A DNA stretch of 54,241 nt from a virus (Duplodnaviria; Caudoviricetes), in IMG/VR virus record IMGVR_UViG_3300037139_000049, positions 1 to 54,241 of that record; one strand, written 5' to 3'. The notes beneath the pieces were generated by a model. It saw nothing but the letters and a program-made list of their open reading frames with translations. It made no database searches and was not told the origin of the DNA. This document shows, piece after piece, positions 1 through 54,241 of this stretch. How positions within the stretch are numbered: position 1 is the stretch's first letter; every line of letters begins with the position of its first letter. A program made the position numbers and the translations under genes.

Positions 1-121
1 GTTGCCGCCCGCGAGCTGCTTGACCGTGGCTACGGTAGGCCGACGCAGACGACAGAGCTTAGAATGCTGACGTTGGATCTATTCGACCAAGCGATCCAGG
101 ACCTGGAAACGCAACTTGCCG
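1..121. repeat. Duplicate of the contig start/terminal overlap (identical to 222-342 and 54115-54235); probable assembly artefact
   Basis: Direct sequence identity of gttgccgcccgcgag...caacttgccg at the three positions. Confidence 0.9.
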
Positions 122-221
122 AGCGATGACCCGCGGCTCGATAGACGACAACGCGATCAACCTGTCCGAGGAGGCCCTGGTCGAGCTGCACCGCCGCTAT
201 GACGGTACACGGCTGGGCAGG
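122..221. repeat. Exact 100-bp copy of terminase sequence 1044-1143; probable gap-fill/scaffolding artefact
   Basis: agcgatgacccgcggctcg...cggctgggcagg is identical at both loci and is exactly 100 bp long. Confidence 0.85.
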
Positions 222-336
222 GTTGCCGCCCGCGAGCTGCTTGACCGTGGCTACGGTAGGCCGACGCAGACGACAGAGCTTAGAATGCTGACGTTGGATC
301 TATTCGACCAAGCGATCCAGGACCTGGAAACGCAAC

Positions 337-1236
337 TTGCCGCCAACGATTCAGATCGACCCAGCCGTACCGCCGGAGAAGATTCGGCGCTACCGGCAGC
401 TACGCGCACAGCTTGAGGAGCACGAAGCACGCGGGCATTGGTTCTGCAAGAGGCCCGACTGTGACGGCCAGCCGCACGCCGGCTACCACTGGTGTGAGCA
501 TCCGCTAGGCGGTGAGCATGAGCCCGAGTGCAGGCACGCTCGAGCGGCACAGCGGCCACCGTGGCTCGATGGACTATCTGCCGCTCGCTACTGGATCGTC
601 ATGGCTGGGCGGGCGTGGGGCAAGACGCGCACGGGTGCCGAGTGGCTGGCGTATGAAGCGAGGACGCACCCGGCCCGCGACTTCGGTGTCATCGGCCGGA
701 CGATCGAACAGACCCGCGAGGTGTGCATGGAGGGCGAATCGGGGTTGCTGAGAGCCCTTGGGCTGAGCATCATCAGCAAGGAGTACAACCGCACGACGCA
801 GGAGATCAAACTGGCCAACGGCGCGACGATTTACGCCTACACGGCCGAGAATCCCGATTCGATGCGCGGGCCGAACCTCTCGGGGGCCTGGTGCGATGAG
901 CTTGCAACCTGGCACTACGAACAGGCGTGGCACGAGGGCCTGATCCCGGCCACGAGGATCGGCAACCCCCGCATCGTCATCACGACTACACCGAGGCGTA
1001 CCAAGCTCCTGAAAGCCCTTGTCGAGCGAGACGACGGCACGGTAGCGATGACCCGCGGCTCGATAGACGACAACGCGATCAACCTGTCCGAGGAGGCCCT
1101 GGTCGAGCTGCACCGCCGCTATGACGGTACACGGCTGGGCAGGCAGGAACTGGGCGGCGAGTTCTTGGAGGACGTGCCGGGCGCGCTGTGGACGGCCAGC
1201 GTGATCGAGCAGACACGGGGCGTGCTCATCGACTAG
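337..1236 (+). CDS. Terminase large subunit, N-terminal ATPase half
   Basis: Walker A-like AGRAWGKT, RGPNLSGAWCDE Walker B, ITTTP motif III, RLGRQELGGEFLEDVPGALW; stops before the nuclease domain. Confidence 0.92.
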   Translation: MPPTIQIDPAVPPEKIRRYRQLRAQLEEHEARGHWFCKRPDCDGQPHAGYHWCEHPLGGEHEPECRHARAAQRPPWLDGLSAARYWIVMAGRAWGKTRTGAEWLAYEARTHPARDFGVIGRTIEQTREVCMEGESGLLRALGLSIISKEYNRTTQEIKLANGATIYAYTAENPDSMRGPNLSGAWCDELATWHYEQAWHEGLIPATRIGNPRIVITTTPRRTKLLKALVERDDGTVAMTRGSIDDNAINLSEEALVELHRRYDGTRLGRQELGGEFLEDVPGALWTASVIEQTRGVLID

Positions 1237-1265
1237 GCGGCCTCGATCGAGCCTATGTAGTCCTC

Positions 1266-1281
1266 TATAGTGCTATATACT
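1266..1281 (+). promoter_or_regulatory. -10 element TATACT overlapped by palindrome TATAG-tg-CTATA (candidate RHH operator), leaderless start 7 nt downstream
   Basis: Sequence tatagtgctatatact, then GTG at 1289. Confidence 0.6.
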
Positions 1282-1288
1282 CTCGCCG

Positions 1289-1426
1289 GTGGCGCTCAAG
1301 ACCATCTCGCTCCAACTCGACGAGGCTCTGCTCAAGCGGCTCGATGAGGTTCGTGGCGGGGTGCCTCGGCAGAAGTGGGTGGCGTGGGCGATTGAGGCTC
1401 TACTGCGACGAGAGGACGACAAGTGA
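1289..1426 (+). CDS. Ribbon-helix-helix (CopG/Arc-like) DNA-binding protein, 45 aa (absent from the ORF track)
   Basis: Hand translation MALKTISLQLDEALLKRLDEVRGGVPRQKWVAWAIEALLRREDDK; alternating beta strand then two helices; GTGA overlap with the next gene. Confidence 0.7.
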   Translation: MALKTISLQLDEALLKRLDEVRGGVPRQKWVAWAIEALLRREDDK

Positions 1427-1725
1427 ACACGCTCTATCGGTTCTTCGACCACGAGGGGCGGCTGCTCTACGTCGGGAAGACCACGAACATCGCGGGACGA
1501 CTTGCCACGCATCGCTCGGAGAAGGCGTGGTGGACGGAGGTCGCGGCGATCGAAGTCGAGCACTACGCTTGCGAGCGGCATCTCAACCGGGCCGAGCGAA
1601 ACGCGATCATCGCCGAGCGCCCGCTCTACAACGTGACGCACAACCCGGCCCCGCCGACTAGTGCGGGAGTGCCACCGGTTGCGCCTCGGCCGATCGCAAG
1701 CGAGCCAGCGGTGGCAGTGGCATGA
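1423..1725 (+). CDS. GIY-YIG family endonuclease
   Basis: TLYRFF...LLYVGKT...RLATH...AE..AI..ERPLYN motifs. Confidence 0.85.
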   Translation: MNTLYRFFDHEGRLLYVGKTTNIAGRLATHRSEKAWWTEVAAIEVEHYACERHLNRAERNAIIAERPLYNVTHNPAPPTSAGVPPVAPRPIASEPAVAVA

Positions 1726-1779
1726 TGAGCGAGGTCACTAGGGCGCTCACCGCTCGCCGAACGCAAGTAGACTGCTCGT

Positions 1780-2460
1780 GTGAACGTCAGTCGCTCCGAA
1801 CTGTCGCGGATCGTAGTAGCGATTGACCCCGCCGGATCGGCGAATGAGGACTCAGACGACACCGGCATCATCGTCGTGGCCAAGGGTCCGCACCGCGTCG
1901 AGGAGCAAGCCGAGGTCAAATGCCAGTACCCCGACTGCGGCGGCCACGGCTACGTGCTCGATGACCGCACCTGCCACCTGCTGCCGCACGAATGGGCAGC
2001 AGTAGCGCTTGACGCCTACGACTACTGGAAAGCGGATCGTGTCGTGGCCGAGCGCAACTTCGGCGCGGACATGGTCGAGAACACGGTCAGGGCCGTGCGT
2101 CGTGGTGTGCCCTTTACGGCCGAGTGGGCATCGCGTGGCAAGCGGGTACGTGCCGAGCCCGTTGCTGCGCTGTACGAGCAGGGCCGCATCCACCATCTCG
2201 GCATCTTCGAGGAGCTCGAGCAGGAGCAGCAGACGTGGACACCGGACGAGCGCTGGTCGCCTAACCGCCTCGACGCGCTGGTGTGGGGCTTGACGAACCT
2301 CGGCCTGATCAAGGGCGGCCCTGGTGCCCTGCTTACCGCTAAGGGCGAAGTCCCCCGCAACACGGTTAGCCAACGGGAACGGGAGCTGAACGGTGGTAGG
2401 GACTCGCGGCAACTGCCGCCGCACCTGCGACGGCTGGCGAGGAACTCGGGACTGCGATGA
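1780..2460 (+). CDS. Terminase large subunit, C-terminal nuclease half
   Basis: RIVVAIDP...DDTGIIV, VVAERNFGADMV, GKRVRAEPVAALYEQG, SPNRLDALVW; preceded by TAGACT-6nt-GTG. Confidence 0.92.
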   Translation: MNVSRSELSRIVVAIDPAGSANEDSDDTGIIVVAKGPHRVEEQAEVKCQYPDCGGHGYVLDDRTCHLLPHEWAAVALDAYDYWKADRVVAERNFGADMVENTVRAVRRGVPFTAEWASRGKRVRAEPVAALYEQGRIHHLGIFEELEQEQQTWTPDERWSPNRLDALVWGLTNLGLIKGGPGALLTAKGEVPRNTVSQRERELNGGRDSRQLPPHLRRLARNSGLR

Positions 2461-2720
2461 GTGTTTCACGTGAAACACAGGTCGAGCGCAGCGAGCAGGA
2501 TGTGGCCTGGGATGTGCGCGGGCGATGGGCGGCGCACAAGCGAGTCGTGCTGACGTTGAGCGATCGTTGCATGGTTCAGCGTGTCGAGGGTGTGATTGAG
2601 TATGTGGCCGTCACGGGCGCCTACTGCATCGTCGACGGTTGGCATATTCCGATGATCGATGTGGTCGGGGTTGCCGCGCCGCACTTCCATCAGCGACCCG
2701 ATATGCGGCTGGTCAAGTAG
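2457..2720 (+). CDS. Hypothetical protein
   Basis: ATGA overlap with the terminase half; 87 aa. Confidence 0.65.
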   Translation: MSVSRETQVERSEQDVAWDVRGRWAAHKRVVLTLSDRCMVQRVEGVIEYVAVTGAYCIVDGWHIPMIDVVGVAAPHFHQRPDMRLVK

Positions 2721-2875
2721 ATGCGTCTCGAGGCCGCAGACCCCGCCGACGACGGCCCACGGCCAATACTTGCGCGGGCGCGTATCCTCAACGACGGTAC
2801 GATGTTCACGATCCACTACTGGCCGCACAGGGCAGCCTGCGTCGGCTCCAAACCGAATCACGGAGGCCAAGACGT

Positions 2876-3529
2876 ATGAGCGCAGGTACAGCCATCACAG
2901 ACAACGCTGAGAAGCTTCTAGGCATCCTTGGTGCGGCACCCGCCACCGATGCGGTAGCCGGAACGCTGGTGCAGACCTCGGGGAACAACGCCTCGCCCGC
3001 TAGGACGTCACTCGCGTGGCCCTGCCTCGGTGTGCCGACGAACACGGCAGCGCAAGCGGCGGAAGTCGGGAACTTCGTCGCGGTGCCGGTAGCGATCGGC
3101 GACGTGTTCAAAACGGTCGGAGTGCTCGGCGGCTCGGCCGCGGCGGGAACGGTCGCGGAATACATCGTGGCGCTGTACGCGGGCAAAACGGCTGGTGTGC
3201 TGCTCGCTCAGAGCAAATCCGCAACGCCCGGCTCGCACCCGAAGGAAGAGTTCTACGAATCGACGCTAGAAAAAGCAGTCACGATCACCGCGGCCAACGC
3301 TCCTGCCGGCTACATCTGGGTGCAGGTCTCGGCCGGTGCGGCGGGCACGATGTTCAGCTTCTACTCGTCCACGTACACGACGGCAGGGCAGGAAATCGCA
3401 GGCAAGCTCGGCAAATCAGCGCCACCGTACCTGAGTGCTAAAGGCGGCGCGGCGATCAAAACGGCTGCGGAAGCGGTCCTGCCGACGCTCTCCTCGATCG
3501 CCAACGTCCCGATCGTCGCACTCTTCTGA
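2876..3529 (+). CDS. Putative virion surface/decoration protein (paralog of 3531-4310)
   Basis: GGAGG SD then ATG 2876; beta-rich, Ala/Thr/Gly-rich; shares motifs GDxFxxVG, ALYxG, LLAxS, TITAxNAPxG[YF]I with the next gene. Confidence 0.6.
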   Translation: MSAGTAITDNAEKLLGILGAAPATDAVAGTLVQTSGNNASPARTSLAWPCLGVPTNTAAQAAEVGNFVAVPVAIGDVFKTVGVLGGSAAAGTVAEYIVALYAGKTAGVLLAQSKSATPGSHPKEEFYESTLEKAVTITAANAPAGYIWVQVSAGAAGTMFSFYSSTYTTAGQEIAGKLGKSAPPYLSAKGGAAIKTAAEAVLPTLSSIANVPIVALF

Positions 3530-3530
3530 C

Positions 3531-4310
3531 ATGGCGATCACACTGACAGAACGGATCTTGGATCTGGCGTACTCGGGGCTGGATATGACCGAAATCGCCC
3601 AGCTCACGGGTGCCAGCCAAGCCACCATCCAAGCTGCACTACAGAACCTCTCGGCCACACCCTCGACGCAGAAGGGCGTCGGTGGCGCGCAGGAAGCCAA
3701 CCCGGTGTCGCTGCTGTACGGCAATATGCGTCAGGTTCTCAACCCGGCACGGGCCGCACGATCGAACATGGAGTATCTCGGGCTCTCGGGAGCCAAAGAC
3801 GAAGCGACCGGGGCGGCCACGAAATACGGTGTCTCGGTGCCGATCGGCGTCAAGGCTGGCGACATCTTCTCGAAGGTGGGCCTGTTCGTCGGGGAAACCG
3901 CGTTCTCGGCTATCACACACCAGCAGGCGGCGCTGTACGAAGGTATCGGAGGTGCTGGGGCCAAACCGCTCCTGCTTGCCAACTCCGCCGATGCGACCTC
4001 GACGGCGATGCCGGCGAACACGATCACGTTCTGGACACTGGCGGCCCCGCTGACGATCACGGCAACCAATGCGCCCAACGGGTTCATCTACGCGAACTAC
4101 GTGGTGGTTGGGACGGTCGGCACAGCCCTGATCGCCCCGGCAGAAGTCAAGTTGGCGGTGATTGCCAAAGGCGGCGAGGCGGGTGCGGTATCTCCGCTGT
4201 TCATCGCGGCGTCGAACAAACCGGCCTCGGAAGAAGGCGAAAAACCCGAAGCGAAACTTGAAACGACGCTGACGGCCATCGCCAAAGCGCCGTTCATGAT
4301 CCTGGCCTAG
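3531..4310 (+). CDS. Putative virion surface/decoration protein with N-terminal HTH-like segment
   Basis: ATG 3531; paralogous C-terminal domain; N-term GLDMTEIAQLTGASQATI. Confidence 0.6.
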   Translation: MAITLTERILDLAYSGLDMTEIAQLTGASQATIQAALQNLSATPSTQKGVGGAQEANPVSLLYGNMRQVLNPARAARSNMEYLGLSGAKDEATGAATKYGVSVPIGVKAGDIFSKVGLFVGETAFSAITHQQAALYEGIGGAGAKPLLLANSADATSTAMPANTITFWTLAAPLTITATNAPNGFIYANYVVVGTVGTALIAPAEVKLAVIAKGGEAGAVSPLFIAASNKPASEEGEKPEAKLETTLTAIAKAPFMILA

Positions 4311-4313
4311 CTG

Positions 4314-4631
4314 ATGGAGCTGCTGAGGCGCGATCTGTTCCCGATGGAGCTGTCGTTTTCCGATGGCCGAGTGGTCAAGGAAGCCCGCGTGTTCATCACG
4401 ACCTACCGCCTGCTGGCCTGGACGATTGAGAACTCAACGATCCAGGTGGTGGCCGACATCGAGCTAACCGAGTCGGTAGAGGCCAACAGGGGCACGCTGC
4501 CGGGCTCTCTGGCGGTTGAGACAACTGAGGGCACGGTGTACGTCAACAAGGGGCGTGGGTGCGGGTGTCATAGCCCTCTCAAGGGCCTGTCGGCTCCGGT
4601 GCCGTGGACGAGGCAGGCGGTGGCGGTGTGA
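4314..4631 (+). CDS. Hypothetical protein (C-terminal GCGC motif)
   Basis: Closely packed ORF with KGRGCGCHSPLK. Confidence 0.7.
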   Translation: MELLRRDLFPMELSFSDGRVVKEARVFITTYRLLAWTIENSTIQVVADIELTESVEANRGTLPGSLAVETTEGTVYVNKGRGCGCHSPLKGLSAPVPWTRQAVAV

Positions 4632-4798
4632 GGTGGCTTGTGTTCTCTGCGATGTGTGGCGGACTACTTGTGGGGATGGGTATTGGTTGGCTGGAGTCGT
4701 CAGCGGCAGGATGGCTCATCGTGACCTCCGTCGTCGGTGGTCTAGTGATTCTTGGGCTGGACTACTTCGTGGCCGATCGTTTCGGGAGTGGGCGATGA
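4628..4798 (+). CDS. Small membrane protein
   Basis: GTGA overlap; two hydrophobic segments. Confidence 0.55.
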   Translation: MRWLVFSAMCGGLLVGMGIGWLESSAAGWLIVTSVVGGLVILGLDYFVADRFGSGR

Positions 4799-4956
4799 GC
4801 AAAGCAACGCGCCGCACAGCCCGCAAGCAGGACATGGCACGGGTCGCTGACCGCCAGCTCCGGGCCGAGCTGGACAAGATCCGCAAACTGAAGGGGTTCA
4901 GGCCAGCTTCGGTTGGCGACATGCTCGACGCGGTTGGCAGACGAAAGGCGCGCTGA
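4795..4956 (+). CDS. Small basic hypothetical protein
   Basis: ATGA overlaps at both ends; MSKATRRTARKQ... Confidence 0.55.
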   Translation: MSKATRRTARKQDMARVADRQLRAELDKIRKLKGFRPASVGDMLDAVGRRKAR

Positions 4957-5300
4957 TGGCACTTACGTCGATCACGATTACGGCAACCGAGACGGCCCCC
5001 TCGGGCGGTGAAGCGACGGGCACGATCACCGCGACCCTCTCGGAGCAGATTCAGAACGCCACGACGACCATCGAGCCGGAGCCGATCCTCGGGGAACTCG
5101 TCGGCGGCAAACTCCTGAACCAAGCCCACAAAGCCTTCACGCTGTACGCCAACGATGATGCGGCGACTAGCCCGGCTGGCACCTACTACTCGTTCGTGGT
5201 GCAGGTGGCCGGCGCTCCGGTCAGGGAGTTCACGGCGATCATCAAACACACGGCAGCTGAAGGCAAGGTGGACATCACGGAATTGGAGACGCCGATATGA
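4956..5300 (+). CDS. Putative virion structural protein (resembles N-terminal domain of actinophage tail/baseplate proteins)
   Basis: LYANDD...PAGTYY.F......F......VDITEL pattern; Thr-rich beta composition. Confidence 0.55.
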   Translation: MALTSITITATETAPSGGEATGTITATLSEQIQNATTTIEPEPILGELVGGKLLNQAHKAFTLYANDDAATSPAGTYYSFVVQVAGAPVREFTAIIKHTAAEGKVDITELETPI

Positions 5301-5545
5301 GCGCGAATGGCCAGCAGCAGGCACCGCCGCCAAGGCAGATCATGGAGTTGCCGCCGCCGTTCAATCACTTCGAGATCCAGGCGCACCCCGATCCGAACAT
5401 GGTCCTGTTGGTCATCGTGGACAGGACGAAAAACGAACTGCACTCCTATCCGATGGCGCGAAAGTATGCGGAGGAGCTTGGCCGTGAACTGACGGCGCCG
5501 AGCATCGAGGTTGCCAGCGTCATCCCGCCGAACGGCAAGGCGTAG
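5297..5545 (+). CDS. Hypothetical protein
   Basis: GGAG SD, ATGA overlap. Confidence 0.6.
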   Translation: MSANGQQQAPPPRQIMELPPPFNHFEIQAHPDPNMVLLVIVDRTKNELHSYPMARKYAEELGRELTAPSIEVASVIPPNGKA

Positions 5546-5546
5546 T

Positions 5547-5813
5547 GTGCTCACGCATTCGTGGTGGTGGTTGGCCGTGGACGGACTGGCCGTCTATCGC
5601 CTGGCGGTTCTCATCGGCAAGGACATGATCGCCGAGCCGATCCGGCAAAGGGTCGGCACTCGGATGCTCGCCTTCATCACCTGCCCTTGGTGCATTGGCC
5701 TTTGGTTCGCAGCGGCGGCAGTCATTCTCACCCGCTTCTGGCCGCAGGGCTGGCAGTATGTGGCTATGGCCCTTGCTCTCTCTGCTGTTGCAGGATTCTT
5801 GGGGGAGCGATGA
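5547..5813 (+). CDS. DUF1360-like membrane protein
   Basis: LAVYRLAVLIGKD.I.EPIR...ITCPWC.GLW motif; typical position upstream of actinophage portals. Confidence 0.7.
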   Translation: MLTHSWWWLAVDGLAVYRLAVLIGKDMIAEPIRQRVGTRMLAFITCPWCIGLWFAAAAVILTRFWPQGWQYVAMALALSAVAGFLGER

Positions 5814-6028
5814 CGTACAGTAATGTCGCTGAGCAGCGTTGCGGAAGGCACTTTGCTCGCCACGATGGCTGGGCCTCGCTTCGACTTGACGGTGTGCTGG
5901 TGGGCGACATACGCAGGTGTGATCCATACAGCTGGCAGGCGCGGCTCTTGGATGGCACGATCATGCCACGGCTGTACTGGCGGCGGTTGGAAGCGGCCGA
6001 GGACCTACACGCACGCACGGCTCGCTGA
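5810..6028 (+). CDS. Hypothetical protein
   Basis: Fills the gap with overlapping start/stop at both ends. Confidence 0.5.
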   Translation: MTYSNVAEQRCGRHFARHDGWASLRLDGVLVGDIRRCDPYSWQARLLDGTIMPRLYWRRLEAAEDLHARTAR

Positions 6029-9000
6029 TGCCCCTCTTCCGCAAACAGCGCACAGCCAAGCACGGCCTACGTGTCCTCGCCGCCTCATCGCTCCGGCTGA
6101 ACCTCGAAGACAAGACGGAGGCCAAGCGGCTGCGAGCGCTGCGGCAGGGCTGGCAGTGCGCGGACGCGGAGACGGAGATCTTGACGACGCGAGGTTGGCT
6201 GGGCTATGGCGAGCTGGCCGTGGGTGATATGGCGCTGACGCTCAATCACGAGACCGGCGAGTCCGAATGGCAGCCGGTTGAAGCGGTCAACACCTACGAA
6301 GTCGAGGACGCCGAGATGATCAGCATGGAGGGTCGGTTGCATTCCTCGCTGACCACGACCGGGCACAAGTGGCCCGTGCTGGACAGGCAGAGCGAGTGGA
6401 CATCGGCCGATACTGCCCGCCGACGCGAAAGGCGGCACGGTCTTGAGCCGCAGACCGTACTGGCCGATAGAGCGCCTGCCACGATGGCGCGGCGTATGGT
6501 GTGTTCGGATGCCCTGACGAGCAGGCAGAGTCTTGTGACCGCCGCTCCATGCGTGGACCTACCGCAAGGGGAAGTTCACGACGATGCATTTGTCGAGCTG
6601 GTCGCTTGGTTCTGGACCGAGGGCTATCAGCGACCGACTGGCTACACCGCAATCACGCAGTCCGAGCGCGTAAATCCCGAGTGCGTGAAGCGTATCCGAG
6701 CGGCGCTTACTGAGACGTTCGGGCCAGCGCATGGGACGACAAGGGGCTTGACGCGACCGGCGTGGCGTGAGTCGCGCGATGGCGATTGTGTGGTGTTCGC
6801 ACTCAACCGCTTCGCTGGGCGTCGGCTCATGGCCGTGGCACCTTGCAAGATCGTGGATAGTGGATTCATTCGCTCGCTGACGTTGGCGCAGCTTGAGCTA
6901 TTCGTGCAGACCTCCATTGATGCCGACGGGCACCGCGACGATGGCACGAACGTGGTTCTCACACAGGCGAAGCGAGAGCGTATTGAGCCGCTGATCTTGG
7001 CGGCGATCCTAACTGGGCGCACCCCGCATCTCTACCCGAGACGCAATGGGCAATGGACCGTGCATCTCCGCGACAAGGCAACCGTCTCCCCAGTAGGCGC
7101 GTCGAAGACCGAATGGACCAACCGTGCCAAGGTTGTCCGCAAGCGCTACACAGGCACGGTCTGGTGCCCGACGCTGCCGAACCACACTTGGCTGGCACGA
7201 CGCAATGGCACCGTCTATTACACGGGCAACTCGGATGCGTGGAACTACCGCGACTCGATCGGCGAGCTTCGGTATGCGATCAACTTCCTCGCCAACTCGG
7301 CTGCCCGGATGCGTCTGTTCGTCGGCGTTGAGCCGATGCCAGGCGAAGAGGAGAAGAAGCCGCTCCAACTCTCGGAGTCAAGCGGCATCCCGGCCGAGGT
7401 CGCAACGGAGGCCAGCCTGGCGCTTGCAGACCTGGCCGCCAACGAAGGCACGCGCCGCACGATCATGAAGATGCTCTCGACGAACGTCTCAACGGCCGGC
7501 GAGTGCTTCGTGCTGGGCCGCGTTGATCCCGAGACGAGCGAGGAGACCTGGACGATCCGTTCGCTTGACGAGCTGGCGTTCCAGAACGACGAGTATGAGC
7601 TGCGCGAGATCCCCGATGGCCCGCAGGGGATCATCCCGTGGGTCAAGCTCGATCCGAAGTTGACAACCGCTTCGCGTGTTTGGTTACCGCACCCGCGTTT
7701 CAGCCTGCTGGCGGATTCCTCGATGCGGGCGATGCTGGCCGACAACGAGAGCCTGCTCATCATGCGCCGGATGATCCGCTCAGACTCACGCTCACGGCTC
7801 GGCAGGGGCCTGCTACTGATCCCCGACGAGCTGTCGATCAAGGTCCCCGAGGACGACAACGAAGACCCCGAGGCGGATCCGTTCATGGGCGCGTTGACGC
7901 AGGCGATGATGGAGCCGATCTCAGACGAGGGAGTGGCGAGTGCTGTCGTGCCGATTGTGATTCGCGGGCCTGCGGAGGCGATGAAAGAGCTTCGCAAGAT
8001 CGACCTCCACCAGCCCTATGAAAAGGAGGCGGCGGAAACGCGCGAGGAGCTGATCGGCATCATCGCCACGAGCTTCGACTTGCCCAAGGAGGTGATCATG
8101 GGCACGACCGATCTCAACCACTGGTCGGCGTGGAACGTCGACGACAACACCTTCCGCCACCACATCGAGCCCCATGTCATCGACCTTTGCGATGCGCTGA
8201 CCGGCGGCTACTTCCACCCACGCCTGTTGGCGAACGGCGTGCCGCCCGAGTACGTCAACCGGCTCGTGATCTGGTATGACCCGACGGAGCTCGTTACGCA
8301 TCCCGACCAGACCTCGGACGCGCTGAAGCTGCACGAAAACCTCGTGCTGTCCGATGCGGCGCTGTTGCGGATCGCGGGCTTCTCCGAGGAAGACGCACCA
8401 ACGAAGCAGGAGATCCAGGTGCGGCTGTTGGAGAAGATGCGCCAGTGGCCACCGAACCTCGTGATGGCGTTCTTGCACGCTTGGGACCCCACTCTGACCG
8501 CTCCGGCGATGGCTGGGCCTCCTGCGATCCCTGGCATCTCACCGAAGGGCGTCGAGACTGCACAGGAGCCGGAAGCGATCTTGCCCGGTCGTCCGGGTGC
8601 GCCGCAGATACCAGCCGAGACGAACGGCACGGCTCCCGTTAGTGAAGCCGAGCAGCCACAGATCGGGCCACCCGCCGAACCCATCACTGCTGCTGGCAAC
8701 CCCGAGACAGACCGTCTCAGCCGCAAGTTGGCGCAGATAGACCGGGACCTACGCACAAGGCTTCAGACGGCCGCCAATGCCGCGATGCGCCGCCAGCTTG
8801 AGCGTGTCGGGGCGAACCTCAGAACGAAAGTCGCCAAGGATGAGACGATGCGAACGAAGATCGCGCACCGGCCGAACGAGCGAGTCTCGGCGATCCTCGG
8901 GAAGCAGGCCCTCACCGCGGCTCATATCAGCCCGGAAGACTTGATGGGCAACGACTGGTCTGCCCTCAGAGCGCAGTTCTATGACTGGACGGAGGCCGCG

Positions 9001-9600
9001 CAGAAGCAGGCTGTCGCCACGGCGGTCAGGATCGGCGCTCTGACCGCAGAATCGGATGCTGTGAGGGTTGCTGAGGCCGCGATGATCCAGGGCCGTGACA
9101 AGGCGTGGGCGTGGCTGAGCGAAGCCCTGACGCATCTAGGCGACCATCTGCTGTACAACCCCGACGCCAACGTGGGACCAGCCGAGTGGGGCGATCTGAA
9201 TCCCGATGCGCTGGTGCCGACGGGTACGATCCGCGCGGCACTCGGGATTGCGGGTGGCGGCGACGTGGCCCTTGATCCCGGCGGTGTCACGACGATGGCG
9301 GCAGGCGAAGTGGTCGGGCAGATCGGCACGGGCGCGACGATCACCGAACTGCTCGGCGAAGGTGGCACCGAAGTCGCCGCATACGTTTGGGAACACGGCT
9401 CAATGACGATCCATCCGTTTGAGCCGCACCTAGCGCTCGACGGCGTGCAATTCGTCAACTTTGACGATCCGGTCTTGGCGAATCCCGATGACTGGCCGGA
9501 CAACCAATTTCTGACGCCCGGAGACCACAGCGGGTGTGGATGCGATGCCGTTCCGATCTACGTCACCGCAGAACAGGCCACCGAGTTAGAAACCGCGTAG
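6028..9600 (+). CDS. Portal protein with N-terminal intein and C-terminal MuF-like head morphogenesis domain
   Basis: Extein reads QGWQ|SDAWNYRDSIGELRYA (actinophage portal motif), W.PHP...ADS, NHWSAW; C-term FEPHLALDG...PGDHSGCGC. Confidence 0.88.
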   Translation: MPLFRKQRTAKHGLRVLAASSLRLNLEDKTEAKRLRALRQGWQCADAETEILTTRGWLGYGELAVGDMALTLNHETGESEWQPVEAVNTYEVEDAEMISMEGRLHSSLTTTGHKWPVLDRQSEWTSADTARRRERRHGLEPQTVLADRAPATMARRMVCSDALTSRQSLVTAAPCVDLPQGEVHDDAFVELVAWFWTEGYQRPTGYTAITQSERVNPECVKRIRAALTETFGPAHGTTRGLTRPAWRESRDGDCVVFALNRFAGRRLMAVAPCKIVDSGFIRSLTLAQLELFVQTSIDADGHRDDGTNVVLTQAKRERIEPLILAAILTGRTPHLYPRRNGQWTVHLRDKATVSPVGASKTEWTNRAKVVRKRYTGTVWCPTLPNHTWLARRNGTVYYTGNSDAWNYRDSIGELRYAINFLANSAARMRLFVGVEPMPGEEEKKPLQLSESSGIPAEVATEASLALADLAANEGTRRTIMKMLSTNVSTAGECFVLGRVDPETSEETWTIRSLDELAFQNDEYELREIPDGPQGIIPWVKLDPKLTTASRVWLPHPRFSLLADSSMRAMLADNESLLIMRRMIRSDSRSRLGRGLLLIPDELSIKVPEDDNEDPEADPFMGALTQAMMEPISDEGVASAVVPIVIRGPAEAMKELRKIDLHQPYEKEAAETREELIGIIATSFDLPKEVIMGTTDLNHWSAWNVDDNTFRHHIEPHVIDLCDALTGGYFHPRLLANGVPPEYVNRLVIWYDPTELVTHPDQTSDALKLHENLVLSDAALLRIAGFSEEDAPTKQEIQVRLLEKMRQWPPNLVMAFLHAWDPTLTAPAMAGPPAIPGISPKGVETAQEPEAILPGRPGAPQIPAETNGTAPVSEAEQPQIGPPAEPITAAGNPETDRLSRKLAQIDRDLRTRLQTAANAAMRRQLERVGANLRTKVAKDETMRTKIAHRPNERVSAILGKQALTAAHISPEDLMGNDWSALRAQFYDWTEAAQKQAVATAVRIGALTAESDAVRVAEAAMIQGRDKAWAWLSEALTHLGDHLLYNPDANVGPAEWGDLNPDALVPTGTIRAALGIAGGGDVALDPGGVTTMAAGEVVGQIGTGATITELLGEGGTEVAAYVWEHGSMTIHPFEPHLALDGVQFVNFDDPVLANPDDWPDNQFLTPGDHSGCGCDAVPIYVTAEQATELETA
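6157..7230 (+). mobile_element. Intein (358 aa) with LAGLIDADG-type endonuclease domain
   Basis: Block A CADAETEILTTRGW, block B TTGH, AWFWTEG and SIDADG motifs, block F/G VWCPT...ARRNG...TGN followed by Ser+1. Confidence 0.92.
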
Positions 9601-9618
9601 CATGAGACAGGAGGCACC

Positions 9619-11742
9619 ATGAAGCAGCGAAAGCTATCCACCGGCCAGCCACGCTCGGCCCTCATCGCCTCCTATGCGGCCGCGGTTCCACCGCCCGCAC
9701 CCGAGAAGACGCCGCCACCGCCTGCGGATGACAAAGCACCACCGGAGCCCGACGCCAAGCCCGAAGGCCCCGACCTCGACGCCGACGTTGACGTGACCAA
9801 GGCCATCGACGCCGCTATCAAGGCTCAGGAAGCCGACCCGGACAAAGCCGACCCGAACGACGAGAAGGTGCTGAAGCTACTCAACGAAGCCAAGGCAGCG
9901 CAGGCGGCTGACACGGAGGACACGGCCAAAGAGTCAGCGGCACCGCCCGAGAAGGTGCCACCACCTGCCAAGGCTCCCCCGGCCGAGGTCAAGACGGCGG
10001 CAACCCAAGCCCCGGTCGTCGTACCGCCCGCCACGGCCGACAAACCCGCGAACCCCGTTGATGAGAACGGCAACGTGGACGACGAACACCCCTGCACACG
10101 CCCGGACTGCGGACACTTGGCCTCAGCGCACGAAGACCTGCCCGCTGGCGATAACACCGGCAAATGCACGATGGGTGGCTGTCATTGCCCGGCGATGGAA
10201 GTGGCCTCAGAACAGGACGAACCGGAATCCGAAGACGCCTCGGATATGGAGGCACCGGCCGGCGCAGGCGACGATGAGCAGAAGACGGCCATCGGCCAGC
10301 CCGTCCCCGTGGCACCAATCGACGATGCTGCCGCGCAGGAACAGAACCCACCGCCGCCGGTTGAGAGTGGCGAAGCGATCGGGCCAGCCTTTACTGCTGT
10401 GCTCATCATCGAGGGCCAGCCAACGGGTGACGGCCGGGAAATCAGCCCGCAGGCGTTGACATGGCGCACCCCGCCGATCCCGCTGATGTTCCTGAAGACC
10501 GAGACGCACGATCCCGAGGGCTTCGATATGAACGACCCGGCTGTGATCGGCGGCAATATCACGTCCGTCACGCGCGAACAGGGCGAGGGTGACACGCAAC
10601 TGCTGATCGGCAAGGGCAACCTTCTGACGACCGAAGACGGCATCTACGCCGCCGAAGTGATCGAGGGGATGGGCCGCATGGGGATCAGCGCAGACGTGTC
10701 CGTCGGTGATGTGGACATCTCGGTTGGTGACGTGGACGAGATTGGCTTCCCGACGGACATCACGGAAACGCTCACCACGGGCACGCTCATGGGTGCCACT
10801 GTCTGCCCGTTCCCGGCGTTCGAGGGTTGCTACATCGTGCTCGGCGACGAGCTGCCCGGTGCTGAGCCGAAGCAGATCGAGCAGGCCGTGGAAGCCCCCG
10901 AGCAGATCACGGCCGGCGGCATGTTGATCCACTGGATGTCCGAGACGGAGTGCGAGCCGTGCCAGCAGGGTTTTGAGGTCATCACAGCGTCAGGGGCAGG
11001 GCCTACGCGCCCCCCGGCCGCATGGTTCGCTGATCCGGGCTTCACCGAGGACGATGGGCGGCTGGTGGAGATTCTCGGCAAGCACGGCCAGCGCGAAGAC
11101 AAGTACGCCTGTCCGATCACCGTCGATGATGATGGGCGCGTTTACGGGCACCTTGCGGCATGGGGAACGTGCCATTCCGGCAAGCCTGGCCGCTGCGTGA
11201 CTGCACCGCACTCGGCCAGCGACTACGCCCACTTCAAGCACGGCTACGTCATCACGGCCGAGGGCGAGAAGATCCGCGTCGGCTCGATCACCGCTGACAC
11301 CGGCCACGCGAATCTCCAGTTCGGTCCCTATGCGGCGATGGGTCACTACGACAACACGGGCTATCAGGTCGCGGACGTGAACGCGGGCGAGGACGCCTAC
11401 GGCATCTGGCTTGCCGGAGCGGTTCGGCCCGACGCAACCGAGGAGCAGCTACGCAAGCTCATCGCGTCATCGCAGTCTGGGGACTGGCGCGAGATCGCTG
11501 GCCAGCTTGAGCTTGTCGCCTCGCTCTGTGTCCCGCTACCAGGATTCCCATTGGCTGTGGTTGAGGAGGCGTTCGTCGCTCATGGCCAGTTGGAGACGGT
11601 CACGGCGGCCGGTGCGAACGTTATGGCTCGGCTCAAGATGCCCGCTGAGCCCGTCGAGGTTGACCTGTTGAAGCTGGCCGCTCCGACGTTGACCCGGTTG
11701 GTTCGTGAGGATGCGCGGGAGCGGATCGGGGCGCTGGGATGA
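9619..11742 (+). CDS. Capsid maturation protease-like head protein with acidic Pro-rich N-terminus
   Basis: EG.PTGDGR, PLM, ATVCPFPAF, GRVYGHLAAWGTCH, GIWLAG, SGDWR motifs; lies between portal and capsid; SD acaggagg. Confidence 0.75.
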   Translation: MKQRKLSTGQPRSALIASYAAAVPPPAPEKTPPPPADDKAPPEPDAKPEGPDLDADVDVTKAIDAAIKAQEADPDKADPNDEKVLKLLNEAKAAQAADTEDTAKESAAPPEKVPPPAKAPPAEVKTAATQAPVVVPPATADKPANPVDENGNVDDEHPCTRPDCGHLASAHEDLPAGDNTGKCTMGGCHCPAMEVASEQDEPESEDASDMEAPAGAGDDEQKTAIGQPVPVAPIDDAAAQEQNPPPPVESGEAIGPAFTAVLIIEGQPTGDGREISPQALTWRTPPIPLMFLKTETHDPEGFDMNDPAVIGGNITSVTREQGEGDTQLLIGKGNLLTTEDGIYAAEVIEGMGRMGISADVSVGDVDISVGDVDEIGFPTDITETLTTGTLMGATVCPFPAFEGCYIVLGDELPGAEPKQIEQAVEAPEQITAGGMLIHWMSETECEPCQQGFEVITASGAGPTRPPAAWFADPGFTEDDGRLVEILGKHGQREDKYACPITVDDDGRVYGHLAAWGTCHSGKPGRCVTAPHSASDYAHFKHGYVITAEGEKIRVGSITADTGHANLQFGPYAAMGHYDNTGYQVADVNAGEDAYGIWLAGAVRPDATEEQLRKLIASSQSGDWREIAGQLELVASLCVPLPGFPLAVVEEAFVAHGQLETVTAAGANVMARLKMPAEPVEVDLLKLAAPTLTRLVREDARERIGALG

Positions 11743-11921
11743 GGCGCCTACGTGAAGCATGGCTGGTACTGATTGGCCGAACGAAGACCCTTGAGCGAGG
11801 GACAAGGGAACGCCTAGAGGAGCATCGGGCATTTATGGATACTCCTGAGTGGTGGGAGGCGATGGGCTACGAGCGGATCGCAGACAAGATGCGGGAGGAG
11901 GCAGATGCTACGCTGTAGCGC

Positions 11922-12119
11922 ATGGGCACAACGCGACACCCTGATCCGCCGTTCGGTTATTTGGCGACCGTGCGGAGCCCTGAGCGTATGCCACGGGTAA
12001 TTCGTATCAACATCGCGCCCGAGGCGTGGAAGGCGCTTAGGATCAAGGCCGTGGAAGAGGGCTGTTCTATGGCAACCCTTCTCGGTGATCTTCTGGAATG
12101 GACCGCCAGTGGTTACTGA
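11922..12119 (+). CDS. Ribbon-helix-helix-like DNA-binding protein
   Basis: RINIAPEAWKALRIKAVEEGCSMATLLGDLLE; TACGCT -10 7 nt upstream. Confidence 0.6.
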   Translation: MGTTRHPDPPFGYLATVRSPERMPRVIRINIAPEAWKALRIKAVEEGCSMATLLGDLLEWTASGY

Positions 12120-12315
12120 CACTGGTCGCACTCCCTTGGTCTATACGCTGGCCAGCTCGGAGGTTTACCATAGGTCTCGCGACTGCCCAGCGCTTGAGCG
12201 TCGCTCGCGGTCGTCGAAATTACGCATCGGCACGGCAGTTGACCTTAGTCGTGAGCGGTACTTCTGGGGCAGGCGTCGTCCATGCGCCCTATGCGTTGTT
12301 GAGGTGCAGCCATGA
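12109..12315 (+). CDS. Small Zn-binding protein (YH..xDC...RPCxxC)
   Basis: VYHRSRDCPAL...RRPCALC. Confidence 0.6.
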   Translation: MVTDTGRTPLVYTLASSEVYHRSRDCPALERRSRSSKLRIGTAVDLSRERYFWGRRRPCALCVVEVQP

Positions 12316-12484
12316 GCGAACGTGATGAAGGGCAACGGCGAGGTAACATGGAGCATCGGGGTGCCAGCCATCACGCAAGATAGCCGAGCGGTTGTTGCGG
12401 CGGCTCTGGACGCTTCCGTGGATGAGGCACTACGTATCCACCAACGTCTCGAGGATGAGTTCGTACGCCGCACAAGGAGGCAGC

Positions 12485-12718
12485 ATGGCTGACACCATCT
12501 ACCCAACCACGCCGCCCGAGTACATCAGGGCTTGGGTTGAGGCCGAGGCGCAATCGCTGGCGGCGAATCAGCGCGCGACAGAAGCTCAGAACCTCGTCAT
12601 ATTCCTGTCCGAGGAGGCGCACCTAGCGCAGGAGCGGCTCCGCAAGGCATCTAGGCATGCGGAGCAGGTGGACGTTCTTGCCCTACGTGCTGCCGAATCG
12701 AGGAGAGAGACATCATGA
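12485..12718 (+). CDS. Hypothetical coiled-coil protein
   Basis: AAGGAGG SD then ATG. Confidence 0.65.
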   Translation: MADTIYPTTPPEYIRAWVEAEAQSLAANQRATEAQNLVIFLSEEAHLAQERLRKASRHAEQVDVLALRAAESRRETS

Positions 12719-12939
12719 CCGACGCATGGGCCACAGATGACCAACCACAAGCCGACTCGCTCCCGCCGTTCGATGACGGCGAGGCGAGCCCCGATGACGA
12801 GAAGGTGGCCGCGATCCTCGGTGCAGGCTACCCGCCCTGCTCCACTTGCGGGAAGGCCAGACCGTCGATGACCGCCAAGACTCAGGCCCTTGCGGCGAGC
12901 GGGGCTGAGACTTGTCCAGGGTGCGGGAGGCCGCGGTGA
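12715..12939 (+). CDS. Small Zn-finger protein
   Basis: GAGGAG SD, CxxC...CxxC. Confidence 0.6.
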   Translation: MTDAWATDDQPQADSLPPFDDGEASPDDEKVAAILGAGYPPCSTCGKARPSMTAKTQALAASGAETCPGCGRPR

Positions 12940-13094
12940 GCGCCAAGGAAATCATCGTGATCGATGGTGTTGAGGTCGAGTTTGAGACGACCGACGATGC
13001 CTTTACGGCGGAGCAATCGGAAGACAATCGCAGGTTCGTTGAGTTCGCGATAGCGGAGAGGCGTAGGCGCGATCTAGCCGGCGAGTGGCCATGA
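12936..13094 (+). CDS. Hypothetical protein
   Basis: GGGAGG SD, GTGA overlap. Confidence 0.55.
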   Translation: MSAKEIIVIDGVEVEFETTDDAFTAEQSEDNRRFVEFAIAERRRRDLAGEWP

Positions 13095-13245
13095 TTTGGC
13101 ACTCATGGACGCCCCTGCGACCGTACTGGCCTAGGGGCACCATTCCGAGACGCGCCCGCACTAGTCGGACATCGGGTGGCCGAGTGTATTGGGTCACCGA
13201 AGGGCAGCGCCGTCTACTTCTCTTTGCATAGCCGCACGTAGGCCC

Positions 13246-13352
13246 TATACTCACGGGCAACAGCAGTCTCGTCGCCATAGGCGGCTCCTGAACGCGGCGC
13301 TATAAGCCACCCGCGCTCGCCATATCCTCACACGAGCACAGGAGCAGTCACA
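13246..13352 (+). promoter_or_regulatory. Capsid promoter (TATACT) and structured 5' leader with AUA-loop hairpins
   Basis: GTCGCC-ATA-GGCGGC; CGCGG..GCT-ATA-AGC..CCGCG; CTCG..CCATA..CGAG; SD ACAGGAG. Confidence 0.55.
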
Positions 13353-15116
13353 ATGGACGAGATTCGTGAGCTACAAGGCAGGCTCGCCGAGCTGAGCGCA
13401 GAGGAGTTTGCGAAGCTCACTGAACTTGTCAAGGCCAAGGCCGCCGAGATCAACGACGACGACACCTCTGACGAGGCCACGTCGGTCCTCTCGGAGCTGG
13501 GCGACATCACCGATCAGATCGTGGCGGAGAAGACGAGCCGCGAGACGAAGGCTCAGGAGGGCCAGGAAGCCCGCGAGGCTGCCCGCGCACGGATCAACGC
13601 TATCTCCGGCGAGGAGGACGAGGAGGAGACGGCCGAGGAGCCAGAGAAAGACGAGGACGAGCCGGAGGAGGAGAAGGACGAGCCAGAGGCCGAGGCGACC
13701 GAGGAGGCCGAGACCGAGGAGGCTCCCGCCGAGGCCGTTGTCGCATCCGGCAAAAAGGGTGCCGTGCGGAACATGGCCAAACGCAAGCCGACACCGAGCC
13801 CCGAGGCAGTCGAGGAGCCGCGAGGAGCTACCCTGACCGCTTCCGCCGGCTACCAGGCCGGGCGTCCGATCACCGACCGCGAGGACTTGGCGCGAGAGTT
13901 CTGCCAGCAGCTTGAGCGGATGGACCGCCACGGCGGCAGCCAAGGCAAAGTCATCGTCGCCTCAATGGACTGGCGCGACCAGTACCCCGAGGATCGCAAA
14001 ATCGGGGGAAGCGTCGATGAGGCCAACGCGAAGATCGAAGCGGTCTGCGGGCGCACGGCGCAGAAGTACGACCCCGACACCGGAGCCCTCGTCGCAACCG
14101 GCGGCATCTGCCAGCCGGTGAACGTCGACTACACCGTGCCGACGTGGAGCACAGACGAGCGGCCGATCCACGACGCGCTCCCGTCCTTCGAGGCGACACG
14201 AGGCGGGATCAGGTTCGTCCAGCCACCGGACATCGCCGAATGGGAAGCGGCCACGGGGATTTGGACCGAGGCAACAGACGCGGAACCCGGCTCCTCGACG
14301 AAGCCTGTCAAGTCCCTCGCCTGCGGCACGGAAGAATCTGCATATGTCGAGGCGATCTCGACCCGCATCGGCTTCGGCAACATGCAGGCCCGCTTCGCAC
14401 CGGAGCAGGTTGCAGCTAACACGGATATGGCGATGGACGCCGCAGCCCGCGTGGCCGAGGTCAACCTCCTGAACCTGATCCAGACCTCCTGCGTGAAGAC
14501 GATCGAATTCGGCAAGCAGCTCGGGCTCGCCCGCGACCTGCTGGCACAGGTCGACGCTTGCTTGGCGGCCTATCAGTCGATCCACCGCATCCCGCAGTCC
14601 CAAGCCTTCACCGCGATCTTCCCGATCTGGGCGAAGGACATGTTCAGGATGGACATGCTGCGCGAGCAGGCCCACGACAACAGCGGCAGCTTCAACGTGT
14701 GGGAAATCTCAGACGAGCAGATCGACGGCTTCTTCAAGGCCCGCAACGTGAACGTGATCTGGCACCTGGACGGCCAGCCGACCAAAGGTACGACGTTCTA
14801 CAACCAGATCATGGAAGTGCCGGGCGAAACGGCGAAATTCGACTCGACCACGAACAAACTGTGGGAATCGGCCGCCAAAGTCGTCTGGTACTTCTTCGCG
14901 GAGGGGCAGATACAGTTGCTGGACGCGGGACGGCTCGATCTCGGGGTGGTGAGGGACTCCACTTTGGATGCCACGAATGATTATGAGACCTTTATCGAGG
15001 TCTTTGAGAGCATCGCTTTTCGAGGCTTCGCCAAAGGCGCATGGCAGCTAAACAGCGAAGTGCTGGCCTCAGGCGCAACCTCACTGCCCACCACTGGCGC
15101 AGCGAAGAACGTCTAA
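13353..15116 (+). CDS. Major capsid (hexamer-type) protein with N-terminal acidic scaffold segment
   Basis: Acidic coiled-coil N-terminus, LVATGGIC.P...Y, LPSF.ATRGGIRF, LDLGVVRDSTL...NDY..F.E motifs like actinophage cluster-B-type capsids. Confidence 0.88.
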   Translation: MDEIRELQGRLAELSAEEFAKLTELVKAKAAEINDDDTSDEATSVLSELGDITDQIVAEKTSRETKAQEGQEAREAARARINAISGEEDEEETAEEPEKDEDEPEEEKDEPEAEATEEAETEEAPAEAVVASGKKGAVRNMAKRKPTPSPEAVEEPRGATLTASAGYQAGRPITDREDLAREFCQQLERMDRHGGSQGKVIVASMDWRDQYPEDRKIGGSVDEANAKIEAVCGRTAQKYDPDTGALVATGGICQPVNVDYTVPTWSTDERPIHDALPSFEATRGGIRFVQPPDIAEWEAATGIWTEATDAEPGSSTKPVKSLACGTEESAYVEAISTRIGFGNMQARFAPEQVAANTDMAMDAAARVAEVNLLNLIQTSCVKTIEFGKQLGLARDLLAQVDACLAAYQSIHRIPQSQAFTAIFPIWAKDMFRMDMLREQAHDNSGSFNVWEISDEQIDGFFKARNVNVIWHLDGQPTKGTTFYNQIMEVPGETAKFDSTTNKLWESAAKVVWYFFAEGQIQLLDAGRLDLGVVRDSTLDATNDYETFIEVFESIAFRGFAKGAWQLNSEVLASGATSLPTTGAAKNV

Positions 15117-15156
15117 CCGGGAAAGCTGAGCGAGCACAGGAAAGGAATGGTCTGAG

Positions 15157-16494
15157 ATGGCGAATCGACTTCCGGTCGTCGTCCCGGCCATTCCCCCTGA
15201 GCCGCCGCAGCTTTCGCTTCTCAACTCAGCTCTCCGGCCCGACAAGACCAGCGACCCGGCGCTCGCCACGCTGGACACGATCACGCCGGAGCAGATGGCC
15301 AAGCTCCCCGATGATGTGCGCCTGGAGCTCGAGGCTCAGAAAGGCGATGCCTGGACGCGCGGCATCACCTACGCGCCCGAGAACCATTGGGAAACGTACC
15401 TGCGGGATGCGTGCGATACGACCACCGATGACCGGCCAGCACTGTTTGCTCCGCGCGGGCTGAAACTGACCGAAAAGGCGGCCGAAGGGACCCTCGCAGC
15501 CGAAGCCCACGAATTTCAGGTCACGGCGATCAACGCCAACGGCGAGACAACTGCCCTGGCCGCCAAATCGATCACCCTCGCTGCGGAAGGTGCGGTCCTG
15601 CTGACCTGGGAAAAGGTCAGCGACACGGCCACCTACCACGTCTTCCAGACCAAAGGCGCAACGGGCAAACCGCTACGGCTGAAATCGGGGGCGAAAACGC
15701 TCGTGGTGGCTGCGCCCGTCGAGGAGACGACGCTCACGGTGACGTATCTGGCGACAGGCACGGCCACCGAAGAAGCGGGCAAAGAAAAGCCAGCCACGAA
15801 CACCACGGGCGGCACGGGCGCCTACACGAACCTCGCCAGCGTCGAAGCGTATCCCTACGTGCTGCAGGTCGAGGACTTCTGTACGACGCTCGGCTTCGAT
15901 GCCAGGGACTTCGCGGGCCGCGCGGAACGGCTGTTGCAGAACGGCCAGCACAAGGCGATCGAGAAGGAGTTCTGGGCTGGTGCTCTGGCGACCAAAGAAA
16001 ACTACCCGAACAAGTTCCTCGCCTCCGAAGGGCTAGCAACGAACATCACGCCGAAAACGGGTACGCCCTCAGCCTCGCGTGGCCTGCAGTTGCTCCAGGA
16101 GGCCCTACAGGAATGCGGGTTCGGTGGCCGCGGCATGATCCACACGCAGGCCCAGACCGCCCCGAACTTCCTGCAGACCCGCCGTGTCGGTGCGCTGCTG
16201 CTCGACATCTTCGACAACATCATCGTCCCCGGCGTTGGCTATCCCGGTACGGGGCCGCTTGAAACCGGCACGGCCCTGGCACCCAAAGCGGGTAACACGT
16301 TCATGTACGCCACGGACCTCGTGTCCTGTCGGGTGGAGGATAAGCCGACGATCTTCGCCGACACGTTCGCCGAGTCGATGGACTGGGGCCAGGGTCCTGA
16401 ACCGAACACGATCCGGATGCGCGCCCGCAAGTTCGCGGTCGCCTATGCCGATATGGCCTGCGTGTTCTGCATCGAAGTGGAACTGCCCTCATGA
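15157..16494 (+). CDS. Second capsid protein (pentamer-type) with inserted FN3-like surface domain
   Basis: AIEKEFW, GL.LL.EAL...GMIH, IVPGVGY.GTGP, MYAT, NT....AR..AVAY; insert QVTAINANGET...LTW...YHVF. Confidence 0.7.
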   Translation: MANRLPVVVPAIPPEPPQLSLLNSALRPDKTSDPALATLDTITPEQMAKLPDDVRLELEAQKGDAWTRGITYAPENHWETYLRDACDTTTDDRPALFAPRGLKLTEKAAEGTLAAEAHEFQVTAINANGETTALAAKSITLAAEGAVLLTWEKVSDTATYHVFQTKGATGKPLRLKSGAKTLVVAAPVEETTLTVTYLATGTATEEAGKEKPATNTTGGTGAYTNLASVEAYPYVLQVEDFCTTLGFDARDFAGRAERLLQNGQHKAIEKEFWAGALATKENYPNKFLASEGLATNITPKTGTPSASRGLQLLQEALQECGFGGRGMIHTQAQTAPNFLQTRRVGALLLDIFDNIIVPGVGYPGTGPLETGTALAPKAGNTFMYATDLVSCRVEDKPTIFADTFAESMDWGQGPEPNTIRMRARKFAVAYADMACVFCIEVELPS

Positions 16495-17006
16495 GCGAGC
16501 GGACCGACGTCGAGGCGGCAGGAGACGGCTACGGCGGGGTCCTGATCCTCCGCAACGTCTCCACGGGCTCGCTGGAGTACCAGCGCACGCCGACGGTGTT
16601 CAAGCCGATCACCGCGGCGATCACCCCCGAATACAAAGGCGAATGGGAAGCCACTAGCCACTACTTCCAGGCAGAATGGACGATCTGGACGCCCGCGACC
16701 GGCAAAAAGTTCAGGGTGCTCGGCTGGTCGCTGTGGGCGTCCGAACACATGCTGCTCGGTATCAAAGACGGCGGCGCGGCCACCGCTGGCACCACGGGCA
16801 TCATCATCCCCGTCTCAAAAGAAGGCAGCCCGGCCAGCACCCCACCGAACTTCGCTAACGGCTACCTGTCCTCCACGGCCGTGAACAAACTGACCCTGTA
16901 CTGCCGTAGCAAAACGGGGACGGGCGCTGAAACCTGCTCGGAAGCCGAAGCCAAAGTCGTCAGCGAATACAAACTCTACGGCTACATCTTCGGGACCGAA
17001 GAGTGA
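16491..17006 (+). CDS. Putative virion structural protein
   Basis: WTPATGKKFRVLG...GYLS.TA.NKL..; position in the head cluster; GAA/AAA-rich. Confidence 0.6.
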   Translation: MSERTDVEAAGDGYGGVLILRNVSTGSLEYQRTPTVFKPITAAITPEYKGEWEATSHYFQAEWTIWTPATGKKFRVLGWSLWASEHMLLGIKDGGAATAGTTGIIIPVSKEGSPASTPPNFANGYLSSTAVNKLTLYCRSKTGTGAETCSEAEAKVVSEYKLYGYIFGTEE

Positions 17007-17037
17007 ACCCACGAACCCATAACGAAGGAGCGAACCA

Positions 17038-18288
17038 ATGGCATCTCTAACACCAGCCGCATCGGTATGGGTCGTGGCCACCCGCGTCACGTCCCTAACT
17101 GCAGAAGGCGAACCGGCGCCGGGTAACGCGATGTACGTCACCGAACAGCTCATGAAGCTGACGGCCGCCCCAGCGGTGGAGACCGGCGACGAAGTCAAGA
17201 TCAAGAACGCCTCGGGCAACCTCTCGGTGTACGCCAAGCACGGCGACATGCCGACGTGGGGCAAACTGACCTTCGACCTCGTGGAGCCCGACGCGAACCT
17301 TGAGGCGCTGCTGACGGGCGGCACGCTGCTCGGCTCCTCTGCTGCTGCGCTGGGGGAACCGTCCGCGGCCACAACGCTCAACCAGGAAAAAGGCGGCGAA
17401 CTCGCCAAAGCCTTCTATGGCTACCGCATCGCGAACTACAACAGCTTCGGAGAATCGAAAGCCACCGTCGAAGTGGCGGCCGAAGCGAAAAACGCGGTGG
17501 CGGAAAACACGATGGTCGTCATTCCAGCCACGGGCACCTTCACTGCGGGCACACTTGGTCTCAGGGTCTTCGGACGTACCGGGGGCGTGCAGCAGTACAT
17601 CGGCACGATCCCGAACATTGGCAAACAGAAATTGTCCGTTGCCATAGCGGCCAAAGAAGCGAAAAACAAAACGGTCATCCCGATCACTGTCACGGCCCTC
17701 ACGGAATCGATCCCGAAGGGCACGATCCTGATGGTCAAAGGTGACACGTCCGCGCCAAAGGCTCTGCTCAAGACGACGATCTTCGGAGCGAAGGGTGCGA
17801 CGGTCCTGGAAGTCGAAAACATCGCGGTGGAAAACTCGGCCAAAATCGAACCGGAAGAATTCATCCCCGTGTTCGTGGACACCGGGGCGATCACGCCTAG
17901 CGGTGGTATCCCGACGGTTGACCAAACAGCGGGTCCGGGCGAAAACATCGGTGTCAACGCTCCCGAACTTGGCCAGGTCGGCAACGAAAACGGCGTGTCG
18001 ATCGAGTGCTTCACCAAGGCCATATCCAAAGGCGTGCAGACGCTGACCCAGCCGTTCTACCACTGGATCTTCCCGCGCTGCACGAACTTCCACATCGCCA
18101 CAAGGGATCTGACGAACGCGAACGCTGCGACGACGATCGAAGGCGAGGCGTTCAATAACCTGAACTGGGGTTCGGGACCCGCAGGGGACTGGCCGTTCGC
18201 CTCGACGAAATGGTACGGGCGCGCTCGCTGCTCGCGCAACATCGTGCCGACGATCGAAGAGGGCGTCAACCAGCAAGCCAAGCTGTAG
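17038..18288 (+). CDS. Major tail protein with inserted surface (FN3/Ig-like) domains
   Basis: RVTSL..., ETGDE..IKNASG.L.V N-terminus; YHWIFP, NLNWG.GP C-terminus; AAGGAG SD. Confidence 0.8.
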   Translation: MASLTPAASVWVVATRVTSLTAEGEPAPGNAMYVTEQLMKLTAAPAVETGDEVKIKNASGNLSVYAKHGDMPTWGKLTFDLVEPDANLEALLTGGTLLGSSAAALGEPSAATTLNQEKGGELAKAFYGYRIANYNSFGESKATVEVAAEAKNAVAENTMVVIPATGTFTAGTLGLRVFGRTGGVQQYIGTIPNIGKQKLSVAIAAKEAKNKTVIPITVTALTESIPKGTILMVKGDTSAPKALLKTTIFGAKGATVLEVENIAVENSAKIEPEEFIPVFVDTGAITPSGGIPTVDQTAGPGENIGVNAPELGQVGNENGVSIECFTKAISKGVQTLTQPFYHWIFPRCTNFHIATRDLTNANAATTIEGEAFNNLNWGSGPAGDWPFASTKWYGRARCSRNIVPTIEEGVNQQAKL

Positions 18289-19176
18289 GTGATGGCAACT
18301 CCCCGCTCGGGCGCTTGCTCACCCTGGCTCGACTCGGCCACCGTCGAAGGGCTGGCGAAGGTCAAGGAAGTCGGGGCGAAGCGGATCGCCGAATCGAAGA
18401 TCACGCAGGAGCAACTCGAAGCCCTCTGTGCGGAAGCGGCCACCGCGGCCAGTGATGTGCTGTACGAGCTCTCGGGCAAAACCTTCACGGGGAACTGCGG
18501 CCCGGTGACGGTACGACCTGTCTCAAGGCCGACAGACGTCGATACGCGGGCGTGGGGGGCGACGCTGTCGACAGTGGGCTGGGTTGCCTCCCAGGGCTTC
18601 GCGTCGGCTTACGGCAGCTTCAACCCTGGCGTGGTGGCCCATTACGGATCGCTCGAGCCGCCGACGATCATCCTGCCCTACCCGGTGACGAAGATCGAAC
18701 AGGTCAAGATCGACGGCATCGAAATCCCCGAAACGGAATACGAACTGCGCGATTTCCGCTCGCTGGTGAGGATTCGCCCGACGGGCTCGACGGTGCCCAA
18801 AGCCCGCTACGGCTGGCCGACATCGCAGATCATGGACCTGCCGGATACCGAACCGGGCACGTTCAGCGTGACCTACCTGTTCGGCAATCCCCCGTCGGCC
18901 GCTGGCATCCTCGCCGCCAAGAAGCTCGCGGAAGTCTATGCGCTCGGGGAGATGATGGGCGACGGCTATCCGAAACGGATCACGTCGATGACCCGCCAGG
19001 GTGTCTCGGCGATGATTACGGACGTGATGGATCTCGTGATGAAGGGCGGCGCAGGCATCTACGAGGTCGAGCTTTTCCTGAACGCTTATAATCCGCACCG
19101 CCTGCAGCGACAGTCGATGGTGTGGAGCCCCGACCTCGGTCGTCCCGGTCGCCGAACGGCTACCCCGAGCACGTAG
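18289..19176 (+). CDS. Head-to-tail adaptor protein
   Basis: ASDVLYELSGKTF.G.C...VRP, VKIDG, WP..Q, TFSVTY..G, P.RITS.TRQGVS, GI.EV..FL...NP. Confidence 0.8.
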   Translation: MMATPRSGACSPWLDSATVEGLAKVKEVGAKRIAESKITQEQLEALCAEAATAASDVLYELSGKTFTGNCGPVTVRPVSRPTDVDTRAWGATLSTVGWVASQGFASAYGSFNPGVVAHYGSLEPPTIILPYPVTKIEQVKIDGIEIPETEYELRDFRSLVRIRPTGSTVPKARYGWPTSQIMDLPDTEPGTFSVTYLFGNPPSAAGILAAKKLAEVYALGEMMGDGYPKRITSMTRQGVSAMITDVMDLVMKGGAGIYEVELFLNAYNPHRLQRQSMVWSPDLGRPGRRTATPST

Positions 19177-19190
19177 GGTAGACTGAGCTC

Positions 19191-19613
19191 ATGTTCGATC
19201 GTCTAGCCAGAGCAGGAGCCACGCCGAAGGAGCTGGCCCAGCTGGAAGCCGAGCAGGCCGAGCGCGCGCTGACCGAGCAGGATGGTTGGCTCGCACGCTT
19301 TGAGCAGATGGCCCACGGGGATCTGGTCGAGTGGCTGGCGAAGATCCGCAAGGCCGGATACTTCAAGGCCAAGAAGGTCGACGATGACACGGAGAAGGTC
19401 CCCGACAAGGAGCACACCAAGGCCGAACTGATCGAGCAGGCCGAGGCTGCCGGGATCGAGGTCCCGAGCGATGCCACGAAGGCCGAGATTGCAGAGTTGC
19501 TTGAGAACCCACCGGAGACGACTGGCCAGGAGGACGAGGGCCAAGCCAGTCAGCAGGGCTCCACAGACGCGCCAGACGCCCCAGGAGCAGACGAGACGCC
19601 TGTAGAGCCGTAG
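19191..19613 (+). CDS. Hypothetical protein with HeH/LEM-like helical motif, own leaderless promoter
   Basis: TKAELIEQAEAAGIEVPSDATKAEIAELL; TAGACT-6nt-ATG. Confidence 0.65.
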   Translation: MFDRLARAGATPKELAQLEAEQAERALTEQDGWLARFEQMAHGDLVEWLAKIRKAGYFKAKKVDDDTEKVPDKEHTKAELIEQAEAAGIEVPSDATKAEIAELLENPPETTGQEDEGQASQQGSTDAPDAPGADETPVEP

Positions 19614-19619
19614 TCCCCC

Positions 19620-20117
19620 GTGCTGGCCTCAGAAGCGGCGCAGGCCCTTCTAAACGCCTTTGTCGCGGAGCTTGAGGCGGTCCCGGGCTTCCAGATGCCC
19701 GAGCGCCGCTATGTCGCACCGGGGCAGATCGCGGTTTGGGACTCAGAACAGCTCGTCGTCAATCTGCAGGAGCTTCCTCGCGGTCAGCCTGAGCAGCCTA
19801 CGAACGCCGCCGGTTGGCCGATTCCGACGGTGCTCAACGCCCGCTTCGCCCTGCAGATCGTGCGCTCGGTGCCGAGCCTTGAGAACGAGGGCATCTCCGA
19901 GTCGATGGTGCCCGACGAAACAGAGCTGAACACGGCGGGCGTCCAGTTCGTCAACGATGCGCAGCAACTATCGCTGGCGGGGCTGGCAGTTCAGGCCGCG
20001 TGGGCGACGAACAACATCGCCGGTCCCGGCCAGTTCGCGCTCGGGCCATGTATGCCGCTTGGTCCCGAGGGTGGATTCGCGGCCAATCAGCTTCTCGTCA
20101 CGGTGGCGCTGTCATGA
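19620..20117 (+). CDS. Putative head-tail connector/tail terminator
   Basis: Position; WD.EQLVV, IVR.VP, PLGPEGG motifs. Confidence 0.65.
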   Translation: MLASEAAQALLNAFVAELEAVPGFQMPERRYVAPGQIAVWDSEQLVVNLQELPRGQPEQPTNAAGWPIPTVLNARFALQIVRSVPSLENEGISESMVPDETELNTAGVQFVNDAQQLSLAGLAVQAAWATNNIAGPGQFALGPCMPLGPEGGFAANQLLVTVALS

Positions 20118-20539
20118 GCACAGTCAAGCTCGTGGTTGACGGAGCGCGTATGGCCGAGGTGCTGCGCGGCCCGGCGGGTCCCGTGACTAGGCACATACAG
20201 GAGCGCGCGTTCATCGTCCGGGAGGCCGCCCGTGCCAAAGCTCCGGTCAAGAGCGGCTGTTTGCGAAGCAGCATCGTGGTCCGCTACGAGGATCACGTCG
20301 GAGGAGTGGCCGCGCGCATCGTTGCGGATACAACGGCTTGCTCACCCGACCGCAAGAGCTACGCGCTGTTCGTACACAACGGAACCAAACCGCACGTCAT
20401 CCAGGGCAATCCAACGCTCGCGTTCTTCTGGCCGAACGGACCCGACGGAGCGGGCATGTACTACTTCGGCTCGGTCAATCATCCGGGCACTAAGGCCAAC
20501 CCATTCCTCGCCGACGCTTTGCCGTTGGCCGTCGTCTGA
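20114..20539 (+). CDS. HK97 gp10-like tail completion protein
   Basis: APVKSG.LR.SI, YALFVHNGTKPH.I, VNHPGTKANPFL. Confidence 0.8.
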   Translation: MSTVKLVVDGARMAEVLRGPAGPVTRHIQERAFIVREAARAKAPVKSGCLRSSIVVRYEDHVGGVAARIVADTTACSPDRKSYALFVHNGTKPHVIQGNPTLAFFWPNGPDGAGMYYFGSVNHPGTKANPFLADALPLAVV

Positions 20540-20549
20540 AAGGAGCAGC

Positions 20550-20999
20550 ATGAGACTAGATCCCATTGGAGTAGTCGACCACCCGGAGCAGATCGACCTA
20601 GAGCCGATCACCATCCCCGTCGTCGGCTACCGCATCAAGGACCGCAAGCCTGTCGAGGAGGAGTTCAACTTCCACGCCTCACGGCCGTGGGGGGTAGTGC
20701 TGGCCCTGTTCGAGTCGGAGACAGAAAAGGAGTTCGCCGAACGCACCATCGGCTGGCTCTCCTACTGCATGTTGAGCGACACCGAACGCGAGCGCTGGAA
20801 GGCGTTCCTGATGCGCGAGGACATCGCCATCGCACAGTCCACCGTGGAGGAGGTCTATAAGGCGCTGGCGGAGACCTACGCTGGCCGCCCTACCCTGCCG
20901 CTTTCCGACTCTTCTGGTGGTGGAAAGCGAACGAAGCAGACATCTCGGGCCGGCTCACGCGCGAGGGCTGCGGCCTCCAACGGCTCCGGCCAGTCATAG
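20550..20999 (+). CDS. Tail assembly chaperone (G-like)
   Basis: AAGGAG SD; upstream of the tape measure; ends GRPT..S.SS.G. Confidence 0.75.
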   Translation: MRLDPIGVVDHPEQIDLEPITIPVVGYRIKDRKPVEEEFNFHASRPWGVVLALFESETEKEFAERTIGWLSYCMLSDTERERWKAFLMREDIAIAQSTVEEVYKALAETYAGRPTLPLSDSSGGGKRTKQTSRAGSRARAAASNGSGQS

Positions 21000-21211
21000 C
21001 TCTGGACGTCCTCTACAGCCTCCTGCTCGATGACCGCCTCGGCCCCGAAGAATCCCGCTACAGGGCGTCCTCGCGCTTGGACGAAGACCTGCTGTGCCCG
21101 CTCGAGGAGAAGGCGGCCGAGGAGTACAGGCGCGAGCGCTGGGGCCTTGAAGATGAGGCGGTCGCGGCATCAGAGAACGTCGACGAGCTATTTCCGGAGT
21201 CGGTGGAGTAG
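20888..21211 (+). CDS. -1 frameshift extension of the tail assembly chaperone (GT-like)
   Basis: CGC-CCT-AC slip site; the -1 frame reads PYPAAFRLFWWWKANEADISGRL...ALDVLYSLL...ESVE* and ends right before the TMP ATG. Confidence 0.7.
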   Translation, partial: PYPAAFRLFWWWKANEADISGRLTREGCGLQRLRPVIALDVLYSLLLDDRLGPEESRYRASSRLDEDLLCPLEEKAAEEYRRERWGLEDEAVAASENVDELFPESVE

Positions 21212-24200
21212 ATGACGGTCGTCGGCACAGCAGAGATCCTGATTGTTCCCGAGACGGCTGGCTTCGCTGCCGCGCTCGAGGGCGAGTCTGCCGCGGGCTT
21301 TGGCAAGGTCAAGTCAGACGCCGAGACGGCAGGCAAGGACGCAGGAGCGAATCTCCGCACGGGCGTCAAGGATGGCACCAAAGGGCTTGAGTCGGACATG
21401 GGCAACGTCGGCAGCGTGGCCGGCGGGAACCTTCGCAAGGGCGTCAAGGATGAGACGGGCAAGCTCGGCTCGGACCTAGAGAAAGACGGGAAAGCTGGCG
21501 GCGAGGGCCTAACGAAAGGCATGTCGGGCGGGCTCGGGAAACTGGCGAACCTGATCTCCAACACGGGCCTGCCGCTCGGAGGATTGAGCTCGGGCCTTGA
21601 GAAGTCGGCAGGGGCCGCTGAGCACGCCGACAAGAGCACCGGGAGCTTTGTGGGGTCGCTCGGGAGTGCCGCCGGCCCGCTCGCTGCGGTGGGCGTTGGG
21701 TTGCTCGCAGGCGGCGGTTACGCAGTCCACCTGGCCGAGGGGATGGAAACGGCCGAGGCGTCCATCGCGGGCGCCGCGGGCACGTCTGTCACCGCGGCTG
21801 ACAAGATCGGTAACGCCCTGCTCGACACGGCTGGCAAGTCCGAGTTCAGCGGCACGGAAATGGCGAAGGCGTATGCGGAAGTCGCCGGCCAACTGAAGGC
21901 GACGGAGGGCCATGCGCTCAGTGCGGGCGAGGCGACGGGGGTTATGACGGCGGCCTCCAATCTCGCAGAGGCAAAGCAGATCGGGCTCGGCGAAGCGACA
22001 TCGACCGTGGCTAAGACGATGCAGGCGTTCCAACTGCCCACGACCCAAGCGGCACATGTCACCGATGTGCTGTTCAACGCATCCAACGCAACCGGGCAGT
22101 CCGTTGAAGGGCTCGCCACGCAGCTCACCAAAGTCAAGTCGAAGCTCGGGGAAATGGCCCCGTCCGTCGGCCAGCTCTCGGGGCTCTTGGTGGACATGAC
22201 CGACCACGGTGTCACTGGCCGTGCGGCGATGACCGGGCTGAACACGGGGCTGAACACGCTGCTCAAAGGCGCAGACGGTGTGACGACGGCCGTCAAGTCG
22301 CAGAACACCGCCTATGAGTCGATGACGCCGCAGCTGAAACACCTTGCCGACGAATACAAAAGCGGCGCGATCTCTGCCACGGCCTTCAAGAAAGAGGCGG
22401 GCGAACTGGCCCCGGCGCAGGCGGGCCTCGCCGAATCGTTCGCTAAGGGCGCGACCGCCGTGCAGACCGCGCAGCTCAAGCAGAAAGAACTCGGCGTCAC
22501 CGTCTTTGACTCGGCCGGCAAGTTCGTCGGCATGGGCTCCGTGATCGACCAGCTCTACCCGAAGTTCCAGAAGATGTCCCAACAGCAGCAGCTCACTACG
22601 GCTTCGACGCTCTTTGGTGCGGGCGCCGCGCGGCAGATGATGACGGTCATCGACGCTGGCCCCGCCGCCTACAACAAAGCCACAGCCTCGGTCGAAAGGC
22701 ACGGCGCCGCTGAGTCGGCCGCTAAGAAGCAGTCGGAAACCCTGCACGGTGAGCTGAAAACGCTTGAGGCCACGCTGGTCGATCTCGGCACGAAGATCGG
22801 CGTTGTGCTCATCCCGGTCGTGACGACGTTCGCGGGTGTGCTGCTGAAAATCATCCCCACGGTTGGGGCAGTGGTGGACTTCATCAAATCCCACTGGGTG
22901 CTCGTCGGCACGATTCTACTCGGGCCGATAGTCCCCACCATCGCCGCCTTCACCGTCTGGAAATCGAAACTCGAAAGCATCTTCACCGAGATCGTGAGCT
23001 GGATCAAGAACGCTTGGCATACCGTCGAAACAGACACGAGCCATCTAGTCGGCAGCATCGTCAGCTTCTTCACCAGCCTGCCGGGGAAAGTGATCTCGCC
23101 CCTCAAGGCCATCCCCGGCGACATCGTGCAGCTATGGGACAAAGTGGAAGGTGGTGTCTCAACGCTGATGACCAACATCGGCAAGTTCTTCTCAGAACTG
23201 CCGAGCCACATCATCGGCGATCTGAAAGCGCTACCGGGCGACATGCTCCACCTGGGAGAAGAACTTGGGGAAGAGCTGGTCAAGGGAGTCGAAAAGTTCG
23301 CAGAAAAGATCGAGCACGCTATCACGAACCCCGTCGAAGAAGCGGTCAAGGCGATCGAATCGCTCAACCCGTTCGGCGGTGGCGGTGGGAGCAGCCCGAC
23401 AACAGGCGGCGCCACGGCCGGTGTCACGGGCACCACGCAGGCCACCGGCACCAGCGCGGGGATGGTAAAGGCCCTAGAAGCCTCCGGCCTCTCTGCCAAC
23501 GCCGCACAGGGGATTGTCGCCGCCTACGGGGCCGAAGGCGGGACGAACACAGCAGAAGATCCGAAAGAAGGCGCGTATGGGAAAGCCCAGTGGGTCGGCT
23601 CCCGGAAGACGGCGCTCGGGCAGTTCGCAGCCTCCAAACACGAACCGATCTCATCCGAAAAGGCGCAGCTGGAATTCACCGCCAAGGAGATCAAGGAACG
23701 CGGGGAAACGGGCGAGCTGAACAAGGCCAAGTCGCCGAAGGAAGCCGCGGACCTGTTCATCAAAAGCTTCGAGCATCCAGCATCACCAGCGACCGTAGAA
23801 GGGCGTGTGAACGCATCGAGTCGCCCGGCCGCCGCAAAGCATACGGAAGCGACCACGAAGAACACCGCCGCTGTCGAACACAACACGGCTGCACACACCA
23901 AAGCCAAAGGCACGAAAGCCGAAGCGAGCCTCCCCGGTGGGGTGACAACGGCCGGTGAAGCCACCACGTCCACGGGTGCGGTCACGAAGGCCGGGGTTGC
24001 AAAGGAGGTGGCCCAGCAGAAGCAGGCACTCGCCGACTGGGTAGCCAAGATGCAGGCCGAGGCGAAGAACGGCAGCAAGGATCAGAAAGCCGCCATCGCC
24101 CAGGAGATCGCCGACCGCAAGGCTTACATAGCACGGCTGATCGCCGACGAGAAGGCCGGGCTCACCGTGACGCAGGCCGCTCAGAAAGAGAAGGCCAAGG

Positions 24201-25033
24201 CCGAAGTGGCACTCAAGTCCTCCGGTGAAAAGGAACTCACGAAGCTCCAGGGCGCGCTCACGTCGGGAAGTCTTGCCACGTTGAACAAGACACTGACGGC
24301 CACGCATGAGCGGGCGCTCGCGGCCATCGAGGGCAAGCTGGTAGGCACGCACAAGGCCGCTCTCGAAAAGCTCGACGCGGAGCTCGGCAAGACGTGGAAA
24401 GAGGCCGAGGCCAAGAAAGCCTCAGACGAACGCACGGAACGCGCGACGGCCGAGGCTGATGCTGCCACCGCCAACCGTGAAGCCTACGAAGCCAAAGAAG
24501 CGGCCGATCAGAAGATCCGCGAAGAATACATCTCGCTTGAGGCGGCGCAGATCACCAAGAACACCACCCTCGCCACCGACCAGTCCGATGCCGTTGTGCA
24601 GGGGATTCAGGACTCGACGAAGGTCGCCCTGGACAAGCAGGCCGAGGTCGGACTCACGGGCACCGCTGAGATCGCCGCGCGCCTGCAAACCGTGCTCGAT
24701 GAAGTCACAGGCGAACAGAACCAGGCAGTAGACGCGGCGAAGCTCGCGGCGGACAACGCCCAGGGTACGGGAGCCATCTCCGAAGCCCAGGCGGCGGCGC
24801 ACTTGGCTGAAGTCGAATCGAACGCCAAGCGTCTCGAGGCTGAAGCGCAGGCGAAGGAGGAAATCGCCAAAGGCACAGTGTCCACGGCCGCAGGAGCGAC
24901 CCCTGGCCCCAGTATCACCCTGAATCTCTACGGCAACGCGAACATGACCTCAACAGAGTGGATGACCGAGGTCGGCTGGACGCTCAAGACCGGTGAACTG
25001 CCAGCCCCGACACCTACGGCGCTGCCTGCCTGA
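21212..25033 (+). CDS. Tape measure protein with phage tail lysozyme-like domain
   Basis: 1273 aa Ala/Gly-rich; TMP motif GVTVFDSAGKFVGM; lysozyme-like GLS.NAA.GI....AE...AYG.AQW.G.R..L. Confidence 0.9.
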   Translation: MTVVGTAEILIVPETAGFAAALEGESAAGFGKVKSDAETAGKDAGANLRTGVKDGTKGLESDMGNVGSVAGGNLRKGVKDETGKLGSDLEKDGKAGGEGLTKGMSGGLGKLANLISNTGLPLGGLSSGLEKSAGAAEHADKSTGSFVGSLGSAAGPLAAVGVGLLAGGGYAVHLAEGMETAEASIAGAAGTSVTAADKIGNALLDTAGKSEFSGTEMAKAYAEVAGQLKATEGHALSAGEATGVMTAASNLAEAKQIGLGEATSTVAKTMQAFQLPTTQAAHVTDVLFNASNATGQSVEGLATQLTKVKSKLGEMAPSVGQLSGLLVDMTDHGVTGRAAMTGLNTGLNTLLKGADGVTTAVKSQNTAYESMTPQLKHLADEYKSGAISATAFKKEAGELAPAQAGLAESFAKGATAVQTAQLKQKELGVTVFDSAGKFVGMGSVIDQLYPKFQKMSQQQQLTTASTLFGAGAARQMMTVIDAGPAAYNKATASVERHGAAESAAKKQSETLHGELKTLEATLVDLGTKIGVVLIPVVTTFAGVLLKIIPTVGAVVDFIKSHWVLVGTILLGPIVPTIAAFTVWKSKLESIFTEIVSWIKNAWHTVETDTSHLVGSIVSFFTSLPGKVISPLKAIPGDIVQLWDKVEGGVSTLMTNIGKFFSELPSHIIGDLKALPGDMLHLGEELGEELVKGVEKFAEKIEHAITNPVEEAVKAIESLNPFGGGGGSSPTTGGATAGVTGTTQATGTSAGMVKALEASGLSANAAQGIVAAYGAEGGTNTAEDPKEGAYGKAQWVGSRKTALGQFAASKHEPISSEKAQLEFTAKEIKERGETGELNKAKSPKEAADLFIKSFEHPASPATVEGRVNASSRPAAAKHTEATTKNTAAVEHNTAAHTKAKGTKAEASLPGGVTTAGEATTSTGAVTKAGVAKEVAQQKQALADWVAKMQAEAKNGSKDQKAAIAQEIADRKAYIARLIADEKAGLTVTQAAQKEKAKAEVALKSSGEKELTKLQGALTSGSLATLNKTLTATHERALAAIEGKLVGTHKAALEKLDAELGKTWKEAEAKKASDERTERATAEADAATANREAYEAKEAADQKIREEYISLEAAQITKNTTLATDQSDAVVQGIQDSTKVALDKQAEVGLTGTAEIAARLQTVLDEVTGEQNQAVDAAKLAADNAQGTGAISEAQAAAHLAEVESNAKRLEAEAQAKEEIAKGTVSTAAGATPGPSITLNLYGNANMTSTEWMTEVGWTLKTGELPAPTPTALPA

Positions 25034-25995
25034 TGCCCTTCCCGAGCCCCAGTGCCTTCACACCGTCCCTCTCGCTGTATCAGATGAGCTACCGCGGCGT
25101 GGAATTCGGCGGGATCGCAAAAGGCACAAACCAGGCGCTCATCAAGCTCACCAAAGGCCGCGAGCCGCCACCCGTCGTTTCTGGTGATGTGCAGCGCGCG
25201 CTCGATCAGGGCGAGTTTGCAGGGCTCGATCTGCTACCCGGCAAAGACGTGGAATTGGAACAGGTCATCATGAGCTCGACGGAAGGTGGGCTGGACCTAC
25301 AGCTCCAGCAACTAGCGAGCGTGCTGAGCCTCGGCCAGGTTGAGGTGCCGCTCTACCTCAAACTGCCCTCGGGCACCTACGCCTGTATGGCGAAGCCCCG
25401 CAAGCACGCGCCCGTAACGGCAGGGGTGGACGTGACAACGATCGTAGGACGCCCTCACGCAGGGCTATGGGCCACGCTGCTGCACTGCACCGACCCGCGC
25501 TGGTACGCCGTGCCGACGAAAACCATGACCGTTGGCCTACCCACCCCCGCCGGTGGGTTGGAATTCCCTGTTGCCTTCAACGCCTCGTTCGGCGGCGGCG
25601 GGACAGGGAGCCTCCTGGAACTCTCCAACCTCGGCAACTTCGAGATGCGCCCGGTGCTGATCATCAAAGGGCCATGCACGAATCCGGTCGTCACGAACCT
25701 CTCGCTTCCGGGCGAACCCTATGTCGGGTTCAACATCACCTTGGCGGAAGGCGACGTGCTGGAAGTCAAGATGGACTTCGAGAGCGTGCTTTACACGCCG
25801 TCCGGGTCACCCGGTGGGTCATCGCGGCGCAGTACGCTCATGCCCGGCTCGACGTGGTGGAACTTGCCGACCGTGAGCGAAGTTGAGGAACATGCCGCAG
25901 AAGGCGCCAACAAGATTCGGTTCACGAGCAGCGACGGCATCGCGGTCGCGGGCACGCTGACCATCAACTACGCAAGCGCCTACTCGGGAATATGA
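25033..25995 (+). CDS. Distal tail (Dit-like) minor tail protein
   Basis: Follows the TMP; CTDPRWY, N.GN...PV..I.GP..NP. Confidence 0.75.
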   Translation: MPFPSPSAFTPSLSLYQMSYRGVEFGGIAKGTNQALIKLTKGREPPPVVSGDVQRALDQGEFAGLDLLPGKDVELEQVIMSSTEGGLDLQLQQLASVLSLGQVEVPLYLKLPSGTYACMAKPRKHAPVTAGVDVTTIVGRPHAGLWATLLHCTDPRWYAVPTKTMTVGLPTPAGGLEFPVAFNASFGGGGTGSLLELSNLGNFEMRPVLIIKGPCTNPVVTNLSLPGEPYVGFNITLAEGDVLEVKMDFESVLYTPSGSPGGSSRRSTLMPGSTWWNLPTVSEVEEHAAEGANKIRFTSSDGIAVAGTLTINYASAYSGI

Positions 25996-27260
25996 CTCCT
26001 ACCACCCACCAGAATCCCTTCACGTATCTCGCCTATGACGCGATGACGATGGCCGAGCTCGACCCGCTGCCCTACACCGGGCCAGTACCATTTTCACGCC
26101 AGGTCAACGCTGCGGGATCGTGGGGTGGCGCGCTGCCAATCGAGGCTCCCGAACTTGAGGTGTCGAACTTCCTCGGCTCATCGAATACGGGGCGCACGCT
26201 GCTATTCGTGGACTACGCGGGAATCCTCGTGTGGGGCGGGATGCTGTGGACTCGGCGGTATAAGAAATCAGAACGTAAGCTGGTCATCGGGGCCTCGGAG
26301 ATGCACTCCTACTGGGGCCAGCGGTTGCAGGCCAAGGACTATTCGACCTACTGGGAACCGAGCGGCGTGGCTGGCGAAACGAGCCCGCTTGAAATCGTCA
26401 AAAAGCTCGTCGAAGATGCGAAGGAACGCGAACACAAACTGATCGAAGAAGCTACCGGCACGGGCCGCTATATCGCGGGCGGCATCACCGTTCAAACCAA
26501 CTACTCCGAAGCCTACACAGCAGCCCCACCGATCAGTGTCAGCTACCCCTCGACGCAGTTGCAGACGATCGATTCGATCATGCAGACGCTCTCGCAGATG
26601 GGCTACGGGGCGGGCTACGACTACTCCTACGACGCCTCCTACAAACCGGGCACCAAAGAACCTGAAATCACCCTGAACCTGTGGTTCCCGCGCATGGGCC
26701 GGCGGGCAGCGCAGTCGGGCATCGTGATCCTCGACAAGAACTGCATCGACTCGGAATACCCGGAGGACTCAACCCAGCAGGCCGACTCGATCCACGTCAC
26801 GGGCTCAGGCTCGGGTGGCATCCAGCCGGACGAAGCGACCGCAGATAACGTCTTGCAGGCTGGCTACCCGTTGCTCGAGGCAATGGTGTCTCACACGCAG
26901 ATCAACAATCAGTCTGTGCTCGCCGATGTGTCGCTCGGGGAACTGGCGATGAGGGCATGGCCGGTTGTGACGCCCACGGTCGAACTGCCGATCCCGTTGC
27001 CAAACCCGGAAACCGGAGCGCTGAACCCGGACCTGCTGACGTTCGGCAGCTTCAACCTCGGCGACGATCTGATCTACCGTGTGGATCCGGTGGCCGCAGG
27101 CATGAACAGCGACCCGCGCTGGCCTAAAGGGCACGACTTCGAGTGGCGCATAAACTCGTGGACCGCTACCGTGAACGAAAAGGGCGTGCCCGTGCTGCTG
27201 CTTGACTTCGCGCTACCGCCGATCGAGGAAATCCCCGGTCCGATGCCTCCTCTCGAATAG
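25992..27260 (+). CDS. Minor tail/baseplate hub protein
   Basis: WGG.LW.R, AGYP.LE, F.LGD motifs; position. Confidence 0.75.
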   Translation: MTPTTHQNPFTYLAYDAMTMAELDPLPYTGPVPFSRQVNAAGSWGGALPIEAPELEVSNFLGSSNTGRTLLFVDYAGILVWGGMLWTRRYKKSERKLVIGASEMHSYWGQRLQAKDYSTYWEPSGVAGETSPLEIVKKLVEDAKEREHKLIEEATGTGRYIAGGITVQTNYSEAYTAAPPISVSYPSTQLQTIDSIMQTLSQMGYGAGYDYSYDASYKPGTKEPEITLNLWFPRMGRRAAQSGIVILDKNCIDSEYPEDSTQQADSIHVTGSGSGGIQPDEATADNVLQAGYPLLEAMVSHTQINNQSVLADVSLGELAMRAWPVVTPTVELPIPLPNPETGALNPDLLTFGSFNLGDDLIYRVDPVAAGMNSDPRWPKGHDFEWRINSWTATVNEKGVPVLLLDFALPPIEEIPGPMPPLE

Positions 27261-28553
27261 ATGCCTGCCACGATCCAACCCGCCCGCAACGGCTTTCGAC
27301 AGATGGTCCGCGAACCCGCGCAGGCGGCACGGGCGCAGGCCACGCAGCAGCTCCACGTCGTCACTGACCCGACAGAAGCCAGCGGCGATCCGGTGCATGG
27401 GCACGCCACGGTGGTCATCGGGCCGCTGGCGGCGATCACGGGCCTCTCGGGGTTCGGCGTGGCGGTCTACACGAGCGGCAAATGGGTCCAGGTCACGGGC
27501 GGCGGCGGTGGTGGGGGTGGCGAAGAATACAAAGCCGGGGAAGGGCTTACAGAATCCGGCTCCAAACCCGTCGAATTCAAGATCAAAGCCCTAGGCATCG
27601 CCACGGGGATGTACGCCGCTGGCTCGATCACCACGACCAAGCTGGCGGAAGGGACGGTCACGCTCGAAAAGCTGTCCTCGGCGGTGCAGACCAAACTCGG
27701 GGAAATCAAAGCCTACACGGCTAAAGCGGCGGGCGGCCTGGAACTCTCGGGTACGGAATTCCTCGTCAAAGCCGAAGGCATCACGAACGCGATGATCGTG
27801 GCCGCCGCAGGTATCCCCGAATCGAAGCTGTCGCTGCCGGAAATGGTCAAACTGACGGGCACGCAGACGGTCACGGGCACCAAGAAATTCATCACGCCGA
27901 CACCCGCCTCCACCAGCAGCAGGGCAGGGACGAACTCCATAGAAGCGATCAAGGTCGAAACGGGTGCAGGTGGGGTCAGCACCAATGTTGAATCGACGGG
28001 AGGCAACTCTGCGCCTGTCATCGTAAAAGTGGGCGCAGGAGCAGCTTCCACCGGCTCAACGAGGGCACGCGGCGGCAATAGTGGCGAAATATCCCTGCAG
28101 ATAGGTGCCGGTGGGGCAGCGACCTCCTCGGCGGGGGAAAGCTACGGAGGGGTAGGGGGACCGTTCAGTTTCAACGCTGGCGCCGGCGGTGCGGCGCTCG
28201 GCAAAGGCGAAGAAAACGAAGGCGGCGAAGGCGGCGCTTTCGTGTTCGGTGCGGGTAAAGGCGGGGAAGCCAAAAACGGAACGGAAGCCAACGTAGGAGG
28301 GAAAGGCGGCAACCTGACATTCAGCGCTGGTGGTGGTGGTGCAGCCGCGGGGACGGGCGCAAAAGTAGGAGCTTCGGGCGTCATCAAATTCAACTTCGGC
28401 TACGCATACTTTGAAAAAAGCATTGGGGTGTGGAACGTGACTGCGCCAACGTCGCAGCACGCAGCGATAACTAACCCCACGACGCTGCTCGAAGTCGCCG
28501 CGGCCTTCAAAGAACTCAACGAAGTCGTCAAAGCCTACGGGCTCACGAAATAG
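27261..28553 (+). CDS. Tail fibre / minor tail protein, Gly-rich
   Basis: Fibre motifs Y.AG.GL, GSITTTKLA, QTVTG.K.F; Gly-rich C-terminal repeats. Confidence 0.75.
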   Translation: MPATIQPARNGFRQMVREPAQAARAQATQQLHVVTDPTEASGDPVHGHATVVIGPLAAITGLSGFGVAVYTSGKWVQVTGGGGGGGGEEYKAGEGLTESGSKPVEFKIKALGIATGMYAAGSITTTKLAEGTVTLEKLSSAVQTKLGEIKAYTAKAAGGLELSGTEFLVKAEGITNAMIVAAAGIPESKLSLPEMVKLTGTQTVTGTKKFITPTPASTSSRAGTNSIEAIKVETGAGGVSTNVESTGGNSAPVIVKVGAGAASTGSTRARGGNSGEISLQIGAGGAATSSAGESYGGVGGPFSFNAGAGGAALGKGEENEGGEGGAFVFGAGKGGEAKNGTEANVGGKGGNLTFSAGGGGAAAGTGAKVGASGVIKFNFGYAYFEKSIGVWNVTAPTSQHAAITNPTTLLEVAAAFKELNEVVKAYGLTK

Positions 28554-28561
28554 GAAGACTC

Positions 28562-28783
28562 ATGGCTCAAGCGGAACTAGCCGTCGCCTACAACATCAAG
28601 AAAGCGGCAGTCGACCCCTACGTCAAAGCGTTCTGTGCGCTCACGGGGCAGCCCGAACCGCCCAAGGGCGAAGTCACGGTGCCCGAGTTCCATTCACTGC
28701 TCCGCGCGGTGATGAACAAGGTGGAAGGCGACTATCAGCGCGCGAACTTCGTCCCGGTCCCTGCGGAAGGGGCGAACGAATGA
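28562..28783 (+). CDS. Hypothetical protein (possible fibre chaperone)
   Basis: AGGA SD; follows the fibre gene. Confidence 0.65.
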   Translation: MAQAELAVAYNIKKAAVDPYVKAFCALTGQPEPPKGEVTVPEFHSLLRAVMNKVEGDYQRANFVPVPAEGANE

Positions 28784-29052
28784 CCGCCCGCAAACGCACG
28801 CCCCGCAAGACGCCGCCGGGGACCAAGCCGTTGCCGAGGAAGATCAGCCCCGCCGATCTGACCGCACGCAAGGAGCTGCAGGAGCGAGACGCGATGCTCG
28901 GACAAGCCCGCGCGGATATCGAGACAGAGATCGTCAAGCTCGCCGGCCGTTGGGAACAACTGCGCGAGATGCACGGAGAGAAGTATCGGATGAGCCCCGC
29001 CGACACGATCGGCGATGATGGCGGTATCGTGAGGGCCGATGCCGACCGTTGA
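28780..29052 (+). CDS. Hypothetical coiled-coil protein
   Basis: ATGA overlap. Confidence 0.65.
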   Translation: MTARKRTPRKTPPGTKPLPRKISPADLTARKELQERDAMLGQARADIETEIVKLAGRWEQLREMHGEKYRMSPADTIGDDGGIVRADADR

Positions 29053-29497
29053 GAAGCTCCTACCCGCGGTAACGGTCCTCTCGGGGCCAGCAGAGAGCCG
29101 TGAGCAGGTCGCTGAGGCCCTGCAAGGCGTTGGGCTGAAGGTGATGCAGGATGTCCTCGACGGAAGGGGCCAGCACTGTGTCCCCGTCGAGCACGGCCTG
29201 CCGTCCTATCCGAACCCCGCGGCAGCCAAGAAGGCCAAGCGTCCCTACTCGGGCCACACGCCCGGCACCCTGCTCGACGACGAGGGGTACGAAGAGGACC
29301 CGCGCATCGCGTGGCTGACCGTCGAGGGGGAACGGATGGATGAGGCCGTTCGAGTTGCTGAACCCCTCGGCTGGCAATACAGGATGCACTCCGCCGAGAG
29401 CCGGATGGTGGTTGAGGAGCTGAGCGTCGAGGAGCATCTGGCCGCGATCGACGCCCACCGAGCCGAGGTCGACGCGCTGCTGAGGGACCGGGCATGA
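29039..29497 (+). CDS. Hypothetical protein
   Basis: GAGG SD; GC3-rich codon usage. Confidence 0.65.
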   Translation: MPTVEKLLPAVTVLSGPAESREQVAEALQGVGLKVMQDVLDGRGQHCVPVEHGLPSYPNPAAAKKAKRPYSGHTPGTLLDDEGYEEDPRIAWLTVEGERMDEAVRVAEPLGWQYRMHSAESRMVVEELSVEEHLAAIDAHRAEVDALLRDRA

Positions 29498-29508
29498 CGG
29501 TCGCGGCG

Positions 29509-30090
29509 CTAGTCAAGCCATGCCCAGTTTCTGCGGTGGATGATGTCGTAAATGGACCCCTGCGTGACGCCGTAGAGCCGCGCGAGCGCCCGCTGGGAGA
29601 CGCCGCCTGCGCCGTAGGTGGTGCGAATCGCACGCACCTCCCCCTCGGTGAGCTTCGATCCCTTGACCGTGCGGCCGCGGGGAACGGGAGCGCGGCGCCC
29701 CTTGGCGGCCATGTCGTCCATGTTGTCCTGGTGCGTTCCGAGAAACCAATGCTCCGGTGTCTGGCAGGCGGGAACGTCGCAGGTATGCAGAACGAAGTAA
29801 CCATCGGGAATCGGCCCAACCAAGTGGGCGTAGCCGTAGCGGGAAGCGGTCCAAGTGGTTTGACGCCCAGCTCGACCAGTATTGAACTTGCCGTAGCCTT
29901 TGCGACCCCTTCCCGCCATCCACAGACGACATCCGTTCTCGTCGGGCGGTGCGCACTTCGACAGGTAGCGCTCAAGGTCCGTCAAGCGCATCGAGTCCGT
30001 CGTGCCGTGGACCCGCCAGCGGCGAAGATGCATCGGACACCAGCCGCGTGCCCATGCGGTTTTGGTGCAGCCCTCGACCGTACATTCCAT
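29509..30090 (-). CDS. Free-standing HNH homing endonuclease with C-terminal HTH
   Basis: C.VEGC.....GWC.MH, GYG, VLHTCDVPAC..P.H...GT..DN..DM, KLTE..V..IR, LA..YGV; TATAAT-6nt-ATG leaderless promoter at 30097-30102. Confidence 0.9.
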   Translation of the reverse strand: MECTVEGCTKTAWARGWCPMHLRRWRVHGTTDSMRLTDLERYLSKCAPPDENGCRLWMAGRGRKGYGKFNTGRAGRQTTWTASRYGYAHLVGPIPDGYFVLHTCDVPACQTPEHWFLGTHQDNMDDMAAKGRRAPVPRGRTVKGSKLTEGEVRAIRTTYGAGGVSQRALARLYGVTQGSIYDIIHRRNWAWLD

Positions 30091-30123
30091 CCTTCGATTA
30101 TAGCGAATAGGGGCTGAGCAGCT

Positions 30124-31023
30124 ATCACCGTCGCGGCCATCCCAGCGTACATTCAGTCCGGCTCCCACAGCAGCCAGCTATTCAGACAGGCGATCTCCTC
30201 GCTGTTGAACTCGGCCGGCGGGACGGTAGGCGCCGGTGGCCTTCTCGTCAGCGAACACGTCGCAGCGAACATGAGCGTGAACGTGCTTGGCGGTGCGCCG
30301 GAAAAAGGCGGCATCTGGGTCCCCGGTACGAGCTCCGCTGGTATCCAGGGCGAGTATTACGGCTGGAACGAAAGCACGACCAACGTCGGTATCAGCGCAT
30401 CCTCGGCGTCCAACAACCGCACCGATCAGATCGTTGCGCAGGTCAAGGATGCGTTCTACGCCGGGGCCGAATCCCTGTTCACGCTCTCCTATGTCGCGGG
30501 CACAGCCGAAGCGGGCGTCACGAAAGAAAACCACAAAGGTGCGGGGGCGCTTCCGGCTAGCTCGTTGCTCTTGGCCTACGTGTTTGTGGAAGCCAGCGTG
30601 GCGTCGATCACGAATGCGGCGATCACGAACGTTGTAGCTCAGGCGACCCCTGGCGTAACTGGCGCTAGTTACCGAGAAGGCACTGCACGGCCAGCAGCTG
30701 CGGTCAAAGGGCGCGTCTACTACGCCACCGACACAAAGACCTTCTCAGTCGACTCGGGGTCCGCGTGGCTCCCGATCTCACGGGTGGCGACATACGGGGC
30801 CACGGCCGAAGGTATCTCTGGGACTGGGCTCCTGATCACCGAAAGCCGCACGCATGTCTGGGTTGGATGCTCAGCCGTGCTCACCGAAATCAACGTGGGC
30901 GGTGTCCAGCTGAACATTGAAGGCAGCCCCCACAACGCCTCGTTTATCGTCGACGTGGGGCAGGAATTCGCCGTGAAAACGACCGGCGGCGTGAACTACA
31001 AGTACAACCTCAAGCTCTTCTAG
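30124..31023 (+). CDS. Minor tail protein; start uncertain (ATC 30124 or TTG 30205)
   Basis: Open frame from 30118 reading ITVAAIPAYIQSGSHSSQLFRQ; MSVNV..G, RTD.IVA.V.D..Y, LPASSLLLA.V.V motifs. Confidence 0.75.
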   Translation: MTVAAIPAYIQSGSHSSQLFRQAISSLLNSAGGTVGAGGLLVSEHVAANMSVNVLGGAPEKGGIWVPGTSSAGIQGEYYGWNESTTNVGISASSASNNRTDQIVAQVKDAFYAGAESLFTLSYVAGTAEAGVTKENHKGAGALPASSLLLAYVFVEASVASITNAAITNVVAQATPGVTGASYREGTARPAAAVKGRVYYATDTKTFSVDSGSAWLPISRVATYGATAEGISGTGLLITESRTHVWVGCSAVLTEINVGGVQLNIEGSPHNASFIVDVGQEFAVKTTGGVNYKYNLKLF

Positions 31024-32300
31024 CGCACTTCCACGCTCGCGCTCGGCCCCGCCTCGTCTCCGTAATGCGAATCCGCCGAGGCATACCCAACGTTCACAGG
31101 GTAGTCACCCGCCTTGGGGTACACAAGCGAGCACTGAGCAACAGCCTGCCCCGAGCCGTTGAATACTTCGCTGCAGTCCGCTGAGCCGTCGAGATCGTTC
31201 GTCGTTTCAGCATCCGGGGCGGTGAAGGCCATGAAGCCGAGTGGGGTTTCGTCACCGGGGAAGTTGCCGGTGGCGGCGGCTTTGAGGATGAGCCGTTCGC
31301 CCACGTTGAGGATGATGGGGTCCGGCGGGGCGCCCTTGCCGAACGTCCCGGCCCTGCCGCTGGTCCCAATCTCCCAGCCCGCCCACGAGAGGGTGGCCGC
31401 GTAGGCCGTGACCTTCGGGATGATCGGCAGGCTCTCGGGCGCCCATTCTTCTGTGAGCTGGCGTTCGCCGTTCGGAGCGACCAGTTGGGTGATCGTCGCG
31501 CCCGTGCCGCCGGGGTAGTTGACCGTGAGGCTCGAGGGCGTTCCGAGCATCGAACAGGAGGCTTCATAGTCAGACACCTGTGCTTGGCAACTCTGGCCTT
31601 CCTGATCTTCAATCCCGACCGAGGCCGCTCCTTGCCAATTCGGCGAGGTCAAGGTGATCTGAGCGGTCCCGTTTTCAACGGTGGCCTTGGCGCTCGGTGC
31701 GGGCCATGCTTTCGTGATCGTCGCAGCCGGTGGCTCGATCCGGTCGACCTCGCCCTCGGTGGCGCTCAGGCCACCTGAGACGTATGCGGTGATGACCGAG
31801 TGGTTGCCGTAGGAGGAATAGAGCACGGGGCACTGGCCGCCGTTGGCTGGCCCTCCGACGTTGATCGCGCACTCAAGGCTGCCGTCGGAGTAGAGGAACA
31901 GGATTCCGCTCGGGAGGTTCTGTTCGGCCACGTCCCCGATGCTCGCGCTGGCAGAGAAGCTGTAGGTCACGCTAAGCGCGTCTGAGGGGTCCTGCTTGAA
32001 GGTTGGGTCCAGGTGGGCGTGGAGGGCCACAGGGGGCACGGGAGCGGGCGCAGGGGCCGCAATGGCCGGTTCGGGCACAATGACGATTTCCTCGATGGCC
32101 GGGGCCTTGGCCTTCGGTGCGATGTAGACGCAGAGCGTTCGCTTGACGCGGTGGCCGTGGACCTTGACGTGCTCGACGCGCTTCCAGTAGTGGACGCGGC
32201 AGTGTTCGTGCTTTGGGTGGTGCAGGACGTAGGACTTGCCTTCTGCCAGCGCGGGGAACGCGAGGGCGGCGAGGAGGAGGGCTGGGAGCAGGCGTCTCAT
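31020..32300 (-). CDS. Secreted beta-rich (Ig-like) protein
   Basis: Signal peptide MRRLLPALLLAALAFPALA, His/Lys-rich segment, Cys-paired beta domains. Confidence 0.75.
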   Translation of the reverse strand: MRRLLPALLLAALAFPALAEGKSYVLHHPKHEHCRVHYWKRVEHVKVHGHRVKRTLCVYIAPKAKAPAIEEIVIVPEPAIAAPAPAPVPPVALHAHLDPTFKQDPSDALSVTYSFSASASIGDVAEQNLPSGILFLYSDGSLECAINVGGPANGGQCPVLYSSYGNHSVITAYVSGGLSATEGEVDRIEPPAATITKAWPAPSAKATVENGTAQITLTSPNWQGAASVGIEDQEGQSCQAQVSDYEASCSMLGTPSSLTVNYPGGTGATITQLVAPNGERQLTEEWAPESLPIIPKVTAYAATLSWAGWEIGTSGRAGTFGKGAPPDPIILNVGERLILKAAATGNFPGDETPLGFMAFTAPDAETTNDLDGSADCSEVFNGSGQAVAQCSLVYPKAGDYPVNVGYASADSHYGDEAGPSASVEVR

Positions 32301-32515
32301 GGCTCTTTCCAATCGCGCGCCGCACGGACCATCGCTTCCATCGGTACGGCTAGGCGCTCACCGAGATTGCGTCCGAGCTCGTCAACGGCTTGTCTGAGCT
32401 TCTCGGCTTCCTCGAAGTACGTTGGCTGCGAGGGTCCGCGTAGAAACAGCACACCGATGATCCATCCGCCGATCAGGCCAAGCACGATGGCCGACACGAT
32501 CGCCAGCGCGATCAT
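32297..32515 (-). CDS. Small membrane protein
   Basis: N-terminal TM helix; ATGA overlaps. Confidence 0.65.
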   Translation of the reverse strand: MIALAIVSAIVLGLIGGWIIGVLFLRGPSQPTYFEEAEKLRQAVDELGRNLGERLAVPMEAMVRAARDWKEP

Positions 32516-32739
32516 CGTGACCTCGCCAGCGCGTCGGACTCCTGAGCCTCGCGTAAGCCGGCCACGATGGCGTCCTGCACGAGCCGATGATACGGCCCGT
32601 CGAGGTCGTAGGAGAGGCCCCGATACCACAGGATCGCCTTCTCGAAATCTCCTCCGCTAACGGCTACGGCCAAGGCCGTCTGGCATGCCGCCTGGCGCAT
32701 CGCATTACAGGCTGTGGAGAGGACGTCGTCTTCGTTCAT
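32512..32739 (-). CDS. Hypothetical protein
   Basis: ATGA overlaps on both sides. Confidence 0.6.
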   Translation of the reverse strand: MNEDDVLSTACNAMRQAACQTALAVAVSGGDFEKAILWYRGLSYDLDGPYHRLVQDAIVAGLREAQESDALARSR

Positions 32740-32990
32740 TCGGACTGCTTTAGTCGCTTAGCTTCGCGCAGGGCTTCTTCGGTCGCCTTGTCTTCCTTGC
32801 CAGCGGCTTCGCGGTTCTTCTGGGCTTCGCACTGAGAGGCGAAGGTCGCGTTACTCGGTTCGAGTTCGTGGGCTTCGCACGGAGCGCCCTGCTTGGCTCG
32901 ATCACTGGCGACTTCGGAGCTTGAGCCACAGCCCGCAAGTGCGAGGGTGGCGAGGACAAAAACCAGCAAGAAGTGTTTCGTCTTAGGCAT
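32736..32990 (-). CDS. Lipoprotein
   Basis: Lipobox LALAGC; leaderless start. Confidence 0.75.
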   Translation of the reverse strand: MPKTKHFLLVFVLATLALAGCGSSSEVASDRAKQGAPCEAHELEPSNATFASQCEAQKNREAAGKEDKATEEALREAKRLKQSE

Positions 32991-32996
32991 TGACTG

Positions 32997-33026
32997 AGGT
33001 TAGCACGTCCTAGTCGCGACTGTCAA
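32997..33026 (-). promoter_or_regulatory. Strong sigma70-type promoter TTGACA-18nt-TAACCT (extended -10 TG), leaderless
   Basis: Reverse complement ttgacagtcgcgactaggacgtgctaacctcagtcaATG. Confidence 0.8.
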
Positions 33027-33168
33027 GGACTTCGGCCAGCGTCCTTGGAACGGTAGGGAACGACGGGAGCTTGCGCAGCTCGTCCTCAAGGTCGATGATC
33101 CGTTTGATGATCTGCTGGCGGTCTTGTGCTCGCCGTGCTGCTCTGAGGTGCTTCTCATTGGTTGTCAT
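33010..33168 (-). CDS. Small hypothetical protein
   Basis: MTTNEKHLRAARR...; GAAGGT SD-like. Confidence 0.5.
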   Translation of the reverse strand: MTTNEKHLRAARRAQDRQQIIKRIIDLEDELRKLPSFPTVPRTLAEVLDSRD

Positions 33169-33180
33169 GCCTACACCTTC

Positions 33181-33403
33181 GGCCAGATGATCGTCGAACT
33201 TGAGCAAGCTCAACAGATGTACGATCGGGACCCGTTGGCCTCCCCTACCGCTGCCGTGTAAAAACAAGTCCTCAGAAGAAACAACACGGCAGATTCGGGA
33301 AGTCCGAGTCGATAGCCGGGCAGGGACACGATCCACGATGACCCGACGCGAGGCCCCTCTGACGGGCGAGCGAGGCAGGCTAGCCAAATGCTGGTGTTCT
33401 TGC
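33181..33403 (+). ncRNA. Candidate structured RNA
   Basis: Several nested stems (see findings); no convincing ORF. Confidence 0.4.
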
Positions 33404-33442
33404 TAACCTAGAGCCACGGCCTGAACACCGTGATCGTAGCAA

Positions 33443-33473
33443 GCGGCCCGCCCTTTGCCCGGCGGGTCGTTCT
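33443..33473 (+). terminator. Hairpin terminator-like element
   Basis: GCGGCCCGCC-ctttgccc-GGCGGGTCGT-tct. Confidence 0.55.
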
Positions 33474-33496
33474 GCGTCTAGGGGTAGACTGAGCCC

Positions 33497-33634
33497 ATGA
33501 GCCTCATCGAGCTCCTGCTGGTCGTGCTGATCATCCTGCTGCTGGTCGGGTCGGTGGCCGTCTCGCCGCTGATCCTGCTTGTGATCGTGGTGGTCGTGCT
33601 GTTCTACTTCGCGGGTCCGCGACTGCGGCGCTGA
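33497..33634 (+). CDS. Small hydrophobic membrane protein (45 aa, absent from the ORF track)
   Basis: MSLIELLLVVLIILLLVGSVAVSPLILLVIVVVVLFYFAGPRLRR; TAGACT-6nt-ATG. Confidence 0.7.
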   Translation: MSLIELLLVVLIILLLVGSVAVSPLILLVIVVVVLFYFAGPRLRR

Positions 33635-33990
33635 TGAGCTGGCTACCGGGAATCAACCGGCTCGAAGCCCAGCTAGAGGCTGACCGCAACGCGACCCGAG
33701 ACCATCGCACCTGGGAGGGCGATGCTTTGCGGGCGATCAAGACCGAAGCTGGCGAGATCAAGGACCGGGTAGACGCGACGAACGGCAAAGTGGCCGACCA
33801 TGCCATCGAGATCGCCGTGATCAAAGAGGCCGAAAGGCAGGCGGCCATAATGCAGGCGGCCAAGATCGAAGCCGACGCCGTGATCGTAGCTAAGCGTCTG
33901 ACGTGGAGACAGGGCCTCACCTTTGGGGCCTTCGGAGCGCTCGCCTCGGGGATCGTGCTGGCCATTATCTACGGCTCGGGTATCGCGTGA
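33634..33990 (+). CDS. Membrane-anchored coiled-coil protein (lysis block)
   Basis: TNGKV motif, C-terminal TM helix. Confidence 0.7.
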   Translation: MSWLPGINRLEAQLEADRNATRDHRTWEGDALRAIKTEAGEIKDRVDATNGKVADHAIEIAVIKEAERQAAIMQAAKIEADAVIVAKRLTWRQGLTFGAFGALASGIVLAIIYGSGIA

Positions 33991-34352
33991 TGCCCGATTC
34001 GGACCGTCGCGCGCAACGGCATGCAATGGGGACGGGGCTCCTTGTCGCTCTCGCTGTCGCCGTGACGGTGGGCCTGATCGGCAACGCCGTCATCGGCCTG
34101 CGGAACACGGCTCGCATCGACCAGCTCAATACCCAGCTGACCAGGACGGTCAGCGCAAGCGCCCGCACGCGGATCACGACCGTCCAGCAGCGCTGTGATC
34201 TGACGGACCACATCTATAACTGGACGCTGAAGGCGCATGTTGGCCCGACGCCGTCGGAAGTAAAGGCATCGGTCGAGTGGTTCCTGTCGAGTTATGAGGG
34301 CTGCGAGAAGCAGCTCCAGACCGTCGAGCGGATCGCAAGGGCCGCGCCGTGA
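33990..34352 (+). CDS. Membrane protein (lysis block)
   Basis: N-terminal TM helix, coiled coil, two Cys. Confidence 0.65.
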   Translation: MPDSDRRAQRHAMGTGLLVALAVAVTVGLIGNAVIGLRNTARIDQLNTQLTRTVSASARTRITTVQQRCDLTDHIYNWTLKAHVGPTPSEVKASVEWFLSSYEGCEKQLQTVERIARAAP

Positions 34353-34603
34353 TCCTCGCCGCCTGGGTCTTCTGGGAACCCGTTTTCACGGACACCCCCA
34401 TCGAACTGTTCGGCTCGATAGCCGTCGTGGCGATCCTCGCGGGCGGCTACAGGCACCTGTGTTGTCACCAGAGCGGCTGCTATCGCCTTGGCAGGTTCCC
34501 TCATGGCCACCTTCGCCTCTGCCGCGCCCATCATCCCCTAGTGCCCAGCGGCGGTAAGATCACGCAGACACACATCGACGCAGAGACACAGCGCAAAGCA
34601 TGA
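34349..34603 (+). CDS. Membrane protein with Cys/His motif
   Basis: TM helix then CH..GC.RLG...LC..HHP. Confidence 0.65.
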   Translation: MILAAWVFWEPVFTDTPIELFGSIAVVAILAGGYRHLCCHQSGCYRLGRFPHGHLRLCRAHHPLVPSGGKITQTHIDAETQRKA

Positions 34604-35463
34604 GGCGATTCCTCCCACTACTGGCGCTCTTGGCCCTCACGGGCTGCGGGAAAGCCACCCAGACGGTCACCCAGACGGTTCCCGGCCAACAGGGATGCCT
34701 CACGCCGAACGGGATCTGCAAAGCGCCGCAGGCGATCAAGCCGACCACGCAACTACGCAAGGCTCGGACCTTCCCCGACGTGTGGGAAGGCGACCCGTAC
34801 ACGACCTACCACGGCCCGCAGGTCATCCGCCTGTCCTACGGCGACCACTTCTACGACCACCACGTCTACACGAACGCGGCGAGGCTCAGATCGTGGGGCG
34901 TGTGGTTCGGCGGCTACGTCTACCTGACCGGCAACGGCTGCACTCGGGAAGCCGAATACACGGTGCGCGAGCTCGGCTCCATCGGTGCGATCAACGGCCC
35001 GGTCATCCCCGACGGTGAGATCACGCTCCCGCGCGGCTACGTCGCCTGCTTCGAGAACTACATCCGAGCGCACACCCGCTATCCGACGGTGGAGTACACG
35101 GGCTGCTACTCGGGCATTGAACGGATCGGGCGCGTGTGGGTGCCGGACTATGGGGCAACGCCGCCGTGTGGCCCGCGCTTGGCCTGGCAATACTCCGAAG
35201 CTGCTGTTTGCGGTGAGCCGTGGGCTGGCGACTGTTCGGTTGACGAAGGGATCACGGCGATCGGGCCAGCGAAGCCAAAGCCACCGCCGCCTTCCCTCGC
35301 TGCCCTCCTGCACACCCGCGCGCTGCTCAGGGCCGACCTTACCCGTCATCGCTGCCGTGTGGCGCCGTACCACGGCCGCGGTCGATACCACGCTGTCTGC
35401 GCCCATTGGCTCAGCTACGGCGCGTCCGTAAATCGCCAGATCAAGGCCCTCGGGGGCCACTAG
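34600..35463 (+). CDS. Putative endolysin, GH25-like muramidase with lipoprotein signal
   Basis: Lipobox LALTGC; PDV..., PV.PDGE (DxE), WV.DY, AWQYS, D.S motifs. Confidence 0.65.
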
Positions 35464-35471
35464 GAGGCACC

Positions 35472-36647
35472 GTGAGAAGCAAGGCAATCGCACTCATAGT
35501 TGCGATAGCCACGCTAGGGATGGCAGGCGTCGCGCAGGCAATCACCGTCACATACAGCCTGCCGGGCTGTACGGCCACAGTCACGGGCACGGGCACCGCC
35601 GCCGAAGTCCATGTCACCTGCCCACAGGGCGCGACCGGGCCGAGAGGGCCAACCGGAGCCCAGGGGGTGACCGGCGCGACCGGACCGACAGGCGCAAACA
35701 CTGGGCCTACTGGCGTTTCCGGTGGTCCTACGGGTTCCACAAGCAAAACGGGGCCGACGGGTTCCACTGGTGTCACGGGCTCTACAGGTTCGACGGGCGT
35801 CACTGGTAGCACAGGCGCGTTCATTGACGGTGTCAACGACGGCTCAGGCTGGGGACCACAGGACGCTGCACAGTTCATCGCCGGAGGGCTCACCTCAGAG
35901 CGCGTAGGAAGCGCAAGCCAGGAGGAATACTCCCGGTCGCTCGGGTTCCGCAACGACACCGTCATCGTCGGGGACGTCGGCTCAGCCCTGTCTTCGGTCA
36001 ATATGGCCTCGTGGACCATCTCGGCACTCGCAGAAGTCAAGTCGGCTGTAGCGAACGGCTTTCCGTTGGATGAGGTCGGGAACGAGATGTATCTGAAGGG
36101 CAACGGCAACGGGAACGGCGAACAGGCGAAGTACGCGGAAATGTACGTCAGCCTCCACAACGCGGTCACAGCAGCGGGTGTGAGGGCCACGCTCCTGTTC
36201 AACAGCTTCGGCGCGGGGTGGATTCCGGGCGCGGTCAAAGCCCAGCCGTCCCTGAAGACGCTGATCGACGGGTTCACCAACCATCCGTACGGGCTGGCGC
36301 ATGAAAACAGCGGCGGCAAGTGGGGTCCCGGTGCGATGGAACAGATGCACGGAGAAGCGGTCGCGGACGGCGTGGCAAACACGAGCTTTTATGTGACGGA
36401 GTTCGGTGTCGAAGACGGTATCGGCCCCAAACCACAGGTCGGCTCGAGCGGACCGGCGCAGCAGGCCGAACGCATCAAAGCCGTCTACAACGAGTTCCTC
36501 GCAACTGGCTACGTGAAGGGTTGCTGGTACTACCAGGGACATGACGACAGCACCGGCAAATGGGGGCTAATCGAACCGCAGACCTCAGGCTCTAGCCCGT
36601 TCATCCCGCGGCCTTCACTTGCGGTTGTCGAGTCCTTCGCACACTGA
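35472..36647 (+). CDS. Secreted glycoside hydrolase (clan GH-A-like) with collagen-like G-X-T linker
   Basis: Signal peptide; G-X-T repeats about 35625-35815; EVGNE, NHPY, VTEFG, WY, WGL motifs. Confidence 0.75.
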
Positions 36648-36674
36648 TCTTGCAGCATTACGAAAGGAAGAACC

Positions 36675-36935
36675 ATGCCCACCGCTGAACAGATCCGCCA
36701 GTTCCTCACTGGAGTTGTCCTACCAATCGGCGTCGGTATCGCAGCAGCGTGGATCGTCGCCACCGTCCACATCCTCAACCTGTTCGGGATCACCGAAGGA
36801 CAGGTCGCCGGAGAGCTCTCGCTGTTCGGCACTTGGGCCGTCTCCGCCGTCATCGCATGGCTGACGCAGCACAAGATCCTCTCGGCCACGTACACGCCGG
36901 CAGCCAAAGCCGCAGCGCGTAGGTCGCAGGTATGA
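36675..36935 (+). CDS. Putative holin
   Basis: 86 aa, two TM helices, basic C-terminus, AAAGGA SD, in the lysis block. Confidence 0.6.
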   Translation: MPTAEQIRQFLTGVVLPIGVGIAAAWIVATVHILNLFGITEGQVAGELSLFGTWAVSAVIAWLTQHKILSATYTPAAKAAARRSQV

Positions 36936-37071
36936 GCGCCTTCCGCTTCTCCACCTGGGCGCAGCCCGTCACGCATCGTGGTTGGGCTGTCGCAGCTGTC
37001 CTCGCTGATCGCCTCTGGCGACTGACAAGGATCGACCTCGGCAAACACTCGGCGTGGGAACGAGCGACCCG

Positions 37072-37857
37072 ATGAGCGCCATCGAGGCTCGCCCACCGAC
37101 GGAGCACGCCTACGGATGGAAACGGCCACTTCCGGGAAGAGGTGCGCTTGACCTACTGCCCCACGTTGATACCTCGGAACTGACGATCCTCTCCGAGGTC
37201 GACCCGCGGACGCACATGCCACCGGCACTCAACCAAGGGCAGCTCGGCTCCTGCACGGCGAACGCGACCGCACGGTGCTTCCGCTACGACACGATCATGG
37301 ACGGGAAGGACTGCGGGGAGCTGTCACGACGTTGGATCTACCACTTCGAGAAAGTCATCGAGGGCACGCACGGCCAGGGCGACACGGGCGCTGAGGGCCA
37401 CGACGCCTTCACTGTGGCGAAGCACGGTATCCCCGACGAGAGCCTGTACCCGTACTCGGAAGACATCGAAGAGGTCGAAGCGAAACCGCCGAACGTCGAG
37501 CCCCGAGCGTACACGCTGAAGAAGCCTGTCCACGCGGTCCCGCAGAACCTCAACCAGATCAAGCAGGTGCTCTCCAACAGGCAGACGATCGCCTACGGCT
37601 TCACGGTCTACAGGGACTTTGAGGAACCGTGGAGCACCGAAGGCGAGATGCCCGAACCCAACCCGTCGGAAGAAGTGCTCGGCGGCCACGAGAACCTGCT
37701 CTGCGGCTACCTTGAGAAGTACCCGGGCTACCTGCTCAGCCTCAACTCGTGGGGCACTGCTTGGGGGATCTTCGGTGGCTACTTCCTGTTCCCCATCGCG
37801 ACGTTCTTGAATCCGAGCGTCACGTCTGACCTGCGGACGATCGTGAGGGCGGTATGA
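37072..37857 (+). CDS. Papain-like (C1) cysteine peptidase
   Basis: NQGQLGSCTA, LSR..IY, GGHE, NSWG..WG..GYF. Confidence 0.9.
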   Translation: MSAIEARPPTEHAYGWKRPLPGRGALDLLPHVDTSELTILSEVDPRTHMPPALNQGQLGSCTANATARCFRYDTIMDGKDCGELSRRWIYHFEKVIEGTHGQGDTGAEGHDAFTVAKHGIPDESLYPYSEDIEEVEAKPPNVEPRAYTLKKPVHAVPQNLNQIKQVLSNRQTIAYGFTVYRDFEEPWSTEGEMPEPNPSEEVLGGHENLLCGYLEKYPGYLLSLNSWGTAWGIFGGYFLFPIATFLNPSVTSDLRTIVRAV

Positions 37858-38900
37858 GGCGCTTTGGGATCACACTAAGCCACGCGACCGACCAGGCTCA
37901 GAAGGACCAGCAGCCTGAGCTATCCGAACCGTTCGCGGCCCTACCGACACCGCCCGGTGCGGCGCCGTATCGGTGGGATCTGAACAAGGTGATCGGCGGT
38001 GACGGCCCGCTCGTGTTCCATGTCATCGGCGATCACGGCGGGGTCAAGGACCCGAACCCGCAGCTCGTCGTCGCGAAGGCAATGGTGGCCGACTGCCAGG
38101 ATCACGGGCTGTCGTTCTGCTACTCGGTCGGCGACGTGGACTACTTCACGGGCGAAGAGGCTGAGATCGGGCCTCAGTTTTACGAGGCATACGCCGACTA
38201 CCCGGTGCCGATCGTGGCAATCCCCGGCAACCACGACGGCGCGGGCGCCGACCAGCTCGCGACGTTCATGGCGACGTTCTGCGACCCGACGCCGAAACTG
38301 ATCCCGGCGCAGGCCGAGTATCAGCGGGACACGATGGACCAGCCGAACTGCTACTGGACGCTGACGGACGAGATGGTGACGATCATCGGGCTCTACTCGA
38401 ACGTGCCGAGCGGCGGCGTTATCGAGCAGGACCAGCAGGAATGGCTAGAGGGCGAGCTGGCAGCAGCGCCGAAGGGCGTGCCGCTGATCGTGGCTCTGCA
38501 TCACCCGCCGTACTCCTGCGACGCCCACCACGGCGGTTCGCAGAAGATGGGCACGCTGCTCGATGCGGCGTTCGTCGCAGCGGGTCGCTGGCCCGAGCTC
38601 GTGCTGGCCGGCCATGTCCACGACTACCAGCGGTTCACGCGGACAGTCCACCGGGAACACGAATGCACCTACGTCGTCTGCGGGGCCGGTGGCTACCACA
38701 ACCTCCACAAGATGGCCCCCGGCGCCGTCAAGGGCCTGCAAGCAACCCCTGACACGACGCTGGAGGCGTTCGACGACTCGCAGTTCGGCTTCCTGCGCCT
38801 GACCGTTGCGGCTTCGGAGATCGCCGGGGAGTACATCGGTGTGGACAAGGAAGGCACGGTCACAGCCAACGTGGACAACTTTGCCGTGCCGATCGGCTAG
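37854..38900 (+). CDS. Calcineurin-like metallophosphoesterase (purple acid phosphatase-like)
   Basis: GDHG, VGD..Y, PGNHD, HHPPY, GHVHDY motifs. Confidence 0.9.
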   Translation: MRRFGITLSHATDQAQKDQQPELSEPFAALPTPPGAAPYRWDLNKVIGGDGPLVFHVIGDHGGVKDPNPQLVVAKAMVADCQDHGLSFCYSVGDVDYFTGEEAEIGPQFYEAYADYPVPIVAIPGNHDGAGADQLATFMATFCDPTPKLIPAQAEYQRDTMDQPNCYWTLTDEMVTIIGLYSNVPSGGVIEQDQQEWLEGELAAAPKGVPLIVALHHPPYSCDAHHGGSQKMGTLLDAAFVAAGRWPELVLAGHVHDYQRFTRTVHREHECTYVVCGAGGYHNLHKMAPGAVKGLQATPDTTLEAFDDSQFGFLRLTVAASEIAGEYIGVDKEGTVTANVDNFAVPIG

Positions 38901-38910
38901 CCTTGCCTCA

Positions 38911-39189
38911 ATGACAGACATGGCCCACCGCAGCGACAGGGAGATCCTGCTCGCCACACATCGAAAAGTAGAGGAACTCATGACCACAGAACAGCTTACG
39001 ACCCTCACTACCGATCTCGAAGCTGACGCCACGGCAGCGCAGGCCGAGTTCACGAAAAGGTGCTGGCAAGGGCAGCCGAGCTTGGCTGAAGGCAAAGTCA
39101 CGCCGGAAAGCCTCGAACCGCTGAAGTCCCTCGTTGAAGGACTCGACACGAAGGTCAAAGCCGCAGCCTCGGAGATCCCGACCACTTGA
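38911..39189 (+). CDS. Coiled-coil hypothetical protein, second in-frame start at 38980
   Basis: TAGCCT-7nt-ATG at 38911; internal GAGGA SD + ATG 38980. Confidence 0.6.
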   Translation: MTDMAHRSDREILLATHRKVEELMTTEQLTTLTTDLEADATAAQAEFTKRCWQGQPSLAEGKVTPESLEPLKSLVEGLDTKVKAAASEIPTT

Positions 39190-39237
39190 CCCGCTCGGTG
39201 GTGTAGGCTAGTCCTGCATCCTCCTCCTGTTTCACAT

Positions 39238-39266
39238 GAGCGCCCCCGGTCCACCTGGGGGCGTTT
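39238..39266 (+). terminator. Intrinsic terminator-like hairpin
   Basis: AGCGCCCCCGG-tccac-CTGGGGGCGTT-T. Confidence 0.7.
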
Positions 39267-39392
39267 GTGCGTTATGCTCCCGGCGAGTACCCCAGCGCAA
39301 GCTGAAGTCGTCTCCCGAGCATCTACAGAGGCGAGCAGCACCCAGGCCCCGGCCCTGTGTCGGGGTAATCCGCAGAGGAGGTCTAGTGACTA

Positions 39393-39782
39393 ATCCGACG
39401 CTTGTTGATTTCGCTCATCGTTGCATCCGCCTTGCCCGTAGCATCGACAGCAGAAGCCAGACCAAAGCACGCCCCGGGCCGTAGGAGTGCCCGCTGCGAT
39501 CTGAGGGTGGCCCGAGCTTGGGGGAGGAAGCATCATTGGCATCCGCCTGTCGCTCGTGTGGCGAGCGAAGATCTGGCCGTCGTGCCGGGCGTGCCCTATG
39601 CGTTCGCTCAATGTGTCGCGCTACGGGAGTCCACGGACGGCGCGGGCTCGCCGAACATCTACGGCATCCTGCCGATGAACGGCTACTCGGAAGGGATGGG
39701 TCTGGCTGGGCAGAAGCGGCTGTTCGCCTCGATGTATGCCCGCGACGGCACATCGCCCTGGGCACCCTACGACGGCTGTTGA
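39393..39782 (+). CDS. Secreted Rpf/transglycosylase-like protein (possible ATC start)
   Basis: Signal peptide RRLLISLIVASALPVASTAEA; C.A.RES..., Q......Y..DG.SPW...C. Confidence 0.75.
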   Translation: MRRLLISLIVASALPVASTAEARPKHAPGRRSARCDLRVARAWGRKHHWHPPVARVASEDLAVVPGVPYAFAQCVALRESTDGAGSPNIYGILPMNGYSEGMGLAGQKRLFASMYARDGTSPWAPYDGC

Positions 39783-39783
39783 C

Positions 39784-39885
39784 ATGCTCATCGCTCTGGG
39801 AGCCGTAGCTTGGCTGGTGGTCCTTGTGATCGTCTGGGCTTTGTGTTCGGCAGCGGCGAGGGGAGATCGTGAACTGCGGCGGTGA
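39784..39885 (+). CDS. Small membrane protein (33 aa)
   Basis: MLIALGAVAWLVVLVIVWALCSAAARGDRELRR. Confidence 0.55.
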   Translation: MLIALGAVAWLVVLVIVWALCSAAARGDRELRR

Positions 39886-39896
39886 GGGGCTACGGG

Positions 39897-40115
39897 CTAA
39901 CCCTCGTCAAGCTTGAGCCGTTCGCACACAACACAGGCGTCAGCCGTACCCCACCTACCGCCGCTGACCGTTGGCCCACGTTTGACGTAGCCGCAGCGAG
40001 CAACGTCCCCCGGCACTGGCAGGCGACCCTCCCTAGCCGCCTGCAAGTAGCCGTGATGGAGCTTGTCGAGCTCCCGATCTCCGAATGCAACAATCTCAGA
40101 AAGGGATGTCTTCAT
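39897..40115 (-). CDS. Small Cys-containing hypothetical protein
   Basis: Overlaps the SSB end; CG...CVVC. Confidence 0.55.
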   Translation of the reverse strand: MKTSLSEIVAFGDRELDKLHHGYLQAAREGRLPVPGDVARCGYVKRGPTVSGGRWGTADACVVCERLKLDEG

Positions 40116-40491
40116 CGCCCCGTCCCGACGCCGGTGGGCTGGTATCGCCCGTCGACGAACTCGCGGGTGTGGACGATTTACCGTTGCCCTTCTCACCGAG
40201 GAAATGGACTTCGTTGGCGCGGACGTCCAAGGACATGCGTGTCTCGCCGCCACTCTCGTAGGTGCGAGGTTCAAGTGCACCAGCTACGACCACCTGCCTG
40301 CCCTTGGAAAGGTACTGTTGGCACAGCTCGCCGAGCTTGCCCCAGGCGGCGACGTTGAACCAGTCGGTCACGTCCTCGCCTTTGACCTTGCGGTTGGCCG
40401 CGACTGAGAAGTTCGTCACGGTGCTGTCGCCTACTTCCTTGCCAGCGGGGTCTTGGCCGAGGTAGCCGACGAGCTGGATTTGGGTTCTCAT
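40096..40491 (-). CDS. ssb: Single-stranded DNA-binding protein
   Basis: LVGYLGQDP, FSVA, TDWFNV.AWG, YL.KGRQV.V.G, acidic tail DEDIPF. Confidence 0.95.
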   Translation of the reverse strand: MRTQIQLVGYLGQDPAGKEVGDSTVTNFSVAANRKVKGEDVTDWFNVAAWGKLGELCQQYLSKGRQVVVAGALEPRTYESGGETRMSLDVRANEVHFLGEKGNGKSSTPASSSTGDTSPPASGRGDEDIPF

Positions 40492-40799
40492 CTGATCTCC
40501 GATCTTAGGGTTGGGTCAGTTAGAAGCAACTACGGTCGCGCACGCGCACGCGCACGTTGTAACAGGCATCTATCTAGCTCGACTAGGGCCGCTGTCCCGA
40601 TACCCCCCCACGACCTCTCGGCGTGGCTAGATAGGACGACCCCCGGCGAGGATGTGACTTAGGCGGTCAGGGGCGGCTTGCGCGCTGTCTGGCAAGCCGC
40701 TAGACTGATCCTTGGTATTTGCATACCGACACCTTACCAACGGCGGTGAGGGTTTCAAGGGACGCCTCGGCTGGGAGCACTCGCCGGGGCGTTTCTTAT

Positions 40800-40828
40800 T
40801 TGCATTCCATCGGCTTACCTGCTAACCT
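40800..40828 (+). promoter_or_regulatory. sigma70-type promoter TTGCAT-17nt-TAACCT driving the recombination/replication operon
   Basis: ttgcattccatcggcttacctgctaacct, extended -10 TG; preceded by hairpin ~40760-40796. Confidence 0.7.
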
Positions 40829-40855
40829 ACAGCGATCCCAACAGCAGGAGGCCAG

Positions 40856-41794
40856 ATGAGCGACAGCACAGCACTTGAGCGCAGGCAGGCGGCAGGCGTG
40901 AACACTCTGGCGGTGATGAGTGATTCGGAGATCAACCGGAGCTGGAGGCTGGCCGAGGCGCTGGCGGCCAGCGGTGCCTTTCCGGCCACGAAGGATGCGG
41001 CCAAGGCGTTCGCCATCATGCTCGTCGGGCACGACCTTGGACTCTCTCCGACACAGGCGCTCATGGGCGTCTACATCGTGGAGGGGAAACCGATGGTCGG
41101 GGCCAACCTGCTCGGCTCGTTTGTCAAGCAGATGCCCGGCTACGACTACAAAATCCTGGAGCACGATGAGGGCCAGTGCTCCATCGTGTTCTTCGATGTT
41201 GACGGCGAGGCGGGCGTCTCGACATTCACGATGGACGACGCCAAGAAGGCTGGGCTCGTCAAGGCGAAGTCGGGCTGGGAGAAATACCCGAAGGCGATGC
41301 TGTTCGCCCGCGCCTTGAGCCAGGGCGTCCGCTGGTACTGCCCGGACTGCACTGGCGGCATTCCCGTCTATGTCGAGGGCGAGATCGTAGAGACGCCAGC
41401 GATCACAGATGGAGACGGCTCGGGTGAGGTGCAGGGGCTTGACCTTGGCCTGAAGGTCGAAAAGGTGCTGGCAAGGGCAGCCGAGCTTGGCCACGCCGGT
41501 CTGGCCGACCGTGCAACAGCCGAGGTAACCCTTGGCGGTAGGTCCCCCGAGATCGCCGCACAGTGGGCCAGGGACGCAGAAGCTACCCTAGATACCTTCG
41601 AGGTCGAGCAGGATCAGCCGGCCATCGTCGTCACCCCCGGCGAGTCCGAGGCTGGCCCCGAGGAGCAGAAGGCCCAACGTGAGCGGATAGCCGAGCAGCT
41701 TGAGCAGGACGCCGTTGAAGCCGACGAGGAGGGCAAAGCTGACGAGGCGGTTACGCTACGCGCCCAAGCAGCCGAGATGCGCCAGGACGACTGA
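40856..41794 (+). CDS. RecT/Bet-like single-strand annealing recombinase
   Basis: LA.SG.FP, G..LGLSP.QAL..VYIVEGKP, FTM.DA..AGL, W.KYP.AML.ARA. Confidence 0.8.
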   Translation: MSDSTALERRQAAGVNTLAVMSDSEINRSWRLAEALAASGAFPATKDAAKAFAIMLVGHDLGLSPTQALMGVYIVEGKPMVGANLLGSFVKQMPGYDYKILEHDEGQCSIVFFDVDGEAGVSTFTMDDAKKAGLVKAKSGWEKYPKAMLFARALSQGVRWYCPDCTGGIPVYVEGEIVETPAITDGDGSGEVQGLDLGLKVEKVLARAAELGHAGLADRATAEVTLGGRSPEIAAQWARDAEATLDTFEVEQDQPAIVVTPGESEAGPEEQKAQRERIAEQLEQDAVEADEEGKADEAVTLRAQAAEMRQDD

Positions 41795-41828
41795 CCCAAC
41801 CCAACGCCCCAATACACAGGAGGCCACA

Positions 41829-42802
41829 ATGCCAAGCATCGAATACGTCGAGCGGAAATTCAGCGAAGAGTCGGAACACATCATCATGCGCGCCAATGAG
41901 GTCTGCGAGAGCTATCGCCAGCAGGGCTACGACTTGACGCTGCGCCAGCTCTACTACCAGTTTGTCTCGCGCGACTGGCTACCGAACACCGAACGGAGCT
42001 ACAAGCGACTCGGCTCGATCGTCAACGACGCGCGCCTGGCGGGCCTGCTCGACTGGCACTACATCGTGGACCGCACGCGCAACCTGCGTGCGTTGCCGCA
42101 CTGGAACGACCCGGCCACGCGATCAAAGACGCAGCCGCACAGTTCCGTGTGGATCGCTGGGCGCAGCAGCCAACGCGGGTCGAGGTGTGGATTGAGAAGG
42201 ATGCGCTGGTCGGCGTACTGCAATCGGCTTGCCCGTCGCTCGACGTGCCCTACTTCTCCTGTCGCGGTTACACATCGCAGTCGGAGGTATGGGGAGCTGC
42301 GCAGCGCCTCGGCGGATACATCGATGCTGGGCAGAGCGTGGTCGTGGTCCACCTCGGCGACCATGATCCGTCGGGTATCGACATGACCCGCGACATTGAG
42401 GCTAGGTTGGCCATGTTCATCGCCCAGGACGTGAAGGGTGCGCCCCCGGGGCTAGATGCCGCAGAGTATGTTGCCGAAGTCGACGGACGGGACGACAATC
42501 CGTCGCTGAACATCCAGCGTATTGCTTTGAACATGGATCAGATCGAGCAGTACAAACCGCCGCCAAACCCGGCTAAGCTGACTGACTCACGGGCTACGAG
42601 CTACATCGCAAACTACGGTCGCTCGTCGTGGGAGCTTGACGCCCTAGAGCCGACGGTGTTGGTGGATCTGATCACGGAGGCTGTGTTCGACCATCGCGAC
42701 TTGGATTTATGGGATGCGGCAACGAAAACGGAAGAGGGCGAGCGCGAGGTACTGACGGCGGCAAGCGCCCGTTGGCCCGAGGTCAAGGAGCTGCTGGTAT
42801 GA
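41829..42802 (+). pseudogene. TOPRIM (topoisomerase VI A-like) protein with a one-base frameshift near 42118
   Basis: TLRQLYYQFV, AR..G...W..IVD.TR in one frame; VEVWIEKDAL, RGY.S, GDHDPSG, RIALN, WELDAL in another. Confidence 0.8.
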
Positions 42803-43863
42803 AGCCGCTAACGACTTACCGCCAATCCCTCCTGGCCGGGTTCGAGACCTGCCCGCGCCGCACTTGGTTCGGCCTCAATACCGACGATGACCTGACCGTG
42901 GGCTACATGGGATCATCGGCCGACCTTGGCAGCCTTGTCCACGCTGTCTACGCCGAGATCCTACGCACGCTGTATCGCCAAGGCGAGGAACAGATCAGCA
43001 CGCAGGAGGCAATTGAGATATGCCGCGAGGTTGAGGCCGAGTCGGATATCGTGCTGCCGGCCGATGAGCGCGAAACGCTGGTCTGGTTGACGCTCAGGTT
43101 CGTGGACTTCCGGTTCAACGCCAGCCGGGTCATCGCCATCGAGGAGAACCTGAGCGCGGAGATCCTGGGTCAAGACGGCGTGCTACGGACGCTGACTGGT
43201 CAGCCTGACGTGTTGATCGCAGACCCGCCAGACGGCCTGGTCATCATCGACTATAAGTCGGGCTGGGCCGTGCCGAAGGCCCCGCGCAAACCACCGCCGG
43301 ACGGCGAGACGATCACCGGCAAGCAATACCTATCGGATCGCGGGCACTTCCAACTCGACTGCTACGGCCTGCTGGCCATGCGCAACTACCCGTCCGCCAA
43401 CCACGTAACCCTCAGGGAGCTGCACCTGCGTTCTGGTGAGACGCGCGAGGCTACCTTGACCCGAGACGACCTAGAGCACGTCGAACGCGAACTCGGGATG
43501 CAGATGCAGAAGCTCGAGCGGGGCATAGCCGAAGGCGTCACGTCGGAGCTCTGGCAACCGCGGCCGAGCAAAGCCTGCCTGCGCGCGTGTCCGGTGGCCA
43601 AGTCGTGCCCGATCCCCGACGAGCAGAAGGGCGTAGGCTCACTGATCACGCCAGAGCTGGCAGACGAGGCCGCGGCTAGGTTCGTCGTCGTCGATGCCGT
43701 GCGTCAGCAGCTACGCGACGGACTCAAGGCGGTATTTGAGGAGACCGGCCGGGCACCTTTGGTCGGCGATGGCCGCTCTGTCCGATGGAAGGACAAGCCG
43801 ACCGGCGGCCGTAGCTTCGATGTTCACGAGATTGAGCCAACCAACGAGAAGGAGACAGCATGA
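42799..43863 (+). CDS. PD-(D/E)XK RecB/Cas4-like exonuclease
   Basis: TCPRR, G..VH, E..L...G.PD, IIDYKSG, QL..Y, C...CP....CP. Confidence 0.85.
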   Translation: MKPLTTYRQSLLAGFETCPRRTWFGLNTDDDLTVGYMGSSADLGSLVHAVYAEILRTLYRQGEEQISTQEAIEICREVEAESDIVLPADERETLVWLTLRFVDFRFNASRVIAIEENLSAEILGQDGVLRTLTGQPDVLIADPPDGLVIIDYKSGWAVPKAPRKPPPDGETITGKQYLSDRGHFQLDCYGLLAMRNYPSANHVTLRELHLRSGETREATLTRDDLEHVERELGMQMQKLERGIAEGVTSELWQPRPSKACLRACPVAKSCPIPDEQKGVGSLITPELADEAAARFVVVDAVRQQLRDGLKAVFEETGRAPLVGDGRSVRWKDKPTGGRSFDVHEIEPTNEKETA

Positions 43864-44162
43864 CCGACCCAGCACAGAACCTAGACGACGCACAAGCCCG
43901 GCTACAGGCAGCAGCGGAGTCCGAGCCAGCCAAGCGGAAGCAGAATCCGGTCTACGACGTGTTACGCGAGGTTGACGACGGTGAGGGCTACATGTTCATG
44001 GGCAGGCAGGTGCCAGCATCTTCCCGCAAGGAAGCGATCAAACTGGCGACTGCCGATGGCCCCGAGGGCGAGCGCTCCGGCACCTTTCTCGTCATCCCCT
44101 CGAAAGAGATCAAGACGATCACCCGTGCAACCCGCACGGAGACGGTAGACGAGTGGGACTGA
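43860..44162 (+). CDS. Hypothetical protein
   Basis: AAGGAG SD, ATGA overlap. Confidence 0.7.
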   Translation: MTDPAQNLDDAQARLQAAAESEPAKRKQNPVYDVLREVDDGEGYMFMGRQVPASSRKEAIKLATADGPEGERSGTFLVIPSKEIKTITRATRTETVDEWD

Positions 44163-44338
44163 GCGAGAAAATGGTCATACATCTCGGTGCGGTTGCCTAC
44201 TGGGCACGCATTGTGACGCGCATCGCGGACGGTGGCGGCGACAAAGACTTTACGCTGGCCGATGCGCTCGGAGGTCTGCGCAGTGCCCTTGAGGGCGTAG
44301 ACGACGCTCGCGGGATCAAGCCGATCAGGGACCCATGA
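44153..44338 (+). CDS. Hypothetical protein
   Basis: Packed between neighbours. Confidence 0.5.
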   Translation: MGLSEKMVIHLGAVAYWARIVTRIADGGGDKDFTLADALGGLRSALEGVDDARGIKPIRDP

Positions 44339-44715
44339 AACGAACCCCCCTCAAGCGCACGGGCAACGCTCTGGCCCGCTCAAAGCCGCTGGCCCGAGGG
44401 AAGGGCCTGCTCGGGCGCAAAAGACGGCAGAAGCCGGTTCTGGCCATCCCGATCAGGGTCGTGGCTTTCGACCGGACCGACGGCTGGTGTGCAGACGGCT
44501 GCGGCAGGCGAGCACAAGACCCTCATCACATCCTGCCAAGGCAGAAGTGGCCCGAGCTGATCAACGTGGCGGCTAACGTGATCGGCGTGCATCGGGTCTG
44601 CCACGAGGCCCACGAGAACGCGAGCAAACGCTTGCCTCGTTCCGTCTGTGCTCCTGTCGAAGCCTTGGAGTTGACTGGGGCTCAGGTGGCCTACATTGAG
44701 CGCTCCTACTCATGA
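44335..44715 (+). CDS. HNH endonuclease
   Basis: MKRTPLKR, C..GC...DPHHI.PR...N....R.CH..H. Confidence 0.8.
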   Translation: MKRTPLKRTGNALARSKPLARGKGLLGRKRRQKPVLAIPIRVVAFDRTDGWCADGCGRRAQDPHHILPRQKWPELINVAANVIGVHRVCHEAHENASKRLPRSVCAPVEALELTGAQVAYIERSYS

Positions 44716-44880
44716 GCGATCCCGTTCCAGCGCGCGGGCAAGTCCAGCGTCCAGCTCGCGGCGCATCTTCGCAGCGCGCCTATCCGTATGGCGTCGTTTC
44801 CGTTTACGCTTCGGCTTCAACCGGGCGTTCAGGACTTCGATCTTTCCGTCTGGCTTGGTGACCTTGATGCTGTTGTCCAT
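44710..44880 (-). CDS. Small basic protein
   Basis: AGAGAGG SD; MDNSIKVTKPDG...KRKRKRR. Confidence 0.55.
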   Translation of the reverse strand: MDNSIKVTKPDGKIEVLNARLKPKRKRKRRHTDRRAAKMRRELDAGLARALERDRS

Positions 44881-44939
44881 ATCTAGACCCTCTCTCTGGC
44901 GGAGTACCACTTTGCCTTCGTGGTGGGTGGTTGGCATGG

Positions 44940-45185
44940 GGGGAGCTGAGTTCGGTGAGAGTGCGGCCTCTGTGGCCCGGGCTCAGGGTTCCCCGTTGAT
45001 AGCGCATCCTTTCGGGTTTGCTACCGGCAGCCGGCTTCGCGTTCCTCACCGCCGCTGTCGCTGCCTACGCTTGCCTTCCGTGGTGGGCGCGGGTTCGCCG
45101 AGTCTCTGTGCTGCGTTCTTCCGCCGTTCGTTTCGGGTTCGTCCCGCCTCTCGGCCTCAGCTTGAGGGTGCTGCGCTGGGCTACC
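44940..45185 (-). ncRNA. Candidate ~245-nt structured RNA with GNRA loops and a pseudoknot
   Basis: Multiple stems and a long-range GGUGAG/CUCACC pairing (see findings). Confidence 0.45.
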
Positions 45186-45408
45186 GGGCAGTATGCAGCG
45201 GCACGAGGCTTGGCCGTCTGCGAGAATCCAACCTTGTTCGGTCCACGCTGAACAGGATAGCGCGTGGGCTGGGGATTGGGAGGCCCACGATCCCCAGCCC
45301 CGCGCCGTTTCCTCGATGCCCAACCTGCGACGGCTCCGGCATCCGCATCCACGGGGCCAGCCAAGACGCGTGGTGCTCAACGTGCAAGCCTGATGTTGGG
45401 CGGCTGGT

Positions 45409-47664
45409 GTGAGCTATCAGGAGTTCGTGGCGAGCAAGATGCAGGCCGCGGTGCCGTTGGCCGAGCGTGAGGCCGTAGCGCCAACGTGGGATCTGTTTCC
45501 TTGGCAGACGAAGCTGGTAGAGCGCGCCCTATTCCGTGGCCGCTCGGCGCTGTTCGCTGACACTGGCACGGGCAAGACGCGGATGGAGCTGGCGTGGGCC
45601 ACGGCGGTCTGTGCGGCTATCGCCAAGCCGACGCTTCTGCTCACGCCGCTGGCCGTCTCCAAGCAGATCGTCCGCGAGGCGGGAGAAGTCGGAGCCGAGG
45701 CTGCCTACTCATCTGGCGGTGAGCCCGAGAAGTGGATCACGGTCACGAACTATGAGCGGCTGCACAACTTCCGGCCAGAGCACTTCGGCGCGATCGTGCT
45801 TGACGAGTCGAGCATCCTCAAGAGTTTCGACGGCAAGACGCGCAAGGACCTGACGGCTTTCGCTTCGACGCTGGCCTACCGGCTCTGTGCCACGGCCACG
45901 CCCGCGCCGAATGACTACCTTGAGCTGGGCCAGCACTCCGAGTTTCTATCGGTGCTCAGCGCTAAGGAGATGATGGCGCTGTTCTTTACGCAGGACGGCA
46001 ACTCCACGCAGAAGTGGCGGATAAAGCGCCACGCTGAGACGGACTTCTGGCGGTGGGTTTCAAGCTGGGCGATGGCGATGCGCCGGCCGTCCGACGTGGG
46101 TTTTCCCGAGGGCGATGCTCTCTACGATCTGCCCCCACTGTCGATCCACCAAGTGCAGGTCGAGGCTCTGAACGATCACGCGATGGGCACGCTATTCCGT
46201 GACGAGGCCCGCACGCTCTCGGAGCGTAGGCGAGCCCGGCAGGAGACGCGAGACGAGCGCGTGAAGGCGGCGGCCGAGCTGGTCGCCAAAGAGCCTGGTG
46301 AGCAATGGCTTCTGTGGTGCGATCTGAACGCCGAGTCTGAGCAGTTGGCGAAGATCATTCCCGGAGCGGTCGAGGTCCGCGGCTCGGACTCGCAGGAGCA
46401 CAAGGAGAACGCGCTGCTCGGGTTCGCCGACGGGACGGTCAAGGTGCTCGTCTCAAAGCCCTCGATCTGCGGTCACGGCATGAACTGGCAAGGATGCGCA
46501 CGGATGGTGTTCGTCGGGCTCTCGGACTCATTCGAGCGCTACTACCAGGCTGTGCGTCGGTGCTGGCGGTTCGGCCAAGAGCGGCCAGTCGAGGTCTACG
46601 TGGTGACGGCCGACGTTGAGGGTGCCGTGGTCCGCAACATCGAAAACAAGCAACGGAGGGCAGAGCAGATGGCTGAGGAACTTCTAGAGGCGATGGCCGA
46701 CCGGACACTTGAGCATTTGGCCAAGGGCACCTACGAATCAGATGACGCCGAGGGCGATGGCTGGAAGGTCATGCTCGGCGACTGCGTGGAGCGATTGAGC
46801 GAGGTCGAGGACGACTCCGTGGGCCTGTCGGTGTTCTCGCCGCCCTTCCCGTCGATGTACGTCTACACCGACCAGGCGCGGGATATGGGCAACGTGGCGA
46901 GCGTCGAGCAGATGATTGAGCACTTCGGCTACCTCGTGCCCGAGCTGCTGCGCGTGACGATGCCCGGCCGCTCCGTGGCGATCCACCTGGCGCAGGCACA
47001 GACCCGCAAGCGCGACGGCGAGGAGATCGGCCTGCGCGACTTCCGCGGCGCGACGATTCAGGCGATGGAAGCGGGCGGCTGGACCTACTACGGCGAGGTC
47101 TGCATCGACAAGGACCCGCAGGTGAAGGCGATCCGCACGAAGGACCGGGGCCTCTTGTTCAAGACGCTGGCGAAGGACTCGGCCAACATGCGCATGGCGC
47201 AGGCCGACTACCTGCTGCAATTCCGCAAGCCGGGCGAGAACCCCCAGCCGATCGCCGCGGGGATCTCCGAGCGCTACGGCAACACGGACGGCTGGATCAC
47301 GCCCGAGGAGTGGATCGAGTGGGCGGCGCCCGTCTGGTATCGCGCTGGCCCAGACTACCCCGGCGGCATCCGCGAGACGGACGTGCTCAATGTCTCGGCG
47401 GCGAGAGATGAGCGAGACGAGCGCCACCTGTGCCCGCTACAGCTTGGCGTGATCGAGCGCGCGATCAAGCTGTGGTCAGCGCCGGGCGATCTGATCCTCT
47501 CGCCGTTCGCGGGCGTGGGCTCGGAAGGCGTGGTGTCCGTGGGGCTTGGCCGGCGCTATGTCGGAGTCGAGCTGAAGCGTTCCTACTGGATGACGGCCTG
47601 CCGCAATATCGCCGAGGCGCAGGCCAGCTCTGGCTCCCAGCTCACCTTCGCAGCATCGGAGTAG
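45409..47664 (+). CDS. SNF2-like helicase fused to an N4/N6-type DNA methyltransferase
   Basis: DTGTGKT, LDESS, TATP, QAVRRCWRFGQ; then GDC, SPPF, H.CP, SPFAG.GS. Confidence 0.9.
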   Translation: MSYQEFVASKMQAAVPLAEREAVAPTWDLFPWQTKLVERALFRGRSALFADTGTGKTRMELAWATAVCAAIAKPTLLLTPLAVSKQIVREAGEVGAEAAYSSGGEPEKWITVTNYERLHNFRPEHFGAIVLDESSILKSFDGKTRKDLTAFASTLAYRLCATATPAPNDYLELGQHSEFLSVLSAKEMMALFFTQDGNSTQKWRIKRHAETDFWRWVSSWAMAMRRPSDVGFPEGDALYDLPPLSIHQVQVEALNDHAMGTLFRDEARTLSERRRARQETRDERVKAAAELVAKEPGEQWLLWCDLNAESEQLAKIIPGAVEVRGSDSQEHKENALLGFADGTVKVLVSKPSICGHGMNWQGCARMVFVGLSDSFERYYQAVRRCWRFGQERPVEVYVVTADVEGAVVRNIENKQRRAEQMAEELLEAMADRTLEHLAKGTYESDDAEGDGWKVMLGDCVERLSEVEDDSVGLSVFSPPFPSMYVYTDQARDMGNVASVEQMIEHFGYLVPELLRVTMPGRSVAIHLAQAQTRKRDGEEIGLRDFRGATIQAMEAGGWTYYGEVCIDKDPQVKAIRTKDRGLLFKTLAKDSANMRMAQADYLLQFRKPGENPQPIAAGISERYGNTDGWITPEEWIEWAAPVWYRAGPDYPGGIRETDVLNVSAARDERDERHLCPLQLGVIERAIKLWSAPGDLILSPFAGVGSEGVVSVGLGRRYVGVELKRSYWMTACRNIAEAQASSGSQLTFAASE

Positions 47665-47821
47665 GCTGGCCAGAACGAAAACACCCCCAGCAGACGACGA
47701 ATCTGCCAGGGGTGTAAGCTGAACGCTTCGCGGGCGCACAGGAAACGCTATCAGAGTTATTCCTACTTAGTGCGTCGGAGTTACAAACCGAACACAGGAG
47801 TGACGACGATGGCCGACCCCG

Positions 47822-48298
47822 ATGGCCGCTGAACCAGCGCTGAGGCTGATAGATGGCCGGCAGGTTGTCGAGGGATCGGCCGCCGAGCTCTGGGCCAAGA
47901 TCGAACAGCTGGGCGGCGACCTGGCCAACGCCGAGCGCGACCTGAGATCGAAGCGGGCGCTGATTACCAAGCTGCAGCGGGACAAGCAGCGCGAGCGCGA
48001 GGAGTGCATCGAGCGCGAGCTGGTCGAGGAGATATTCGCTGAATGGCAGGAGGTCTGCGGGCACGCCCGATCGAAGCTGACACCGGAGCGCTTCGATGCG
48101 ATCCAGGCTCGTATCCAGGACGGCTACGAGCGGGCAGACTTCGCCAAGGCCATCGCTGGCGGCAGCTTCGACCCGTTCATTACCAAGGCCAAGAACGGCC
48201 GCATGATCCGGCACGACGACATCGAGCTGATCTGCCGCGACGGCAAGCACTTCGAGTCCTTTGCCAACCGGGCACCGAGGAACGAACCCGTGCAATAA
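47822..48298 (+). CDS. Hypothetical protein, possibly replication-initiation related
   Basis: Coiled coil then IF..W........KLT..R...I.AR...AI.G...F...ELI.R. Confidence 0.6.
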   Translation: MAAEPALRLIDGRQVVEGSAAELWAKIEQLGGDLANAERDLRSKRALITKLQRDKQREREECIERELVEEIFAEWQEVCGHARSKLTPERFDAIQARIQDGYERADFAKAIAGGSFDPFITKAKNGRMIRHDDIELICRDGKHFESFANRAPRNEPVQ

Positions 48299-48305
48299 TC
48301 AGAAC

Positions 48306-48788
48306 ATGGAGACTGTCACGCTGATCGTCCACGGTGACTGCCAGCCATCGGGATCTAAGAAGGCGTTCGTGAATCCCAAGACGGGCCGGGCGATCGTGGT
48401 TGACGCGAATAACAAGGCGAAGGGCTGGAAGGAACGCATCGCCAAAGTGTGCGCCGAGCAGTATGGCGGCCCGTTCCTCGAGGGTGCGCTGGTGGCGACG
48501 ATCCGCTTTTATCAGGTTCGCCCACAGGGCCACTACGGTTCGGGCAGGAACGCTGGGCTACTCAAGGACTCGGCACCGGCCCAGCCGACGGTGGCGCCGG
48601 ATGTCGATAAGTTCGCCCGAGCCGTATTTGACGGCCTTCAGGGTCAGCTGTACCGCAACGATGCTCAGTGCGTGCGGCTCTTGGCCGAGAAGCACTACGG
48701 GGAGCCTGCTCGGGTTGAGATCGAAGTGGCGGAGGCCAGGGAGCAGACGGTTGGCGACATGCTTCGGCCCTCCCTCGTCGCCGCTTGA
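48306..48788 (+). CDS. rusA: RusA-like Holliday junction resolvase
   Basis: G...P.GSK, W...I, RP..H, PDVDK..RAV.D.L....ND.Q.V.L...K.Y. Confidence 0.88.
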   Translation: METVTLIVHGDCQPSGSKKAFVNPKTGRAIVVDANNKAKGWKERIAKVCAEQYGGPFLEGALVATIRFYQVRPQGHYGSGRNAGLLKDSAPAQPTVAPDVDKFARAVFDGLQGQLYRNDAQCVRLLAEKHYGEPARVEIEVAEAREQTVGDMLRPSLVAA

Positions 48789-48831
48789 CCTGCTAACCTC
48801 CCGGCTACCCAACCCGGAGGAGTGCAGTAGC

Positions 48832-49041
48832 GTGACGACCGAGTTAGAAGCAGTCAGTCGGATCGATGCAATCCTTGCCGAGTTTCCAGAGGAGCGTCGC
48901 CTCGCAATTGCCAGGTACGCTGTAGCGCGAGCCGAGTGGTGGCAAGAACGCCCCGAGGGTGTAGACACAGTCTGCAGGGTCATCCTGTCGCCCGAGACGA
49001 TGGAGCTAGTGGCCAGCGGCATACCCGAGGCCACCAAGTGA
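48832..49041 (+). CDS. Hypothetical protein
   Basis: TGCTAACCT promoter and GGAGGAG SD upstream. Confidence 0.6.
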   Translation: MTTELEAVSRIDAILAEFPEERRLAIARYAVARAEWWQERPEGVDTVCRVILSPETMELVASGIPEATK

Positions 49042-49358
49042 CCGCCAGCCCCGAGCAGAGCAAGGCCAAGGAGAAGAAGTGGCGCAGGGTCCAGAAGATG
49101 TGGGCCAGCAACCTCTCCCAGGCTGAGATCGCCAAACGTATGAACTGGTCAACGGGGCATGTGAAGATCGAGATCAGCCGTATGCGCTTGGCGGGCTGGG
49201 ACGTGCCGAAGAGAACCCAAACCCGCGTCCGGCCAACCGAGTGCGTGATCTGCTCTGGCCCGTTGGAGGGCGATAGGAGCACCTGCGGCGATGCGTGCCT
49301 GTCGGAGCTCGGCCGTAGGAACGCTGCGAAGAGGCACGGTAGGCAGCGAGGACGATGA
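49038..49358 (+). CDS. HTH DNA-binding protein with Zn finger
   Basis: SQAEIAKRMNWS..V...I; CVIC...CGDAC. Confidence 0.7.
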   Translation: MTASPEQSKAKEKKWRRVQKMWASNLSQAEIAKRMNWSTGHVKIEISRMRLAGWDVPKRTQTRVRPTECVICSGPLEGDRSTCGDACLSELGRRNAAKRHGRQRGR

Positions 49359-49561
49359 GCGACCTACGGTTAGATGAGGCATCCGTGACGCAGGCGATCG
49401 AACGGTCTAGCTATCGGGGCAACATCGAAGAAGGCCGCCAGCTGATCCGAGCCTACCTAGACGAGATTGAGCAGGCGATCCAACTAAGCAGACCAGCGCC
49501 GCCCCACGTCGTTGCTCGCGTGCTGTATCCGGGCTCCTACGATGGGATCGATACAAAATGA
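49355..49561 (+). CDS. Hypothetical protein
   Basis: GAGG SD, ATGA overlaps. Confidence 0.6.
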   Translation: MSDLRLDEASVTQAIERSSYRGNIEEGRQLIRAYLDEIEQAIQLSRPAPPHVVARVLYPGSYDGIDTK

Positions 49562-49752
49562 GCGCCTGCTACCCCGAGTGCTACCCCGAGTGCTCCTGCG
49601 GTGGCACTGGCAAAGTCGAGCGTGGCCCATCGGGCGCGACCTACTCCTACCCGTGCTACCCGTGGGATTGCCGCAACCCTCGCTGCCGCTGTCACCTACT
49701 GGACAACGCACGGAAGGCTCTGGCTAGGCCCGGTAGGCCGAGGGGGCGGTGA
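49558..49752 (+). CDS. Small Cys-rich protein
   Basis: CYPECYPECSCGG...CRCH; ATGA overlap. Confidence 0.55.
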   Translation: MSACYPECYPECSCGGTGKVERGPSGATYSYPCYPWDCRNPRCRCHLLDNARKALARPGRPRGR

Positions 49753-49928
49753 TGGAACCCACGGCCCTATCCTCACCGCTTGGCAGCCGAGAGGCGATCC
49801 GTGAGCTTCTGATCGGCGTATCGCAGGTTCTGGCCGAGGAGGGCGACCTGGCCGAGTGCGAGCGTGACTACTGGGTACTGGTCAACCTCTTGGTCGATTG
49901 CATGGATGCGATTGAGTCGCTGCGGTGA
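49752..49928 (+). CDS. Hypothetical protein (absent from the ORF track)
   Basis: Hand translation MEPTALSSPLGSREAIRELL...IESLR. Confidence 0.55.
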   Translation: MEPTALSSPLGSREAIRELLIGVSQVLAEEGDLAECERDYWVLVNLLVDCMDAIESLR

Positions 49929-50650
49929 TGGGCGGCGTCAGCCTAGCCAGTCGCACCTGGATAGACCCCGAGACGGGCGTGATGACGCGGCTGTGCTCGT
50001 TGTGCGAGGAACCGAAGACGGACTTCCCGACGCGCGGCGACGGCAAGGAGAGCGGCATCTGCCACGACTGCCAGAAGGCGCGCAAAAAACGCTACGGCGC
50101 AGAAGGCAGGCTGACGGTCGACAAGACGGCCAATCGGGAGAGCAGCCGCCGCTACAACGAACGCCACCGCGAGCGGCGCCTGAAGTCCCACCGCGACTAC
50201 ATGGCGAGGGTCAAGGCCGACCCGGCAAAGCACGCCCGGTTCCTCGAAGCCCGACGGATCTGGTATCGGCTGAAGGCCGAGCAGGAAGGGCGTCCGCTTG
50301 AGTCGATCTCAGCGCCGCGGGCGACGATGGCGAAGGGTGCCGATGGCCGTCGCGTGCTGCCGAGCAAGCCACTGGCCGCCTTCATCGACGCCAAGGTGGC
50401 GACGGCCCGCGAGTTCGACAAGGTGCTGGGCATCCCCGCGGGCGACAAGGATGCGACGGGCGTCAGCGGAATGTGCCGCGAGCTGGGCGTAAACGAACGG
50501 CGCTTGCGGTCGTGGCGCGACGGCAAGGAGAACGTCACGCTGACCAAGGCCGAAGCCGTGCTTCTGGCGGCTGGTGCGTCGTGGGCTGAGGTCTGGGCGC
50601 CGGACGACTACCCCGAGCTCTACGCCGGACTGTTGGCGGGTGTGGCGTGA
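49925..50650 (+). CDS. Zn-ribbon plus C-terminal HTH DNA-binding protein
   Basis: CSLC...C.DC; MCRELGVNERRLRSW. Confidence 0.7.
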   Translation: MMGGVSLASRTWIDPETGVMTRLCSLCEEPKTDFPTRGDGKESGICHDCQKARKKRYGAEGRLTVDKTANRESSRRYNERHRERRLKSHRDYMARVKADPAKHARFLEARRIWYRLKAEQEGRPLESISAPRATMAKGADGRRVLPSKPLAAFIDAKVATAREFDKVLGIPAGDKDATGVSGMCRELGVNERRLRSWRDGKENVTLTKAEAVLLAAGASWAEVWAPDDYPELYAGLLAGVA

Positions 50651-50847
50651 GGCTCATTCACGGCGACACGGTGGCCGAGAGCACGCCCGAGGGCATCTAC
50701 CTCGGCGACCAGGACACGCGGCTTCTGCACCTGACGCCAGAGGATTGCCGCTGGCTCTCTGCCGTTGCTCTACCTGCGGCACTGGCTTGCATTTCATCCG
50801 GCGTCGTGCTAACCTCCAAGCATCCCAACCGCGAGGAGGCAGTATGA
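50647..50847 (+). CDS. Hypothetical protein
   Basis: GTGA/ATGA overlaps. Confidence 0.5.
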   Translation: MRLIHGDTVAESTPEGIYLGDQDTRLLHLTPEDCRWLSAVALPAALACISSGVVLTSKHPNREEAV

Positions 50848-51071
50848 GCACTGAGCTACACCCAGCCAAGCCGGACTCGTGGATTGATCCTGAAGCCGGG
50901 CTAGAGGGCGTGGACGGCAACGCCTTCAGCATTATGGGCTTCGTAAGGCGCTCACTGAAGCGCGCTGGCAATCCGCCCGAGGTACTGATGGCATACAGCG
51001 ACGCGGCCAAATCGGGCGACTACGACAACCTGCTGCGAGTCTCGATGGACTACTGCGGCGAACTCGGATGA
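50844..51071 (+). CDS. Small conserved phage-type protein (DGNAF...SGDY motif)
   Basis: GAGGAGG SD; L.G.DGNAFSIMG.V...LKRAG...SGDYDNLL. Confidence 0.75.
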   Translation: MSTELHPAKPDSWIDPEAGLEGVDGNAFSIMGFVRRSLKRAGNPPEVLMAYSDAAKSGDYDNLLRVSMDYCGELG

Positions 51072-51265
51072 CCGACCAGAACGGCACAGCCCCACCCATC
51101 GTCCAAGCCGCTCTGGCAAGGAAAGCCCCAACGCCCGAGCAGCAGGAAGCCAGGGCAGCCGTTGACGCGCGGAACACGGCGCTGCAGGCCACGAGGCTGC
51201 CGATGCCGTCTACGGGGATCTTTGGCAGCCAGAAGAACAAGCCGCAGCCGAAGGTCAAGCCATGA
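51068..51265 (+). CDS. Hypothetical protein
   Basis: ATGA overlaps. Confidence 0.55.
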   Translation: MTDQNGTAPPIVQAALARKAPTPEQQEARAAVDARNTALQATRLPMPSTGIFGSQKNKPQPKVKP

Positions 51266-51408
51266 TTGACTGCGCCAACTGCGGTAGGGAGATCGAGCCA
51301 GACGAAGACGGTCGCGCGACTGGCCAAGGCGATGATCTGTGCTCCGAGTGCGCCGTTGATGCCGGCCAGTTCGACGAAGGCTGGGAGATGGCGGGTGACT
51401 GGTCGTGA
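51262..51408 (+). CDS. Small Zn-finger protein (absent from the ORF track)
   Basis: MIDCANCGREIEP...LCSECA. Confidence 0.55.
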   Translation: MIDCANCGREIEPDEDGRATGQGDDLCSECAVDAGQFDEGWEMAGDWS

Positions 51409-51629
51409 CCCACGGCGAGCGTCTGGTCCTCCCGACCGCCATCACGAGCCTGCTGATCCTGGCGTGGCTTGAATGGCCGTGGCCGATAGCCCTGATCTTG
51501 ACTCTGGCCACCATCCTCATAGCCGACCGCCAGCACCGGCATCGGATGGAAGATGATTGGCGGCAACGGTGGGAAGTGCGCCAGCAGCTCTACTTGGCCG
51601 GCGATAGACACGCGAGGCCAAGGCGATGA
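51405..51629 (+). CDS. Small membrane protein
   Basis: Hydrophobic hairpin; overlaps. Confidence 0.55.
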   Translation: MTHGERLVLPTAITSLLILAWLEWPWPIALILTLATILIADRQHRHRMEDDWRQRWEVRQQLYLAGDRHARPRR

Positions 51630-51892
51630 AGGACGGCACCCAGCCCGGCGAGACACAGCGCTGCGAGGCGTGTGAGGCGCCGCTGATCGCCTGCTTGACC
51701 AAGGCTGGCAAAGTGGCCCCGATTGTCTTCAACCCGAGCGACGAGGGCAACGTGCTCGTGTTCCGCAAGGACGGGGATCTGCATTGCCGGACGTTCGGCG
51801 GCGACACGCTGGCGAAGCTCCACGAGGAGGGCGTGCCGCTGCGCACGAACCACTTTGCGGATTGTCCCGAGCGCGAGAGGTTCAAGCGATGA
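51626..51892 (+). CDS. Small Zn-binding phage protein
   Basis: CEAC.A.L....T.AGK..P.....GN...HFADCP. Confidence 0.7.
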   Translation: MKDGTQPGETQRCEACEAPLIACLTKAGKVAPIVFNPSDEGNVLVFRKDGDLHCRTFGGDTLAKLHEEGVPLRTNHFADCPERERFKR

Positions 51893-52101
51893 CCATGACC
51901 GCGCGTAGGCAACGCAAGCCCGACCCTCACCACCCGCGCTGCACGCTGCCTCACGCCAAGCTGCGTTACAAGTCGATGACGGCCGCCGAGCGCACGCTGG
52001 CCAAGATCATCCTGCATGGTGCCGCGCGTTACCGCCCGCGGCGGGCCTACCAGTGCGAGGCGTGTGGCGGCTGGCACCTGACGTCGGAAGAGAAACGATG
52101 A
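51889..52101 (+). CDS. Small phage protein (R.Y.C..CG.WHLTS motif)
   Basis: K.RY.S...A...RAYQCEACGGWHLTS. Confidence 0.7.
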   Translation: MTMTARRQRKPDPHHPRCTLPHAKLRYKSMTAAERTLAKIILHGAARYRPRRAYQCEACGGWHLTSEEKR

Positions 52102-52153
52102 CCCTCCCCGACCACGATCACGTCTCGATCGCCGACGTACAGGCGGCACGGAC

Positions 52154-52408
52154 ATGAGCGCCACAGAGGCACTGCCGACTGCCTGGAAGGCGGCCGTGGA
52201 GTTCTGCCCCTTCTGCTCGGCCGACGGCTGCGTGCGTTGTGGCGGGACGGGCGACCTCATGGGCCACCTACTCGGCGAGGCGTATCAACGTGGCCGCGAA
52301 GAGGCGCTCGTCCAGATGCGCGAGGTCTACCAGGTGAGCCGGCTAGCTGGCCGCACGGTGGCCGAGCTTCCCGTTCCGGCCGATCTGAAGCGGAGTCTCG
52401 GGCTATGA
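52154..52408 (+). CDS. Small Zn-finger protein
   Basis: CPFC..GC.RC.GTG. Confidence 0.6.
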   Translation: MSATEALPTAWKAAVEFCPFCSADGCVRCGGTGDLMGHLLGEAYQRGREEALVQMREVYQVSRLAGRTVAELPVPADLKRSLGL

Positions 52409-52451
52409 CCGACACAGGACTTGCAGGGCAAACAGGACAAGGGAGAGGCGC

Positions 52452-53039
52452 ATGAAACGACCATTCACACTGAAGATCACAGTGCTCGCCGTGCTGGTCG
52501 CGGTGGGTGCGGCGTTCGCCGCGACAGCACAGGCTGCCACGGTTGCCAGCACAATCAGGGCACCTACGGCGGTCGCTTTCAGCACGAGCGGCGAGCTTTG
52601 GGTTGCCGATCGTGCGGGAGATAGGCTGATTGGGTTCAACCCGAACCGTGAAGAGATCACGGAAGTCGGCTTGGAAGGCGCGGGCTTGGATCAGAACATG
52701 GCCGGTGGGATCGCCACGGACGCCGCAAGTGACGTGTATGTCACGGACGGCTTCGGCTTGCAGTGGGGTGGTATGAGCTCGACGAGCCGAGTGCGTGAGT
52801 TCTCGCCATCCGGCACGCTGCTGAAAACGCTCACGAGCCCGGCGCTAGGTAGTCCCGGTGCGTTGGCGATTGATTCGGGCGGGGACGTGTGGGTGCTGAA
52901 CACGCTCACCGGCACGGTCGTCGAGTTCTCGCCCAGCGGGTCCGTGATCGGTGGCTTCACAAAGCAGCTCGGCTGGTCCTACGGGCTGGCGATCACCATC
53001 AGCGAGAAGGGCGTCCAGACGTTGAAGGACGTGGCGTGA
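52452..53039 (+). CDS. Secreted NHL-repeat (beta-propeller fragment) protein
   Basis: Signal peptide; repeats P.AVAF...G.LWVAD, GIATD...VYVTD, P.ALAID.GGDVWV, V.EFSPSG. Confidence 0.8.
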   Translation: MKRPFTLKITVLAVLVAVGAAFAATAQAATVASTIRAPTAVAFSTSGELWVADRAGDRLIGFNPNREEITEVGLEGAGLDQNMAGGIATDAASDVYVTDGFGLQWGGMSSTSRVREFSPSGTLLKTLTSPALGSPGALAIDSGGDVWVLNTLTGTVVEFSPSGSVIGGFTKQLGWSYGLAITISEKGVQTLKDVA

Positions 53040-53212
53040 GCGCGATGTCGGAACGCGACGGAAGCGACATCTCGATCCCGCGCGAGCTGGCCGACGCGAT
53101 GGCACAGGCGATCAGCTACCTCGTGGACGAGAACTACGGCATCGAGGGCACGGACGGCAACGCTGGATGTTGTCCATCCCGTCCGTGCCTGCTTCTAGGG
53201 AGGAGACGGCCC

Positions 53213-53479
53213 GTGAGTGACGAGAGAGAGTGGACCGGCGATGCCGTTGTTCAGACTCACGCCTATGTTCGGGCCGCAACGACCCTCAAGGGCCACGGTG
53301 GCTCGATGTATAAGGCGTGGCGCGAGTACGACACGGGCTGGGAGCCTGAGGAAGTGCTGGCGATGCTGAAAGATATGCCGAGTTGGGATCTGCTCGACGG
53401 GGTTCAGCAGGGCAAGATGTTCGGCGTGGTCCTCGCCTTCGGTGCGTTGGCAATCGAGCGCGATCGTGAGCACCGATGA
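53213..53479 (+). CDS. Hypothetical protein
   Basis: GGAGGAG SD then GTG. Confidence 0.6.
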   Translation: MSDEREWTGDAVVQTHAYVRAATTLKGHGGSMYKAWREYDTGWEPEEVLAMLKDMPSWDLLDGVQQGKMFGVVLAFGALAIERDREHR

Positions 53480-53564
53480 GCATTGGCCCCTCCACCTGGG
53501 AGCTACAGCGGATGCACGAGCTGGACTCCCTCCTGTCTGTCCTTCGTCCATCCGAGGGGCAGCG

Positions 53565-53759
53565 ATGACGGCCCACACACCGAACTACGGGCCAGTGCGC
53601 TACGCAGACACGAGGCTCAAGGGCTGCGAGTGCGAACGCCCAATCAGGGACGGCCTGGACTGCTTCAAGTGCGGCAGGCCCCTGCAACCGGCACAGCAGC
53701 ACATCACGCCTCGCTACGACAAGCTCGGCCGTAGGATCACACCACACGGGCTAGACTGA
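53565..53759 (+). CDS. Small Zn-finger protein
   Basis: GAGG SD; CECERP...CFKCGR. Confidence 0.6.
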   Translation: MTAHTPNYGPVRYADTRLKGCECERPIRDGLDCFKCGRPLQPAQQHITPRYDKLGRRITPHGLD

Positions 53760-53766
53760 TCTGGCG

Positions 53767-54241
53767 ATGAGCAAGCGAGCCTGCAGGGGAACAGCCAAGA
53801 AGACGGGCGAACCCTGCGGAGCGCCACCACTGAAGCCGGGAACGATCATTGAGGGCATCACCGTCAGCGGCGACTGGTGTCGTAAACACGATCCGCTTCT
53901 ACCCGTTTCCGCCCGTTTGGAGCGATTTCAGGTCGGGGGTGGCAGGCCACGCAACCCACGAGCAGTGGACGTGCTCAAGGAGCGCATAGAGGCCAATGTC
54001 GACGCCGTGCTCGATCCACTGTGGGATGCGTTGCAGGCGGATCGTGGATTGGCGCTCAACGTCAAGGGCGGCGGCATGGTCATCGGTTACTCACCAGACC
54101 ACCCAACGCGGATCGTTGCCGCCCGCGAGCTGCTTGACCGTGGCTACGGTAGGCCGACGCAGACGACAGAGCTTAGAATGCTGACGTTGGATCTATTCGA
54201 CCAAGCGATCCAGGACCTGGAAACGCAACTTGCCGCCAACG
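53767..54241 (+). CDS. Putative terminase small subunit, continues across the circular junction to the stop at 416
   Basis: ATG 53767 (MSKRACRGTAKKTGEPCGAP...C-R-K-H) is in frame with VAARELLDRGYGRP at 54115/222; lies immediately upstream of and overlaps TerL. Confidence 0.7.
   Translation, partial: MSKRACRGTAKKTGEPCGAPPLKPGTIIEGITVSGDWCRKHDPLLPVSARLERFQVGGGRPRNPRAVDVLKERIEANVDAVLDPLWDALQADRGLALNVKGGGMVIGYSPDHPTRIVAARELLDRGYGRPTQTTELRMLTLDLFDQAIQDLETQLAAN
54115..54241. repeat. 127-bp terminal overlap with 222-348 indicating a circular (complete) assembly
   Basis: Identical 127 bp (a typical assembler k-mer length); a reading frame continues across the junction. Confidence 0.9.

Follow-up and report, generated by a model that had tools for sequence, protein, structure and literature searches.

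The window, by which we mean the whole 54-kb stretch of DNA analysed here, belongs to a siphophage of soil origin with a GC content of 64%, and its features are listed in Table 1. The major capsid protein (MCP) gene as a whole matched phrog_777 (major head protein, E = 4e-59), and its N-terminal part is probably a scaffold domain that is lost from the mature head. The structure model of the major tail protein (MTP) had siphophage tail tube proteins as top Foldseek matches, with weak TM-scores. No tRNA genes were found in the phage, and the standard code leaves its reading frames uninterrupted.

Table 1. Genes and segments of the window, with codon counts and family matches.
Feature	Position	Strand	Observations
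MuF/protease gene 9619-11742, A-ending block	10084..10231	+	8/8 A-ending vs 16/82 elsewhere, scan p = 0.002
MCP N-terminal part	13353..13830	+	GAA:GAG 2:37, AAA:AAG 3:8; end acidic; G-ending
MCP body	13831..15116	+	all-A-ending block 14784-14877
MCP loop	14780-14880	+	GAA:GAG 3:0, AAA:AAG 4:0
cap2, second capsid protein	15157..16494	+	insert ~15460-15810 GAA/AAA-rich: GAA:GAG 9:3, AAA:AAG 7:3, Asp 1/117 codons
small virion-module gene	16491..17006	+	GAA:GAG 11:4, AAA:AAG 8:2; scan p = 0.018; no match in Pfam or PHROG
MTP, major tail protein	17038..18288	+	phrog_792; central beta-rich part 17356-17860 near-pure GAA/AAA; 17380-17860 GAA:GAG 14:0, AAA:AAG 11:4, Asp 1/160 codons
head-tail adaptor	18289..19176	+	phrog_783; GAA:GAG 12:6, mixed codons
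Arc-like small gene of the late module (contrast)	19191..19613	+	Arc-like / endonuclease VII PHROG families; 2:19 and 0:10, G-ending
tape measure protein (TMP)	21212..25033	+	TMP PHROG families; scan p = 0.036; GAA:GAG 3:17 in N-terminal 21212-21991, 35:11 in centre 21992-23957; 23530-23930 GAA:GAG 13:3, AAA:AAG 7:9
distal tail and minor tail genes	25033..28783	+	Dit and minor-tail PHROG families; GAA:GAG 12:6 (25033-25995), 21:8 (25992-27260), 30:0 (27261-28553; Asp 0.5%), 6:1 (28562-28783)
virion structural / minor tail protein	30205..31023	+	GAA:GAG 13:1; PHROG matches
genes 31020-32312 and 32736-32990	31020..32990	-	high GAA, 18:9 and 11:0; no match in Pfam or PHROG
helicase-methylase early gene (contrast)	45409..47664	+	Pfam Helicase_C, N6_N4_Mtase; 6:60 and 1:29, G-ending; no heterogeneity within gene, scan p = 0.64

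The window genes differ strongly in their choice between GAA and GAG, the extremes being the helicase-methylase gene (6:60) and one minor tail protein with 30:0; the early genes are GAG-rich overall. Both Glu (chi2 276.6, df 41, p = 1e-36) and Lys codons (p = 5e-10) varied extremely between genes, and 13 other codon pairs were flat in the same test (p 0.0065 to 0.88). The GAA share was 0.70 in the GAA-rich gene set versus 0.21 in the GAG-rich set, and the AAA share 0.44 versus 0.16; CAA was not raised (0.10 versus 0.15), and third-base A over all remaining codons stood at 0.076 versus 0.081. Glu and Lys are the sole codon families that switch between window genes. The effect is confined to the reading frame, since the out-of-frame GAA/(GAA+GAG) ratios of the two gene sets were 0.77 and 0.75.

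The preliminary description of this DNA had claimed that the switch occurs inside single genes, tracking the inside versus the outside of the particle. Every GAG-rich or GAA-rich segment it named was confirmed by codon counts, among them the near-pure GAG N-terminal part of MCP, the loop of the same gene with AAA and GAA only, and the AAA/GAA-rich, Asp-poor inserts of cap2 and MTP. Within-gene switching was assessed in 17 genes by a permutation scan statistic, which gave p < 0.05 in seven, every one a virion gene; the four non-virion genes tested showed no intragenic heterogeneity (p 0.39-0.98). The all-A-ending block of MCP had 7/7 A-ending codons against 17/88 in the rest of the gene (p = 0.008), and that of MTP (17356-17704) had 18/18 against 20/36 (p = 0.014). 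A simpler runs test gave a weaker signal (MCP p = 0.076, cap2 p = 0.39). As the switch is both intragenic and codon-specific, whole-gene transfer and plain expression-level bias, against which the description had already argued, fail as explanations; moreover, MCP, the most abundant protein, has a GAA:GAG ratio of 14:54, compared with 30:0 in the low-copy minor tail protein. Neither expression level nor mutation bias is supported as a cause.

Its remarks on Asp fared less well. Asp is low in the GAA-rich proteins of the window and in the inserts; this is partly a family trait, the cap2 orthologues of the sister clade (clade B, see below) being equal in Asp. The secreted non-virion genes, said to keep plenty of it, contained 4.0% and 2.9% Asp, which is not plentiful, and one of them (35472-36647) is not evidently a secreted non-virion gene because the gene at 35406-36647 matches collagen-like tail-fibre families.

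Codon identity was compared site by site within clade A, which comprises the window phage and three relatives with 58-64% protein identity and saturated synonymous sites. The members of this clade keep GAA or GAG at matching sites. Between the window and L002 the same Glu codon was found at 130 of 156 conserved Glu (expected 90.5, p = 0.0002), whilst D, N, H, Y, F, Q, T, G, V, L, R and I did not depart from expectation. Neighbouring discordant pairs retained their order in 51 cases and lost it in 4 for Glu (9:0 for Lys), and the controls showed no order retention (Asp 9:9, Ala 20:22). All four genomes have Glu in 48 columns; of these, 19, 5, 1, 5 and 18 contained zero to four GAA, respectively, versus 3.3, 12.5, 18, 11.5 and 2.8 under a binomial distribution. 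The probability of a third-base A, given one in the partner, was 0.83 at Glu, 0.81 at Lys and 0.13 in the pooled four- and sixfold families.

Clade B lacks the switch, and Glu common to it was counted as ancestral. GAG marks the Glu that are common to clade B, and GAA marks lineage-specific Glu, mostly in parts of the mature virion; likewise, AAG stands at ancestral Lys and AAA at Lys gained in the phage lineage. In cap2 the GAA:GAG ratio was 4:43 at Glu common to clade B and 71:15 at those found in clade A only; in the MCP body it was 7:49 and 44:16, respectively. For lineage-specific Glu the ratio rose from 5:35 in the N-terminal part of MCP through 11:20 in the protease part and 37:37 in the portal to the MCP body, cap2 and finally MTP (73:7). 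This gradient agrees with the proposed inside/outside rule, as does the behaviour of exported-like versus cytoplasmic-like proteins of the likely host (below); the GAA-rich centre of TMP, a protein within the tail tube, does not. The inside/outside rule thus has partial support; the ancestry of Glu and Lys predicts the codon more sharply than position inside or outside the particle.

Related prophages sit in one genus of Solirubrobacteraceae, and the window phage probably has its host there or in a closely related genus. One such element, L017 in genome G002, has GAA:GAG ratios of 12:8 in MTP and 68:30 in TMP; another, in G556, has 19:14 in cap2 and 18:4 in MTP, the latter 79% identical over 230 aa. 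A search of 151 genomes of the genus yielded cap2 relatives in just 2. In predicted exported proteins of this genus GAA reaches three to five times the cytoplasmic-like level: 31% versus 9.8% in G001 (p = 6e-6) and 52% versus 11.9% in G003 (p = 3e-10), with other A-ending codons flat in the same comparison. 'Exported' is a crude call here, requiring one hydrophobic segment between residues 1 and 80 of ORFs that were themselves called heuristically. Among the ten GAA-richest host ORFs, seven had a Pfam match, mostly of envelope or extracytoplasmic type, and three had none.

The same genus carries an unusual, conserved tRNA of 97 nt with a UUC anticodon and an extra hairpin, capped by UNCG, in the D-loop. 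It scored 66.6 bits in the Rfam alignment with a 25-nt D-loop insertion, and it was found in 37 of 41 genomes of the genus, 2 of 61 of the family and 1 of 41 of the order. Both sides change in 6 of 28 base pairs, two of them within the extra hairpin, and none of 500 shuffles reached the covariation score. In G001-G003 it is the sole UUC-anticodon tRNA found, a canonical tRNA-Glu(UUC) being undetected. Two sister genomes with the canonical tRNA showed no secretome bias (exported-like versus cytoplasmic-like, 8.8% versus 10.0% in G041 and 5.6% versus 7.5% in G021); it should be noted that this link between tRNA and bias compares two genomes with two, and that the G001 and G003 regions were chosen around tRNA genes, the control regions being spaced evenly. 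Genes flanking the 97-nt tRNA were uninformative.

We give an even chance to the explanation that the phage conforms to a GAA decoding channel that is specific to its host and serves proteins acting outside the cytoplasm. GAA and GAG would be non-equivalent under a rule of the host lineage which the phage obeys as well. GAA would be decoded via the dedicated 97-nt tRNA, and its decoding may differ from that of GAG in speed, timing, fidelity or product. Such a difference would suit proteins working outside the cytoplasm, so that selection would keep GAG where Glu is ancestral and GAA where an exposed site is tolerant. AAA would follow more weakly, possibly by way of the one G-to-A substitution that separates AAA from GAA, where either charge is tolerated. 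Since virion proteins are not exported, a reason lying in host targeting or secretion kinetics carries over to the phage only with a further assumption. Several observations count against host-channel decoding: TMP is GAA-rich though inside the tail; AAA is enriched while tRNA-Lys(UUU) looks ordinary; a search of the 2.6-Mb assembly of G556, which carries a cap2 relative, did not detect the 97-nt tRNA; and GAA and GAG exchange frequently in host orthologues (23 GAG vs 16 GAA).

Another possible explanation, though a rather unlikely one, is that the cause lies in the phage only: slow GAA and AAA at loops of beta-rich virion domains would pace co-translational folding or assembly, and the host tRNA and secretome pattern would be a coincidence or arise because beta-rich exported proteins have this need too. 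The A-ending blocks do overlap predicted beta-rich domains (MTP residues 128-281, cap2 residues 103-199), and several GAA-rich host ORFs are beta-propellers. The cap2 insert, called FN3-like in the preliminary description, had no Pfam match and was modelled with low confidence as a seven-strand beta domain (residues 103-199; block pLDDT 37-83). In the predicted cap2 structure, RAA:RAG was 2:9 for helical, 9:3 for strand and 19:12 for coil residues, and the N-terminal part of MCP, taken as helical, retains G-ending codons, as does the portal. However, the structure models are of low confidence (pLDDT 54.6 and 44.2), no further rare codon is enriched, GAA can make up 100% of Glu throughout a protein and not in local clusters only, and TMP is GAA-rich, though presumed largely helical. 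Pacing by phage domains also sits poorly with the sister host genomes that show no secretome bias, and with the absence of a switch in clade B and in Gordonia phage Tiamoceli, which has an identical gene order.

Translational accuracy, with accurate GAG at important conserved Glu and drift to GAA elsewhere under A-biased mutation, appears improbable. It would account for the GAA share of 0.15 at clade-B-conserved versus 0.51 at variable Glu (p = 5e-21) and for the AAA share of 0.02 versus 0.39 at the corresponding Lys, but the other 15 of the 17 families tested showed no such difference (p 0.035 to 1) and third-base A outside Glu and Lys is 5-12%. Clade-wide new Glu are 96-100% GAA (cap2 27:1, MTP 16:0), far above the drift level of the genome, and both the early genes and the lineage-specific Glu of the MCP N-terminal part use GAG.

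We regard it as very unlikely that GAA has been reassigned in the host lineage and stands for a different standard amino acid, be it Asp, Lys or a small residue. GAA does act as a separate residue in its order retention and all-or-none columns, the GAA-rich proteins are low in Asp, and at clade-B-invariant columns GAA matched Glu in 31 of 89 cases, compared with 173 of 213 for GAG. Nevertheless, GAA is paired with Glu more often than with any other residue (35%; Ala 19%, Gly 13%, Asp 8%); of 63 GAA in host orthologues, 39 faced a Glu codon and 4 Asp, with Lys outside the eight commonest partners listed; and the body of the 97-nt tRNA is closest to the tRNA-Glu(UUC) of the order.

A historical mosaic, in which A-ending segments came from donors or hosts with other codon preference (low-GC ones in the preliminary description) and were not ameliorated, is scarcely credible and already contradicted: A-ending codons do cluster in domain inserts and in tail genes that evolve fast, but Glu and Lys alone differ from the rest of the genome, GAA and GAG sites interleaved within a few codons are retained in four lineages despite synonymous saturation, and clade B has the same domains without A-ending codons.

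The pattern recalls several known systems. In Streptomyces, the single dedicated bldA tRNA-Leu(UAA) gene reads the rare TTA codon, which occurs mainly in a particular functional group of genes. Here, too, a high-GC actinobacterium would pair a rare A-ending codon with a dedicated tRNA and a functional gene subset; unlike TTA, present once or a few times per gene, GAA constitutes 30-100% of Glu codons in the target proteins, GAA is conserved at individual sites, the tRNA carries an additional arm, and the phage copies the rule in its virion genes, while translation is only presumed to require the tRNA. Phage stop-codon recoding affects late genes, in that structural genes need a special decoder and early genes avoid such codons. 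The distribution is alike in our case, but the codon is a sense codon, with neither a phage tRNA nor interrupted frames. In translational accuracy of the Akashi type, codon choice tracks site conservation; codon identity correlates with residue conservation here as well, but for Glu and Lys only, near-deterministically and depending on the protein compartment. The tRNA-Sec and tRNA-Pyl have a non-standard architecture and serve one codon. The 97-nt tRNA is similarly a lineage-conserved tRNA of unusual build that would serve one codon, but its extra element is a D-loop hairpin, Glu is still the best-fitting meaning, and neither a conversion enzyme nor a special synthetase was found for it.

In Magnaporthe oryzae, U34 tRNA decoding is reported to control effector production, AA-ending codons in cytoplasmic effector mRNAs needing Uba4-Urm1 thiolation of tRNA U34 (bioRxiv 10.1101/2025.11.10.687658). 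As far as the accessible part of that preprint goes, the system differs from ours in being eukaryotic, in pooling three AA-ending codons, of which CAA is not enriched here, and in relying on tRNA modification instead of an altered tRNA structure; site-level conservation and a phage partner go unmentioned in that part. According to the same text, the two systems share the feature that AA- versus AG-ending synonymous codons set one class of secreted proteins apart.

The complete virus record of 54,241 bp (approx. 64% GC) carries a virion module of the siphophage type, in which the large terminase is split and the portal has a large insert. This module also includes a MuF/protease gene, the major (MCP) and a second (cap2) capsid protein, the major tail protein (MTP), an adaptor, a tape measure protein (TMP), Dit, minor tail proteins and a collagen-like fibre, and is followed by a replication module with a helicase-methylase. 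Genes were called as open reading frames (ORFs) and curated by eye, and some of the small ORFs are doubtful. The N-terminal part of the MCP closes in an acidic tract and is read as a scaffold domain. The matches to the large terminase are split over two ORFs, with a further ORF of 100 amino acids between them, and the portal gene contains an insertion of approximately 365 residues (roughly residues 36-400) that is missing from the portal of the related phage L002; it begins with Cys, closes with ...GN ahead of Ser and, judged by these termini, looks like an intein. An antisense ORF of 393 amino acids covers almost the entire MTP gene in the codon-aligned frame; long antisense ORFs in this frame are common in high-GC DNA. 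No near relatives of the phage were found in the phage collection searched.

Features of the virus genome (window) and of likely host-lineage sequences
Feature	Sequence	Position	Strand
Large terminase matches	window	337-2460	
First terminase ORF	window	337-1236	
ORF between the terminase ORFs	window	1423-1725	
Second terminase ORF	window	1780-2460	
Portal gene	window	6028-9600	
MCP gene	window	13353-15116	
cap2 gene	window	15157-16494	
MTP gene	window	17038-18288	
Antisense ORF over the MTP gene	window	17095-18276	-
ARAGORN 'tRNA-Pyl' call	window	20541-20636	-
Minor tail gene	window	27261-28553	
Further GAA-rich gene	window	30205-31023	
Weak tRNA-like fragment	G001:C2	517290-517347	
First repeat of tRNA-Glu(CUC) 3' end	G001:C6	736309-736329	
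Second repeat of tRNA-Glu(CUC) 3' end	G001:C6	772295-772318	
tRNA-Lys(UUU) of G003	L097	7633-7703	

The choice between GAA and GAG for Glu, and between AAA and AAG for Lys, is partitioned among the genes of this phage, is maintained site by site in its relatives, and is tied both to whether a residue is ancestral or added and to the part of the protein in which it lies. The GAA:GAG ratio (given throughout in this order) runs from 6:60 in the helicase-methylase gene to 30:0 in a minor tail gene, with 13:1 in a further GAA-rich gene, and GAA is concentrated in virion genes as compared with early genes. Heterogeneity between genes is extreme for Glu (p=1e-36) and Lys (p=5e-10), as against p values of 0.0065-0.88 for 13 other codon pairs in the same test. 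Between GAA-rich and GAG-rich gene sets only these codons differ (GAA, 0.70 vs 0.21; AAA, 0.44 vs 0.16), and third-base A outside Glu and Lys stands at 0.076 vs 0.081; CAA, which a mechanism of the U34-modification type should shift jointly with GAA and AAA, does not follow (0.10 vs 0.15). The GAA-rich set is also lower in Asp, at 3.0% vs 6.2%, and in Arg, at 2.9% vs 7.0%. All the GAG-rich or GAA- and AAA-rich segments named in the preliminary description were confirmed by recount, and its claim that the switch flips inside single genes held: a permutation scan statistic identified intragenic blocks (p<0.05) in 7 of 17 genes, each of them a virion gene, and gave p values of 0.39-0.98 for the four replication-side genes tested. 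A runs test had low power for intragenic switching.

Neighbouring-base context has some effect, with the share of GAA varying from 0.34 to 0.47 by the next base and from 0.27 to 0.55 by the previous one, which is too weak to account for the switch. A DNA or RNA motif is ruled out because the effect is confined to the reading frame, out-of-frame ratios being equal in the two gene sets. Expression level, already doubted as a cause in the preliminary description, is rejected by the contrast between the MCP (14:54) and the minor tail protein (30:0). Capture from low-GC donors, which that description had set against its own interpretation, would shift all codon families towards A/T; Glu and Lys alone are shifted, and the GC3 of the GAA-rich genes is 0.75-0.82. 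A phage tRNA is not the cause, as none is present in the window and Rfam gave no match. The sole ARAGORN call, a 96-nt 'tRNA-Pyl' with a CUA anticodon that lies antisense to the late genes, is probably spurious, being on the wrong strand and without an Rfam match.

Searches with the MCP and cap2 retrieved six distinct relatives. The window, L002, L004 and L009 form a clade (clade A; GC 0.62-0.65) in which every member has the switch, with MTP ratios of 24:6 in the window and 18:7, 21:5 and 18:7 in the others. The sister clade B (L006, L010 and L011; GC 0.68-0.70) is almost devoid of GAA and AAA (cap2 ratios of 0:14, 1:18 and 2:14), and Gordonia phage Tiamoceli, whose gene order is the same, lacks the switch.

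Synonymous codons are usually held to be interchangeable over long divergence, and within clade A, at 58-64% protein identity and a four-fold codon identity of 0.36-0.50, GAA and GAG behave as two residues. Between the window and L002 the Glu codon is the same at 130 of 156 sites vs 90.5 expected; twelve other amino acids are at expectation, and Ala, Pro and Ser slightly above it. The order of adjacent discordant pairs is conserved 51:4 for Glu and 9:0 for Lys, as against controls of 9:9 for Asp, 20:22 for Ala, 12:8 for Thr, 7:13 for Gly, 10:4 for Val and 23:7 for Pro. Where all four genomes have Glu, the GAA count per column is bimodal (19, 5, 1, 5, 18), and third-base A is inherited in Glu (0.83) and Lys (0.81) only (Gln, 0.12; pooled four- and six-fold families, 0.13). 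Synonymous sites flanking a fixed GAA or GAG vary freely. Mutation bias or unsaturated synonymous sites are contradicted by the codon-identity, pair-order and third-base-A controls. A general translational-accuracy bias fares no better: among 17 families tested the signal was strong in Glu and Lys alone, the other 15 giving p values of 0.035-1. Thr ACG and Pro CCG are mildly over-dispersed by site in the clade A alignments (MCP, cap2, MTP and others), with 7 columns identical in all four vs 2.1 and 1.5 expected.

Comparison with clade B separates the two codons by age. Clade B has Glu in 45% of the comparisons at window GAG sites vs 12% at window GAA sites, the residues that take its place at the latter being Ala, Thr, Asp, Gln, Ser and Gly. 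In columns invariant within clade B, window GAG stands opposite Glu in 173 of 213 cases (81%) and GAC opposite Asp in 198 of 229, and GAA stands opposite Glu in 31 of 89 (35%), followed by Ala (19%), Gly (13%) and Asp (8%). Glu residues of cap2 common to clade B are encoded 4:43, and those confined to clade A 27:1 when present in all four genomes, 22:8 in some and 22:6 in a single genome; in the MTP the corresponding values are 8:18 for shared Glu and 16:0, 38:2 and 19:5 for clade-A-only Glu. Ancestral sites therefore remain at the genome default of approx. 10-20% GAA, which is the level of most early genes, and new sites are held at GAA. Reassignment of GAA to Lys or Asp is unlikely, on these clade B comparisons and on host orthologue alignments.

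Lineage-specific Glu also follows the protein part, with ratios of 5:35 in the N-terminal part of the MCP, 11:20 in the protease part, 37:37 in the portal, 14:10 in the adaptor, 44:16 in the MCP body, 71:15 in cap2 and 73:7 in the MTP. The inside-outside gradient of the preliminary description is recovered across these parts and fails at the centre of the TMP, which is GAA-rich (35:11). In predicted structures of low quality (pLDDT 54.6 and 44.2) the A-ending blocks fall in beta-rich middle domains. Foldseek matches of the MTP were tail tube proteins with weak TM-scores, and Pfam detected no FN3 or Ig domain.

An MCP alignment located 22 loci in metagenome-assembled genomes (MAGs) of Solirubrobacterales, Acidimicrobiales and other Actinomycetota. 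The switch was seen in Solirubrobacterales elements, namely L017, located in the Solirubrobacteraceae genome G002 (MTP 12:8, TMP 68:30), and L026 (cap2 20:14, MTP 16:4), and was lacking in loci of Actinomycetes, Mycobacteriales and two Acidimicrobiales MAGs (L015, L019); several other Acidimicrobiales loci had intermediate MCP ratios, e.g. 12:18. Among 151 genomes of the genus that includes G001-G003, the likely host lineage, two carried a cap2 relative. No relative found is closer than the element in one of them, G556 (MTP 79% identical over 230 amino acids; cap2 19:14, MTP 18:4). Four further loci in Solirubrobacterales or Solirubrobacteraceae chromosomes each have a tRNA gene a few kb away and encode MCP homologues, 49-60% identical over 456-493 amino acids (L013, L016, L018) or 82% over 104 amino acids (L029); no portal, cap2 or MTP homologues were found in their 10-kb flanks, and these loci may represent elements of a cryptic or satellite-like kind. 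In G001, exact repeats of 21-24 nt of the 3' end of tRNA-Glu(CUC) occur 3 kb and 39 kb downstream of that gene and look, on sequence grounds, like attachment-site scars of integrated elements.

A parallel partition exists in two genomes of the likely host lineage, G001 and G003, together with a special tRNA, and both are absent from two sister genomes. In host regions chosen around tRNA genes, GAA is rare in G001 (9.9% of Glu codons; 412:3734 in 172 ORFs). It makes up 31% in exported-like ORFs (n=23) of G001 and 52% in those (n=27) of G003, vs 9.8% and 11.9% in cytoplasmic-like ORFs (Mann-Whitney p=6e-6 and 3e-10), where exported-like stands, crudely, for a single N-terminal hydrophobic segment and cytoplasmic-like for none. 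AAA moves with it (13% vs 7% in G001, 25% vs 8% in G003), other A-ending codons being flat; CAA is at 0.121 vs 0.071 and 0.074 vs 0.051, respectively. Seven of the ten GAA-richest ORFs of G001 had a Pfam match (two NHL propellers, DUF1800, a YkuD transpeptidase, a cytochrome b/c protein, a rhomboid and a GHL15 hydrolase) and three had none. The bias is absent in G041 (8.8% vs 10.0%) and G021 (5.6% vs 7.5%), which belong to the same order and have a normal tRNA-Glu(UUC). The link between tRNA and secretome is a comparison of two genomes against two. In 33 orthologue pairs of G001 and G003, GAA stands opposite Glu codons in 39 of 63 cases (23 GAG, 16 GAA) and opposite Asp in four, with Lys outside the eight commonest partners listed; GAA in the host thus still means Glu or a close likeness of it.

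The special tRNA is 97 nt long, identical in G001-G003 and mis-folded by ARAGORN (reported as '???'). The Rfam tRNA model (66.6 bits) and RNAfold give a cloverleaf with the anticodon loop CUUUCAA (anticodon UUC) and a 25-nt insertion in the D-loop, which in these genomes folds into a 7-bp hairpin capped by UUCG and places the molecule outside the canonical bacterial form (cloverleaf of 72-90 nt, short D-loop). It is the sole UUC-anticodon tRNA, with one gene, among the 44 tRNAs listed in G001 and the 45 in G003, each with one tRNA-Glu(CUC); no canonical tRNA-Glu(UUC) was found in these two listings, nor in G002 with the tRNA-Glu covariance model. In place of the normal reader of GAA, the likely host has a tRNA with an additional arm. 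Among the genomes sampled the 97-nt form occurred in 37 of 41 of the genus, 2 of 61 of the family and 1 of 41 of the order, and it was absent from the G556 assembly. Across six variants 98.2% of cells are paired and all five helices are supported; both sides have changed in 6 of 28 pairs, two of these within the extra hairpin, the loop is always UUCG or UACG, and the covariation score was reached by none of 500 shuffles. Its body is nearest to the tRNA-Glu(UUC) of the order (matching at 62 of 66 positions when aligned permissively with gaps), and the flanking genes were uninformative. An order-wide lack of a GAA-reading tRNA is wrong, since 17 of 20 second-best covariance-model matches were normal tRNA-Glu(UUC); the anticodon-arm pattern was insensitive, its UUC version matching 19 of 301 genomes of the phylum. 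One genome sampled for the pattern and for the covariance model, G038, is flagged as unpublished, and none of the conclusions hinges on it. A weak tRNA-like fragment in G001 proved Asp-like rather than a Glu tRNA. In the tRNA-Lys(UUU) of G003 the anticodon loop is 6 nt long, one T short of that in G001, which may be a homopolymer assembly error.

GAA and GAG in the phage sort by whether the protein part ends outside, and the exported proteins of its likely host sort likewise. We infer that the phage infects the genus of G001 and that GAA is decoded there via the 97-nt tRNA. This route would differ from GAG decoding, in speed, timing, fidelity or a modified residue, and would be favoured for proteins acting outside the cytoplasm; AAA would follow, possibly by GAA-AAA transitions at charge-tolerant sites. 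A more radical version, which we consider improbable, is that the 97-nt tRNA delivers something else than plain Glu (e.g. a Glu modified on the tRNA), GAA being a word of the 21st type for extracytoplasmic proteins that phages of the genus would write on the exposed surfaces of capsid and tail. Such a residue would explain why GAA and GAG are not interchangeable site by site, why a compartment rule holds in host and phage, why the normal tRNA-Glu(UUC) is lost and why clade B seldom has Glu at GAA sites. If the link between phage, host and the 97-nt tRNA holds, bacteria partition codons by cellular compartment, the codon signature could help to assign uncultured soil phages to hosts, and a natural, possibly orthogonal tRNA-codon pair is open to study.

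Control of rare codons through a dedicated tRNA is exemplified by bldA and TTA. The host pattern resembles this type in that GAA is rare, the UUC tRNA has a single gene and the codon is concentrated in a subset of genes. The literature search returned no report of the codon pattern or of the 97-nt tRNA; the one analogue that it turned up is the control of Magnaporthe effectors through AA-ending codons by U34 thiolation (bioRxiv 10.1101/2025.11.10.687658), which the present system resembles. In contrast to bldA and to Magnaporthe, CAA is uninvolved here, the codon is very dense in its target genes, its conservation at the level of sites is strong and the architecture of the tRNA is odd. A phage partner in such codon control is new.

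Follow-up and report, generated by a model that had tools for sequence, protein, structure and literature searches.

A site-by-site partition of Glu and Lys codons in the virion genes of an uncultured soil phage and its relatives

Synonymous codons are normally taken as interchangeable within a gene, and conserved rare-codon effects are usually weak and statistical. Sense-codon reassignment is detected from column profiles by Codetta-type inference. Aragones 2010 and Pinto 2018 are said to be the sources for the rare codons of the HAV capsid. According to passages of PMC6735747, rare codons in the HAV capsid region are taken as slowing elongation to tune capsid folding. U34-modified tRNAs reading AAA, GAA and CAA are reportedly connected (PMC9366759, PMC11546939 and PMC13191261) with codon-biased translation in eukaryotes and some RNA viruses. 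For major-codon preference and accuracy selection, sections of PMC7374057 describe a codon choice that differs between conserved and variable sites and depends on the Glu and Lys isoacceptors present. Within the scope of our literature search, a Glu/Lys-specific, site-conserved codon partition in phages was not described.

Here we describe such a pattern in a soil phage (W), whose 54,241 nt form the window, that is, the whole stretch of DNA analyzed. As in HAV, the virion genes of W keep host-unfavoured codons, the host assignment here being based on binning and labels, and the deviation is conserved among relatives. Unlike HAV, the pattern is confined to the Glu and Lys codon pairs, is site-specific despite saturated synonymous sites, comes with extra Glu and Lys residues, shows discrete presence or absence among related phages, and is known from sequences alone. 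It resembles the U34-tRNA systems in that A-ending split-box codons stand apart from the rest and are enriched in viral genes, but it differs in that W is a DNA phage of a bacterial host, that CAA is involved in one genome only, and that positional conservation lies outside that model. The major-codon and accuracy effects described in PMC7374057 are small and touch many amino acids, whereas the site classes here differ by 13-19% versus 59-62% GAA, and in Glu/Lys only. Unlike under accuracy selection, the non-optimal codon greatly exceeds its background level at variable sites, and some invariant sites retain GAA. As in sense-codon reassignment, the synonymous codons behave as non-equivalent in alignments, but a consistent alternative residue and a dedicated tRNA are both missing, and at invariant sites GAA stands opposite GAG-Glu.

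The gene at 27261-28553 likely encodes a distal tail protein, fibre or receptor-binding. The C-terminal half of the product is Gly-rich, the gene lies directly downstream of the tape measure, Dit-like and minor-tail genes, and residues 1-80 are 46% identical to an ORF of the provirus contig G002 located after its minor-tail gene. The protein had no PHROG match and no Pfam match; nine metagenomic homologues were found, some with PF07484, PF18338 or PF24146. Deposited phages gave no match to the structural region (megablast) or the fibre (tblastn), the viral contigs searched contained no fibre relative, and none was found with the fibre query in G006, the genome of the candidate host. Parts of the fibre were covered by independent contigs of other runs with 0 differences, and these runs may share one sampling campaign. 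Runs X2-X5 represent nearly one genotype (0-1 differences, except for one divergent short contig) and offer few variants for GAA/GAG flips.

An exact count over the whole ORF gave 30 GAA and 0 GAG for Glu, 21 AAA and 6 AAG for Lys, and 1 CAA and 10 CAG for Gln. Asp occurs twice, at residues 36 and 43 only, and Arg seven times (residues 9, 13, 17, 24, 221, 268 and 270), three of them beyond residue 43; the hand counts of an earlier note on this DNA were thus exact. The probability of 30/30 GAA by chance is 6e-7 at the GAA share of the virion block (0.62) and 2e-13 at that of the genome (0.38), and the fibre is the extreme of the GAA/AAA pattern among the W genes. The note had also placed AAG at the Lys residues of familiar fibre motifs, and this was borne out: AAG-Lys (K107, K127, K137, K189, K208 and K231) were conserved at 26 of 41 aligned residues of the homologues, as compared with 49 of 170 for AAA-Lys (p 9e-5). 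Its further suggestion, that AAA and GAA occupy positions usually held by Thr, Asp or Asn, applied to K209 and K91, both AAA and opposite Thr/Ser, but not to the Glu motifs (KLADG, YTAG[DNT]GL, GLTLSG). The nearest homologues keep Glu at E94 (5/7), E161 (8/9), E166 (6/9) and E187 (6/9), as judged at the protein level, and have no Asp opposite E130.

Across W, GAA/AAA is preferred by one contiguous virion block and three genes outside it, and GAG/AAG by the remaining genome (Table 1), in accordance with the earlier claim that non-structural genes use mostly GAG/AAG.

Table 1. Features of W with their Glu and Lys codon counts; genes other than the target are GC3-based heuristic calls (50 ORFs), with small genes partly missed.
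Feature	Position	Strand	Description	GAA/GAG	AAA/AAG
Target gene	27261..28553	+	intact 430-codon ORF, 430 aa; likely fibre / receptor-binding protein	30/0	21/6
GAA/AAA-rich virion block	15157..28783	+	pooled counts	196/101	104/123
Block gene	15157	+	capsid-associated		
Block genes	16491 and 28562	+	members of GAA/AAA-rich virion block		
Block gene	17038	+	major tail	24/6	
Block gene	18289	+	head-tail adaptor		
Block gene	21212	+	tape measure; mixed	58/46	
Block gene	25033	+	Dit-like		
Block gene	25992	+	minor tail	21/8	
Major capsid gene	13353..15116	+	GAG-rich	14/54	
GAA-type gene outside block	3435..4310	+		12/2	9/6
GAA-type gene	30205..31023	+		13/1	
GAA-leaning gene	31020..32312	-		18/9	2/12
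Contrast gene	45409..47664	+	helicase + N6/N4 DNA methylase fusion; GAG/AAG type	6/60	1/29

Heterogeneity among the genes was strong for Glu (chi2 254.6, df 40, p 5e-33) and Lys (chi2 104, df 33, p 3e-9), with p 0.02 for Gln. When the GAA-type genes were compared with the rest of W, Glu (p 1e-40) and Lys (p 8e-11) differed strongly, Leu (p 9e-5) and Gly (p 7e-3) were slightly shifted, and the other 14 codon families were alike. GC is 0.61-0.67 along the whole genome, and GC3 of the fibre without its Glu and Lys codons is 0.80, which agrees with the earlier view that this is no low-GC foreign island. The N-terminal ~145 residues encoded at 30205..31023 are homologous to post-tail-gene ORFs of G2, G3, G4 and G6, so the product is probably a distal tail protein. 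The major capsid gene is a counter-example to any simple rule of 'virion protein' or 'expression level'; its residues 1-225 are nearly pure GAG/AAG, and its GAA sites cluster in residues 229-569. The rule for virion-surface proteins put forward earlier therefore holds approximately, and fails for the GAG-rich capsid and the mixed tape measure. Local GC content or expression level, which the note had considered as explanations, did not account for GAA/AAA usage, local A3 and GC3 being unchanged and the capsid being GAG-rich. The per-gene GAA/GAG ratios recur in the orthologues of the relative G2 (capsid 14/54 vs 14/45, major tail 24/6 vs 18/7, minor tail 21/8 vs 21/7). CAA is raised in G2 only, with 6/9 and 8/9 in tail genes vs 4/23 in the capsid, and p 0.05 for conserved vs variable sites. 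RAA codons are depleted within the first 60 codons (38/53 vs 321/205), which runs counter to classical 'ramp' ideas.

The choice between GAA and GAG was retained at individual positions among relatives whose proteins are about 50-55% identical. The Glu codon tables showed strong association in every pair (W-G2 66/10/21/110, p 1e-24; W-G3 49/12/12/87, p 2e-18; G2-G3 49/14/10/83, p 6e-18; W-G6 54/13/14/74, p 2.5e-16). For Lys the association was also found (W-G3 17/11/6/33, p 2e-4; G2-G3 10/3/10/43, p 1.5e-4; W-G6 16/8/7/36, p 5e-5), and was weaker for W-G2 (p 0.04). As controls at conserved residues, 4-fold codon identity was 0.37-0.48 vs 0.33-0.40 expected, and Gln, Asp and Asn codons were at chance between genomes, the sole exception being Asp of G2-G3 (13/19/12/73, p printed as 0.00). 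Among the 112 columns that are Glu in W, G2 and G3, GAA counts of 0, 1, 2 and 3 occurred in 59, 16, 8 and 29 columns, as compared with 30, 50, 27 and 5 expected from the binomial; Gln columns of the same genomes agreed with the binomial. Regional codon runs alone were ruled out as the cause: Glu concordance fell from 0.88 at the aligned site to 0.62 when the closest adjacent Glu site was taken instead, none of 5000 local block permutations reached 86, and runs tests were mostly non-significant. Third-base identity flanking GAA-GAA sites (0.50-0.52) was the same as that flanking GAG-GAG sites and near chance. Taken together, these comparisons of aligned genes show that GAA/GAG choice is held site by site like an amino-acid difference, and the Lys pair less strongly, mostly in virion genes. 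The earlier suspicion that GAA/AAA is distinct from GAG/AAG was supported in this respect, other synonymous sites being randomised.

The dialect, as we call this usage, was examined in five independent genomes of two clades (W, G2, G3, L061 and G6; L059 and L063 are duplicates of G2 and G3, respectively). Among related phages the trait is bimodal and maps on the tree as a single change. That it might be a general actinophage trait was ruled out by Gordonia phage GMA2. Virion proteins of dialect genomes contain 7.4-7.8% E and 4.5-5.3% K, as compared with 4.1-5.6% E and 0.5-1.8% K in the same proteins of the non-dialect G4 and G5; the Glu/Lys richness proposed earlier was thus found, as a lineage-specific surplus of Glu and Lys, not of Asp or Arg. 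Glu conserved in G4 are 81-87% GAG, and the other Glu are 59-62% GAA. The non-dialect clade has Glu in just 6-13% of GAA columns vs 42-50% opposite GAG; this clade did not convert GAA to GAG, suggesting that the codon, not the residue, mattered. The GAA/AAA sites neighbour K, N, G, T and S, and are variable within the family. Since most of these positions are poorly conserved in the wider family, they are presumably exposed; this 'surface' placement derives from conservation and neighbouring residues, as the AF2 prediction for the 15157 protein, made from five aligned sequences, was unusable at a mean pLDDT of 35.

The host is probably a member of Solirubrobacterales. A phage-like contig, G006:C1, shows the same dialect and lies inside a Solirubrobacterales MAG by metagenomic binning, and several family members are labelled Solirubrobacteraceae in the NCBI listing. 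The phage family was present in one of 301 sampled genomes of this order, namely G006 itself. A host search over genome contigs with a two-sequence alignment profile found nothing, and the ends of G002 carried no recognisable host genes, their 10 ORFs giving one phage lysozyme, along with one tRNA-Ser. In the G006 MAG, GAA/GAG and AAA/AAG are 3/38 and 1/19 for EF-Tu and 5/42 and 1/22 for EF-G, i.e., 89-95% GAG/AAG, and a 60-kb sample gave 120/786 and 31/360, i.e., GAA 13% and AAA 8% of the Glu and Lys codons. In this incomplete MAG, tRNA-Glu(CUC) and tRNA-Lys(UUU) were found and tRNA-Glu(UUC) was not; tRNAs for Gln, His, Cys and Ile were missing too. The idea that non-dialect hosts lack a U34 tRNA-Glu was not supported by another MAG, G007, which has tRNA-Glu(UUC) and 22% GAA genome-wide.

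Several explanations for these data have to be weighed. One holds that GAA/AAA direct a different or modified residue, or are deliberately decoded ambiguously; codons that are 'synonymous' and yet kept site by site are the classical footprint of non-equivalent codons, and GAA sites are seldom opposite Glu in the non-dialect clade. However, no single residue dominates opposite GAA, neither in G4 (A 11%, T 10%, E 6%, D 6%, G 6%, gaps 42%) nor across 113 homologues at 19 GAA sites, where the family consensus differs from site to site (over all sites together, E 13%, A 12%, T 10%). At eight GAA sites every other genome has Glu as well, encoded by GAG in G4/G5, terminase e271 (GAA) is Glu even in GMA2, the closest fibre homologues keep Glu at the sites given above, and 5 of 8 GAA sites in EF-Tu/EF-G of the candidate host are Glu in G007. 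As for a dedicated tRNA, ARAGORN returned only a dubious 'tRNA-Pyl(cta)' in W, Rfam gave 0 hits in the window, and 13 related sequences contained no tRNA-Glu or tRNA-Lys, one tRNA-Ser being their sole tRNA gene; no aaRS-like Pfam match was seen among the 20 window proteins scanned, 10 proteins being scanned with PHROGs. GAA and AAA therefore most likely keep their meaning as Glu and Lys, with no changed genetic code, as judged from these alignments; the altered-residue delivery raised in the earlier note was not supported, and we consider recoding scarcely credible. A more ordinary cause would be that the codons follow the optimum of the host, or that the module is foreign and was acquired recently. 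Phage genomes are mosaic. GAA is, according to part of PMC7374057, enriched in core and highly expressed genes of GC-rich bacteria having only a U34 tRNA-Glu. Nevertheless, the candidate host seldom uses GAA/AAA and has hardly any in EF-Tu, so neither codon optimization nor a foreign island fits, the host being assigned by MAG binning and NCBI labels; the GAG-rich capsid gene and the pure-GAA fibre show no scaling with expression, GC and most codon families are alike in and outside the block, and per-gene ratios recur in G2 orthologues of ~50% identity. Only a true host very different from G006 could rescue this account, which the data already contradict and which is extremely improbable. Alternatively, A-rich triplets might be kept as a signal in the nucleic acid itself, for binding of a silencer or nucleoid protein, for mRNA structure, or for avoidance of a GAG/AAG motif. 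AT skew is indeed positive across the tail genes, and the two remaining frames of the block are somewhat poorer in GAG too (15 and 29 vs 59 and 89 in roughly double the number of codons). Yet 4-fold third positions show no excess of A (0.05-0.12 everywhere; local A3 0.065 vs 0.078), the A-rich codons of Asn, Ile and Thr are not raised either, and CTC, the complement of GAG, is not depleted. Where the residue has changed, the third-base A is not retained, and local A3 and GC3 stay the same, which argues against a cause at the nucleotide level. Context of the next base or of an SD-like kind was ruled out, the GAA share in the block being 0.64-0.67 whichever base follows. An avoided motif could also be removed synonymously at conserved Glu sites, which nonetheless remain GAG. 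We find this signal very unlikely.

A Glu/Lys-rich zwitterionic surface might instead have been selected at the protein level only, leaving the A-ending codons as an incidental outcome of history or of some mutational bias not yet recognised. This would suit the surplus of Glu and Lys over Asp and Arg relative to G4/G5, the balanced charge of the fibre (D+E 32 vs K+R 34), and the neighbours and family-variable positions of the GAA/AAA sites. In that case, however, drift of the third base to G would be expected, as happened in Gln (CAG 84-89%), all 4-fold families being randomised, and an equilibrium GAA:GAG ratio should ignore site class, in contrast to the difference between G4-conserved and other Glu. 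Moreover, certain invariant Glu sites are GAA throughout W, G2 and G3, the non-dialect clade dropped the residues rather than switch to GAG, and no mutational signature was found in context or local composition. This explanation is rather unlikely. RAA codons could also act as a built-in sensor, as in the gated control proposed in the earlier note, virion synthesis being contingent on the abundance or U34 modification of minor tRNA-Glu(UUC) and tRNA-Lys(UUU), with a logic similar to TTA/bldA control in Streptomyces. The enrichment is confined to codons of U34 split-box tRNAs and falls mainly in late virion genes; the candidate host makes little use of these codons, and the trait-less clade dropped the residues, as expected were the codon the point. 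Against this, gating needs many rare codons yet predicts no conservation of exact positions, the capsid, as the most abundant virion protein, is largely exempt, and scans of 27 window proteins with PHROGs or Pfam revealed no gene for tRNA modification. Such a sensor is distinctly doubtful. A related proposal, which we regard as unlikely though a little less so than strict gating, is that GAA/AAA were planted at tolerant virion-protein sites with Glu/Lys as the price, and that virion synthesis or folding would report on, or depend on, abundance, charging and U34 thiolation of the two tRNAs. If true, the phage would sense the physiology of its host at the codon level through the planted GAA/AAA. 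In a form of this proposal bolder still, deliberate low-fidelity decoding at these sites would give chemically heterogeneous virion surfaces.

We prefer, with the chances for and against it about balanced, the reading that GAA and AAA carry standard Glu and Lys and that position-specific selection keeps these host-rare codons, which would be read by minor U34 tRNAs. GAA (~4%) and AAA (~2% of virion-gene codons) would form a separate codon layer held position by position, and this layer would rest on a 'core' of GAG-Glu (about 3.6-4%) common to relatives lacking it. Because both codons are infrequent in the candidate host and avoided in its EF-Tu, selection appears to act on the host-rare codon as such, and we infer that the selected property may be decoding by the minor isoacceptors tRNA-Glu(UUC) and tRNA-Lys(UUU). 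By analogy with the rare codons of the HAV capsid, the most likely purpose would be to set local elongation kinetics while virion proteins are made and folded. No enrichment is seen for further A-ending codons that are rare in the host (GGA, ACA, GCA and others), so a kinetic account must assume that only the Glu and Lys U34 tRNAs are slow enough to matter. Less likely purposes would be a dependence of virion synthesis on the state of those tRNAs, or use of an under-used charged tRNA pool, for which the models of charged-tRNA supply in parts of PMC12799730 are a precedent. Load sharing among charged tRNAs was judged weak as the main driver, Glu being 7.8% in W virion proteins and 7.5% in the host average.

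An uncultured soil phage clade thus carries a near-binary partition of two codon pairs that has survived while other synonymous sites were randomised. It offers an unusually clean natural system for the role of position-specific rare codons, whether in kinetics and folding, tRNA-state sensing or charged-tRNA supply, and indicates that amino-acid composition, here the extra Glu and Lys, and codon choice can evolve as one package. Host prediction from codon usage can be misled by such a pattern, and codon-'optimising' these virion genes for expression might damage them.

The target ORF directly follows the minor tail gene, and its protein itself has no PHROG or Pfam match. Its counterpart in a related contig matches residues 1-80, and nine metagenomic homologues share the repeat region or the Gly-rich C-terminal part. 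By position and architecture, we infer a distal tail fibre or receptor-binding protein. The earlier note had proposed from this gene that GAA/AAA may be functionally distinct from GAG/AAG, and its counts were exact: 30 GAA and no GAG, 21 AAA and 6 AAG, Asp only at residues 36 and 43 and 3 Arg beyond residue 43, with a GC3 of 0.80 when Glu and Lys codons are left out. Gln is encoded by 1 CAA and 10 CAG. Conserved Glu residues of the fibre are also GAA, namely E161 (Glu in 8/9 homologues), E166 (6/9) and E187 (6/9). With the GAA share of the genes nearby, 30/30 GAA would still have a probability of only 6e-7, and chance is excluded or unlikely as the cause of the pattern.

Features of the window, with gene identities taken from PHROG and Pfam matches
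Feature	Coordinates	Strand	Basis or remark
Terminase ORF, Terminase_6N	337-1236	+	Pfam
100-aa ORF between terminase halves	1423-1725
Terminase ORF, Terminase_6C	1780-2460	+	Pfam
Further GAA-type gene	3435-4310
Major capsid protein	13353-15116		PHROG/Pfam
Capsid residues 1-225	13353-14030	+
Stretch compared among runs (20 kb)	13353-33352
Short divergent contig	14530-14867
Contiguous GAA-type block	15157-28783
Major tail protein	17038-18288		PHROG/Pfam
Head-tail adaptor	18289-19176		PHROG/Pfam
ARAGORN call, 96 bases	20541-20636	-
Tape measure, 1273 aa	21212-25033		PHROG/Pfam
Dit-like protein	25033-25995		PHROG/Pfam
Minor tail protein	25992-27260		PHROG/Pfam
Target ORF, 430 aa	27261-28553	+
Further GAA-type gene	30205-31023
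Further GAA-type gene	31020-32312	-
Cysteine peptidase and metallophosphatase genes	37054-38900	+	PF00112, PF00149
NHL-repeat/SMP-30-like ORF, 195 aa	52452-53039	+	Weak matches
Non-structural: PD-(D/E)XK nuclease, helicase-methylase fusion, RusA, papain-like peptidase, metallophosphatase			PHROG/Pfam

The pattern is a genome-wide partition and not a single-gene property. Among 50 ORFs, picked by a GC3/GC2 heuristic, codon use was heterogeneous between genes for Glu (chi2 254.6, df 40, p 5e-33) and Lys (p 3e-9), and slightly for Gln (p 0.02). The contiguous block has GAA/GAG of 196/101 and AAA/AAG of 104/123, the three further GAA-type genes have pooled values of 43/12 and 16/22, and the remaining genes 157/488 and 57/238. 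The GAA and AAA shares of individual genes are correlated (rho 0.78, n=22). GAA-type genes differed from the rest in Glu (p 1e-40), Lys (p 8e-11), Leu (p 9e-5) and Gly (p 7e-3), with no difference in the other 14 codon families, and A at four-fold third positions was 0.05-0.12 in all genes of at least 100 codons (a few short ORFs reached up to 0.23). This family-by-family comparison and the flat four-fold A exclude a foreign island and generic codon optimisation; adaptation to host-optimal codons is likewise excluded or unlikely. The 54,241-base window spans the complete record of this genome. Its GC content is about 64% along the entire length, and the plus strand carries nearly all genes. 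The first 60 codons of GAA-type genes are depleted in GAA and AAA (38 against 53 GAG/AAG, as compared with 321/205 downstream, p 8e-4), which is the reverse of a rare-codon "ramp". Since the major capsid gene is GAG-rich (14/54), using GAG and AAG almost exclusively in residues 1-225, the rule is neither "virion protein" nor "high expression". This N-terminal region is very acidic (about 44 Glu, almost all GAG), and deposited-phage capsids align only from about residue 140-165 onward; it possibly represents a scaffold- or delta-like domain.

Deposited phages were remote relatives only: all 259 capsid records fell below 60% identity, with a maximum of 35% for those of Gordonia, Microbacterium, Arthrobacter and Streptomyces phages. 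Near-unchanged copies of the window occur in peat and permafrost metagenome runs. Across the 20-kb stretch, contigs of four other such runs showed 0-1 differences, except for one short divergent contig; therefore a single genotype is widespread across those samples, although the runs may share one campaign. The two terminase halves are about 540 bases apart, with no intron family found in the gap by Rfam, and both halves lie within one ORF in the related contig G5; the split could be an unrecognised intron, a mobile insert or a genuinely split gene. The ARAGORN call, a "tRNA-Pyl(cta)" in the tail-chaperone region upstream of the tape measure gene, had no Rfam tRNA match at gathering score. A similar call was obtained in GC-rich DNA of the Acidimicrobiales MAG G007, and the call is most likely a false positive. 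The adjoining genes for a papain-family cysteine peptidase and a calcineurin-like metallophosphatase are an unusual pair for a phage, and the matches of the 195-aa ORF, which include gluconolactonase-like ones, suggest a beta-propeller fragment near the genome end.

Relatives were found by scans with capsid, capsid-associated, adaptor and minor-tail proteins. They comprised the viral contigs G2 (46.6 kb, 60.7% GC), G3 (29.6 kb, 63.8%), G4 (36.1 kb, 69%) and G5 (15.7 kb, 70%), a 41.4-kb contig, G6 (67.3% GC), of a MAG titled Solirubrobacterales (G006), a contig of G007 (L020) and six metagenome tail modules (L059-L064). G1 duplicates part of G2, and the minor-tail proteins of L059 and L063 are identical to those of G2 and G3, respectively; none of these was counted as independent, leaving only five independent dialect genomes, that is, genomes with virion genes rich in GAA and AAA. 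Protein identity to the window across shared genes was 0.52-0.58. In G6 the terminase, portal, capsid, major-tail and Dit genes are split over several frames, which looks like assembly indel errors and not real pseudogenes; because of these frameshifts, G6 comparisons were restricted to in-frame segments.

The central result is that the GAA/GAG choice is kept per gene and per site among relatives. GAA/GAG counts in the window and G2, respectively, were 14/54 and 14/45 in the capsid gene, 19/14 and 18/16 in the gene starting at 15157, 24/6 and 18/7 in the major tail gene, 12/6 and 12/4 in Dit, and 21/8 and 21/7 in the minor tail gene. Lys codons behaved in the same way at the level of sites, more weakly.

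Codon pairs at columns with the same residue in both genomes (W, the window), in the order GAA-GAA, GAA-GAG, GAG-GAA, GAG-GAG or the AAA/AAG equivalents
Residue	Genomes	Columns	p
Glu	W-G2	66/10/21/110	1e-24
Glu	W-G3	49/12/12/87	2e-18
Glu	G2-G3	49/14/10/83	6e-18
Glu	W-G6	54/13/14/74	2.5e-16
Lys	W-G3	17/11/6/33	2e-4
Lys	G2-G3	10/3/10/43	1.5e-4
Lys	W-G6	16/8/7/36	5e-5
Lys	W-G2	9/15/9/53	0.04

In the 112 columns with Glu in the window, G2 and G3, GAA occurred 0, 1, 2 or 3 times in 59, 16, 8 and 29 columns, against a binomial expectation of 30, 50, 27 and 5; Gln columns fitted the binomial (36/18/1/0 versus 37/15/2/0). Site tables for Gln, Asp and Asn were at chance, except for Asp in G2-G3 (13/19/12/73, p printed as 0.00). 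Within-gene permutation gave z 6.7 for Glu and -1.2 to 1.5 for other two-fold and four-fold amino acids; Ser (3.8) and Leu (3.1) were raised, as expected of split six-fold boxes. The signal is not merely regional: aligned Glu sites were concordant in 86/98 cases (0.88), as compared with 0.62 for the adjacent conserved-Glu site and 0.56 for the next one, and shuffling within blocks of four successive sites gave 65.9 +/- 3.8, reaching 86 in 0/5000 trials. The GAA share in the block is 64-67% regardless of the next base, and neighbouring-base context or regional composition is excluded or unlikely as the cause. Conserved four-fold residues in the same alignments had identical codons at 0.37-0.48, versus 0.33-0.40 expected from composition. 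Other codons lying up to 15 codons from GAA-GAA sites had a third-base identity of 0.50-0.52, equal to the value near GAG-GAG sites and close to the chance value of 0.45-0.49, so that no young recombination patches are hidden there; residual shared ancestry of synonymous sites is excluded or unlikely. Sites with a changed residue do not keep A as the third base, except in GAA/AAA swaps, and a nucleotide-level requirement for A is also excluded or unlikely.

In shared structural proteins GAG-Glu is constant (3.6, 3.7, 4.0, 3.9 and 4.6% of codons in the window and G2-G5), and GAA (4.2, 3.7, 3.8, 0.2 and 1.0%) and AAA (2.1, 1.4, 1.9, 0.1 and 0.0%) are present as a layer in some genomes only. Columns opposite GAG of the window, G2 and G3 hold Glu at 42-50% in G4 and 34-48% in G5, and those opposite GAA at only 6-13%, the rest being Ala, Thr, Gly, Ser, Asp or a gap, none dominant. 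Within each of these three genomes, Glu conserved in G4 is 81-87% GAG and Glu not conserved there is 59-62% GAA (p 5e-12 to 1e-17). This contrast was weak for Lys, seen for Gln only in G2 and absent from 11 other amino-acid families. When the 15157 protein was compared with 113 homologues, its 14 GAG sites proved to be typical conserved Glu positions (pooled E 58%, D 14%). At its 19 GAA sites just 13% of homologues have Glu, and the consensus varies from site to site (A, G, T, P, L, K, S, Q, R); opposite AAA the family mostly has A, V, I, L or T. The neighbours of GAA-Glu are richer in K, N, G, T and S and poorer in R, D, M and F; together with conservation, this suggests a surface location of GAA/AAA sites. 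The rule that conserved Glu is GAG is not absolute, as adaptor E150, E188 and E215 do not vary among any of the genomes and yet are encoded by GAA in the window, G2 and G3 and by GAG in G4. In the tail genes of G2 (29484-31642) CAA, a third U34-type codon, is raised (Dit 6/9, minor tail 8/9, versus capsid 4/23); it is rare throughout the window.

Tail modules fall into two classes, dialect (GAA 3.7-4.6 and AAA 1.4-2.4 per 100 codons; the window, G2, G3, L061) and non-dialect (0.0-1.0 and 0-0.2; G4, G5, L060, L062, L064). G6 was placed in the former by per-gene GAA/GAG and AAA/AAG ratios and not on the per-100-codon scale, and L020 in the latter by ratios of the same kind, each gene having 0-4 GAA among its 10-57 Glu codons. 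GC content does not set the class: G6 is dialect despite 67.3% GC and an other-codon GC3 of 0.85-0.97, and L060 and L062 are non-dialect at 66.8-67.7% GC and GC3 of 0.90-0.92. Gordonia phage GMA2 (53% GC) showed no codon partition. For the minor-tail protein, an unrooted maximum-likelihood tree (11 rows, 9 distinct) places non-dialect modules in a single cluster (support 88/93) and dialect modules in two well-supported clusters, a distribution that one change on this tree would explain.

The host of dialect phages is a candidate Solirubrobacterales, given the title of G006, and several family members are NCBI-labelled Solirubrobacteraceae, two of them listed on contigs of 332 kb and 2.8 Mb. 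In G006, GAA/GAG and AAA/AAG were 3/38 and 1/19 in EF-Tu, 5/42 and 1/22 in EF-G, and 120/786 and 31/360 in 30 ORFs from 60 kb (64-65% GC). In this incomplete MAG 33 tRNAs were detected, including Glu(CUC) and Lys(UUU), with Gln, His, Cys and Ile tRNAs not seen. G007, which holds a non-dialect relative, has tRNA-Glu(UUC) and uses GAA at 22% genome-wide and 0/37 in EF-Tu. By these counts non-dialect virion genes resemble highly expressed host genes, and dialect genes retain a host-rare codon at defined sites. Of the eight GAA sites in EF-Tu and EF-G of G006, five are Glu (GAG) in G007, indicating that the candidate host reads GAA as Glu.

The core of the earlier proposal is thus supported by the clade-wide, site-specific partition. 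Its suggestion of an altered residue at GAA/AAA was not supported, given the absence of a dominant residue opposite GAA and the invariant Glu at adaptor GAA sites, and reassignment to another residue is excluded or unlikely. What remains is position-specific selection separating GAA from GAG and AAA from AAG. A Glu/Lys-coated surface, selected at the protein level only, would account for the extra residues but leaves the third base unexplained. In the non-dialect clade the residues disappeared and GAA did not give way to GAG, which suggests that the codon, not Glu or Lys, is the selected unit. Only the U34 isoacceptor reads the A-ending codon of each pair; its G-ending partner relies mainly on the C34 isoacceptor. 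This decoding arrangement is the only known property common to both pairs and absent from unaffected families. According to PMC7374057, whether GAA or GAG is preferred depends on which of these tRNAs a bacterium has.

We rank translation-kinetic selection first, in which conserved rare codons would slow elongation and tune the folding of virion proteins. Its weaknesses are that other rare A-ending codons are not enriched and that CAA joins only in G2. The closest precedent comes from the hepatitis A virus capsid, whose conserved rare codons are interpreted in PMC6735747 as acting in this way. Gating, a dependence of virion-protein synthesis on tRNA state, is ranked lower. Use of an under-used charged-tRNA pool, an idea touched on in PMC12799730, also ranks lower and is a weak motive because total Glu demand resembles that of the candidate host. 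Our literature search found no published description of such a site-specific Glu/Lys codon partition. The original observation is confirmed and can be widened: Glu and Lys codons are partitioned site by site throughout the clade, a pattern akin to conserved rare codons of virion genes or to codon-biased decoding by U34 tRNAs, for which translation-kinetic selection is a candidate mechanism.
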